A stretch of DNA of 38,954 nucleotides. Origin: a virus (lineage: Duplodnaviria > Caudoviricetes). The notes beneath the pieces are model-generated. The model was not told the origin of the DNA and ran no database searches. It saw nothing but the letters and a program-made list of their open reading frames with translations. This document shows, in pieces, positions 1 to 38,954 of this stretch. Location of the stretch: the IMG/VR virus record IMGVR_UViG_3300031519_000071, positions 1-38,954 of that record; one strand, 5' to 3'. Numbering within the stretch: the first letter of the stretch is position 1; the number at the start of each line of letters is the position of its first letter. The translations under genes and the position numbers were made by a program.

Positions 1-2
1 AA

Positions 3-3000
3 CAACAACCCGCTGATATAATTTTTGAGGCTACTGATGAGTGGCAGAATTTTCCTGAAGGAGCAATAGCTCCCGGCGGAGCAGAGTTTAGACTTAGTTT
101 GACGGACCCAACACAACGCCAAATACGTTTAATACCTACGGAAACGCAGCCAGAATCATCTCAGCCCACGATAAATCTTAACCAAGACCCTGACACATTG
201 GGAGGCGCAGAGCGGTTAGAGTTAGCTAAAGAGCTTATGGCAACAGCCGCTGGCCGCACAGAAGAATTTGATTTTGAAAAAGGCGCCCGCATCCTAATGA
301 AGGATGTATTGTTTGACCCACCTACTGGTAATAAAAAAGTATGGTGGAACGAGATGGCTGCTTTGATTAACGAGCCTGAAGGCTTAGGTATATTATGGGA
401 TTCACCAGACCATCTTGCTATCTCGAGAGAAGTTTTCTTAGATTTAGCTGGAGAATATCTTGTTTCCGGCAGTACGTTAGGGAAAACATTTACTACTACA
501 AAAGACGGGGTTGCAGGGGTAGAACGAGACTGGGTGCGCATTGCCTTAGATATGGGTTGGTTCCTAGATACTTTGCTCGTACTGGATGGTACCCCCACTA
601 AACCTAGTGACCGTATTAACAATATAACAGATAGTAAACTTGGGCCTGATGCTACTATTGAAGACATTGTTGCTGAAGTAAAAGAGTTAAGTAAAAGAAG
701 TGGTGTAGTTGCAGAAACTACTAGTGAGCTAGCTGCGATGGTTACTAACACTAGGGCGCAACAAGGCAGTCCTAATATAGTAAATGCTTTTATTAATAGA
801 GTTTCCAGTTTAATTGCAGACGGTGCAGACCTTAGCTTTGTAGTTGAAGGTGCGCCACTTAGTGATTGGTTCCCTAATAATACAGCTACTATTGAGAATG
901 GTAAGCTAAAGCGTCCAACTTCTGCTGAGCAGTCTACACAGGCAAAGCTAGATATAGCTGACACTCGTCCTGTTGAAGGTCGTAACTCTAATATAGAAAC
1001 AGGAAGACCTATTACTCAGCCTATGCCTACTAACTCTCAACGGGCTTATATAAGAAAAGTGGTTAAAGGGCTAAACAAAAAAGTGTCCCCGCTTGTTATG
1101 AATGTTGCTGATCTTGCAGAGTTCAAGAAAAAATATGCAAAGCAATATAGAGAGGCCGTAGCTTCTCGTCCTGACAATAAAAATATTATTAACGAGAATA
1201 CAGCAGGTCATTCTTTTGGCAACACTGTAGTTATCTTCCGTAATAACATTAAGAATAAACAGCACCTTGCATTTGTTCTAGGCCATGAAATTATTGGGCA
1301 CTTTGGTCTAGCATCTATTATGCCAAAGGCTAAACTAAAAACGTTGATGGATGGTATATACGATACTGATCCTCGTATTCGTGCAGAAGCTATCCGTCGT
1401 ATGTCAGTATATAATATGAATAAGACTGAAGCTGTAGAAGAAGCTGTGGCTGATCTTGCAGGGGTCGTTGAATCTCAAACTATTATGAGAGTGTGGAACG
1501 CTATTAAGACGTTCCTTAATAAACTTGGAGTTAAGTTCTCTGACGATATGGCCCGCTATTATGTTAACCAGTCTCGGCGTATGCTACGCAATGGAACAAC
1601 AGGTGATGTCTCTGCAAACGGTATATACTCTGACCTAATGGACATACAGGACCGTTACGTTGAGGGACGTTCATCAGACAACCTAGCTAGCTCAGCGTTC
1701 TCCCATAAAATTTTATCCGGTCAGGTTAGTAGTGAAGGGCTATGGTCTACCCTAACAGATATTGCAGGAGATATGACATCTGCTGAAGGTATCGAAACAA
1801 ACATTAGAAAACTTTCTGCAACTACCAGCAACTTCGCTACCAATTTTGGACGGTTCGCAGAAATACTACAAACATTAGACCAGAAAGCTACTCGCAACCG
1901 TGGTCTGCAAGAACTATATAAAATTTTTGAAAACCAGTCTGAGCATGTCAAACGGCTACAAACTATTCTAAATGATAAGACTAACTTTTCTCATCGTTAC
2001 GATCCTGTATCACGTATCCTTACTGGTACTAGAAAAAAGGTTACAAAAGAAAACGAGAATGATTGGCAGAATGGGCCACCCCCTCAAAAATTTGAGCGTG
2101 ACCAAGCTAACAAGTTGCTACAGGAGGCACGTTTATTTCGCTATGAAGAAAGCTCTGAGGCACTTATACGGGAACAAGGTAGCCTGTTAAATATTAGCCC
2201 AGAAGGTGCAGTAACCCGCAATGAAGAGGTTATTAAAAAAGTTATAGATGCCGGTAGCGTTACCCGTAAACAGTTTGAAGCTGGTCTTAGAACCCTAAAG
2301 AAAGATGATGCAGGTAATATAATTAAAGGAGACCCCAGAATATATAAGCCTGATTTTAAGATTAATGACCGGGTATGGAGATTATACACTGAGCAACGTA
2401 ATGCTATAAACGAAGCTTCTATAATGGTTTACGAAGATAAAGTTATAGGTATGCTTGGCTCTCAGAAAATAGAGATAGACGACATTGTAAGAATAAATAA
2501 ATTAACTCCAGAGCAAGGTCGTATACTGCATGAGCTATCTGCCACCCACAGTAAATTGTATCAGGCTAAGCCTGTAATAAAAGGCAACAAGTTTGAGTGG
2601 AATCCTGAGTCTGTTGAGGCAGCTAGAGTATTTATATACCAAGCTATGCGCGTTATGGATAGTAAGAACGGAGACCGTAAATTAAATGACTGGATCAACG
2701 GGTCTTCTGACCCTAACGACGCTGGTCTTGAAGCGTTCCGTAAAGATAAAGATTTTCCACAAGATTTTTCTGAATTAGTAGAAAAACTAAAAGTTCTTAA
2801 CAAAGCTCAATTAAGTGAGCGAAGAGAACTGGATGCTCGCAGAACAATTCAAGATTTAGAAATTTCAAACTCACAATTAATTAACGCTGAGTACAAAGCT
2901 ATAAACGAAATGCTTACTTCGTATGTACCATTTGTTCGCAAGGGAAAATTTCAAGTTCGTGTTCAGGCTTATAGAATAGTAGGCGGTAAAGAGGTACCTG

Positions 3001-5525
3001 TTGACCTTGACGAAAGCGTTAAGTCAATGCTGTATTACACGCGTACTGAGAGCAAACAAGAAGCTAATCAAATACGTGATGCGTTAAATGAAGAGTTTAA
3101 TACTTATGATGCAAGCGAAACTACAATAAGGGTAGACGGTGGTAAACAAAAAGCAAATGAAGACGGTACTCTTAATCCGGACACCGTAAATAATATTGTA
3201 TTCCGTGCTGAAAGTAGCACTGCCAGTTCAACTTCTACTCTTGCTAATGGCGTAAACTATGATGATGTAGCCAACACATTATTACGCGCTGGTATTTCTT
3301 TAAAACAAAAAGACCGCGATAACCTAATAAAAATGATGACCAACCAACATTCTGTTGCACGTAAACGGATGGAGTTTAGCCAAACCCCCGGTTGGGAACA
3401 GGATATGATGCGTGGTATAGCAGAACATCTTGAGACACAAACACACATAGCAGGTAAAAACCGGTTCAAGCACCAAGTTTCTCGTGTTGTTGCAGATAAA
3501 ACTGCGGAACTTAATCTATGGGATGGTAATCTAAGAGAGCTTGAGCGAAGGCAAAATGCTTACAGAGACGCGGCTGATAAAAGCCGTAAAGGTTATAACG
3601 AAGCAAAGTCAGACCTTGCCTTTATGGATATGACATCATACCAACATTCATACATAGAGTCTTCTGATAAACGGAATATAACTATTTTAAATAGAGACCT
3701 TAGCGAAAGTAAAGTAGATGGAAAAGGTAAATCAGGACAATATAAAGAGGACGCTAATAAATTAGTAGAGTTTTACAACAACACGGCTAACATTGCTGAA
3801 GCTACTGGTGAAGAAAAATTTGGTAAGATGTTTGGTAAATTTGCCACAGTCACTGCTGCTATGCAATTAGGTGGCGCAATAGCTCCAGCCCTTATTAACT
3901 TAACTTCGTTAGGTAGTCACGCCATACCATACCTATCTACAATAAACAACAAGACCGGATATGGTGGTGGCTTTGGTCCCAGTGCAGCAGCGGCAGCTAT
4001 CTACAGAGCAGGCAGTGATATGTCTCTTATCAAAGCTGTTCTCAAGATGGACGACGTAACTGGTACTGCGGCCAAACTTGATGTGTTACTTAACGGCACT
4101 AAAGAAAATCCTAAAGTGTGGAAAGAAGGTGAGCGTGTCTACAATATGACAAGGGATGAGCTACAGTTCCTACAGTCGCTAACAGAAAAGGGTGTGCTAA
4201 CACCTAATATGTTTAACGCTCTGGTTGGTACGTCACGTACAGGTAAACAATCCAATCAACTAGCAAGAATGACTGAAACATGGATGAAGTTATTCTCTAA
4301 GACTGAACAGTATAACCGACGCGTTACGGCACTAGCTTCCTATCGTCTGGAAAAAGAACGACAGCTAAAAGCTGGGGCAAAGGAAAGTGACTTTGCTACA
4401 GGTAAAACAGATGCGGCAAAGCACGTATACGCTCGATCAATTACTGCGGTTAACGCATCCCAAGGTAACTACGCACAGTACAACCGCCCTCACCTTGCCC
4501 GTGGTAATGTTGCTCAGTACCTATATATGTATAAGCAGTTTGTGGTTATTACAGTTCAACTGATGCGTAACCTTGGTACTAGGGAACGTCTGATTATGCT
4601 TGGGCTTCTTGTTTTGATGAGTGGTGTAAAAGGTATACCATTTGCTGAAGACTTTATGGATTTGGTGGACACATTAATGCAGAAGTTTGGAATCAAATCT
4701 AAAGGGGTTGAGGCTTATGTTTCAGAAATATCGGAGGCTATGATCCCCGGTTCGTCTCGTATTTTAATGCGTGGTCTTGGAGATTACTTGCTAGGCGCAA
4801 CAGTATCTAACCGTCTAGGCCACGGTAACTTGTTGCCGGGTACTACTTTTTTCCTTGCTGGCTCTGATACTGGTAGGGAACTTGCAGATATTGCTGGTCC
4901 TATAGTATCAGCCATGCAGGGTATAGTAGGTGGTACTGCGTTAATAACAAACTATGCCGCTGAGACTGTTGGCCTAAAGCCTGATGTAACCAGCTTTGAA
5001 GATATAGCTCGTACAGGTTTAGGTTCATCTGGTCTTAAGGCTATAGCCGAGAGCTTTATATTTATGTCTGATGGTACTATTACTAATAAACGTGGGCAGG
5101 TGGTAGCTAAAGATTTTGGTCCGTTTGATATGGTAACTCGTATGTTAGGGTTCTACCCATCTGCAGCTACTACCCAGTACGATATTAACCGTATGACCCA
5201 ACGTGCTAGAGATTACAGTAGGGTTATCAAAGAAGGTTTTGTTGCACGATACCGCAAATCTGACACAGCAAAAGAGCGCCGTCTTGTTAGACAAGAAGTT
5301 AGAGAGTGGAACCGAGATGCTGGTAAGGAGTCACCATTCTATATTCGTAACTTCACAGATTCTGCAAACCGTTCCACTAAAGAAGCCGAACGTACTGCAA
5401 CAGGTCGCTTATTAAAGTCAGCACCTAAGTCAGTGCGGGCTATGCAGAAAGACCTAATGCTTGCGTATGGGTTAGATACAAAAGGCAATCTTCCTGACAA
5501 CCTTGACCGCGTTAACCAACGCTAA
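3..5525 (+). CDS. Giant virion/ejection protein of the large polyvalent (PLxRFG-like) type, 5'-truncated
   Basis: The frame is open from nt 3 (QQPADIIFEATDEW...), so the true start is outside the window; >1840 aa. Zincin-like LGHEIIGHFGL motif followed by EAVEEAVAD. The C-terminal region has YMYKQF and hydrophobic Gly-rich helices, as seen in podophage internal proteins. Confidence 0.7.
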   Translation, partial: QQPADIIFEATDEWQNFPEGAIAPGGAEFRLSLTDPTQRQIRLIPTETQPESSQPTINLNQDPDTLGGAERLELAKELMATAAGRTEEFDFEKGARILMKDVLFDPPTGNKKVWWNEMAALINEPEGLGILWDSPDHLAISREVFLDLAGEYLVSGSTLGKTFTTTKDGVAGVERDWVRIALDMGWFLDTLLVLDGTPTKPSDRINNITDSKLGPDATIEDIVAEVKELSKRSGVVAETTSELAAMVTNTRAQQGSPNIVNAFINRVSSLIADGADLSFVVEGAPLSDWFPNNTATIENGKLKRPTSAEQSTQAKLDIADTRPVEGRNSNIETGRPITQPMPTNSQRAYIRKVVKGLNKKVSPLVMNVADLAEFKKKYAKQYREAVASRPDNKNIINENTAGHSFGNTVVIFRNNIKNKQHLAFVLGHEIIGHFGLASIMPKAKLKTLMDGIYDTDPRIRAEAIRRMSVYNMNKTEAVEEAVADLAGVVESQTIMRVWNAIKTFLNKLGVKFSDDMARYYVNQSRRMLRNGTTGDVSANGIYSDLMDIQDRYVEGRSSDNLASSAFSHKILSGQVSSEGLWSTLTDIAGDMTSAEGIETNIRKLSATTSNFATNFGRFAEILQTLDQKATRNRGLQELYKIFENQSEHVKRLQTILNDKTNFSHRYDPVSRILTGTRKKVTKENENDWQNGPPPQKFERDQANKLLQEARLFRYEESSEALIREQGSLLNISPEGAVTRNEEVIKKVIDAGSVTRKQFEAGLRTLKKDDAGNIIKGDPRIYKPDFKINDRVWRLYTEQRNAINEASIMVYEDKVIGMLGSQKIEIDDIVRINKLTPEQGRILHELSATHSKLYQAKPVIKGNKFEWNPESVEAARVFIYQAMRVMDSKNGDRKLNDWINGSSDPNDAGLEAFRKDKDFPQDFSELVEKLKVLNKAQLSERRELDARRTIQDLEISNSQLINAEYKAINEMLTSYVPFVRKGKFQVRVQAYRIVGGKEVPVDLDESVKSMLYYTRTESKQEANQIRDALNEEFNTYDASETTIRVDGGKQKANEDGTLNPDTVNNIVFRAESSTASSTSTLANGVNYDDVANTLLRAGISLKQKDRDNLIKMMTNQHSVARKRMEFSQTPGWEQDMMRGIAEHLETQTHIAGKNRFKHQVSRVVADKTAELNLWDGNLRELERRQNAYRDAADKSRKGYNEAKSDLAFMDMTSYQHSYIESSDKRNITILNRDLSESKVDGKGKSGQYKEDANKLVEFYNNTANIAEATGEEKFGKMFGKFATVTAAMQLGGAIAPALINLTSLGSHAIPYLSTINNKTGYGGGFGPSAAAAAIYRAGSDMSLIKAVLKMDDVTGTAAKLDVLLNGTKENPKVWKEGERVYNMTRDELQFLQSLTEKGVLTPNMFNALVGTSRTGKQSNQLARMTETWMKLFSKTEQYNRRVTALASYRLEKERQLKAGAKESDFATGKTDAAKHVYARSITAVNASQGNYAQYNRPHLARGNVAQYLYMYKQFVVITVQLMRNLGTRERLIMLGLLVLMSGVKGIPFAEDFMDLVDTLMQKFGIKSKGVEAYVSEISEAMIPGSSRILMRGLGDYLLGATVSNRLGHGNLLPGTTFFLAGSDTGRELADIAGPIVSAMQGIVGGTALITNYAAETVGLKPDVTSFEDIARTGLGSSGLKAIAESFIFMSDGTITNKRGQVVAKDFGPFDMVTRMLGFYPSAATTQYDINRMTQRARDYSRVIKEGFVARYRKSDTAKERRLVRQEVREWNRDAGKESPFYIRNFTDSANRSTKEAERTATGRLLKSAPKSVRAMQKDLMLAYGLDTKGNLPDNLDRVNQR

Positions 5526-8434
5526 GTAATTACTCCTAGCTGGCCCAACGTCATATTCTCTGCACCTTGTTGTGCAATGTCAAGGAAGCCTACCATCTCC
5601 ATGTTGTTGAGGTTGATACCTAGCACGTAGTGCTGCCCTGCCTTAAGATTAGTATCCTTACTTATGGACACCTTCTTTGTATGCGGCGTAGCATCTGCGC
5701 CTACTTCACCAACTTCACGGCACAACGCGTTGTAGTCATACCCACGGCTAGCCACGTACTCTTTAAACTTCTTACGCACTAGCATCACTGTACCCCTGTC
5801 GAACTTATCCATTGGTCCACTACGGTACACATCAAATCGTGCTTTGATCTCACCCCGTGGCTCACGATTAATGTCGTGGGTTGCAGGGACGTTACCACTG
5901 GTTGTGTGCATGACGGTTAGGATGTCAGCGGCGGTCTCGTTTAGGTACTCTTTAATAATATCAAACCCAGTAATACGACTCTCGTCTGCCTTTGTGCGAA
6001 GCCCCTCAATCTGGTCAACAACTAACCGGATACCAATAGTAAAGTCATAGGATATAACCCCAATCTCTGTGGCTATCGTGCAGGCAACATGTTGTAGTAC
6101 GAGTGCCGCCTCCCAGAAGCGCTCAACACCGGCAAACCTAAATCCATATAGGTCTGCGAACTTAAGGGTAGCCTCAGCAATACGCCTCTTCAACTCAGTC
6201 TTACCTAGACGAAGGTACTCTTTCATCAACAGGTCGCCAATGACCCCGTGGTTATCTGATAGGAACTCGGAGAACTTGCGGCCTGCGTCACTAGTTCCTC
6301 TAAATAGTTTATGGGTTGGCATCTCTATCTCTAGTAGTCGTGCCATCTGTGCGCTAGTTTCTATACCTGATGCCGCCATCTTGGAAGCAAAAGATATGTT
6401 GGTGGATACCGTGACACTTGTTGCCCACTCTTTAGCATCCCGCTCACTAGCAGTGCGTGTAAGCCGTGCCTTATCCCTGCCTTGTGTAACCCAATAACAG
6501 AAGGAGCCAACGTCCTCCATCATGGTAGCCTCGTCTATAGTCATAGGCAAATTACAATATGTACCCAGCCTATTGAACAACGCATTGTGCGTGAACTTAG
6601 CTGCAAAGTGTAGCTTGTCTGGGTTACCCCATACGCTCTGCATAAACAACTGAGCAATAGATTTACCGCTACCCGAAGGTCCGAACAGTGAGACGGTCAC
6701 ACCCTTGAGACCAGTGAATGCCCACAGTGGCGCAGCTAAAGAGTTATTAAGTGCAAAGATATGGTGCGGTAGGTTGGCTGTCTGCAACACGTTGGTGGCG
6801 TTCGTCCATGTATCCGCAGAGCCAGCCATGCTGTACATCTTGCTACCCATATTAGAAGCAGCGGAGGATAGAGATATATCTTCTACGGTTACGGCACCAT
6901 CATCACCCCGTTTATACAGACGTTCACCAATAACAAATTGGCTGAAGTTATCTTTCCACCCCATGACCCCGTGGATGTTAGACATTGATTGTGTCTTGCG
7001 TAGTTCGTCCATGTATCCGCGTAACATGTATTGGAATCCTTGTGTCTGCTTCTCAGTCTTAAGAACTATCCCCTGATCTGCAATAACAGTGGGGAACTCT
7101 CGGCTCTTAGAGTTGAGATGTGCTTGCCTAAATACTAAGTCTTGCCACCCTTCATGTGGCCTCTTCCATTTAAATCGTACAGTCTCATACCCTAAGCTAT
7201 CGTCACGACCATAGCCTACCGGGTATATAAGGAAAGGAGAAATCTCCACCTCTGTGCCGTCTATTGATTGTACTATAATATCACCAGATACCTTGAACGG
7301 TTTAGGGGGACTGATCTTGTGGGCGATATCATCAGGGGCATCTGCCGCCATCTTAGTTTCTTTGTACACCCTACCGCACATAGCCGGGGAGGTAATGTTT
7401 CCCTTCAATGGACATTTGTCACAGCCCTTTGGTTTGTCATCCTCAAACTTGTTGCAGGTGGTTGGGCCTGTTGTACGCGCTTGCCACTGGCGTAGCTTGT
7501 TAAGTGTATCGGTCTCAGTGTAGTCGGGGTGGTCCATACTCCAGTTTTTAGCTGTGTCCTCGGGGTTCTGGCAGTGCGCGGCGATCCCGATCAGGCTATA
7601 CCACATAGGCTCTGGTACTTTGTCTTGGTTGTCCACTGCCCATCGTACTTGCTGGCAACTGTTATATATAGTGTCGGGGTTTGACGGCTCAAAATCTTGC
7701 TTGATCTCTAATGCTGCGCTCAGTGCGGAGGTGGGCAGCACCATACTCGGTACGTTTATGCCCGAATCTGTCACTAGCGTAGGGGTTGCACTCCCCAAGA
7801 TGTTCTGGAGTGTCTGCTTGTCGTAGTCCGGGGCATCCCGTAGGAGTTTAACTTCCTTACCATTCTTGGGATTGTGAGTGCCGATAGGGCGCAACACCCT
7901 TGCGCTGTCTGCTGTAACCGCAGGGTCAAACAGAAACTTATTCACTTTAAACGTAGCCTTTAACGCATTGGCTAAAGGTTGCCACTCGTTCTTAGGTAGA
8001 GCTTCACTCAACACCCAGTACACATGAAGCCCCCGCCCAGATGATACGATCATAGGCCACGGTAGCTTAGTGACGTTGATAAAATCTAGTAGAGCTTGTA
8101 GACCTAGAGCTTGGCTAAGGTAACCCTTGTCTGGTATCGGATCGCCATTCTTATCGATTTGATCTACCTTATCAGGGCCACAATCAATATCAATAAACAA
8201 AGTCTTGACTAGCTTAGAGTTTACTTGTGTTCGATTAAAGCGGGTGTTGAATGTTGATGTTGCATAATATGTGTTGTTGCCAGCTTGGTCATAGCGGCGG
8301 CAGTTAGTTGCGAGTTCCTCCACGGAACCAAAGAACGCTTGCTGTGGGGCAGAGTTATCATTTATTACAGTCGCACAGTAGAATCCTTCGGCGGGGAGGA
8401 CACGCTTAAGAAATCCTAGCGTATCCATTGACAT
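5522..8434 (-). CDS. DNA primase-helicase: N-terminal AEP-type primase, Cys-rich region, DUF927/P-loop helicase
   Basis: AEP motifs FIDIDCG, SSGRGLHVYW and VLRPIGTHN; Cys cluster TTCNKF...CDKCPL; Walker A GPSGSGKS and Walker B MTIDE; AGGGA upstream of the ATG at 8434. Confidence 0.85.
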   Translation of the reverse strand: MSMDTLGFLKRVLPAEGFYCATVINDNSAPQQAFFGSVEELATNCRRYDQAGNNTYYATSTFNTRFNRTQVNSKLVKTLFIDIDCGPDKVDQIDKNGDPIPDKGYLSQALGLQALLDFINVTKLPWPMIVSSGRGLHVYWVLSEALPKNEWQPLANALKATFKVNKFLFDPAVTADSARVLRPIGTHNPKNGKEVKLLRDAPDYDKQTLQNILGSATPTLVTDSGINVPSMVLPTSALSAALEIKQDFEPSNPDTIYNSCQQVRWAVDNQDKVPEPMWYSLIGIAAHCQNPEDTAKNWSMDHPDYTETDTLNKLRQWQARTTGPTTCNKFEDDKPKGCDKCPLKGNITSPAMCGRVYKETKMAADAPDDIAHKISPPKPFKVSGDIIVQSIDGTEVEISPFLIYPVGYGRDDSLGYETVRFKWKRPHEGWQDLVFRQAHLNSKSREFPTVIADQGIVLKTEKQTQGFQYMLRGYMDELRKTQSMSNIHGVMGWKDNFSQFVIGERLYKRGDDGAVTVEDISLSSAASNMGSKMYSMAGSADTWTNATNVLQTANLPHHIFALNNSLAAPLWAFTGLKGVTVSLFGPSGSGKSIAQLFMQSVWGNPDKLHFAAKFTHNALFNRLGTYCNLPMTIDEATMMEDVGSFCYWVTQGRDKARLTRTASERDAKEWATSVTVSTNISFASKMAASGIETSAQMARLLEIEMPTHKLFRGTSDAGRKFSEFLSDNHGVIGDLLMKEYLRLGKTELKRRIAEATLKFADLYGFRFAGVERFWEAALVLQHVACTIATEIGVISYDFTIGIRLVVDQIEGLRTKADESRITGFDIIKEYLNETAADILTVMHTTSGNVPATHDINREPRGEIKARFDVYRSGPMDKFDRGTVMLVRKKFKEYVASRGYDYNALCREVGEVGADATPHTKKVSISKDTNLKAGQHYVLGINLNNMEMVGFLDIAQQGAENMTLGQLGVIT

Positions 8435-8447
8435 ATTTCCCTATACA

Positions 8448-8482
8448 TGTTTTGAGGGAGGCCGAAGCCCCCCTCGAAAACA
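8448..8482 (-). promoter_or_regulatory. Stable cUUCGg hairpin in the primase leader
   Basis: Minus strand TGTTTT-C-GAGGGGGGC-TTCG-GCCTCCCTC-AAAACA; no downstream U-tract; ends just before the primase RBS. Confidence 0.6.
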
Positions 8483-8486
8483 GATG

Positions 8487-8792
8487 TTACTCTTCTTCTT
8501 TTGTTAACTCAAGTAACGTATTGAAACGTTGCGCTGGAGCCATAGCAATTACCTCTGGCGCAGGCCACGGGTTGGCATCATCGGCTACCAGTACGAACAG
8601 TTTCTTAAGTGCTGCGCGTACCATGAGATTGTTTCCCTTACGGATAGGCTTACCTTTAATCCAGCCTCCATATGTCACCCGAGACACCCCAAGAAATTTA
8701 GACATCTGAGATGCATTTAGTAGCATATGTTTCCGAAGAGCCTCAACACCACTGAAGTCAATGGGCTTTGCTTCCTCTGTATTAGGCATCAT
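8487..8792 (-). CDS. XRE/Cro-like helix-turn-helix protein
   Basis: VEALRKHMLLNASQMSKFLGVSRVTYGGWIKG fits the HTH_XRE pattern. Confidence 0.75.
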   Translation of the reverse strand: MMPNTEEAKPIDFSGVEALRKHMLLNASQMSKFLGVSRVTYGGWIKGKPIRKGNNLMVRAALKKLFVLVADDANPWPAPEVIAMAPAQRFNTLLELTKEEE

Positions 8793-9813
8793 CTGCCTCC
8801 ACTTGGGCCATCAGTGCAGTGATCTCATCGGCAAGGCCAGCAGTGCCAGCGTCAGCGACAGGTGCAGCAACAGGCTCTTCTGCAACAGCAACAGGTTCCA
8901 CAGCAGCAGGTGCAGGTGCAGGTGCAGGTGCAGGTGCAGGTGCAGGTGCAGGTGCAGGTGCAGGTGCAGGTGCAGCAGGCTTACCAAATGTTGCTACAGG
9001 TGCAGGTGCGTCATCGGTAGGTGCAGGCTGTGCAACAGGTTCTACTACAGGCGTCGGTACAGCTACCGGTGCTGCAACAGAAGGCACAGGGGTAGTTGCG
9101 ATGGCAATCGAAGGAGCGTCCTCACCTGTAATCTCTTTAGCCAATGGGCTACCAAGTAGCGTATCTACTATAGCCTGAGTGGCGTCATCTAGTACCCCGC
9201 CGTAGTCAAACTTTAACTTAGGGTAGGATGCTTCCGTGTCGAAGGAGATGATAGTCTTAGCGATGTCGGGAATAATACCATGCATCCGCAGCTTACGGTG
9301 GTATGCGTTAAGACCTTTCAGCGCACCCGCCGTTACTTCTAGTAGATACATCGGACCCTCTGGATCATCTACAGCTACAATAGCCAATCTCTTTTTATCA
9401 GCACATGCCTTGATGTCCACGCCTTGAGGAGTCTTCTTACTACCCCATGCGTTCTGGGGACAGGATGAACATAGGTCGTTCTGTGGTTGCTTACTATCCG
9501 CATCGGGACGGACACCGCCTAGGCTAGCACAGTCAGGTGCGGAGGCTTCTGCATCAGGGTTCCATGCTTCAGCGTAGAAAGACTTAGACAGATTAGAGTT
9601 AGACCAGACGATGGACACAGCAAGTTGTACGTCAGGAAGCACAGTCTCTGCGCCGCCATCTACGATACGGAACCGTGATCCTTTGATGGAGATACGAGGG
9701 AAGCTAGGGCCACCGCCTAGTCCACCAGCAATGTGGTCTGATAACACAGACGTACGGGATGACAGGTGTGCGGGTAGTGGGGTGTCGAACGGTACAATAT
9801 TATTACTCATCAT
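8782..9813 (-). CDS. Putative ssDNA-binding/replication accessory protein with Ala-Pro linker and acidic tail
   Basis: FPRISIKG motif, CSSC...C possible Zn site, long A/P/V-rich linker, acidic C-terminus (EADDA); located in the replication module. Confidence 0.55.
   Translation of the reverse strand: MMSNNIVPFDTPLPAHLSSRTSVLSDHIAGGLGGGPSFPRISIKGSRFRIVDGGAETVLPDVQLAVSIVWSNSNLSKSFYAEAWNPDAEASAPDCASLGGVRPDADSKQPQNDLCSSCPQNAWGSKKTPQGVDIKACADKKRLAIVAVDDPEGPMYLLEVTAGALKGLNAYHRKLRMHGIIPDIAKTIISFDTEASYPKLKFDYGGVLDDATQAIVDTLLGSPLAKEITGEDAPSIAIATTPVPSVAAPVAVPTPVVEPVAQPAPTDDAPAPVATFGKPAAPAPAPAPAPAPAPAPAPAPAPAAVEPVAVAEEPVAAPVADAGTAGLADEITALMAQVEADDA
8906..8971. repeat. Perfect hexamer tandem repeat (GCAGGT)11, encoding (Ala-Pro)11 on the minus strand
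   Basis: 11 identical copies counted directly. Confidence 0.95.
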
Positions 9814-10027
9814 TAGTTTCCTTAAGTTTGTGGCCCATCTGAGCCGGGGTGAACATCTCTTGTTGTGCTGGGATATCCAGCTTTATACGGGCCTGCTGTG
9901 CTATGATCTCTTCAGCAATACCCACGGCATCTTTAGCGTATGTTGTAGTTAACACAACGCCTTCGGCTTGGCAGTGTTGCAACAGAAAACCATTCTCTAT
10001 AGCAAACACTTTCATAACAGGCTCCAT
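9803..10027 (-). CDS. Hypothetical protein (74 aa, MEPVMKVFAIENG...)
   Basis: The ATG at 10027 lies just after the upstream stop and fills the gap; start revised from the ORF track (10081). Confidence 0.65.
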   Translation of the reverse strand: MEPVMKVFAIENGFLLQHCQAEGVVLTTTYAKDAVGIAEEIIAQQARIKLDIPAQQEMFTPAQMGHKLKETNDE

Positions 10028-10031
10028 ATCC

Positions 10032-10436
10032 CTAAGCCGTCTTGGCTGGGCGGCGTACGTTGACACTGATCTTAGTGCCAAAATTTACACCACTGGGGAC
10101 CGCCCCGTTAATATCTAGGTACTCACGCACTGCCTTCTTATTGACAGCCTTGTTCAGCATGTCGTAGGCATCGTTGGTCTTGATGAAGTCAAGCACTACA
10201 TCCCAGTCTCCAACGCTAGCGAAGTCACTGGTGGACATAAACGCTGTACCTGCATCAGTCTTGAAAGACTTAACACCTGTCTCCTCAGACTTAGCCTGTA
10301 TCCAAGCCTCTAGCTTAAGCATCTTCTCTTTGATGCCAGCTAGCCGATCCTTAACGTCAGCCTCGACCACTTCTTTCTGCGCCCTCAACTTAATGTACGT
10401 ATCAATGACAGCATCGACAGTTAATTCTTCTGACAT
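10032..10436 (-). CDS. Conserved phage replication-region protein with N-terminal coiled coil
   Basis: GAGGAG RBS; coiled coil followed by KSFKTDAGT...DWD...VPSGVN, a pattern common in phage genes next to SNF2 helicases. Confidence 0.65.
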   Translation of the reverse strand: MSEELTVDAVIDTYIKLRAQKEVVEADVKDRLAGIKEKMLKLEAWIQAKSEETGVKSFKTDAGTAFMSTSDFASVGDWDVVLDFIKTNDAYDMLNKAVNKKAVREYLDINGAVPSGVNFGTKISVNVRRPAKTA

Positions 10437-10439
10437 ATT

Positions 10440-11990
10440 TTACTCCTCTTGTTCTTGTTGTATCAGGTCTAGCAACAGCCCTTGTAGCCGTTGCTTATTC
10501 TCAAGGCGTTTATACATTTTACGCTCTAGTTTCGTGGCTTCTATATGGACCACGTTAGAAGTATGTCGCTTACCAATTCTCTCTATACGTCCGTTGGCTT
10601 GTACATACTGTTCGTTACTTGTTATCGGGCCATACCAAATGATGGATGAGGCCGCTGTTAATGTAAGCCCGTGTGCCATAGTGGCAGGGTGGGCTAGGAT
10701 AATCTTAGGGTCAACACGCTCTTGAAAGTTCTGGAAGATAACGTTACGTTTCTTACTACTAACTGCCCCGTTGACCACACCGACTGTGTAATGTTTCGAT
10801 AGTTCCTTTTCTAACATATGTAAAGTTCCTGTCAAGGGGACAAATACAATAACTTTACCTCCAACTTCTTCTATGGTGTCCAACACCGCACGAACCCTAG
10901 GCTTACAGTCAAGCTCAACGTTCTCACCAGCGTCATTATAGGCCACGCCGCAAGCTATCTGAACTAACTTCTGCAACTTTACAGCCTCGTTAACTGCGGT
11001 GATCTGTTCCCCACCAACAACATCAGTGATAAACGCTTTCATCATCCTGTCATAGTGCATCTGCTGTTCTGCTGTTAGCTTAACCTCTCGCGTTTGAAAC
11101 ACAGTAGGGGGTAAGTCAAAACACTCATCACGGGTGTACCTAACCGCTGGTTGTAGAACATGTTTCACTGTGTCAAGTGCGCCAGCCTTTGGTTGGTATG
11201 ACCACCGCCCGAACTTCTCCATCACTTGATCTCGGAAGCCACCATATGTACGTGGTGCATAAGGACTATCAACTAACTTAGCAAGAGACCATGCGTCAGT
11301 AGGGTTGTTAGGTGTAGGTGTGCCAGTCATAAGCCATAACCTAACGTCAGGGTTAGAGGTCATCCACTTACTAAATAGTCTGAAACGTGTTGTGTTAGGT
11401 GTGCGATAGACAGCCGCCTCGTCAATGATAACTAAGTCAAACATACCTATCGCTTCATCAGAGATAATAGAGAAGCCATCATGGTTAACGATATAGAAGT
11501 CAACGTCTGTAGCCAGTAGTTTCCTACGCCTTTTAGCTGTGCCATGTAAGACAACGTGTCGCCTATGCAACATACCCTTAAAGATTGCGTCACCCCATAC
11601 ACGTTCTAGTGTGGATAGTGGAGATATAATAAGTACTTTGTTAATGACACCCATGTTCATCATGTAATCCGCAGCCCATAAAGCAGACTGGGTTTTGCCA
11701 GTGCCGATCTCATTAAGTACCAGTGCTTTCTTGTTCATGGTAAGGAAGGCGGCGGTGCTTTTCTGGTGTGCATAGGGTGTAAAGTCTCCTACCCAATCAT
11801 AGTAGTGCATGATGGGGGCTGGGGCTTTGATACCTAGGTTACGGAGAACCCGTACTTCCTCTGGCTTATGGGGTAGCACCACTAAGTTATCATACTTAGG
11901 CATGATGTGCGCTGTTGGTATGCACTCCAGAACACGTTGTGGGTTGTTAAGTTTCAAAGCTATTGCCTTGGCTTCCTCAACTACAAGCAT
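10440..11990 (-). CDS. SNF2/SF2-family helicase
   Basis: Walker A EIGTGKT, DEAA box, MTGTP motif III, HGLTLT, QANGRIERIG motif VI. Confidence 0.9.
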   Translation of the reverse strand: MLVVEEAKAIALKLNNPQRVLECIPTAHIMPKYDNLVVLPHKPEEVRVLRNLGIKAPAPIMHYYDWVGDFTPYAHQKSTAAFLTMNKKALVLNEIGTGKTQSALWAADYMMNMGVINKVLIISPLSTLERVWGDAIFKGMLHRRHVVLHGTAKRRRKLLATDVDFYIVNHDGFSIISDEAIGMFDLVIIDEAAVYRTPNTTRFRLFSKWMTSNPDVRLWLMTGTPTPNNPTDAWSLAKLVDSPYAPRTYGGFRDQVMEKFGRWSYQPKAGALDTVKHVLQPAVRYTRDECFDLPPTVFQTREVKLTAEQQMHYDRMMKAFITDVVGGEQITAVNEAVKLQKLVQIACGVAYNDAGENVELDCKPRVRAVLDTIEEVGGKVIVFVPLTGTLHMLEKELSKHYTVGVVNGAVSSKKRNVIFQNFQERVDPKIILAHPATMAHGLTLTAASSIIWYGPITSNEQYVQANGRIERIGKRHTSNVVHIEATKLERKMYKRLENKQRLQGLLLDLIQQEQEE

Positions 11991-12279
11991 CTATCCAGTC
12001 CTCTACTTTCTTAATAGTGGCGTCATCGTATACAACAAAGCATTTACCACCCGCACGTTCTATGTCACCCATACACTTCTTCTGTAGGGGAGTGGGCTTT
12101 TTACTATAGTCAGCCTTAGCTTCGATCCCTAACAGATGCCCATTTACACAGGCTATTCTGTCAGGGATACCAGCCGATCCGAAGGGTCCAGCTTGGGGAG
12201 GGAAAGACCACACTCCCCGCTTACTCTTCAGCATTTTCTCTAACTTCTTCTTAACCTTACCTTCTGGTGTGATACCCAT
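11977..12279 (-). CDS. VRR-NUC nuclease (Holliday-junction resolvase-like)
   Basis: PEGKVK...GIPDRI...IEAKA...PTPLQ motif set. Confidence 0.85.
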   Translation of the reverse strand: MGITPEGKVKKKLEKMLKSKRGVWSFPPQAGPFGSAGIPDRIACVNGHLLGIEAKADYSKKPTPLQKKCMGDIERAGGKCFVVYDDATIKKVEDWIDACS

Positions 12280-12280
12280 A

Positions 12281-12309
12281 GTTATAGTCTTACCTTACAT
12301 CAGTGTCAA
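12281..12309 (-). promoter_or_regulatory. Sigma70-type promoter
   Basis: TTGACA-17 nt-TATAAC on the minus strand in a short intergenic gap. Confidence 0.65.
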
Positions 12310-12316
12310 GTTTTAT

Positions 12317-12517
12317 TTAAAAGGGGGGTCTCCACCCTAGATGACTAGACCAGCGTAAAAAGAACCCACCATCTACATACCAGTCTCCATTGTCAAACAT
12401 GATGGACAGGAGTGTGTATGTCTCAAGCTTAGTTATGAATTGGCATAGGGTAAATCCGTACTCCCCCTGCTCTGGTATAATGCGTAGCTCGAATAGCTCA
12501 AATAAAATCCACATCAT
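12317..12517 (-). CDS. Hypothetical protein (66 aa)
   Basis: ATGA overlap with the upstream gene; fills the gap. Confidence 0.55.
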   Translation of the reverse strand: MMWILFELFELRIIPEQGEYGFTLCQFITKLETYTLLSIMFDNGDWYVDGGFFLRWSSHLGWRPPF

Positions 12518-13167
12518 CCGAACTCACATAAATCTTTTGCTGGACACCACGGGCATAGGCCACTGGGCTTAGGGGGCCACTGATCTTTAGCAAGAGACTG
12601 TTCAATACGAGTAACCTTACCCATGAACTTCTCCCATAGCTTAGGAGTATCCTCCCTTGTGTAAGTCTCAGTGTCTATCTTCATATCCTTAAGCCATATA
12701 AGCGAGGACTTCACACGCTGTACGGCTGGGTATAACTTGAACACAAGGATGGCGAACAGTTCCATCTGGAAGAAGTCGGGCCTATGCTTACCTGTTTTCC
12801 AGTCACCGACCACTGCCTCAGTGCCATTGATAACTAGGATGTCCAGCTTAGCGCGGAGCCATGCATCAGCATCCCACCAGCCTGTTGCCTTGAGCTCTTT
12901 GTTAAGGGTGAACTCTTGCTCTGCAACAAGTTGTCCGGGGAGTGACGCAAACGCAACGGCCAGTGCCTCATACTTCGCACTCTCTTCCGGCAAGGGTGTG
13001 CCTTCCTTAAGGCGTAGCTCAAGCTGTTCATGTATACGGTTACCATAGATGCTGGCCTCACCGAAGGAAGCCTTCACCTCCTTGGTGATACGCTGCATAT
13101 GGTACTGGCGGGGGCAGTTGTCATACTGCTTAAGGGCTGAGTAGCTGTGCGCTAGGGGCTTAGTCAC
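12514..13167 (-). CDS. PD-(D/E)xK Cas4/RecB-like exonuclease
   Basis: HSYS...CPRQY, GNRIH, LD...DWKTGK, QMELFA and C-terminal CPWCPAKDLC (four-Cys Fe-S staple). Confidence 0.85.
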   Translation of the reverse strand: MTKPLAHSYSALKQYDNCPRQYHMQRITKEVKASFGEASIYGNRIHEQLELRLKEGTPLPEESAKYEALAVAFASLPGQLVAEQEFTLNKELKATGWWDADAWLRAKLDILVINGTEAVVGDWKTGKHRPDFFQMELFAILVFKLYPAVQRVKSSLIWLKDMKIDTETYTREDTPKLWEKFMGKVTRIEQSLAKDQWPPKPSGLCPWCPAKDLCEFG

Positions 13168-15365
13168 TTACATTCTCCGTAGTTATCACCAATGGCAGAC
13201 TCGCAAGCCACTGGTAGTGTTGTTGCCCACGCTGGTGGGGTACTCATTATCTTCTCTACAACTTGTTGTGCTGTTTGTGCTTCACCGGACGACACGTTGA
13301 CTATGATCTCATCATGCACTTGGAAGACAACATGGTAGTGCTGGCCGACAGCAGTCATCTGATCTGTAATAACAATACGTGCCAGTGCTTGGATAATATT
13401 CTCAGTAACTTTACCACCATATATATTAGTCCACGCTATATCACTATGTTCTTTGCTTATAAACTTACGGAACGTACGTGCGTCAGCTATATATTCAAAC
13501 CTATTATCTCTTGCACGTAGCGCAGTATAGCGTAGCACCATTGTATTAGGGAGAACTATTCCGTCAGGGCTATAGCCTATAAAGTTACCAACCACACCAG
13601 ACTGACCGCTAACCATATCCTTTAACAGTGTGTCGCACCGCGTCCACAATGCTTTAATCATGGGGTATGTGTCTCGGTATAGGTAAACTATACGCTTAGC
13701 TTCTTCCTCACCTATGTCATTGTTGGTCTGTAACTTGATAGTGTCACGGAATTTTACATGGCCCATGCCATAGCCTAACCCTAGTATACAAGTCTTACCA
13801 ACGAACCGTTGCTCTTTAGTAATCTCCGACTCGGCTATGTTGTACACACGGGCAGCGAATTGTTTGTACACATCTTCACCACGGTTGAACGCCTCGACTA
13901 GATCATGCTGTCCTGCAACATGTGCCAGCATACGTGCCTCTATCTGGCTTGAGTCGCAAGCGATTAGCTTATGTCCTTCAGGAGAACATATTGCAGTACG
14001 TATGACGTTGTTCCCGCGAGCAGGCAGGTTCTGTAGGTTTAGTTTGTCGCCTCCGCTGAACCGCCCAGTGTGTGCGCCGTAGTACTTAAGCATGATAGGC
14101 AGAGGCCCACGCTTAGATACCTCGATTAATCGTTGCGTCCTTGTCTCCTCTATGGTAGACTTGGTGCCAAGTCTAACGTCTACAACAGCCCTAATCGAGG
14201 GGCTGCTATGATTAAGTAAGTCCTTCATCCCTTGGTCGGTCTTAGCAAATGCAAATGTTTCTTTGCCAGTAGTAAGACTGGTCTTCATAGGTACGTCAGC
14301 ACCTAGGGCAGCTAGCAGTGCAGCGAACTGTATATTACTGTTAAGTGCTTTCTTTGCAGCCTCTGGGTCACCACCCCCCAACTTGTTGAGGAGTGTTAGC
14401 TTACGATCTTGCTCCGCCTTGAGGTGGGCTTCTAACTTGAACCGATCTAACTCAATCACAGACTCGGTATACATACGTATGGTCTGGTCAATGACCATGA
14501 GTTCGCTGACAGGAAAACCTTTCCTTAGTTCCTTGAACAACTTGTACGTTAGTTCCGTATCGTTAATACAGTAGTCACCATACTGGGTTAGATCAGTGGG
14601 CGTGAAGTCCTTGCGCCTCTTACCTAGTGCATCAACAACCTCAGTCCCTTTCTCACCTAGGCCAAAGTCAAGCACTAAGTTCTTTAAGCTCCCACCTACT
14701 GTGACACTGTGCGTAGGCTTAGCCATCGACATGGTATCGAACCAGAACTTGGGCTTGATACCGAAGTGTTCTGATAGGATAAGCCCATCAAACGCTGTGT
14801 TGTGGCAGAGAATAGCCTTGTTGCTGTAGTCCAACGAGTTGAGGAACGTACGTGTACCCTCCATTGTACCGCTGAACCAATCAGTAGGGCCATCATTAAC
14901 CTTGATTGACACACCAATCACCTCAAACTTATCATGCCTGACGTACTCTTCAGTGGTCATCTTACCAAGGCCATAGTCCTTAGAGTAATAGGTCTCAAAG
15001 TCTAGCGTTACTATATCCATCGGCTTTGGTTGCTCCTGTTTGTATAAGTTGCTGCGCCATTGCGTTACCAGCGGCATATGATTGTGCGTTTCTTTAGGGA
15101 TCGTCTTGCCTATCTTGGTCATCCAGCCTATGCGGGACACCGCATTGGGGCCAGACACCCAGACATTAGGGTGCAGACTAGAGGGGCGGCGTAGCCCCTG
15201 ATCTTCACATGCTTTACGGAACTCATCACCGTTAACCACGGGCTTGGATAGCAGAAGTTGTTCTACAACAAGGAGGTACCCCGCGACGAACCTAGGCTCT
15301 GTCGCTTTCGCTTTACCCCAGCACTTATCAGCCAGAGCCATAGCGTTCTTCATCCTTGCGCTCAT
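13164..15365 (-). CDS. polA: Family A DNA polymerase with 3'-5' exonuclease and ~115-aa N-terminal extra domain (core starts at ATG 15020)
   Basis: Exo motifs DFETY, HNTAFD, YCIND; Pol motifs CDSSQIEAR, RFVGKTCILGLGYG, VHDE. Start uncertain (GTG 15377 or ATG 15365); internal AGGAG plus ATG at 15020. Confidence 0.92.
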   Translation of the reverse strand: MSARMKNAMALADKCWGKAKATEPRFVAGYLLVVEQLLLSKPVVNGDEFRKACEDQGLRRPSSLHPNVWVSGPNAVSRIGWMTKIGKTIPKETHNHMPLVTQWRSNLYKQEQPKPMDIVTLDFETYYSKDYGLGKMTTEEYVRHDKFEVIGVSIKVNDGPTDWFSGTMEGTRTFLNSLDYSNKAILCHNTAFDGLILSEHFGIKPKFWFDTMSMAKPTHSVTVGGSLKNLVLDFGLGEKGTEVVDALGKRRKDFTPTDLTQYGDYCINDTELTYKLFKELRKGFPVSELMVIDQTIRMYTESVIELDRFKLEAHLKAEQDRKLTLLNKLGGGDPEAAKKALNSNIQFAALLAALGADVPMKTSLTTGKETFAFAKTDQGMKDLLNHSSPSIRAVVDVRLGTKSTIEETRTQRLIEVSKRGPLPIMLKYYGAHTGRFSGGDKLNLQNLPARGNNVIRTAICSPEGHKLIACDSSQIEARMLAHVAGQHDLVEAFNRGEDVYKQFAARVYNIAESEITKEQRFVGKTCILGLGYGMGHVKFRDTIKLQTNNDIGEEEAKRIVYLYRDTYPMIKALWTRCDTLLKDMVSGQSGVVGNFIGYSPDGIVLPNTMVLRYTALRARDNRFEYIADARTFRKFISKEHSDIAWTNIYGGKVTENIIQALARIVITDQMTAVGQHYHVVFQVHDEIIVNVSSGEAQTAQQVVEKIMSTPPAWATTLPVACESAIGDNYGECK

Positions 15366-15366
15366 G

Positions 15367-15717
15367 CTATCCGGCACGATCATCCTCCCCAATGTTGCGT
15401 CCTTCATAGGCGATCAGGAACATGATACAGCATGCGGCATGCCATAGGTGGGGTCGGGAACTCTCAGCGTCAAACTTCTCACCACGCCACCAAGCCCACA
15501 TATGACGCATCAATGCACCGAAGGGGCGTGACCAGTGCATGCCCTCCTCCCAATTACGTGCGCCATATTTCTCTGCGCCGAACTTAAGTATGGTAGCTGT
15601 ACCCTCAAGGAACTCAGGGGCTAGCAGTTCGTACGGTATTTTATCTTGGTCAAACTTAACAGCTTGTCCTTCTGCGGCTTCTTTCCTAGATGGTATACGT
15701 ACTCTCTTCTCTGACAT
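15367..15717 (-). CDS. dATP/dGTP diphosphohydrolase (DUF5664 family)
   Basis: KFDQDK..YELL...FGAEKYGARNW..G..WSR...ALMRH..AW..GE..D.ES..PHL.HA.CC signature; TAGGAG RBS. Confidence 0.85.
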   Translation of the reverse strand: MSEKRVRIPSRKEAAEGQAVKFDQDKIPYELLAPEFLEGTATILKFGAEKYGARNWEEGMHWSRPFGALMRHMWAWWRGEKFDAESSRPHLWHAACCIMFLIAYEGRNIGEDDRAG

Positions 15718-16150
15718 AATTATCTCCTAGTGTGTATAGTTTAACACCCAACCCACAGTGGACTGAGTGTTTGTTCGCTGCTTCTACAGCTTGTTCTGCT
15801 GTTGCACCCATAGCTAACGCGCCATAGGCGAAGTCTCTACCTTCACCGAAGGCACAAGGTGTGCGTCCGTGTTCAATAGGTATTGGCCCTTGCTCCCATC
15901 TTTGTAGGCCATGCTTGTTTACGACTACGAAATGACATGCGTAAGGCCCAAGCTGTGCGTCTGGAAACTTGTTGTGGAGCGCACCTTCTACGTACCATTG
16001 TCGCATCTGAAGTATAGTTTGTAGTGGGCCAGCCCCTGACATTATAACATCGTCAAGTTGCCATGCTTTGTCTGTCTCCCATTGAGCAGCACCATCAGTA
16101 GCGGCAACGTCAGTAGCTAAGGTAGCACCATCCCATACAATGACTGTCAT
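15686..16150 (-). CDS. Ntn-hydrolase / proteasome-beta (HslV-like) fold phage protein
   Basis: Revised start gives M-T-V-I-V-W-D-G-A-T-L-A-T-D (Thr1), with Lys in TDKAW and the C-terminal AFGEG.DFAYGALAMGATAEQAVEAA pattern; TAATG overlap with the upstream mini-ORF. Confidence 0.65.
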   Translation of the reverse strand: MTVIVWDGATLATDVAATDGAAQWETDKAWQLDDVIMSGAGPLQTILQMRQWYVEGALHNKFPDAQLGPYACHFVVVNKHGLQRWEQGPIPIEHGRTPCAFGEGRDFAYGALAMGATAEQAVEAANKHSVHCGLGVKLYTLGDNYVREESTYTI

Positions 16151-16236
16151 TACCTTCGCCCATGCAGTACACCCCACAAGTAGCTGTCCAACTTAGCGGC
16201 ATAGTGGCTAATGCGTAGCAGTATTTTTCTTATCAT
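16150..16236 (-). CDS. Small protein (28 aa) MIRKILLRISHYAAKLDSYLWGVLHGRR, not in the ORF track
   Basis: AAGGA RBS; ATGA overlap upstream and TAATG overlap downstream; fills the gap exactly. Confidence 0.7.
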   Translation of the reverse strand: MIRKILLRISHYAAKLDSYLWGVLHGRR

Positions 16237-16415
16237 AACGAAGTCCTTTTAAATTTTTGTATGGTGTTCCAGTTGATAGCTTTGTTGTCACTCTTTAACA
16301 CAACATCTTCAAACTGTTGGCCTTTCATTTTTTTAGCGATGCTTTTCTCACGTTCTTTAACGTCCTTGATATGCTTAGGCCAGCCAGAGTTATCTTCTTT
16401 CGTTCTTCTTGGCAT
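16233..16415 (-). CDS. Hypothetical basic protein (60 aa, MPRRTKED...)
   Basis: TGATG overlap with the hydrolase stop codon. Confidence 0.6.
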   Translation of the reverse strand: MPRRTKEDNSGWPKHIKDVKEREKSIAKKMKGQQFEDVVLKSDNKAINWNTIQKFKRTSL

Positions 16416-16831
16416 CAGTCCCACCTATAAAAAATATGGTTCTCTATTTGCACTACTCTGGTCTTAACCATTGCCCAGTCAGGGTGTACACTTGTTGCAT
16501 GGTAATGAGTTGCACCATCTGTTTGGTCTAGCCACACCCCTGCAAGTACATGGCTTGCAATATCAACTGCAAAGCTAAACGCTTCCTCGTTTTCAGGGTC
16601 ATCTGATTTGCCATCACAGTAAAAAGAAAACTGGCATTGATCTCTGTAAACTATATCCGTAGGCTTACTACCAAGTCTCCCTTGTGTTATAACTTCGCAC
16701 ACATCATCGGGATACCGTTCATCCCAAACCCTATTCATAACTACGTTGGCTACAGCAAGTTGTCCAGCTAACGGCTCGGCTCTTGCCTCGAAGTATATGG
16801 CTACCGCCATACAAGCTAATGAAGAAAGCAT
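16415..16831 (-). CDS. Cell wall hydrolase, SleB/Hydrolase_2 family
   Basis: CMAVAIYFEARAEP..GQLAVANVVMNRV...CQFSFYCDG...GATHYHA...P.W...I.NHIFY; GGAGG RBS. Confidence 0.92.
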   Translation of the reverse strand: MLSSLACMAVAIYFEARAEPLAGQLAVANVVMNRVWDERYPDDVCEVITQGRLGSKPTDIVYRDQCQFSFYCDGKSDDPENEEAFSFAVDIASHVLAGVWLDQTDGATHYHATSVHPDWAMVKTRVVQIENHIFYRWD

Positions 16832-16840
16832 ATTCCCCTC

Positions 16841-17035
16841 CTAATCTGTTACCTCATCTTCTATATCTAATAAGTCTTCATCATAATACCTGTTACAGTT
16901 ATTGCGCTTACCTAACACAACAAGTTCTCCGTACATATTACGCTCCTCGTTACGTCCGTGATGTTCTCTACGTTTCTCACGCTCAGATGAGTTTGCAAAA
17001 TATATACTACGTAATATTCCTGATATGTATGTCAT
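16841..17035 (-). CDS. Hypothetical protein (64 aa)
   Basis: Gap-filling ORF in the operon direction; start uncertain. Confidence 0.45.
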   Translation of the reverse strand: MTYISGILRSIYFANSSEREKRREHHGRNEERNMYGELVVLGKRNNCNRYYDEDLLDIEDEVTD

Positions 17036-17050
17036 TACTTTACTTCACCG

Positions 17051-17881
17051 TCAAGTTATTTGTCTACCAAACACACCATAGCTTGAGCGATAGTGTGTAC
17101 TTTGGGTGTTAAACACAGTGTCTACATTGGCAAGTACCATACTATCAGTTGGCTTTGTCTGGTTCCAGCTTAATGCGGTGGTCTGGACTAGTAGCTTGAG
17201 CAAGTTAGGGGGGTACTCCTCGGTACGCAGACACTCCAGAACTTGTTGTGTTATCTCAGGCGAGTCCCACTTTGGAAGGTTCTGAGCGTACCGCCAATTT
17301 CCAAAGTTATTTGCTTTACGTTCTTCTGCAACTTCTTCTATGTACCCTTGCAATGCACCTACTTTAGCCCTTGCCTTCAGTCCTTTCTTGAACCGCTTCA
17401 CATCACGTAGCCATTGCTTGCGAACCTCTGGTATAACAGTGTCAAGTAAGTCAGGTCTTGGGTTGAGGCAAGTGCGTGTAGGCAAGTTGAATTGTATACC
17501 CTTAAAGTATTCAAGAGTTTTGGAAGCGTCGTACTTGGGGATGTGTGTAAAATTACTACCCATATAAGACACACTGAAACATGATTCAGCCAGCGTGTAT
17601 ATACCCTTACGTTTACGCTGTAGCATAAGCGGAATGATCTTGAATAGAACACAAACCAAAGAAGTGTTTATATCTAAAAGCTCTTGGGTTGACATTGTGA
17701 ACGTGACTGTATCTGTCTCGTCTATCTCGAATAGTCTTATGTTACCACAACTAACAGTGTACAAGTCGTTGTGCTTGTGCATCCTGTAACCAGCGGGTAA
17801 AGGCTTGCCTTTTTTCTCTGAACGGCAGGTATTAAATAAAGCAACGCAGTCTTGGTAAGATGTTAAGTTTACTGGTCCCAT
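17051..17881 (-). CDS. Hypothetical protein (276 aa)
   Basis: TAGGAG RBS; long ORF in the operon direction. Confidence 0.8.
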   Translation of the reverse strand: MGPVNLTSYQDCVALFNTCRSEKKGKPLPAGYRMHKHNDLYTVSCGNIRLFEIDETDTVTFTMSTQELLDINTSLVCVLFKIIPLMLQRKRKGIYTLAESCFSVSYMGSNFTHIPKYDASKTLEYFKGIQFNLPTRTCLNPRPDLLDTVIPEVRKQWLRDVKRFKKGLKARAKVGALQGYIEEVAEERKANNFGNWRYAQNLPKWDSPEITQQVLECLRTEEYPPNLLKLLVQTTALSWNQTKPTDSMVLANVDTVFNTQSTHYRSSYGVFGRQIT

Positions 17882-17892
17882 GTTTAGTTCTC

Positions 17893-18552
17893 CTATCTGG
17901 TAAGTTTGGCTAGTGTGGAAGCGGCAGTCATTGCGGCTAGATCAATCTCCTCAACAGAAAGAGACTTAGCTTTACGTTCTACAATTTGTTTGTGTCGTTC
18001 TTGTTTATCTTGTGGAACTAAGTCCCATAATGGAGGCCATGCTTTTAAAGCAGGGGCTAAAGTAGTGTATGTATCCATGATTTTATTAACACCACTAACG
18101 AAAGCTGATCTTTCATCTTCGAGCCTACGTATGGCATCACAGTACTTCTTGTACTCCGCTCTGAATGTATCCCATCGAGTATCAGAAGGGTCAAGAGTCC
18201 ATCCATTATAGGTACGAGACTCACCCATTAGCCCGTGTAGTTCTGCTTCTATCTCATTAGGAATAGGTGCAGAGTTAGTTAGTTTCATCCTAACAGTATA
18301 GTTATCGTTGGCAGACCACACCCCCTCCTGACTGTCAAATCCTCTTATGTCTATGTCATTACTGCGACGAAAGTAACTTTTTGGTAGCGATTGCATAGCA
18401 GTCTTATGGTCTCTAAACGCCACATCATAGACTGTCTGCCCCCAAGTATCAGGGTGGTTCTTCTGTGCTTCCTCCATCCTATCACTGAACAAACGCTTTG
18501 CGTTGTTAATGATATCACTTCTAAGTTCACCACTAAATCTAACTGTAGCCAT
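17893..18552 (-). CDS. Nmad5-like (nucleotide-modification-associated domain 5) protein
   Basis: CTAGGAGT RBS; N-terminal VRFSGELRSDII and C-terminal TTLAPALKAWPPLWDLVP resemble the Nmad5 T..L...WP....LP pattern. Confidence 0.5.
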   Translation of the reverse strand: MATVRFSGELRSDIINNAKRLFSDRMEEAQKNHPDTWGQTVYDVAFRDHKTAMQSLPKSYFRRSNDIDIRGFDSQEGVWSANDNYTVRMKLTNSAPIPNEIEAELHGLMGESRTYNGWTLDPSDTRWDTFRAEYKKYCDAIRRLEDERSAFVSGVNKIMDTYTTLAPALKAWPPLWDLVPQDKQERHKQIVERKAKSLSVEEIDLAAMTAASTLAKLTR

Positions 18553-18557
18553 ATTAT

Positions 18558-18755
18558 TTAACTCCTAGTTTGTGTTACGTGGACATCCCCATTGGAGTCC
18601 ATGCTTACTTTCATTGAACTGTTAGCCAACCCCATGATGGTATCGGCAAACCTATCCAATGCCTTACGTTGTTTGTGTATGACAACTTGTTGCACTACGA
18701 TAAACACTATCGCTAGCACCAACGCAATCCCTGCGATCTCATATGTGTACATCAC
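18558..18755 (-). CDS. Small protein with N-terminal transmembrane helix
   Basis: IAGIALVLAIVFIVV hydrophobic stretch; overlaps the upstream stop. Confidence 0.7.
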   Translation of the reverse strand: MMYTYEIAGIALVLAIVFIVVQQVVIHKQRKALDRFADTIMGLANSSMKVSMDSNGDVHVTQTRS

Positions 18756-19921
18756 ATCATCACCACTTCACCCCAAGGGGCTTCATCTGAGCCATTGGAT
18801 ACCCACAGTACAGGGTAATCAGGTTGAGGACCGAAATCATTACAGTATAAATCAGTCAAGATCACACAACATACAGGCTCAATGCCACGCTTCTCGATCT
18901 CTGCAAAGATAGGGCTGAACGCAGTACCACCGCCCCCTCTAGGATTGAATATAAAATCATCATCCCTTTCCATCACATCATACCCACTAACTTCACTGTC
19001 AAAGTGGATAGTGTGTAACTTGCTAGGTTTCTGATCCTCAAAGACAGTCCTGACTTCAGCGGCAAACTGTGCTTTCTCATTATCATTGATAGAACCAGAG
19101 CAGTCATCACCAAAAACAAGTTCTCCCATAGCTTCACCATCTCTACTTGGAAGGTATAGCCCTTGGCTTATGAAGCGGCGGTTAGGTCTGGACCATGTAC
19201 GCCAGTCAGTCTTGGCCTTCTCGACAAAGCGTTGCAGTACATCACGCCAGTCTACCTTGGGGTTGAGTACCTCATCGACTAGCCTCTCCATGCCAGCAGA
19301 TAACTTGCCCATCATCTTGGCGGCTTGGGCCGCTTGAGCAACCTTGACTTTCCACTCGCCAGCCTGTTGTTCCTGTTCCTGTTGTGTACCCTTGGCATCC
19401 ATACAGTCATCCATGCCAGAGCCAGTACCCTCATAGCTCCCACCAGCATCTCCATCTTCATCTTCTTCTGGTAAAATGCTGTAGATACCATCACTAGTAC
19501 CGCCCCCATCGGCATAGATATCCTCATCGTACAGGCCACAGTCAGGCATCTTACCCACCTTGTCATCAATCAATAGCTTGTTGATAACGTAGTCACCTGC
19601 ATGGTTCCAACGCTTGTGAGTACGTTCGTGCCGTCTGTAATTATGCTCAAGCATGGGGTGCATACACTCATGGGCAACAAGAAATAGAAGCCCCTCGTCT
19701 GTCAAGGTGTCACAGAAGTCAGGGTTGAACATTACCCTACTACCATCGGTAGCCGCAGTAGGTATCTCATTGGTAATCTGGAACGGCATATTCATGGCGA
19801 TAGTACCAATGAATGGATGCTCTAGGATCAAGGAAGTCTTAGCCTTGGCTAGTCGTTTCTTGAGCTTCTCAGTAACCGCATCAGTCAGCGGCTCTGCAAC
19901 TTGTTGTGCTACGTTACTCAT
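18752..19921 (-). CDS. DUF2201-type HExxH metallopeptidase plus vWA domain protein
   Basis: PTAATDG, AHECMH, WNHAGDYVIN, acidic Gly linker, MIDAS DCSGS, GGGGTAF and LTD; start revised to 19921 (or 19927) after GAGGAG. Confidence 0.88.
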   Translation of the reverse strand: MSNVAQQVAEPLTDAVTEKLKKRLAKAKTSLILEHPFIGTIAMNMPFQITNEIPTAATDGSRVMFNPDFCDTLTDEGLLFLVAHECMHPMLEHNYRRHERTHKRWNHAGDYVINKLLIDDKVGKMPDCGLYDEDIYADGGGTSDGIYSILPEEDEDGDAGGSYEGTGSGMDDCMDAKGTQQEQEQQAGEWKVKVAQAAQAAKMMGKLSAGMERLVDEVLNPKVDWRDVLQRFVEKAKTDWRTWSRPNRRFISQGLYLPSRDGEAMGELVFGDDCSGSINDNEKAQFAAEVRTVFEDQKPSKLHTIHFDSEVSGYDVMERDDDFIFNPRGGGGTAFSPIFAEIEKRGIEPVCCVILTDLYCNDFGPQPDYPVLWVSNGSDEAPWGEVVMM

Positions 19922-20114
19922 CGTCATCGTACTCCTCTTCAATGCTAATGTCATAGTCAATACCAACTAGTATTTTAGTCAGCAACTTGGTGTCCATGTT
20001 AGAAACAAGATGCTCAATCAGATCACCCTTGTTAAGGTCGTGCATCCTGTCATCCCACACAGACATAGCTCTTGGATATTCTTCCTTAAGAATGTTGAAC
20101 TCATCCAATGTCAT
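19914..20114 (-). CDS. Small acidic hypothetical protein (66 aa)
   Basis: GGAGG RBS; TAATG overlap; ends in EEEYDDDE. Confidence 0.7.
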   Translation of the reverse strand: MTLDEFNILKEEYPRAMSVWDDRMHDLNKGDLIEHLVSNMDTKLLTKILVGIDYDISIEEEYDDDE

Positions 20115-20965
20115 TACAATCCTCCCATAAATACAGCCATCTTATCCATGATAGCCTTGGCTTCATCAGCAGTATCCTGTCGTAATACTGGGTCATTACG
20201 CAGAGCATCAGGGTGATAGCTCACCAACTTGTTCTGCATCTCCAATCGCATAGTCTCAAGGTTAGGGTCATCTGTAAAGTTAAGCCGTGTCAATAGCTCA
20301 CAGGTATCCTGTGCATCCTTGTAGGTAGATGTATTGAACGTGTTCTTGGGGTCAGCCAGTCTGCCCTGTAACCACGACACCTTGTCATACAACCTCTGCC
20401 ATACATCCTTGATAGCGGCTGTTGATGCCTCCTTGAGGTCAGCTTCTAGCTCAGACTTCATACTCTCAAACTCACCAGCAACAAGTTCTACTCTGAAGTC
20501 ACCAGCCGTAGGTACAGGTAGGACTTTCAAGTCCATCTTGAACTTGCTGGCTATCTCATCCACATCAGGATAGTCGTTGGGGTTGTATAGTTTATGCTTC
20601 CCAATGTTGAGCATACGTTCAGCTTCGTCCACCCTATCGGAATACACACCTGTCAGGACATCCACCAGTGACAGCCAGTCACTGCGTAGCTTTCTGAAGT
20701 CCACCATGAATGGCAGATAGTTGGCACTAGGTAGTATGAACGTACCCTCAATGCCCCACGGCAACGTGTTGTGGTAGAAGAACTTACGTATCTCGCCGGT
20801 CTTCTGATGTATTGCCGTGATCTCATTGCACGTTGGTAGCAATGTCTTGTTGAAATTACCCACGTTCTCAGTGGACACAATAGCACTGGCTTTCCTATCC
20901 AGCTTCTTAGCAGTCCACTGGCTTACGCCAAGGTGAACCAGTAACGCCTTATCAGATAAGTGCAT
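20114..20965 (-). CDS. DUF3150-like helical protein
   Basis: AAGGAG RBS; SQWTAKKLD, TLPWG and YPDVDEIASKF motifs of proteins found beside phage MoxR/vWA pairs. Confidence 0.55.
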   Translation of the reverse strand: MHLSDKALLVHLGVSQWTAKKLDRKASAIVSTENVGNFNKTLLPTCNEITAIHQKTGEIRKFFYHNTLPWGIEGTFILPSANYLPFMVDFRKLRSDWLSLVDVLTGVYSDRVDEAERMLNIGKHKLYNPNDYPDVDEIASKFKMDLKVLPVPTAGDFRVELVAGEFESMKSELEADLKEASTAAIKDVWQRLYDKVSWLQGRLADPKNTFNTSTYKDAQDTCELLTRLNFTDDPNLETMRLEMQNKLVSYHPDALRNDPVLRQDTADEAKAIMDKMAVFMGGL

Positions 20966-20983
20966 AGCAATCTCCTTTAGTTG

Positions 20984-21175
20984 TTAAAATGGTAAGCCTA
21001 GCCGTACTTTAGCTAGGCACGTTGCAACAAGTTCTGGGTCACGTATTATTATTGTCTCAATGAACTTGTCACGGGAATACCTATCAAGGGGTAGAGCATC
21101 GCCATATGATAACTGTTGCTTGATGGCATAATACAACTGCCCCTTGGTATCCTCATCCAGATTAGAATAACACAT
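20984..21175 (-). CDS. Hypothetical protein (~63 aa)
   Basis: Gap-filling ORF; the ATG at 21175 overlaps the ATPase 3' end. Confidence 0.55.
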   Translation of the reverse strand: MCYSNLDEDTKGQLYYAIKQQLSYGDALPLDRYSRDKFIETIIIRDPELVATCLAKVRLGLPF

Positions 21176-22145
21176 CGGTATTAGCCACAGCCCATGCAGT
21201 AAACGCTTGGGTTGATGCCAACTCAGGGTTACGCCTTGTCGCATAGCTTACTGTCAGTACACCAAACTCCTGTGGCATCTGGTTGGCAACTTGTATCACT
21301 CTGTCAAAGTTAGTAGTGGTAGCCTTGTGAGCAATAGCACCGCTGATAGCATACAAAGTAGCTGGGTCAGTAGGCACTTCGAACTTGTCAGGGTGCATCA
21401 ATAGATTGTCGATGTTAGGTAACGCCCTCTCGATCTTACGGAACCCAACAAACTCAGCCGATGCACCTTCACCAACAGCACCCTTGAAGCAATCATACTC
21501 AGCCTCTGGCTGTACGATATCCAGTACTGCTGAAACACCCTTGACCCATGATCTAGGGGTAGGATTCTTAGGTCTCTGTGGATCAAAGTCGTGTAACAAG
21601 TTGGGACGGAACCTCACAAAACTAATCACCGAAGGGTGTACATCCTCAGTGATAGCCCATCTAGTCCAGTCATCCAGCATGGTATCAAACTCAAGCTCAG
21701 TCTCACGATCAGCAAGGTGGCTCAGTGTACGATTAGCACCAGCCCTGTCCTCAACCCTGTTACCAGTGGATACAATCATCACACCTTCGGGTAATGGGTG
21801 ACCATGTAACTCACGCTCCTCTTGGATGTTAGCTATTACCTTTTGTATATCGCCACCACTCTGACCACGATCATCAAAGCACAGTATAGCCTCAGTCTCA
21901 GGATCAGAAGGCCACCAATGGGGCATCTTGTAAGTAAAGTTATCATCACCAGCCGCCATGTCAGGCACACCGAAGTCCTCGACCAGCATAGATGGTGCAT
22001 GATGGTGTATATAATCTACACCTAGCTGTTGTGCGGCTTGCTTTACTACAGAGGTCTTACCACCTCCGGGTTTACCTGTGATGTAAATAGGACGCTTGAT
22101 GTCCCACAGATCAATGATAGTCTGCTTGATTATTTCTGCTCTCAT
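21162..22145 (-). CDS. MoxR-like AAA+ ATPase
   Basis: Walker A GKPGGGKT, Walker B LCFDD, sensor STGN, LADR arginine finger, PTPRSW; GGAGGT RBS. Confidence 0.88.
   Translation of the reverse strand: MRAEIIKQTIIDLWDIKRPIYITGKPGGGKTSVVKQAAQQLGVDYIHHHAPSMLVEDFGVPDMAAGDDNFTYKMPHWWPSDPETEAILCFDDRGQSGGDIQKVIANIQEERELHGHPLPEGVMIVSTGNRVEDRAGANRTLSHLADRETELEFDTMLDDWTRWAITEDVHPSVISFVRFRPNLLHDFDPQRPKNPTPRSWVKGVSAVLDIVQPEAEYDCFKGAVGEGASAEFVGFRKIERALPNIDNLLMHPDKFEVPTDPATLYAISGAIAHKATTTNFDRVIQVANQMPQEFGVLTVSYATRRNPELASTQAFTAWAVANTDVLF
22129..22145 (-). repeat. 17-nt direct repeat, copy 1 (ATGAGAGCAGAAATAAT, the MoxR gene start)
   Basis: Identical to 22631-22647. Confidence 0.9.
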
Positions 22146-22315
22146 ACTTCTACCTCCGCTTTAAAAACTGTAGTTTCCACTTCAACAAGTTGGTCTGCTA
22201 ACTCTCCCAATGTCACAAATTCACCTTCATCATCGTATAAACAAACGAATCGGTGATTGTACAATTCAAAAAAAACTTGCTGTAATTTTTCTTGGGCAAT
22301 TGTTTGTATGCTCAT
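22142..22315 (-). CDS. Small acidic protein (57 aa, MSIQTIAQEKLQQVFFELY...), not in the ORF track
   Basis: TAGGAG RBS; ATGA overlap with the MoxR start. Confidence 0.75.
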   Translation of the reverse strand: MSIQTIAQEKLQQVFFELYNHRFVCLYDDEGEFVTLGELADQLVEVETTVFKAEVEV

Positions 22316-22331
22316 CGTGTGTAGTCTCCTA
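22311..22331 (-). repeat. 21-nt direct repeat, copy 1 (TAGGAGACTACACACGATGAG: RBS plus start)
   Basis: Identical to 22643-22663. Confidence 0.9.
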
Positions 22332-22345
22332 GGTTTAAGGAACCT

Positions 22346-22419
22346 GCCTCATCAGTACAGTGCGGTTAGTCACTGTAGACTGGGACACCACCCCAGTTTC
22401 GGCTTTGTAGCTGTAACCA
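22346..22419 (-). ncRNA. Type II hammerhead ribozyme
   Basis: Minus strand GCC-GAAA-CTGGGG-TGGTG-TCCCA-GTC^-TACAGTG-ACTAACCG-CACTGTA-CTGATGA-GGC: all core residues, stems I and III closed, stem II open; upstream TGGTTA (22414-22419) can pair with loop I. Confidence 0.92.
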
Positions 22420-22423
22420 GCAG

Positions 22424-22618
22424 CTAGGAGATAACGTCTAAGATAAATCCGTTGTCGCTTGTATACTTAGCGTCATACTTAGCAACTAGCTGTTGTTCTA
22501 TGGCATGTTGTGCAGCTTTTACTGATGCCGCATCTAGTATTACAAAATCACCTTGCTTACCATGCTTAGCGATTTCTTTATCACACCATGCATTAAATAT
22601 CTCCACTTCAGTACTCAT
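22424..22618 (-). CDS. Hypothetical early protein (64 aa)
   Basis: GGAG RBS; TAATG overlap. Confidence 0.7.
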   Translation of the reverse strand: MSTEVEIFNAWCDKEIAKHGKQGDFVILDAASVKAAQHAIEQQLVAKYDAKYTSDNGFILDVIS

Positions 22619-22920
22619 TATTCAGTCTCCATTATTTCTGCTCTCATCGTGTGTAGTCTCCTAATCATACTGTACTCATCCATCACTGAGATGGCGGCAT
22701 CGGGGTCATCCCACAATATTGTGGTATCAAGAACATGTTTCACAGTGCTACGGGGTAGCTCAAACTCAGTAGCATAAGCACTGATTACATCACGGCGACG
22801 GATGTAAAGGTACTCACGGCAACGAGCCTCGGCTTTACCCCCCTTCATAGGGAGCCAAGTTAGGGTTTTAGTGGTTGCTTCAAGAGCAGCGACAGCTTCG
22901 TATACTTTACGTAAGCTCAT
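22618..22920 (-). CDS. Hypothetical early protein (100 aa)
   Basis: Abuts neighbours; its C-terminus (MRAEI...) is read through the duplicated MoxR start. Confidence 0.65.
   Translation of the reverse strand: MSLRKVYEAVAALEATTKTLTWLPMKGGKAEARCREYLYIRRRDVISAYATEFELPRSTVKHVLDTTILWDDPDAAISVMDEYSMIRRLHTMRAEIMETE
22631..22663 (-). repeat. Composite copy 2 of the 21-nt and 17-nt repeats
   Basis: TAGGAGACTACACACG-ATGAG-AGCAGAAATAAT. Confidence 0.9.
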
Positions 22921-22921
22921 C

Positions 22922-23215
22922 TTACTGCCCCCTTGTTAGTAGTTTAGCGGCTTGTTCAAAGCCATAATCATGCTCGGCTTCAGCATCTATATACTCCTCA
23001 ACAGTCTGGTCTTTGAATGTGATTGTAAAGTTAAGACCCTGATACTGCTCGGCAGTATTAACATCATCGATAGTTATTCTTGAGCCACGGCGCATCGACA
23101 ATAGGTCAGATGATAGAACTTTAAACACATAACCTAGGCTCCACTCGTTAGTAGTACGGGCTGTTAAGGTAGGGCCGTTCTCTGGAACAAGATGTAGCGT
23201 ATAGTTACTTGACAT
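22922..23215 (-). CDS. Hypothetical early protein (97 aa), first gene after the promoter
   Basis: CTAGGAG RBS upstream. Confidence 0.75.
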   Translation of the reverse strand: MSSNYTLHLVPENGPTLTARTTNEWSLGYVFKVLSSDLLSMRRGSRITIDDVNTAEQYQGLNFTITFKDQTVEEYIDAEAEHDYGFEQAAKLLTRGQ

Positions 23216-23266
23216 AATAACATATCTCCTAGTTGATTAAAAATTTTGTGGTTGGTCGAGGCCCGA

Positions 23267-23295
23267 ACTATCGTCGATTCGCCAAAAATTGTCAA
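23267..23295 (-). promoter_or_regulatory. Sigma70-type early promoter
   Basis: TTGACA-17 nt-GATAGT, preceded by CCGAC. Confidence 0.65.
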
Positions 23296-23837
23296 GTCGG
23301 GGGTACTTTACCTACTTACTTAACATTGCACTATCTAGATACATGTATAAAATATATAAGTTAGTACTTTATGGGGGTTAAAAAAATATACCTTGTAAGC
23401 CATAGTAACAGCGGGTTGTAGAACAACTTTACATTCAACTATATAGATTATATAAGCTGGGAAACTAATCACTCCCACATTTTCATGCTTACTAACTTAC
23501 GCCAAATGTATAAAGTTATGAATTTAGTAAAAAAGGTGCGTGGTATACAACATTTAGTTAGATAATCTATATAATGTAGATAGTTAAACTTAGTATTATG
23601 GTCTGTAACGTATGGTATACAACAAACTATACAATTAAAACGTAAAGTTTATAGCTCCTGATATTAGGCTAATCTATATAGCAACTTATATAGCTGGGGT
23701 ATGTATTACCTGTAAGTCATTGATATCATTACATACTACTTGTATAAAGCCAGCACCTATATAAGCTAGCACCTATATACATATGCTTATATACACGCCG
23801 TGCTATGACCTCCCGATATATGGGCTTTATTAATAAT
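23296..23837. other. AT-rich non-coding region, candidate replication origin/control region
   Basis: No ORF >=60 aa; repeats TGGTATACAACA (23541, 23613) and AGCACCTATATA (23752, 23768); IHF-consensus match at 23713-23725. Confidence 0.5.
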
Positions 23838-23872
23838 AAAAAACAAAAAGAAAAGGGGAGCCGAAGCCCCCC
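23838..23872 (-). terminator. Rho-independent terminator with cUUCGg loop
   Basis: Minus strand GGGGGGC-TTCG-GCTCCCC followed by TTTTCTTTTTGTTTTTT. Confidence 0.9.
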
Positions 23873-23876
23873 AGTC

Positions 23877-23990
23877 TTAGTAGTAGTACGCATCTAGTAT
23901 GATAAGGATCATCATCGCTGCAATGAAGTATACACTTACAAGCACCGAGTACATGATAAGGTGTCTGATCTTAAATTTTCCACTAAACAT
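23877..23990 (-). CDS. 37-aa single-pass membrane peptide MFSGKFKIRHLIMYSVLVSVYFIAAMMILIILDAYYY, not in the ORF track
   Basis: TAGGAG RBS; basic N-terminus plus ~22-aa hydrophobic segment; directly followed by the terminator. Confidence 0.75.
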   Translation of the reverse strand: MFSGKFKIRHLIMYSVLVSVYFIAAMMILIILDAYYY

Positions 23991-24006
23991 ATTTAGTCTC
24001 CTAAGT

Positions 24007-24028
24007 GAGGGGAGCCGTAGCTCCCCTC
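24007..24028 (-). promoter_or_regulatory. Perfect 9-bp hairpin with cUACGg (UNCG) loop between two early genes
   Basis: GAGGGGAGC-TACG-GCTCCCCTC; no U-tract; immediately before the next RBS. Confidence 0.65.
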
Positions 24029-24036
24029 GGGTTAGA

Positions 24037-24477
24037 CTAGAAGAGAGGCAAGTTCTTAGTTGCCTTCGCAGGTGCTGCCTTCGCTTTCGCTGGGGTAGCT
24101 GAGTTATACGCCGCGTTCTTAGCCTTGGCGTAAGCGTCTGTCATAAACGAGACGCCCCATTTTGGTTTCTGCGAGTACTGCGTGTTCAAGAACTGAAACC
24201 CGTTAAGGTCCAGCTTGGCCGCCGCCGGGACCGTCATCTTCTCGCCATTGGCGTAGACTTTGGTCCCCTTTGGCAAACCGCCGCTTTCGATAACAGCCTC
24301 CAAAGCTTTCTTAGCTGTTGGAAACTGCTGCCTAGTCGCAGTGCCCTTGTTGATAAACAACGTCGGACCCTGTGGCTTGCCAGCATTCTTCCCCGATTTA
24401 GGGGTATAGTCTGCATCGAAGTTGACGGACACACTAGTCAGTTCGGCACTGACAAAACCTTTTACGAAATCACTCAT
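24037..24477 (-). CDS. Early protein (146 aa) with Ala/Lys-rich C-terminal tail, possibly nucleic-acid binding
   Basis: CTAGGAG RBS; tail ATPAKAKAAPAKATKNLPLF. Confidence 0.8.
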   Translation of the reverse strand: MSDFVKGFVSAELTSVSVNFDADYTPKSGKNAGKPQGPTLFINKGTATRQQFPTAKKALEAVIESGGLPKGTKVYANGEKMTVPAAAKLDLNGFQFLNTQYSQKPKWGVSFMTDAYAKAKNAAYNSATPAKAKAAPAKATKNLPLF

Positions 24478-24654
24478 GTGATTATTCTCCTAGTTGGTTA
24501 CCACCGACCGAATGATCGGTGGGTAGTTTTTTATGAGGCACCTTTGTGGACACTTGGCTACGTTAATCTATCCGAGTTGCATGAGGTTCTTATGTGTCTC
24601 GTCTCTGCTAGATTAGCCCCGAAGCGGTTATGTGCTCGCCGTTTCGACAATTGA

Positions 24655-24688
24655 ATTGAAGCATGCCCCCTAAATTTTATCAAGTCGG
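24655..24688 (-). promoter_or_regulatory. Putative early promoter
   Basis: CCGAC-TTGATA-17 nt-TTCAAT; shares CCGACTTGA with the promoter at 23267-23300; weak -10 match. Confidence 0.45.
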
Positions 24689-24880
24689 CAAGGTTTCCGC
24701 CGTTTTCTAAGCTATTGAAAGCATTGATTTATTTAGGCTAAGGCACGAGCCGATAGGTGTTGACGGGGGGGACATGGACTGCGTGTCATGACCGCACCCC
24801 TATATAAGTAAACCGCTTAAAGCAAGACCCAAAAATACCTAGTGTATAGTTAGCGTTTATCTAATATACAACTACTTAGC

Positions 24881-24909
24881 TTGACACCCCTGACAACTTA
24901 TTACAGAAT
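24881..24909 (+). promoter_or_regulatory. Sigma70-type promoter for terS, probably giving a leaderless mRNA
   Basis: TTGACA-17 nt-CAGAAT, then 7 nt to ATG 24917; no SD sequence. Confidence 0.6.
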
Positions 24910-24916
24910 ACCTCAC

Positions 24917-25384
24917 ATGGATAATCTACCGTTGAAATATCATCCGTGGTCTGACCGGCTTGCAATGGACATCGCACTTGCTCTTGAAGGGTCAGGTGAA
25001 TCCATGCCAGATATTATGTTGCGTCATGCGATAACCCAAAGCGAACTCATTACTTACAACCAAGATAGTATGTTCCTTAAGAAGGTGGAGCATCTTCGTG
25101 AGGAAGTTAAAGAGAAGGGCATGACCTTCCGGCTCAAGGCAAAGGCGCAGGCAGAAGAACTACTTACAACAAGTTGGACATTGATCCATGCACCAGATGT
25201 AAGCGCGGCGGTAAAGGCTGATCTTATAAAGTCTACGGTTAAGTGGGGGAACCTAGAACCACAGAAAGACGCGATAGCTGAGGGCACAGGGGGTGGTGGT
25301 GTTACCATACAGATTAACCTCCCCTCCCAAGAATCAGCAGTAACTACTTTGGTACCTGTTGCCAAAGTTATTGAGCATGGTTGA
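24917..25384 (+). CDS. terS: Terminase small subunit (putative)
   Basis: Upstream of terL; helical protein with C-terminal GGGVTIQINL; start revised from TTG 24881 (the -35 box) to ATG 24917. Confidence 0.7.
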   Translation: MDNLPLKYHPWSDRLAMDIALALEGSGESMPDIMLRHAITQSELITYNQDSMFLKKVEHLREEVKEKGMTFRLKAKAQAEELLTTSWTLIHAPDVSAAVKADLIKSTVKWGNLEPQKDAIAEGTGGGGVTIQINLPSQESAVTTLVPVAKVIEHG

Positions 25385-25529
25385 GGTGCTGTACTCCCTC
25401 AAGAGAGCGCGATTGATTCTAACACTATTAGCTCGCGGAGGGTGGTCGCACTCTGCTAAGATCATTACATATCCAAAGCGCACAAAGAAACCAATGGCTG
25501 TGCGCATTAGAATATACGTGGGTGACTAA
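25377..25529 (+). CDS. Small basic protein (50 aa, MVEVLYSLKRARL...), not in the ORF track
   Basis: Overlaps the terS stop by 8 nt and the terL start via TAATG. Confidence 0.6.
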   Translation: MVEVLYSLKRARLILTLLARGGWSHSAKIITYPKRTKKPMAVRIRIYVGD

Positions 25530-26914
25530 TGGCATACGAGATTAACTATACACCTACCAAAGTGTGTGGTGCTTTCATGGCAAACAATTCCAAGATGCGT
25601 GTCCTTATGGGGCCGGTTGGGAGTGGCAAGTCTGTGACCAGCACCTTTGAGGTTATTCGCAGGGCGGGGGAGCAAGCACCGAATGAACAAGGGATACGGA
25701 AAAGTAGGGCGGCTATTGTCCGCGAGACGGCGCGCCAGCTCATGGATACCACAATCAAAACGTTCCTCGACTGGTTCCCACCCGGAGTCTGCGGACGATA
25801 CATGCGAACAACCAAAACCTACTTCTTCAAAGTCGGAGACATCGAGTGCGAAATAATGTTTCGGGCGCTTGATGACGCGGATGACGTAGCGAACCTTAAC
25901 TCACTCGAGCTTACATTTGCGTGGTTCAACGAGTGTCGGGATATTCACCCGGACATTATTGACGCTATGTCCAAGCGCGTTGGACGTTACCCCAGTAAGA
26001 AAGATGGTGGCCCAACATGGCATGGGATGTGGGGGGACACTAACCCGCCGACCCAAGACACATGGTGGTACTATCAGATGGAAGGGCTTAATGCTGAGGA
26101 CGGCGTGTCGCCTAATGACAACGGATGGGCAGTATTTAAACAGCCATCAGGGCGGGGGCTCTTGGCAGAGAACGTTAGTAACTTGCCGGAGGGATATTAT
26201 GACACACAAGGTCGGAGTGAAGAGTACGTTAGGGTATACATTGATGGAGAGTATGGACTCAGCTCTGCAGGTCAGCCTGTGTATAAGTATTTTCGTCCTG
26301 ACTATCATATGGCTACTGAGCGTCTGGAGCCTATTATTAATGGTGTTCGTCCCGTTGTTATTGGTATGGACCTTGGGCTTACACCTGCGGCAGTCATTGG
26401 TCAGAGTGATCCAAGGGGACGAGCCCTCATATACGCGGAGGCTGTAAGTTTTGATATGGGGGTGCAACGTTTTGTACGGACAGTACTTAAGCCGCTACTC
26501 TTCGAGAGGTTCAGCGGGGCAAACGTTATTGTCGTTGTTGACCCTGCTGGAGTGCAGCGAGCACAGACGGATGAACGTAGTGCCATTGATATTATTAAAG
26601 CTGAGGGTATGAAAGTTATTGCAGCAAAAACTAATAACGTTACACCTCGGCTTAGCGCAGTGGACGAGTATCTTATGCGCCATGCAGATGGGGATAGCGC
26701 GTTCTTATTGGACCCAAGCTGCACTGCGCTTAAGTCCGCAATGATGGGGGGATATCGCTTTCATCCAAAGACGGGTGCCATTGAGAAAAACAAGCATAGT
26801 CATGTAGCTGAAGCGTTGCAGTATCTTATGTTACATATCTCTTCTATCAGTGACGGCTCAGTCGTTGCGCAGCGGAGAGAAATTAAATCGCATAGTGCTG
26901 TCGGTTGGACGTAA
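25529..26914 (+). CDS. terL: Terminase large subunit
   Basis: Walker A GPVGSGKS, Walker B AWFNE, coupling motif DTNPP, nuclease GMDLG, DPAG and SHVAEALQY. Confidence 0.92.
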   Translation: MAYEINYTPTKVCGAFMANNSKMRVLMGPVGSGKSVTSTFEVIRRAGEQAPNEQGIRKSRAAIVRETARQLMDTTIKTFLDWFPPGVCGRYMRTTKTYFFKVGDIECEIMFRALDDADDVANLNSLELTFAWFNECRDIHPDIIDAMSKRVGRYPSKKDGGPTWHGMWGDTNPPTQDTWWYYQMEGLNAEDGVSPNDNGWAVFKQPSGRGLLAENVSNLPEGYYDTQGRSEEYVRVYIDGEYGLSSAGQPVYKYFRPDYHMATERLEPIINGVRPVVIGMDLGLTPAAVIGQSDPRGRALIYAEAVSFDMGVQRFVRTVLKPLLFERFSGANVIVVVDPAGVQRAQTDERSAIDIIKAEGMKVIAAKTNNVTPRLSAVDEYLMRHADGDSAFLLDPSCTALKSAMMGGYRFHPKTGAIEKNKHSHVAEALQYLMLHISSISDGSVVAQRREIKSHSAVGWT

Positions 26915-26922
26915 CATTACAC

Positions 26923-26951
26923 TTGCGTTGTCCCATACGGTACCATATAGT
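26923..26951 (+). promoter_or_regulatory. Putative promoter for a small RNA
   Basis: TTGCGT-17 nt-TATAGT. Confidence 0.55.
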
Positions 26952-26957
26952 CCCATT

Positions 26958-27028
26958 GGGTCCGACATAACCCACCTCCCATGTTGTGTACTTCCCCCCA
27001 CTGGACTCCTAGCCAGTGGGGGTTTTTT
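26958..27028 (+). ncRNA. Candidate ~70-nt sRNA with anti-Shine-Dalgarno loops
   Basis: Between the promoter and terminator; hairpin CGACAT-[AACCCACCTCCC]-ATGTTG; terminator loop ACTCCTAG. Confidence 0.5.
26995..27028 (+). terminator. Rho-independent terminator
   Basis: CCCCCACTGG-ACTCCTAG-CCAGTGGGGG-TTTTTT. Confidence 0.9.
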
Positions 27029-27031
27029 CTA

Positions 27032-27060
27032 TTGCATAATAAGTTCTGCCAAGTTAGATT
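27032..27060 (+). promoter_or_regulatory. Putative promoter for head genes
   Basis: TTGCAT-17 nt-TAGATT directly after the terminator. Confidence 0.5.
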
Positions 27061-27094
27061 GAAGCTCCAACTAATTTTTGGAAGGATAATTACT

Positions 27095-27313
27095 ATGCCA
27101 AATGTAGATGGTAAAATGTTTTCATATGATAAAAAAGGTATGCAAGCTGCCGCTAAAGCTAAGAAGAAGATGGGTATGTCTTCTGGTAGAGAATCTTTTA
27201 TGGGCGGTGGCATGGTTGGTAAGAAAAGAAATTCTTACATGTATGGTGGCAAGGTCACTGGCAATACCATGTATTCCCCCGGTAATAAACAAAAGTCTAT
27301 TATGAGAGGTTAA
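27095..27313 (+). CDS. Small Lys/Met/Gly-rich basic protein (72 aa)
   Basis: AAGGA RBS; start revised to ATG 27095 because the longer ORF spans the terminator. Confidence 0.75.
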   Translation: MPNVDGKMFSYDKKGMQAAAKAKKKMGMSSGRESFMGGGMVGKKRNSYMYGGKVTGNTMYSPGNKQKSIMRG

Positions 27314-27315
27314 TC

Positions 27316-27561
27316 ATGGCAGGCCGTGAAGATAGATATTCAAACGCTTATAAGAAAGAGAAGAAGAATATGGACCGCCTTCTTTCTAAGCGTAAATGGT
27401 TTGGTGGCGGTAAAGACAAGTACGGCTTTGGAAACATGGGTGTTACAGACCAGCAGCTAAAGGACCAAGGGGGCAGGGTTCGGGACGCCTCTCGTAATAT
27501 AAAAACCGATGGGGGCCGCACCCACCCCATGTTTAAAAAAACTCAAAAGAAAAAAGATTAA
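27316..27561 (+). CDS. Small highly basic protein (81 aa)
   Basis: GAGG RBS; abuts the portal gene. Confidence 0.75.
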   Translation: MAGREDRYSNAYKKEKKNMDRLLSKRKWFGGGKDKYGFGNMGVTDQQLKDQGGRVRDASRNIKTDGGRTHPMFKKTQKKKD

Positions 27562-29604
27562 ATGGCAGGTTTAAATTTTTTACGAGTTGTTGATAACGCT
27601 ACGCTTGTTAGCGATGAGGAAGACGCGCGTAAAGAGATGGCAGATCGTCAGGCTGAGCCCTTAATGCTAGGGTTGTCTGCGTATCTACGGTCTTCTTTTG
27701 ACGCAGCTAAACGAGCGAAAGACCCTATTGAGCGGGCCATGCTTAAGGCTTTACGCCAACGCAATGGTGAGTACGAGCCAACTAAACTTGCTAGTATACA
27801 GCAGCAAGGCGGTTCGGAAATATATATGATGATAACTGAGGTAAAGTGCCGTGCAGCCGAAAGCTGGTTGCGGGACATCCTTATGGATACTGGGACACCA
27901 CCTTGGGATATAAAGCCAACCCCGATACCTGATCTACCAGATGCGCGTGATGAGATTATAAATCAACTTCTTGGGGAGAAGGTTACCGGATTAATTGAGC
28001 AGCTTGGGCAAGCTCCTACTCCTGCTGAAGTTGCGCAGCTTAAAGAAGTTGTTGCGCAGGAGCTACGGTTCTCCGTATTGCAAGATGCTCAGAATCGCAC
28101 AGATGGTATGAAGCGTAAGATTGCTGACCAGTTTGCTGAGGGTGGATTCTCTGAAGGGTTTAATGAGTTTCTTACTGATCTTGTTACATTCCCAGCCGCT
28201 ATTCTTAAAGGCCCGTGTGTGCGCAGGCAGCGCAAGTTATCATGGGATGTAGATGCTGAAGGCAATACTATTGCCGTAGCAGACGAACAGCTTGCTCCTG
28301 AGTTTGAGCGAGTTGATCCATTCCGGTTCTACCCGGAGCCGGGCATATCCAAGGTTAACGACGGGTATATATTCGAACACCACCCCCTTACTCGAATGGC
28401 ATTGTCGGAACTTATTGGGGTGCCCGGTTATGATGACGAAGCTATACGCGAACTACTAGATGTTGGTAACGGGCAGAGCTGGATCAACAGCGACGTTAAC
28501 CAAGAGAAAGATGAGCTAGAGCGTAAGCACAGCACTGAGCAACGTCCCACAGAAATTTACGATGCCCTTGAGTTCTGGGGTAAAGTTAGTGGTAAGATGC
28601 TGCTTGAGTGGGGTTTAACTGAAGAAGAAGTTGAAGACCCTACGAAAGAATATGATGCAAACGTATGGCTAGTAGGTAACTATGTTATCAAAGCTATCCT
28701 TAATTATGATCCCCTAGGGGAGAAACCTTATGCAGTTACTTCCTTTATTAAAAGCCCCGGTGCATTTTGGGGTAAAGGTATTCCAGAAATTATTGAAGAT
28801 GTGCAGAATGTGTGCAACGCCTCTGCGCGTTCTCTCGTCAATAACATGGGTATCGCCTCTGGACCCCAAGTCGAAGTTAACTTGGAACGTATTCCTACAA
28901 ATGAGGATATTACCCAAATGCACCCTTGGCGGATATGGCAAGTACTTAACGATCCGCTCGGTGGCTCTGCCCCTGCTGTCCGTTTTAACCAGCCTAATGA
29001 TAATTCTGGTTCATTGATGTCAGTGTATCAGCAGTTTAGTAAACTCGCTGATGATCACAGTGGCATACCATCTTATCTATCAGGTGATCTTAACGTGAAA
29101 GGTGCGGGCCGCACAGCCTCTGGCCTATCAATGCTTATGGGTTCGGCTGGTAAGAGTATCCGGCAAGTGGTTATGCATATAGATGCAGACGTTACAAAAC
29201 TTGTTGTGCACCGCATGTTCGTGTACAACATGCGCTATGATGAAGATGAAAGTATTAAGGGCGACGCTCAGATTATACCTCGTGGAGCTATTAACCTAGC
29301 TGTCAAGGACACTGTTAACTCTCGGCGTGTTGAGTTCTTACAGGCTACTGCTAATGAATTTGATATGGAGATCATGGGGGCAGATGGACGGGCAGCGATT
29401 CTTCGGGAAGTTGCTAAAGGTCTACAGATGCCTGAAGATGAAGTTGTGCCGACTCGTGAGAAAGCTGCGTTTAATAAACGAGCTGCTCAGAGTGAGGCTC
29501 AGGCTGCAATCACTCCACCCGATGGTGGACGCACAGGTCCGCAGCCCCAAGTACTAGACCAAGCTGGTAACCCAGCAGGTGGTCAGGAAGCGAAGCTAGT
29601 ATGA
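27562..29604 (+). CDS. Portal protein
   Basis: 680 aa between terL and scaffold/MCP; VDPFRFYP, FWGKGIPE and GRTASGLSMLM motifs of podoviral portals. Confidence 0.85.
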   Translation: MAGLNFLRVVDNATLVSDEEDARKEMADRQAEPLMLGLSAYLRSSFDAAKRAKDPIERAMLKALRQRNGEYEPTKLASIQQQGGSEIYMMITEVKCRAAESWLRDILMDTGTPPWDIKPTPIPDLPDARDEIINQLLGEKVTGLIEQLGQAPTPAEVAQLKEVVAQELRFSVLQDAQNRTDGMKRKIADQFAEGGFSEGFNEFLTDLVTFPAAILKGPCVRRQRKLSWDVDAEGNTIAVADEQLAPEFERVDPFRFYPEPGISKVNDGYIFEHHPLTRMALSELIGVPGYDDEAIRELLDVGNGQSWINSDVNQEKDELERKHSTEQRPTEIYDALEFWGKVSGKMLLEWGLTEEEVEDPTKEYDANVWLVGNYVIKAILNYDPLGEKPYAVTSFIKSPGAFWGKGIPEIIEDVQNVCNASARSLVNNMGIASGPQVEVNLERIPTNEDITQMHPWRIWQVLNDPLGGSAPAVRFNQPNDNSGSLMSVYQQFSKLADDHSGIPSYLSGDLNVKGAGRTASGLSMLMGSAGKSIRQVVMHIDADVTKLVVHRMFVYNMRYDEDESIKGDAQIIPRGAINLAVKDTVNSRRVEFLQATANEFDMEIMGADGRAAILREVAKGLQMPEDEVVPTREKAAFNKRAAQSEAQAAITPPDGGRTGPQPQVLDQAGNPAGGQEAKLV

Positions 29605-29822
29605 TACAGCCTGACCTTGATACAATTAAAGCATTTGCGCATATTTCGCAAAATGTACCCCGTGTGGCAAAGTTTCTCGATGAGCAGTATCATGCTGAGC
29701 TCGAGCGTTTGCCAGTAACGGCAAGAGATAAGCAGGGTATCGCTTCCGGGCGATGCCAAGTTTTAGGTGAGTTGTGTAAACTTCTTGCCGATTCCCCACA
29801 AGTGGCACAGTCCAATGGATAG
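29601..29822 (+). CDS. Small conserved head-region protein (73 aa)
   Basis: ATGA overlap with the portal gene; helical SGRCQVL pattern common at this position. Confidence 0.7.
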   Translation: MIQPDLDTIKAFAHISQNVPRVAKFLDEQYHAELERLPVTARDKQGIASGRCQVLGELCKLLADSPQVAQSNG

Positions 29823-29860
29823 CTACTTTATTAACCAACGCATACCGATAGGAGCGTAAG

Positions 29861-30856
29861 ATGGCAGTACCAGAGCAAGTTCGTAAACAGACTGAGGCAG
29901 TGCAAGCCTTGTATAACGATGTCAACACCACTGAGTCGCCTGAGAATGGTGAAACGCCGGTTGTTGAGCCTGTTGTGCAAGTAGTTTCACCCGCCGACAG
30001 TGTCCAAGAACCTGCCCCAGAGTTAACGCCAGCCGAGCAGGGCGTTAACGACCAAGATGAAACTTTCGAGCAGAAGTACAGGACTCTTCAAGGTATGTAC
30101 AACGCCGATGTTCCTCGCTTAAATTCTCAAGTGCAGGAGCTGACGCAACGTGGTCAGCAGATGGAGCAACTCGTTGCAACTATGCAGGCTACACCCGCAC
30201 CTACTCTTGAACCCACCCCTACTCCAGTCAGTTCACTTACTGAGGACGAAGTAGAGGAATACGGGGAGTCTATTGACATTATGCGTAAGGTTAGTCAGGA
30301 AATTACTGGTCAGTACCAGCAACAACTGTCTGACATGCAGGCTAAAATTGACCAGCTACAAGGCACAGTTATGCCTCGTGTTGAGCAACTTGCTAGCCAG
30401 CAAGCGCATAGTGCTGAGCAAACCTTCTGGGCTGATCTGACAAGCAGCGTACCAAATTGGCAGGCGATTAATGACTCCAAGGACTTTCAAACTTGGTTGT
30501 TAGAGACCGACCCCCTTTCTGGATTAACTCGTCAAACATATCTCGATGATGCCCAGCGCAATCTGGACATGAAACGGGTAGCTAGTTTCTTTGACTCTTG
30601 GCAATCGGCAACTGGTGCCGTAGTAGCTCAACCTAATCGGACCGCTTCTGAACTTGAGAAACAAGTTTCACCGGGTAAAGGTCGCAGTGGTACTGCTTCT
30701 ACAACTAGTGAAATTAAAACCTACACGCCGCAGGACATCACGGATTTTTTCGAGAAGGTTCGGACGGGTGGGTTCGAGGGTAACGAAGAGGAGCGGGACG
30801 GAATTGAACGCGATATTTTCGCAGCGCAAAGCGATGGTCGTATAATCCACGCGTAG
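29861..30856 (+). CDS. Capsid scaffolding protein (putative)
   Basis: Acidic coiled-coil protein directly before the MCP; KYRTLQG and C-terminal GRI; AGGAG RBS. Confidence 0.75.
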   Translation: MAVPEQVRKQTEAVQALYNDVNTTESPENGETPVVEPVVQVVSPADSVQEPAPELTPAEQGVNDQDETFEQKYRTLQGMYNADVPRLNSQVQELTQRGQQMEQLVATMQATPAPTLEPTPTPVSSLTEDEVEEYGESIDIMRKVSQEITGQYQQQLSDMQAKIDQLQGTVMPRVEQLASQQAHSAEQTFWADLTSSVPNWQAINDSKDFQTWLLETDPLSGLTRQTYLDDAQRNLDMKRVASFFDSWQSATGAVVAQPNRTASELEKQVSPGKGRSGTASTTSEIKTYTPQDITDFFEKVRTGGFEGNEEERDGIERDIFAAQSDGRIIHA

Positions 30857-30874
30857 TTAATAAAGGAGCCAATC

Positions 30875-31795
30875 ATGGCATACGCAACATCACCGGGTCA
30901 TCCGGCTTACACCGGGAATTTCATTCCAGAAATCTGGAGCGGAAAACTCATTGAAAACTTTTACGACGCTACTGTGTTGTCGGCTATCGCCAACACTGAC
31001 TACGAGGGTGATATTAAATCTCATGGTGACACGGTTAATATCCGTACGACCCCTGAGCTGACGATCCGTGACTATGTCAAGGGTCAGACTCTCGCCGTCG
31101 AAAACCCTGATAAGCCTAAGCTGCAGCTTCTTATCGACAAAGGTAAGTACTTTGCCTGTGTTGAAGATGATGTAGATCAGGTTCAGTCCGACATCGCTAT
31201 GATGGACACTTGGTCTAAGGACGCTTCTGAGCGTATGAAGATCACCATTGATACTGATGTTCTTGGCAACATTGCTACTGATGTCCCTGCCGCTAACAAG
31301 GGTCTCACCGCTGGTGAGCAGTCTCTTGCTATTGACTTGGGTGTTACAGGCACTGCTAACGCTTTGACAACATCGAATGTTCTAACTGAAATCATTAACC
31401 ACGGTACGGTTCTTGATGAAGCAAACGTTCCTGAGTCAGATCGTTGGATGGTTATCCCTGCTAAAATGGCTGGGTTAATTAAACAGTCTGACCTAAAAGA
31501 CGCTTCTATTACTGGCGACGGTTCTACCCCGCTACGTAATGGCCGCCTTGGTATGATTGATCGCTTCATGATTTATGTGTCGCACAACCTGCCTCTATCC
31601 CAAACTGGAGCCAGTGGTGAGTTCACCATCTTCTCCGGACATAAGAAGGGACTGACCTTCGCTTCGCAGATGACCAACATGGAAACTCTGCGTTCCGAAA
31701 CTACCTTCGGGGATATCATCCGTGGTCTGCAAGTGTATGGTTTTAAGGTTGTTAAGCCTGAAGCTATCACTGCTGGCATCATCACAATCGCATAA
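30875..31795 (+). CDS. Major capsid protein (P22-coat-like, HK97 fold)
   Basis: FIPEIWSGKL...NTDYEGDI...GDTVNI, LDEANVP..DRW, RGLQVYG.KV..PEA. Confidence 0.9.
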   Translation: MAYATSPGHPAYTGNFIPEIWSGKLIENFYDATVLSAIANTDYEGDIKSHGDTVNIRTTPELTIRDYVKGQTLAVENPDKPKLQLLIDKGKYFACVEDDVDQVQSDIAMMDTWSKDASERMKITIDTDVLGNIATDVPAANKGLTAGEQSLAIDLGVTGTANALTTSNVLTEIINHGTVLDEANVPESDRWMVIPAKMAGLIKQSDLKDASITGDGSTPLRNGRLGMIDRFMIYVSHNLPLSQTGASGEFTIFSGHKKGLTFASQMTNMETLRSETTFGDIIRGLQVYGFKVVKPEAITAGIITIA

Positions 31796-31813
31796 GCGGA
31801 AGGAGAATATATC

Positions 31814-32281
31814 ATGGCTGCTTATACAGACACGCATGGCTTTAATAAAGGCTCTGCAGCACACCCTGCTAAAGGTATTAACAGGGTTGGATACATTGAA
31901 GTCGTACTAGACTTTGCTACGATTACTGCCGATAGAGTTACAGCAGGTGCCACAGCGCTTGCTGCTGGTGACTCTCTCCAAGTACTCTCGCTACCAGCTA
32001 ACACGCTAATAATGGCGGTTGGTGCAACTACTATAACCGCTGAAGGTGCGGCATCAACATTTGACATCGGTCTTACCGGTGGTGACGTTGATGGGTTTAT
32101 TGATGGGGGTAATGCTAACGCAGCAGGAACCACTCAATCAAACGGTGCGCTTTTAATCTCAGCTAATACTGGTCACTATCTTGCGGCTGCAGACACTATT
32201 GATATGCTTATTGGTGTATCAGGTGCTGTAACTGATCTTGCTAAGATTAAAGTATGGGCAGTTATTGCTGATTGTTCGTAA
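31814..32281 (+). CDS. Capsid decoration/minor capsid protein (putative)
   Basis: Follows the MCP before the terminator; small beta-rich Ala/Gly/Thr protein; AGGAG RBS. Confidence 0.6.
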   Translation: MAAYTDTHGFNKGSAAHPAKGINRVGYIEVVLDFATITADRVTAGATALAAGDSLQVLSLPANTLIMAVGATTITAEGAASTFDIGLTGGDVDGFIDGGNANAAGTTQSNGALLISANTGHYLAAADTIDMLIGVSGAVTDLAKIKVWAVIADCS

Positions 32282-32287
32282 TTGATT

Positions 32288-32320
32288 GGGGGGCTAAGTT
32301 GCCCCCCTTTCTCTCACTTT
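32288..32320 (+). terminator. Rho-independent terminator after the capsid genes
   Basis: GGGGGGC-TAAGTT-GCCCCCC-TTTCTCT; imperfect U-tract. Confidence 0.75.
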
Positions 32321-32332
32321 TAGGAGATACTC

Positions 32333-32596
32333 ATGGCTATTATGGGGCACCCGGGTCGTTGGCTTCGGCACAAACTTGACGGTACGATCTATAACTACAA
32401 TGATACTTTATGTAAGAATTCTGCTGTAGAAGAAGTTTCAGAAGAGATTGCGTTCCCTGAGAAATTTATCCCAGCAAAGCAAGTTGGTCGTAAGGCTACA
32501 GTTGACCTATCTACTGATGAAGTTGTTATTAGTAAGACTGAGCCTAAAAAAGGTACAGGTCTTAAGGTTAGTGCTACAGGCGGTACTATAAAATGA
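32333..32596 (+). CDS. Hypothetical protein (87 aa)
   Basis: TAGGAG RBS. Confidence 0.7.
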   Translation: MAIMGHPGRWLRHKLDGTIYNYNDTLCKNSAVEEVSEEIAFPEKFIPAKQVGRKATVDLSTDEVVISKTEPKKGTGLKVSATGGTIK

Positions 32597-33240
32597 TACT
32601 AAACGACATAGTTACAGCGGTGCGACGGATCATCCAAGATGAAACTGTTGCTTACCGGTATAGTGATGTATTTCTTCTTGATCTTTGTAACCAAGGACTA
32701 AAGCGGATACAATTACTACGCCCGGACCTCTTTTCTTATGTTGGTACTGTAGCCTGTGTTGAGAACGCAGTTATTCAATCTGCTCCTAGCGATTCACTGC
32801 GTATAATAGAGTGCTATTCCATTGTCGGTGGTACAGGGCTAGTTGAGGCGGACCGTGAGGTTCTTGACCAGACTATCCCTACATGGGTAAATACTACCGC
32901 AGGAGCTGCTATCAATTGGATGCGCCATGTGCGTAACCCAAATAAATTTTTTATATACCCAAAGGCTCCCGCAAACCAGACCCTCACTGTAGAGTACTCA
33001 CAAGTTCCACCTACATACGCTGGTGGCGCTACTGTTACACTGCTGCCAGATGCCTATGTACCTGCTTTAATAGATGTTGTAGTATTCTTAGCAGAATCAA
33101 TTGATAATGAACACGTTACGAATGGGCGAGCTAAGATGTATATGGATTTATTTATGTCTGAGCTTGGTGCTACTACAGCATCATTACCTGTGACAGACAC
33201 AGAAAACGCAGGTCAGCCCCTTCAAATTGAGGTAGTATAA
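32593..33240 (+). CDS. Head-tail adaptor-like virion protein (DUF6682-like)
   Basis: N-terminal helical hairpin (VRRIIQD...RYSD..LL...NQG...RPD), YPKAP, position after the capsid genes. Confidence 0.6.
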   Translation: MILNDIVTAVRRIIQDETVAYRYSDVFLLDLCNQGLKRIQLLRPDLFSYVGTVACVENAVIQSAPSDSLRIIECYSIVGGTGLVEADREVLDQTIPTWVNTTAGAAINWMRHVRNPNKFFIYPKAPANQTLTVEYSQVPPTYAGGATVTLLPDAYVPALIDVVVFLAESIDNEHVTNGRAKMYMDLFMSELGATTASLPVTDTENAGQPLQIEVV

Positions 33241-33890
33241 TGGCGACGCGATTATTTTCTGACCTTGTAAATAGGATTGCACCCAGTGTGCCGGGTTGTC
33301 CTCAGCCTGTTATTGTAACATATGTTCGTAATGCTGCTATTGATGTGTGTGAACGGACTAATGCTTGGCGGTATCAACAAGCTGCTATCACTATGACGGC
33401 GGGCACGTATCAGTACGCATTTGTTCCTGAGTCAGGCGCTGAGGTGTATAGCGTTATTACAGCCAACATTAATGGTAATGAGCTTAGCCCAATTACACTC
33501 GAGACACTCCATAGCCTGTACCCTAAGTATCCATCTGCGGTCACCGCTGAGCGAGCAACCCCACAGTATTTTTTCCAGATTAGCCCCATCACGTTTCATG
33601 TAGCATTAGTGCCTATTAATAGCACTGATAAGATTAATATGTTTGTATCTCAACGGCCTAGTAGGGCGTCTACAGGGATGAATGAGGCGGTAATGGACGA
33701 TGTAGAGGACGCCATTATGCACGGCGCTTTACAGCAGTTACTAACGCTTCCAGAGCGAACATGGAGTGATAAGGAATTAGCTGCGTACCATGCGAAACAG
33801 TTTGTATTTAAAGTGACTGAGCGCAGGGCGCGTGTAAATATAGGCGCAGGGCGGGCTGCACCTACTGTACGGCAGTCTGCATGGTGTTAA
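33240..33890 (+). CDS. Adaptor/tail tubular-like virion protein
   Basis: VPGCP...AAIDVCERT..W and C-terminal AIMHGAL..L...P...W; TAATG overlap. Confidence 0.6.
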   Translation: MATRLFSDLVNRIAPSVPGCPQPVIVTYVRNAAIDVCERTNAWRYQQAAITMTAGTYQYAFVPESGAEVYSVITANINGNELSPITLETLHSLYPKYPSAVTAERATPQYFFQISPITFHVALVPINSTDKINMFVSQRPSRASTGMNEAVMDDVEDAIMHGALQQLLTLPERTWSDKELAAYHAKQFVFKVTERRARVNIGAGRAAPTVRQSAWC

Positions 33891-33901
33891 GGAGTTAAAA
33901 C

Positions 33902-36142
33902 ATGGTACAAGCGTTATTTGCAAACAACGCCTTTAGCACACTCGCTAGTGGTATTTCCGACTCAGCAACAGCTATAACATTAGCCACTGACGATGGGGCG
34001 TTGTTTCCTAACCCATCTAGTGGCGATTATTTTTACGCTACATTAATTGACACTTCTAATAACCTAGAGATTGTTAAGTGTACTGCGCGGTCTACAGATG
34101 CGTTAACCGTCGTTCGCGGCGCAGAGAGCACAACTGCGAGAGCTTATTCTGCTGGAGACCGTATCGAGCTACGGCTAACTGCAGCTGGTATAACTGAGGC
34201 AGACGGGTATGTTTTCACCGCTGATGAAAGCTCAGACACTAGTTGTTTCCCTTTGTTTGTCACTGCAGCTACAGGATCACAGCTACCCAAAACTGGCACT
34301 AACTTAACGTTTGATTCTGCTAACGGTAAGCTAACGTCTACTAATTACGACGGTATTATCGGAGCCAACACCGCTGCTGCTGGGTCGTTCACAACAGTCA
34401 CAACAAGTGGTGTTGTATCTGTAGATGATACAACCGTTTCTTCTTCGGCAACCACTGGGTCTATCCATACAGATGGAGGCGTAGGAGTTGCTAAAGAGTT
34501 ATTTGTTGGGGGCACATCTAAATTAGTAGGCGTAACTACTCACGGTGGAAATGTAGTATCTGATACAGATAGCACCGATGATCTAGGAACAACTAGCGTT
34601 AGATGGAAAAAACTTTGGGTTGATGCTATCCAAACTACCGATAACGTCGATGTCTCTGGAAATTTAGTTGTCACAGGAAACTTAACGATTAACGGCACGA
34701 CAGTTACGAATGATGCCACAAATACAGAAATTAAAGACCCTCTTATAGAATTAAACTCAGGAGCAGGTTCTAATGCTAACGATCTTGGTTTGGTCATGGA
34801 GCGAGGCTCCACTGGAAACAATGCGTTTATGGGGTGGGACGAAAGCGCAGATAAGTTTGCGTTTGGCACGACTACGGCAACGGGTGCGTCAACTGGTAAC
34901 ATCACTTACGCAGACGCTCAAGTTCTAGCAGAGGGTGCAACATTCTCAGGCACGTCACCTGATCTTGGTACAGTCACTACAATAGACATTAACGGCGGTA
35001 CAATTGACGCCACAAACATTGGTGCATCTACCGCTGGAACTGGCGCGTTCTCTACTATCACCGCTGCAACCTCTCTCGCCCTAGCCACAGGTTCTACGGT
35101 TACAGGTATCCTCGACGAGGATGCGATGGGGACTAACAGCGCAACTCAACTTGCAACTCAACAGTCCATCAAAGCATACGTGGATAGCAACCTTACGGCG
35201 GCTGGTATCCAGATGACTTGGGAAACCGCAACAACGGATACGGACCAAGGTGTAGGAAAGGTCTTTGCTAATAACGCAACTCTTAGTTCTGCAACAGTTC
35301 TTTACTTTGATGATGTGGAAAGAAACGGCGTTAGCATAAATAGTTTTATTGATAGCCTTGATGATCCAACGGCAACAAACTCTGCCACAATCTATATATC
35401 AGAGGGCGGCACAGGTGGTGCTGGCGTAGTCTTCCAAGTGTCTGGTGCGGTTACTAGTGCATCAACTTATTCTAAAGTAGCCGTAACCCATGTAGCAACT
35501 TACGGCACACTTACAGATGGCGATTTAATAGGCGTAGTCATTGCCTTCTCAGGTAATAACGGGTCCATTAATAGCATAGTAGAAGACACATCTCCTCAGT
35601 TAGGCGGTGACCTCGATGCAAACGGACATCAGGTGCAGTGGTCTAAAGGTGCTGATGTAGCTAGCAACGGAGCGTTGGCAGTCGGCACAGACGGCAACTA
35701 CTTTGATGTTACAGGCACTACAACCATCACAAGCATCAACACTACTGGTGGAGCAGGTACGCTTATCAAACTTCACTTTGATGGAGCTTGTCAGCTTACA
35801 CATCACGCAAGTAATTTAATCCTAGCTGGTGCAGAGAACTTTACAACTGAAGCTGGTGACGAGCTTGAGTTTGTAGAATATGGTAGCGGCACTTATCGTC
35901 AGACAGGTTGGTGTTTGGCTGGAACTAAACCGGGCGGTGGCGGCGGTGGCAGCTTCCTTGGAGAAGGTGCATCTGGTGAAAGTGTTGGAACAAGCGGTGA
36001 CATCATCCGGGTTAACGAGGCTACTCTAAATACTTCACAGACAATGGCTGCAACAGACAACGGTTCAGCAACTGGTCCATTATCAATAGCTTCTGGGGTG
36101 ACGCTTACCATCTCCAGTGGCGCAACTTTTGTGGTGATATAA
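33902..36142 (+). CDS. Tail fibre protein (mosaic)
   Basis: Thr/Gly/Ser-rich; N-terminal EIVKCTAR...LTVVRG...RIELRLTA module; ATQQSIKAYVD and DTSPQLGGDLD fibre motifs; C-terminal GPLSIASGVTLTISSG. Confidence 0.8.
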   Translation: MVQALFANNAFSTLASGISDSATAITLATDDGALFPNPSSGDYFYATLIDTSNNLEIVKCTARSTDALTVVRGAESTTARAYSAGDRIELRLTAAGITEADGYVFTADESSDTSCFPLFVTAATGSQLPKTGTNLTFDSANGKLTSTNYDGIIGANTAAAGSFTTVTTSGVVSVDDTTVSSSATTGSIHTDGGVGVAKELFVGGTSKLVGVTTHGGNVVSDTDSTDDLGTTSVRWKKLWVDAIQTTDNVDVSGNLVVTGNLTINGTTVTNDATNTEIKDPLIELNSGAGSNANDLGLVMERGSTGNNAFMGWDESADKFAFGTTTATGASTGNITYADAQVLAEGATFSGTSPDLGTVTTIDINGGTIDATNIGASTAGTGAFSTITAATSLALATGSTVTGILDEDAMGTNSATQLATQQSIKAYVDSNLTAAGIQMTWETATTDTDQGVGKVFANNATLSSATVLYFDDVERNGVSINSFIDSLDDPTATNSATIYISEGGTGGAGVVFQVSGAVTSASTYSKVAVTHVATYGTLTDGDLIGVVIAFSGNNGSINSIVEDTSPQLGGDLDANGHQVQWSKGADVASNGALAVGTDGNYFDVTGTTTITSINTTGGAGTLIKLHFDGACQLTHHASNLILAGAENFTTEAGDELEFVEYGSGTYRQTGWCLAGTKPGGGGGGSFLGEGASGESVGTSGDIIRVNEATLNTSQTMAATDNGSATGPLSIASGVTLTISSGATFVVI

Positions 36143-36783
36143 TGAGTACGATTAAAGTTGATACATTAAATGAGAAGTCCACAAACGGTAACATAGCTGT
36201 CATCCCAACAGGTTCTGGCAAGCTAGTTCTTGATGGTTTGACTTGGCCCCATGCAGACGGCAGTGCAAATCAGCTACTCAAATCTAACGGAAGCGGAGTT
36301 CTCAGCTTCACAGATGCTCCTAGTGCTGGGTTTACACAGTCTGCCGTACAAGCAACAACTTCAGGCACTTCCGTCACGTTTGGTTCAATCCCCGCTGGCG
36401 TAAAAATGATTATTGTTACGTTTACTACTGTTAGTTTTTCAGGTTCCGCAAACATAAAAGTGCAAATTGGTGATGCGGGTGGAATTGAAACCAGCGGGTA
36501 TATTTCTAGTGCCATGCACATCTCCACTGATGTTCATGTTACTGATAGTTTTTTAATGTACAGCCAAGGTCAGGGAGCGAACGCAGCATCTGGCTCAATG
36601 ATTTGTACACTTCAAGATGCTGATAATTTTACGTGGGTTGAGTCAGTGTCGGGTGGATCAGATAACGGTAGCCACGGCTCTACTAGTGGCGGCGGCACTA
36701 AAAGTTTATCTTCCGAGCTTACTCAAGTCAAAGTCAGCGGTGGTACTTTTGACCTTGGAAAAATATCAGTAGTATATATGTAG
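36142..36783 (+). CDS. Tail fibre-associated protein
   Basis: MSTIKVD start and DGSANQLLKSNGSGVLSF fibre motif; TAATG overlap. Confidence 0.7.
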   Translation: MSTIKVDTLNEKSTNGNIAVIPTGSGKLVLDGLTWPHADGSANQLLKSNGSGVLSFTDAPSAGFTQSAVQATTSGTSVTFGSIPAGVKMIIVTFTTVSFSGSANIKVQIGDAGGIETSGYISSAMHISTDVHVTDSFLMYSQGQGANAASGSMICTLQDADNFTWVESVSGGSDNGSHGSTSGGGTKSLSSELTQVKVSGGTFDLGKISVVYM

Positions 36784-36793
36784 GAGATAGAAA

Positions 36794-37465
36794 TTGTCCA
36801 CAATTGTAACAGATGCAGTAACAGCTTTAAGTGGCAACTTAGCTCTCCTTCCAGAGGGTAGCGGGGTTGTAACTATAGATGGCTTGACCTATCCAGCGGC
36901 TGATGGATCGGCTAATCAGGCAATAGTCACAAATGGCTCTGGTGTTTTATCATTTGCAGACGCTGGCGGTGGAAAAATCTTGCAGGTGGTCACTGCTTTT
37001 GACGATGATTATGCTAGTCACAGTAACACGACCATCGATGCTCCTGTTGAAATTATTAGTGCTGCCATCACATGTGCGGCTACTAGCTCAAAAGTTTTAA
37101 TGTTTGGGCAATCGAGCGGCTCCACGACTGCCTCGAATTATCAAATGTTGGGGAGCATATTAAAACGAGGAAGTACTGTAATTGGAAGTGCTGACAACTC
37201 GTCATGGAATACAGGCGTTGGTGAAGCGCACAGTTTAATGAATGCGCAAAATTATTCGAAGACTGCTTCGTGGAGCTTTCACTTCCTTGATAGCCCTAGT
37301 TCAACTGCAGAATTGACATACAAGGTTTTTAACTTTGCCCACCATCACAACGGGACAGCGTCATCAAATCTAACTTTTATTAAAAACGGCGGTGGTTATA
37401 ATTACAACAATAAGGAGTCAATTCAGGGCGTCACCTCATTAACTCTTATGGAGATTGGAGCATGA
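36794..37465 (+). CDS. Tail fibre-associated protein (paralogous N-terminus, TTG start)
   Basis: TAGGAG RBS; DGSANQAIVTNGSGVLSF, GGKILQVV, FLDSPSST and TLMEI motifs. Confidence 0.7.
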   Translation: MSTIVTDAVTALSGNLALLPEGSGVVTIDGLTYPAADGSANQAIVTNGSGVLSFADAGGGKILQVVTAFDDDYASHSNTTIDAPVEIISAAITCAATSSKVLMFGQSSGSTTASNYQMLGSILKRGSTVIGSADNSSWNTGVGEAHSLMNAQNYSKTASWSFHFLDSPSSTAELTYKVFNFAHHHNGTASSNLTFIKNGGGYNYNNKESIQGVTSLTLMEIGA

Positions 37466-37824
37466 CTATTCTGGACACAACCGAAGCAATTCTTTCATTA
37501 CAAGATGGCGAGGTCTGGCGTTTTTCTGTCAAAGAGGATTGCACAGATGCAGAATCGTTTGCTGCAAATGTAGTCTGGGAAGGCGATGCGTTAACCAATT
37601 GGGCGGCTGTAAATGGCAAGATGGCAGACGCCAAAGCTCTGGTAGCTTTTCGAGATTTAAGAGCAATGCGGGATGAGTTAATAGCTGAGACAGATTGGTG
37701 GGCCACATCAGACCGCACAATGAGTTCTGCTGAGACAGCTTATAGAAAGGCTCTACGTGATCTGCCCAGTACGCTTGATAAAACAACAGTGTTAAACGAA
37801 ATAACTTGGCCTACCAAACCGTAG
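37462..37824 (+). CDS. Tail fibre assembly chaperone-like protein
   Basis: LRAMRDELIAETDW...YRKALRDLP...WPTKP. Confidence 0.8.
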   Translation: MTILDTTEAILSLQDGEVWRFSVKEDCTDAESFAANVVWEGDALTNWAAVNGKMADAKALVAFRDLRAMRDELIAETDWWATSDRTMSSAETAYRKALRDLPSTLDKTTVLNEITWPTKP

Positions 37825-37837
37825 TGAGGAGATTAAG

Positions 37838-38221
37838 ATGAGAGAATTTACAGCCGTAGTCTCCCACAGCAATGGAGCTATTACTAAGTACCAAGACTTC
37901 GATAGTAAAGCAGATGCTGATGCTCATGTCGCCACGTATGGTGGCAAGGTTGTCCAAGATTTAGACAATCAATTAGCTTACTGGAATGTGAGTGGTGACA
38001 CGCCATCTAAAGACACAGACCAACTAGCCGCTGATATTCTGGCTGATAAATGGGCCGCGATTAGAGCACAGCGTGACACGTTGATGGCTCAATCAGATTG
38101 GATGGCTATGCCTGACAGTCCCGCTATTTCAGATGCTTGGACTGCGTATCGAACTGCATTAAGAAATCTTCCAGCTAGTCAGGCTGATCCTGATGATATT
38201 GTTTGGCCGACTGCACCGTAA
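37838..38221 (+). CDS. Tail fibre assembly chaperone-like protein (second copy)
   Basis: IRAQRDTLMAQSDW...YRTALRNLP...WPTAP. Confidence 0.8.
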   Translation: MREFTAVVSHSNGAITKYQDFDSKADADAHVATYGGKVVQDLDNQLAYWNVSGDTPSKDTDQLAADILADKWAAIRAQRDTLMAQSDWMAMPDSPAISDAWTAYRTALRNLPASQADPDDIVWPTAP

Positions 38222-38232
38222 AGGATTAACAA

Positions 38233-38637
38233 ATGTCTGCATTAAAAACTGACACAATAACAACGATTACAGCCAATACCAATCTCACCCTAAATGGCAC
38301 AGGCACAGGCGGGATTAGAATTGGTACGGGCTTTGGTGCGTTTCAACAGACTGCTTATGATCTTGGAACAAATGCAAGTGGCACTGAAACATTGTCAGCG
38401 GTAAACGGGAACATACAATCTGGGATCAATGGTGGCGCACATACTCTCGCACCGCAAGCTCAACTGAGTACTATCGTAGTTCAGTACACCAACAACGCCT
38501 CTGCCGGAACGCTGACCACTTCTGGCTATACAAAAGTCACTGGCGATGATTTAACGACAACGAACGGACATGACTTTATGATGTACAGCACTGTGGTTGG
38601 CTCGTTTAAACACCTTAACGTGGTGGCTCTGCAATAA
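38233..38637 (+). CDS. Tail-associated protein (134 aa)
   Basis: MSALKTDTI start resembles the upstream fibre paralogues; Thr/Gly-rich. Confidence 0.7.
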   Translation: MSALKTDTITTITANTNLTLNGTGTGGIRIGTGFGAFQQTAYDLGTNASGTETLSAVNGNIQSGINGGAHTLAPQAQLSTIVVQYTNNASAGTLTTSGYTKVTGDDLTTTNGHDFMMYSTVVGSFKHLNVVALQ

Positions 38638-38954
38638 TGTTAATGCCAATGTACTCATCTTATAATAAAGTTACTCCCGTTACTTCGACTTGGATTTCTG
38701 GTGCTGTGAGAGATAATCTTTCTGAAAACCCCGCCACATTTTCCAGTCAAAATATTGGGACGGCATCGGCTGGTCGTAAGGTGGTCGTTGGTGTTTTTGT
38801 TAATCAAGCAGGTGGCATGGGTGCTTATGAAATTTCGGCTACACTTGGCGGCAGTGCGATGACACAACTGCTTCTTTTTAGAAATTCTGCTAACAATGCA
38901 ATGAGTATTGCTTTTTTTAGTTTAGACGTTTCGTCAGGTACGTCTGCGGATATT
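38637..38954 (+). CDS. Tail-associated protein, 3'-truncated (MLMPMYSSYNKV...)
   Basis: TAATG overlap; frame open to the window end. Confidence 0.65.
   Translation, partial: MLMPMYSSYNKVTPVTSTWISGAVRDNLSENPATFSSQNIGTASAGRKVVVGVFVNQAGGMGAYEISATLGGSAMTQLLLFRNSANNAMSIAFFSLDVSSGTSADI

What the first reader, a model, noticed from the sequence alone, without database searches (positions are those of the whole stretch)
22129..22663. Nested direct repeats of an RBS and the MoxR start bracket the ribozyme and two small genes: a possible gene-cassette system
Seen: 22663-22631 (minus) is TAGGAGACTACACACG-ATGAGAGCAGAAATAAT. Its first 21 nt recur exactly at 22331-22311 (RBS and start of the 57-aa ORF). 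Its last 17 nt recur exactly at 22145-22129 (start of MoxR, MRAEI). Recombination between the 21-mers would delete 332 bp (64-aa ORF plus hammerhead). Recombination between the 17-mers would delete 502 bp and put this RBS directly on MoxR. Inference: small genes were inserted in series at the MoxR translation start, duplicating the initiation region each time. With a self-cleaving RNA inside the duplicated unit, an RNA-linked or microhomology-driven gene capture/excision mechanism is possible. No recombinase or reverse transcriptase is visible in the window.
Basis: partly seen in the sequence, partly recalled or inferred. Interest (0 to 1): 0.8.

Follow-up and report, generated by a model that had tools for sequence, protein, structure and literature searches.

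The report
Recombination scars in phage early operon
Related phages show that the 'nested repeats' are one 33-base copy of a gene's start signal plus the original, which is split by a small optional gene; they are likely scars of ordinary recombination in a variable gene cluster around a known kind of RNA predicted to cut its own message, not a new gene-capture system.

Summary
The repeats are real and exact, but they are one repeat, not two. Relative L091 carries the 33-mer (RBS plus first codons of the AAA/MoxR-like gene) once and intact. In the window a 170-bp optional gene splits that original and shares only ATGAG with it. The upstream 33-mer is an in-frame insert in an 89-aa gene (P0121). 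The indels seen in relatives and runs are 170 and 304 bp, plus the 33-nt insert inferred from P0121; the predicted 332/502-bp deletions were not seen in contigs of 8 runs (contigs drop rare variants). The type II hammerhead is kept in all six close alleles, and RBS repeats do not track hammerheads (3 of 14 vs 4 of 19 clades). No reverse transcriptase or tyrosine integrase in 5 near-complete relatives. Best reading: a hyperplastic early operon whose genes swap by recombination at start signals. The scan has noted hammerhead-punctuated swappable early operons on other DNA.

The parts
23267..23295 (-). sigma-70-like promoter candidate heading the operon (TTGACA-17-GATAGT)
   Evidence: 10 of 12 matches; 3 sites found vs 6.3 in shuffles, so the scan alone is no evidence; TTGACA kept at this place in L001, L087, L088, L091, L092
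22922..23215 (-). 97-aa gene, fixed first gene of the operon
   Evidence: homologs upstream of the ATPase gene in close and distant loci; no Pfam/PHROG match
22618..22921 (-). 304-bp optional segment (slot 1): 100-aa ORF = 89-aa gene family plus the 33-nt insert; slot empty in L001, L090, L091; holds a 78-aa gene in L092 and an 81-aa gene in L087
   Evidence: joint 22617->22922 'skips 304' in X9 and X4; homologs of 82-89 aa
22631..22663 (-). 33-nt in-frame copy of the intact RBS plus ATPase start (-16 to +17 around ATG)
   Evidence: 33/33 identical to the intact junction in L091, 32, 31 and 30/33 in L092, L090, L001; P0121 lacks exactly 11 residues here
22618..22647 (-). possible 9-codon leader MRAEIMETE created by the copied RBS and ATG; holds a second SD (GGAGACT 22630-22624) and ends in a TAATG overlap with the 64-aa gene
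   Evidence: sequence; translation not shown
22424..22618 (-). small ORF before the ribozyme (64 aa here; 38, 39 or 51 aa with other N-termini in L001, L092, L090); 3' end conserved
22424..22431 (-). TCTCCTAG, predicted to pair with the downstream SD (22332-22325); seen only in the close clade
   Evidence: 6 of 6 close alleles, 1 of 18 non-redundant hammerheads, no covariation; fold z -1.44
22338..22404 (-). type II hammerhead ribozyme; predicted cut after GUC at 22378; pseudoknot AACC 22367-22364 with GGTT 22344-22341
   Evidence: RF02276 40.2 bits; compensatory change in stem I in L001; pseudoknot test
22311..22331 (-). original RBS and ATGAG: left half of the split 33-mer, and a likely crossover point
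   Evidence: window differs from L091 at 1 of 197 columns left of it and at 88 of 960 in the ATPase gene; from L087 at 18 of 197 and 21 of 960
22141..22310 (-). 170-bp optional segment (slot 2): 57-aa gene with its own SD for the ATPase (GGAGG 22157-22153) and an ATGA overlap; 5-nt ATGAG shared by both ends
   Evidence: absent in L001, L089, L090, L091, L092, present in L087; joint 22140->22311 'skips 170' in X9 and X10
22129..22145 (-). first 17 nt of the ATPase gene: right half of the split 33-mer
21162..22145 (-). 327-aa AAA (MoxR-like) ATPase gene
   Evidence: PF00004, phrog_1297; 1492 homologs
18550..18569 (-). second variable site: single RBS-start in the window and L091; duplicated around a 46-aa gene in L090 and around a different 50-aa gene in G006
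   Evidence: 15 nt exact in L090; 11 nt exact within a 16-nt stretch with one mismatch in G006
23997..24033 (-). 37-nt hairpin-plus-SD element, single here, exact direct repeat around a 56-aa gene (225 bp) in L001/G006

Best explanation
The repeats are one 33-base copy of a gene-start signal plus its original, which is split by an optional 170-bp gene, and they are likely scars of recombination guided by short similarities between start signals in a variable early operon, around a hammerhead RNA that stays in place and is predicted to cut the message. Steps: (1, shown) relatives have the order promoter - 97-aa gene - slot 1 - small ORF - hammerhead - RBS - slot 2 - ATPase, and the slots are filled or empty independently. 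(2, shown) the 57-aa gene sits between the RBS-ATGAG and the rest of the ATPase start, bringing its own SD, so the old 33 nt now read as a 21-mer and a 17-mer overlapping by 5. (3, inferred from protein P0121) 33 nt of the intact junction were copied in frame into the end of an 89-aa gene, likely by template switching or by tandem duplication and partial deletion, helped by the shared GGAGACT and a near match at the other end. (4, inferred) because the copy matches the unsplit junction, it likely predates the 57-aa gene in this lineage or came from a co-infecting phage; the window looks like a recombinant with a crossover at the RBS. (5, inferred) junctions survive when reading frame and stop/start coupling are kept, which is why breakpoints cluster at gene starts. 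(6, predicted) the hammerhead cuts 62 nt before the next start codon and gives the downstream message a fixed hairpin end whichever gene follows.
For: L091 equals the window minus 304 and 170 bp with 12 mismatches in 686 aligned bases and holds the 33-mer once, 33/33. P0121 is the same gene at 89 aa, ending DEYSMMETE; two homologs are 88 aa. Four slot combinations occur: L087 has the 57-aa gene without the 33-mer copy; L091 neither; X4 both forms of slot 1; X10 both forms of slot 2. Longest exact word shared by the two flanks of 9 cargo cases: 37, 15, 11, and 4-7 nt in the other six cases, so there is no uniform site. Similar short copies lie near the same junction in relatives: 23 nt in L087, 20 nt in L088/L090, and 20 nt at a gene start in L096. 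Hammerhead upstream of the ATPase in 23 of 113 distinct loci, 0 on the antisense strand; 24 of 26 have an SD and start codon 42-70 nt after the cut. Pseudoknot of 4 bp or more in 17 of 21 vs 5.7 with shuffled partners. No association of hammerhead and RBS repeat. PF00078 and PF00589 in 0 of 5 near-complete relatives.
Against: The DNA of the 89-aa allele was not seen; step 3 rests on one protein record from one 1013-bp contig. The homology at the left junction is offset by 2 nt, so a simple template switch would give 31, not 33 nt. No annealing recombinase was identified in the window, which is about 71% complete. At 18.57 kb two different genes are flanked by the same duplicated RBS-start, and at 24.0 kb a 37-nt repeat flanks a gene: this is more orderly than random illegitimate recombination predicts. 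Direction (gain or loss) is not fixed for the 304-bp slot, since distant homologs sit in the same slot in L099. Cleavage and expression are untested.
Confidence: 0.72

Rival explanations
1. The lineage has a dedicated way of inserting genes at translation starts that duplicates the RBS-start (small circles integrating by homology at the start signal, as for PeSL cassettes); the 33-mer is a remnant of such an event.
For: Empty site plus two different cargo genes with a duplicated RBS-start at 18.57 kb; 37-nt hairpin-SD repeat around a 56-aa gene in L001 with a single copy in the window, L090 and L092; crossover inferred at the RBS; SD-containing repeats in 7 of 33 clades.
Against: At the site in question flank duplications are 5 and 3 nt; six other cargo cases share 4-7 nt; repeats differ in sequence between sites; 2 of 5 near-complete relatives have no direct repeat of 16 nt or more within 3 kb spacing; no tyrosine integrase in 0 of 5.
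Confidence: 0.12
2. The self-cleaving RNA takes part in capture or excision (RNA intermediate, reverse transcription, or ribozyme-bounded unit).
For: The copied 33 nt lie on the predicted 3' cleavage product; the hammerhead lies between two variable slots; L121, L150 and L081 carry two or more hammerheads.
Against: The copy starts 46 nt after the cut, not at it; the hammerhead is single-copy and present in 6 of 6 close alleles; no RT in the window or in 5 relatives; no co-occurrence with repeats; repeat-flanked cargo at 18.57 and 24.0 kb has no hammerhead (one match in the window).
Confidence: 0.03
3. Whatever made it, the 33-nt insert was kept because it works as a translation booster: copied SD and ATG start a 9-codon leader that contains a second SD and ends in TAATG on the 64-aa gene; ribosomes reaching that gene's stop would also open the predicted anti-SD helix. 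Compatible with the best explanation.
For: The layout has the three elements that 10.1101/2023.02.09.527918 lists for bicistronic designs (passages); the insert keeps the frame; the 100-aa form is recorded on 5 contigs vs 1 for the 89-aa form.
Against: Frame retention is expected from survival alone; the upstream gene already ended in the same SD and TAATG; contig counts may reflect resampling of one population; the anti-SD helix is limited to one clade with no covariation, fold z -1.44.
Confidence: 0.2
4. The repeats are an assembly artefact.
For: The longest spanning contigs (X1, X5, X6) and L002/L086 may come from the source population.
Against: X4 record 10 bridges both junctions with 0 differences; the 100-aa protein is held by three sources on 5 contigs; the junctions lack the long shared words that a graph chimera needs.
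Confidence: 0.02

Closest known systems
Type II hammerhead ribozymes in phage and prophage operons (Rfam RF02276; Perreault et al. 2011, PMC3088659, passages read)
   Same: Same permutation, core, and loop I / 3' tail pseudoknot; sits between small genes whose identity varies; proposed to process long transcripts.
   Different: Single copy here, directly 5' of the RBS for the ATPase or the gene inserted before it; a clade-limited anti-SD helix is predicted.
Mosaic junctions at gene boundaries and repeat-flanked insertions in phage genomes (Pope et al. 2011, PMC3029335, passages read: LRRHood 29-bp repeats with a single copy in relatives; Island3 gene 68)
   Same: Whole-gene indels with breakpoints at gene ends; some cargo flanked by short direct repeats with a single copy at the empty site; direction ambiguous.
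   Different: The finding's repeat does not flank the cargo that actually moves; it is a 33-nt copy placed inside a neighbouring gene.
PeSL regulatory cassettes of T4-type phages RB49/phi1 (Arbiol et al. 2010, PMC2839356, passages read)
   Same: Regulatory sequence ending in SD and start codon serves as a recombination linker in hyperplastic regions; the 24.0-kb and 18.57-kb sites behave this way.
   Different: PeSLs are about 100 bp, carry promoter and terminator, recur many times and form circles; here linkers are 15-37 nt, differ between sites, and no circle was seen.
Synthetic bicistronic design (BCD) elements (10.1101/2023.02.09.527918, passages read)
   Same: SD1, short leader, SD2 inside the leader, TAATG stop/start overlap.
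   Different: Natural, arisen from a copied start signal, embedded in frame in an upstream gene; function untested.

Membership tests
Type II hammerhead ribozyme (RF02276) | Core CUGANGA, GAAA and NUH triplet joined by three stems, stem II open | tested here: met
   40.2 bits over gathering 37; GTC, CTGATGA
Type II hammerhead ribozyme (RF02276) | Pseudoknot between loop I and the 3' tail of stem II | tested here: met
   4 bp in the window; 17 of 21 hammerheads with 4 bp or more vs 5.7 with shuffled partners, 0 of 5000 shuffles reach the mean (related sequences not independent)
Type II hammerhead ribozyme (RF02276) | Self-cleavage | not testable with these tools
   needs a cleavage assay or RNA end mapping
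Site-specific gene-cassette system (integron-like; features recalled) | Dedicated recombinase | tested here: not met
   none in 46 window proteins; PF00589 in 0 of 5 relatives 97-100% complete. Serine recombinases not searched in relatives; window about 71% complete
Site-specific gene-cassette system (integron-like; features recalled) | One conserved recombination site at every cassette boundary | tested here: not met
   flank words of 37, 15, 11 and 4-7 nt, of different sequence
Site-specific gene-cassette system (integron-like; features recalled) | Empty site equals loss of the unit between the repeats (332 or 502 bp) | tested here: not met
   empty alleles lack 170 and 304 bp instead
Site-specific gene-cassette system (integron-like; features recalled) | Excised circles | tested here: inconclusive
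   no such joint in 8 runs, but all are contigs, which drop rare forms
PeSL-type linker cassettes (PMC2839356) | Repeated ~100-bp element with promoter, stem-loop and SD | tested here: not met
   33 nt, no promoter or hairpin, two copies
PeSL-type linker cassettes (PMC2839356) | Cargo flanked by two copies, single copy at the empty site | tested here: inconclusive
   not met at 22129-22663; met at 24.0 kb (L001) and 18.57 kb (L090, G006)
Ribozyme-bearing retroelement (features recalled) | Reverse transcriptase in the element or genome | tested here: not met
   none in the window; PF00078 in 0 of 5 relatives; host enzymes not testable
Ribozyme-bearing retroelement (features recalled) | Ribozyme inside the repeated unit, unit boundary at the cleavage site | tested here: not met
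   one hammerhead in the window; repeat starts 46 nt after the cut
Bicistronic design layout (synthetic) | SD1, short leader, SD2 inside the leader, stop/start overlap | tested here: met
   against the definition
Bicistronic design layout (synthetic) | Leader is translated and drives the next gene | not testable with these tools
   needs reporters or ribosome profiling

The most novel reading that the evidence does not exclude
This marine phage lineage has an integrase-free process that targets translation starts: it copies 15-35 nt SD-ATG windows and uses them to slot new small genes into early operons ready-coupled for translation. The 33-nt copy spans -16 to +17 around the start codon, about the size of an initiating ribosome's footprint (recalled), so the template could even be a protected mRNA fragment. 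The 18.57-kb site with two different cargo genes and the 24.0-kb repeat would be its complete products, and the 33-mer an abortive one.
Probability: 0.1. Interest if true: 0.75.

Novelty: new member of a known kind. Interest (0 to 1): 0.3.

Why it matters
As it stands it is a well-resolved natural example of how phage early operons gain and lose small genes at start signals around a fixed ribozyme, with empty, filled and recombinant alleles all on record. It offers a compact test system for two open points: what phage hammerheads do for the downstream message (still called unproven in PMC3088659 and PMC6765202, passages read), and whether start signals are true recombination targets or only the junctions that survive. 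It is not a new cassette system.

Tried and rejected
No RNA holder listed for the stretch; no evidence on expression either way. 332/502-bp joints and a 33-bp joint were not seen in contigs of 8 of 21 listed runs; contigs show presence, not absence. Recombination at the repeats would give in-frame fusions of 148 or 418 aa (offset 91 codons); none appeared among 3 hits for the 100-aa gene, the best 120 of 1492 ATPase hits or 18 listed of 28 cluster members; the search for longer proteins was not run. A kissing loop between the upstream hairpin and loop I was considered and dropped for the standard pseudoknot, which covaries. The anti-SD helix is not family-wide (mean 4.06 bp vs 4.06 shuffled), and folding did not show that cutting frees the SD: a local hairpin still covers part of it in 3 of 4 products. 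A 19-nt imperfect inverted match between 22661-22679 and the hammerhead was set aside as chance (95 such pairs in 9 kb). Single-sequence folding of the 343-aa protein 8782-9813 as a candidate annealing protein failed (pLDDT 39); Atlas gave unnamed viral clusters and one PF23977 lead at 17% of members. Viral-contig scans for the 19-nt RBS motif, the 100-aa and the 57-aa proteins found only one contig, identical to the window. The genome scan gave one MAG contig and no usable host. L090 and L154 were not held as records. Paper searches (0 papers) listed nothing on copied start signals in phages; the library lacks most subscription journals. No supplements were read.

Full report
Setting. The window is a 38,954-bp virus record, about 71% complete, with terminase, SU10-like portal, capsid, family A DNA polymerase, SNF2 helicase and PD-(D/E)XK nuclease genes. 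Runs that hold the stretch are brine, seawater, ice and marine metagenomes. The closest annotated phage ATPases are under 30% identical. The finding lies at the head of a leftward operon of small unknown genes that leads into an AAA (MoxR-like) ATPase and a DUF2201 vWA gene.

Observation. The 33-mer, the 21-nt and the 17-nt matches are exact and exceed chance (4 repeats of 17 nt or more vs 0.04 in 100 shuffles). The hammerhead passes Rfam's threshold. Contigs from X5 and X6 span the region without differences but may be the source; X4 record 10 bridges both ends of the 33-mer. The upstream copy lies in frame in the end of the 100-aa ORF, which reads ...DEYSMIRRLHTMRAEIMETE.

What relatives show. 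Scans with an ATPase alignment returned the best 80 of 428 viral and 80 of 415 metagenome loci. Six distinct alleles with 93-100% ATPase identity share the order promoter, 97-aa gene, slot 1, small ORF, hammerhead, RBS, slot 2, ATPase. L091 is the window minus two blocks of 304 and 170 bp, with 12 mismatches in 686 bases, and carries the 33-mer once and intact (33/33; 32, 31 and 30/33 in L092, L090, L001). So the 21-mer and 17-mer are the two halves of one original, split by the 170-bp 57-aa gene, which shares only ATGAG with its target and brings its own SD. L087 has this gene with no second RBS copy. Slot 1 is empty (L001, L090, L091), or holds a 78-aa (L092), 81-aa (L087) or 89/100-aa gene. 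Run contigs agree: 'skips 170' in X9 and X10, 'skips 304' in X9 and X4, a 473-bp skip in X10, and no 332, 502 or 33-bp joint in 8 runs. These are contigs, so rare forms would be missed.

The 33-mer. P0121 is the same gene at 89 aa, lacking exactly IRRLHTMRAEI; two more homologs are 88 aa and distant ones 82-87 aa. The 33 nt are therefore most simply an insert copied from the intact RBS-ATPase junction about 330 bp away. Recipient and donor share GGAGACT and ATGAG around their SD-start regions; the left match is offset by 2 nt and the right is imperfect. Template switching and tandem duplication followed by partial deletion both need two new joints and cannot be told apart. I did not see the DNA of the 89-aa allele; it rests on one record. 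Similar short copies occur in relatives: a 23-nt duplication with an SD at the end of the slot-1 gene in L087, a 20-nt piece of the 97-aa gene inside the small ORF of L088/L090, and a 20-nt duplicated gene start in L096. The window is a mosaic: L091-like left of the RBS (1 of 197 differences vs 18 for L087) and L087-like in the ATPase (21 of 960 vs 88 for L091), which places a crossover at or next to the RBS.

The hammerhead. A descriptor found it within 1.5 kb upstream of the ATPase in 23 of 113 distinct loci (18 of 85 with 1 kb or more upstream), never antisense; 24 of 26 have an SD and start codon 42-70 nt after the cut. A model built from 21 of these gave 31 hits in 100 sources searched (of about 180 held), training sequences included, adding L010, L014, L098 and L076. 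The loop I / tail pseudoknot covaries. It is kept in all six close alleles while genes on both sides change. Collapsed to 33 ATPase clades at 85% identity (loci with over 1 kb upstream), SD-containing repeats of 15 nt or more occur in 3 of 14 clades with and 4 of 19 without a hammerhead (p=1.0; L076's hammerhead lies outside the 1.5 kb and it was counted as without). An 8-bp helix between the small ORF's stop region and the downstream SD is predicted in the close clade only.

Enzymes. No integrase, RT or annealing recombinase was matched among 46 window proteins (9 of them also). Five relatives that are 97-100% complete, one with a hammerhead, lack PF00078 and PF00589. The 343-aa protein remains unassigned.

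Comparing the window with G006, L090 and L091 shows further whole-gene indels at gene starts. At 18.57 kb the window and L091 have one RBS-start; L090 has a 46-aa gene and G006 a different 50-aa gene, each between two copies of it. At 24.0 kb L001 has a 56-aa gene between exact 37-nt hairpin-SD repeats, single in the window. These meet the 'empty site, same repeat' test, without a hammerhead. But six other cargo cases share only 4-7 nt at their flanks, the repeats differ from site to site, the window's 18.57-kb site can be read as a deletion product, and 2 of 5 near-complete relatives have no nearby repeat of 16 nt or more. I read this as start signals acting as opportunistic linkers, with a 10-12% chance of a dedicated process.

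Side effect of the insert. The copied SD and ATG define a 9-codon leader with a second SD inside and a TAATG overlap on the next gene, the layout of synthetic bicistronic designs. Whether it is translated or selected is unknown.

Comparison with print. Hammerheads flanking variable genes in phage operons, with the pseudoknot and a proposed processing role: PMC3088659 (passages) and PMC6765202 (passages). Repeat-flanked insertions and gene-boundary exchanges: PMC3029335 (passages). Regulatory linkers that drive shuffling: PMC2839356 (passages). Relaxed recombination by phage recombinases: PMC3945230 (search listing only). Integron and retroelement features and the ribosome footprint size are recalled. 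Searches listed no paper on copied start signals in phages. No supplements were read; the hammerhead alignments in the supplement of PMC3088659 might already hold relatives of this RNA.

Verdict. Real feature, ordinary explanation most likely: new member of a known kind, interest 0.3.

Noticed in passing
window 18550-18569 (-); L090 7340-7515; L183 5090-5350: Empty site in the window and L091; two different small genes (46 aa, 50 aa) flanked by a duplicated RBS-start whose TAA also ends the cargo gene. The best case in this phage for start-targeted insertion.
   Followed up: partly
window 23997-24033 (-); L001 about 2459-2720: 37-nt hairpin-plus-SD element, identical in the window and L001 although the neighbouring genes differ; repeated around a 56-aa gene in L001.
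   Followed up: partly
window 15021-15407 (-): About 360 bp present in the window but not in G006, in frame with and ahead of the DNA polymerase's conserved start, giving an apparent N-terminal extension of about 120 aa.
   Followed up: no
window 16852-17023 (-): G006 lacks 170 bp from inside the 64-aa ORF 16841-17035, leaving a short remnant.
   Followed up: no
window 6800-6817 and 7003-7020; 24937-24953 and 31713-31729: Further exact repeats of 18 nt (203 apart, inside the DUF927 primase-like gene) and 17 nt (6776 apart); unexplained.
   Followed up: no
window 8906-8975: Perfect 6-nt tandem array (GCAGGT)n inside the 343-aa gene.
   Followed up: no
L121 661-729 and 1621-1693; L081 1682-1753, 2082-2160, 3217-3295; L150 2320-2399, 3415-3484: Relatives with two or three hammerheads upstream of the ATPase; in L121 both are followed by the same 19-nt RBS-start.
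   Followed up: partly
L008 3232-3303; L095 1940-2016: Hammerheads with one extra U between CUGAUGA and stem II.
   Followed up: no
L059 about 2340-3050: Four consecutive small genes end in the same ARAA..GEKE tail, giving 33-36 nt repeats that contain the next gene's SD and ATGA overlap; no hammerhead.
   Followed up: no
window 23340-23700: AT-rich non-coding stretch with short inverted repeats between the two leftward operons; possible replication origin, untested.
   Followed up: no

Follow-up and report, generated by a model that had tools for sequence, protein, structure and literature searches.

The analyzed stretch of DNA (hereafter the window; 38,954 bases) is a whole contig from an uncultured tailed phage that encodes PolA, an SNF2 helicase, a DUF927 primase, and SU10-type portal and capsid genes; by capsid, its nearest cultured relatives are Rhizobium phages, at 52% identity. 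The element considered here is a minus-strand hammerhead ribozyme of the leftward early region, lodged between a 64-aa ORF (22424..22618, minus strand), for which PHROG and Pfam searches returned no match, and a 57-aa ORF (22142..22315, minus strand). The 57-aa ORF overlaps the start of the gene for a MoxR-like AAA ATPase resembling gp24 of phage N4 (21162..22145, minus strand), downstream of which lie a DUF2201 vWA/peptidase gene (18752-19966) and an Nmad5-like gene (17893-18552, with a match below the Pfam cut-off). The RBS region CUAGGAGA (22325..22332, minus strand; Shine-Dalgarno (SD) motif AGGAG at 22330-22326) serves the 57-aa ORF in the window and the MoxR gene in most relatives. A sigma70-like promoter predicted at 23267..23295 (minus strand; 10/12 in a consensus scan that overall produced fewer sites than shuffled sequences) would drive the early operon across the ribozyme, and its TTGACA box is retained in 6/6 relatives checked; we infer that the ribozyme is transcribed from this promoter.

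The surrounding region bears several other features. At 22631-22664 (minus strand), the end of a 100-aa ORF duplicates the RBS at 22311-22331 and the opening 17 bases of the MoxR gene, likely left behind when cassettes were shuffled at RBS sequences that they have in common. A long tract of AT-rich, non-coding DNA (23215-24030) includes two similar hairpins, one terminator-like at 23872-23855 and the other at 24008-24026, and may be an origin or control region. A dATP/dGTP diphosphohydrolase domain at 15367-15717 and the weak, below-cut-off Nmad5 match at 17893-18552 suggest possible DNA base modification.

A preliminary description, made from the bases of this region, had recognized an intact type II hammerhead within the early operon, on the coding strand, and proposed a search with the Rfam hammerhead models. 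That search confirms the assignment: RF02276 (Hammerhead_II) matches 22338-22404 with 40.2 bits, above the gathering threshold of 37 (E 6.3e-5), and this is the sole Rfam match in the window. The core pattern is perfect and occurs once in the window compared to 0 of 100 shuffled versions; the folding z-score of the ribozyme region alone is unremarkable (-0.30). Read along the minus strand, the ribozyme (22346..22403) consists of the 5' strand of an open, 3-bp stem II (GCC 22403-22401, paired with GGC 22348-22346), the GAAA core (22400-22397), a stem III of seven pairs closed by a 5-nt loop (22397-22379), the predicted cut after the C of GUC (22378/22377, placed by sequence and family chemistry), a 7-bp stem I (22377-22356; strands 22377-22371 and 22362-22356) with an 8-nt loop (22370-22363), and the CUGAUGA core (22355-22349). 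The end of stem II is 15 nt from the SD motif. The stems, the cut site, and this distance are as originally described. The sequence hallmarks of type II, namely a CUGANGA plus GAAA core with an NUH triplet, closed stems I and III with stem II open, and a pseudoknot, at least 4 bp long, that joins loop I to the strand immediately 3' of stem II (here AACC/GGUU, 4 bp), are all present. We found no cultured phage with a DNA match over most of the length of the element.

Family chemistry supports, as the expected consequence of cleavage, a 62-nt, hairpin-headed leader with a 5'-OH end. Stem I would remain on this predicted leader as a retained hairpin ahead of the RBS, a layout that is shared with RiboJ, so that the element may work like RiboJ without being a member of that class. 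Two other identities were considered and rejected: a ligand-gated, glmS-like ribozyme (no other Rfam family in the window; the downstream genes vary) and a viroid- or retrozyme-type element with tandem copies releasing circular RNA (a single hammerhead in the window).

Eight loci besides the window's own record encode an ATPase 93-100% identical to the MoxR-like protein and represent the close relatives of this phage. The hammerhead is kept in 8/8 while the flanking small genes change; in one of them (L001), the RF02276 score falls below the gathering threshold. The 57-aa ORF is an optional insert between the ribozyme and MoxR, present in 2/8, and in the other 6/8, where it is absent, the MoxR start comes directly behind the same RBS. 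The 57-aa ORF, named in the preliminary description as part of the message behind the ribozyme, is thus not the conserved target. Upstream, the ORFs of the window (22424-22500) and of six relatives (L001, L360, L361, L363-L365) differ from one another at the N-terminus (38-64 aa) and share the C-terminal part, and an ORF ends at the identical stop in all 7 relatives with enough upstream DNA. In the alignment of the window with five relatives, all 21 pairs of the active fold are kept in 6/6 sequences (126/126 cells). Stem I shows one compensatory and one one-sided change; the compensatory signal is weak alone because 40/500 shuffles reach it.

A wider survey of MoxR loci (105 loci in 50 clusters, ATPase identity 58-100%) identified a type II hammerhead in 8/50 clusters, 7 by a strict descriptor and 1 by a relaxed look, always on the coding strand and upstream of MoxR; in the remaining 42/50, none was found in the available upstream DNA, which comprised less than 500 nt in four clusters. 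The position ahead of MoxR does not appear to be a slot for varied ribozyme classes, given that an Rfam search of the 50 cluster representatives produced 5 matches at 4 loci, all to Hammerhead_II. Neither is there a special tie to MoxR: among 88 unselected hammerhead candidates, just 3, all from one contig, have a MoxR relative downstream in the available DNA. One related phage (L076/L078) carries three type II hammerheads, spaced along its early region ahead of MoxR. At another locus lacking a hammerhead (L009, ATPase 69% identical), a long nested hairpin (3905-3985; -27.3 kcal/mol over 80 nt) sits just before the MoxR RBS, with no Rfam match at gathering score.

The location of a hammerhead between phage genes, upstream of a start codon, is an ordinary arrangement. 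In phages sampled more widely, the ribozyme typically follows a stop codon and precedes an SD and unrelated genes: an SD and start lie within 45 nt downstream in 58/88 unselected phage hammerheads vs 19/155 control windows, an upstream stop abuts stem II in 96/158 vs 31 in controls, and 94 downstream proteins fall into 87 families. A separate scan of genome contigs yielded only 2 non-redundant hammerheads from 121 stretches. Type II hammerheads between phage genes have been known since 2011 (Perreault 2011, PMC3088659), and the parts of that work available to us describe features that recur in the present element: the core, the topology, the pseudoknot of loop I with the 3' tail, and a placement ahead of a start between phage genes. 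Processing of polycistronic RNA is proposed there. The purpose of hammerheads between bacterial or phage genes is described as an open question (PMC6765202, PMC6155905, in the sections consulted).

In type II hammerheads, as outlined in the accessible portion of PMC3088659, loop I forms the pseudoknot with the strand just 3' of stem II. In the window, this strand is GGUU (22341..22344, minus strand), which follows the linker A22345 and pairs with AACC 22367-22364 of loop I. The preliminary description had instead chosen an upstream UGGUUA as the partner of loop I, and it has some appeal: UGGUUA is a 6-nt complement of loop I (including one G-U pair), forms a stronger duplex than the tail strand (-4.6 vs -1.8 kcal/mol), and is retained in the close relatives. 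Against this, a hairpin of its own (22408..22426, minus strand) holds UGGUUA in its loop, 10 nt ahead of stem II, and UGGUUA is missing from dozens of hammerheads that share the same loop I and GGUU tail. The two alternatives were compared on 98 phage type II hammerheads unselected for that contact, with a match defined as at least 4 Watson-Crick (WC) pairs. Loop I matches the 3' tail in 48/98 (permuted mean 12.6%; 0/500 permutations reach this value), whereas matches to the upstream 40 nt (37/98) are at chance level (permuted mean 43%; 451/500 reach), that is, the upstream partner shows no enrichment. The partner was probably misassigned, with GGUU 22344-22341 being the contact; an activating pseudoknot between UGGUUA and loop I is highly improbable, and this motif could at most be a decoy.

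Directly after the pseudoknot strand lies a segment that the preliminary description, correct as to the hammerhead itself, had missed. This tail, CCUUA (22336..22340, minus strand), is complementary to UGAGG 22351-22347 in the catalytic core, and in the model fold, the resulting helix, P-alt, closes a 6-nt loop that contains the pseudoknot strand. UGAGG corresponds to N7, G8, A9, 10.1, and 10.2 in the usual hammerhead numbering. P-alt in the window includes one G-U pair, and the hairpin alone is worth -3.1 kcal/mol; CCUUA is also able to pair with the SD. Because P-alt pairs G8, the proposed general acid of the hammerhead (PMC6155905, as far as consulted), it excludes catalysis, so that, judging from the sequences, P-alt and the active fold are mutually exclusive. 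In the six aligned sequences, 30/30 P-alt cells are paired, with one two-sided change.

P-alt is uncommon: 98-99% of phage type II hammerheads lack it. With a loop of 6 and at least 4 bp, it occurs in 1/83 unselected phage hammerheads, in 10/50 hammerheads selected for AACC (0.3 expected), and in 5/10 at MoxR loci (0.1 expected; two of the five belong to the lineage of the window). Neither the RF02276 consensus in Rfam nor the text consulted and searched of PMC3088659 and its supplements describes a tail-core helix, although figures or the full alignment may bear on its novelty, and none was found in the portions consulted of the literature searched, including PMC6765202, PMC10085705, PMC6155905, PMC6206723, PMC5680766, and PMC13725137.

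P-alt is supported by covariation. A first scan that left two facing positions free indicated that position 10.2 and its tail partner change together. In the scan in which only CUC was fixed in the tail, with 10.2 and the tail partner free, at least 138 loci were found; the matches listed comprise 130 distinct ones, of which one was dropped at a contig end; strict stems are present in 86, and 69 of these are non-redundant. Among these 69 from the matches listed, 10.2 and the tail base form a WC pair in 64 (permuted mean 28.7; 0/10000 permutations reach this value), and 11.2 and 10.2 of stem II in 69/69. The 10.2:tail pairs among the matches listed are of three types (G-C 37, C-G 21, A-U 6) and are accompanied by 22 different pseudoknot strands. 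The 44 listed matches that failed the strict stems had first been taken as a control; half of them proved to be hammerheads, and after the set was split, the 10.2:tail pair was WC in 22/22 hammerhead-like sequences vs 4/22 non-hammerheads. For the CUU tail type, to which the window belongs, the pair is WC in 24/37 vs 11.6 expected, compared to 15/58 vs 14.0 in the non-hammerhead control; ten A-A cases in the CUU set look like background.

The sequences are related, and the tree built from such short sequences is weak (18-19 changes vs 26.4 shuffled); one contig (L617-L620) contains both the G-C and the C-G types. In the pooled set (n=105), the mutual information of 10.2 is 1.13 bits with the tail base and 1.50 with the stem II partner, compared to at most 0.16 for 18 other columns, and after stricter redundancy removal (n=60), the value for the tail base is 0.99 and that for other columns at most 0.27; this confinement to the tail base and the stem II partner argues against relatedness alone. 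The covariation between N7 and its tail partner is weak (33/69 WC vs 26.8 among the CUC matches listed, P about 0.04; neither the CUU set nor a count that admits G-U reaches significance), so the P-alt signal rests on one varying pair plus the fixed CUC or CUU. A DNA palindrome or a triple helix behind the complement is less likely because G-U pairs abound and the strand runs antiparallel, placing C across from G; a single base triple may nonetheless occur. Anti-SD 4-mers seem in excess in the tail (16/72 vs 11/199), yet not in the unselected set (4/35 vs 4/80), and the excess is explained as a by-product of P-alt. From these sequence comparisons, the P-alt hammerheads are apparently a rare, undescribed type II variant with a covarying self-blocking helix.

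That a conserved helix is exclusive with catalysis shows that a second, non-catalytic fold is under selection, whether for what becomes of the cleavage product or for how cleavage is controlled. The reading that we tentatively favor, at a probability of roughly 45%, is that a complete type II hammerhead cuts the early polycistronic RNA at 22378/22377, after which the tail refolds and locks the cleaved state. In the precursor, stem II, the pseudoknot, and Mg2+ would favor the active fold and hence cleavage. The upstream piece, held by the 3 bp of stem II and, in this lineage, possibly by an additional 8-bp clamp, would then depart, and the tail would pair with N7-G8-A9-10.1-10.2, blocking re-ligation. 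The MoxR/vWA message would thereby gain a compact 62-nt leader with a 5'-OH end. Such ends are associated with slower 5'-end-dependent decay. The element would thus approximate a natural RiboJ-type insulator that makes expression of the core operon independent of the upstream accessory genes. Locking of the cleaved state is preferred because P-alt adjoins the pseudoknot strand, is predicted with a probability above 0.5 in 43/77 3' products, and would stop the efficient re-ligation of which tertiary-stabilized hammerheads are capable (PMC6155905, as far as consulted).

For the window itself, the folding models do not favor refolding after cleavage: in ViennaRNA folds, which cover secondary structure without pseudoknots or tertiary contacts, the tail of the 3' product pairs with the SD (0.92) and not with the core (P-alt 0.0), and likewise in 3/5 relatives, whereas P-alt reaches 0.62 in the precursor. 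A role of P-alt as an opener of the RBS is not supported either, with an opening cost of 5.3 kcal/mol in P-alt members vs 3.7, at a G+C content of 57% vs 53%. Because the model puts P-alt in the precursor and the RBSs are not more open, two further explanations stay live.

One of these, possible if on balance unlikely, is that the precursor tail competes with stem II as a brake, such that cleavage reaches only a fraction of the early transcripts, and processed messages occur alongside full-length ones in a fixed proportion. The tail is transcribed 5 nt behind the pseudoknot strand, presumably well before cleavage, and P-alt has a probability of 0.52-0.98 in the precursors of the window and five relatives. 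At the level of secondary structure, P-alt beats stem II in 68/70 cases, by a median of -2.3 kcal/mol, but these energies leave out the pseudoknot and the core, and stem II is predicted to be unformed even in hammerheads without P-alt (6/99 above 0.5). Moreover, in the window, the two folds are equal (-20.2 vs -20.1), and the 6-nt loop, predominant in the AACC-selected and MoxR sets, would be superfluous for a brake.

The other explanation, which we find rather improbable, couples the switch to translation: ribosomes that terminate on the upstream ORF or load at the downstream RBS would shift the tail among the core, the SD, and the free state, so that cleavage and downstream translation gate each other. 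In this lineage, the gating would be reinforced by a clamp between the RBS region and the end of the 64-aa ORF (22424..22431, minus strand), where the last codons and stop form an 8-nt perfect complement of the RBS region. The model pairs the clamp with a probability close to 1, none of its bases varies among the six aligned sequences, and the position of the stop of the upstream ORF, fixed as described above, fits the same picture. The tail ends about 16 nt before the start codon, which is near the edge of an initiating ribosome, and the opening cost of the RBS falls to 1.2-1.5 kcal/mol solely in the 3' product with the pseudoknot held. Yet clamps of at least 7 bp occur in 2/112 hammerheads vs 2.1 by permutation, both in this lineage and with no covariation, and an upstream anti-RBS clamp is accordingly rejected as a general hammerhead feature, being not above chance among these 112. 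Furthermore, when the tail changes, it tracks base 10.2 rather than the SD (C-G and A-U types), hammerheads lacking P-alt have the same spacing to the start (17 vs 16, P 0.11), and the opening cost of the precursor RBS, 4.0, is below the median of 5.35 for 28 genes in this phage.

It is about equally doubtful that the element is an ordinary constitutive processing hammerhead whose tail complement was inherited from the ribozyme lineage and has little role in this phage. The layout is indeed common and gene-independent, and the P-alt of this member includes a G-U pair and forms a weak hairpin (-3.1 kcal/mol). Nevertheless, all four variant P-alt cells among the close relatives keep the pairing, including a two-sided change (reached by 159/500 shuffles and so not significant alone), and across the group three positions (11.2, 10.2, and the first tail base) must change together. 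A broader proposal, which we regard as speculative and unlikely, is that some phage type II hammerheads form a subclass that switches conformation naturally, in which the covarying tail displaces stem II and buries the catalytic G8 and A9 while ribosome traffic over the flanking genes chooses the fold; if true, phages would regulate the timing and extent of early-operon cutting.

Comparison with known systems, for each of which the published account was available in part, places the element as follows. The RF02276 family accounts for the hammerhead itself, but the tail-core helix is absent from the material available on the family (PMC3088659). HHphage of the haloviruses HF1 and HF2 likewise precedes the start of an early gene by a short distance, and a 5' end has been mapped close to its cut, but it has a variant core, belongs to an archaeal virus, and precedes a helicase gene, with no tail helix reported in the material available (PMC3088659). 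In RiboJ, a hammerhead followed by a hairpin ahead of the RBS, cleavage standardizes the 5' end, and mRNA increases about twofold and protein two- to tenfold; RiboJ was engineered from sTRSV and carries a separate, appended 23-nt hairpin, whereas the tail of the present element pairs with the core of the ribozyme itself (PMC6206723). In viroid and retrozyme hammerheads, a complementary strand also pairs with the hammerhead, likely preventing self-cleavage, but through long stems in circular replicating RNAs, as opposed to the present helix, which is local, spans 4-5 bp, and directly follows the pseudoknot strand of a linear phage mRNA (PMC5680766). In the sources consulted, these blocking stems and the appended hairpin of RiboJ are the nearest precedents.

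The tail helix may show how phages control self-cutting RNA and could improve ribozyme insulators. The three bases 11.2, 10.2, and the first tail base provide a precise mutational handle that could be used both in vitro and with Streptomyces phages in culture, Hank144 among them. The right-end genes of Hank144 (NC_054661.1 46276-50547) are interspersed with six hammerhead-like elements that carry no annotation in the stretch viewed, and 2/6 have the tail helix; this hammerhead region is matched by 59 Streptomyces phage records.
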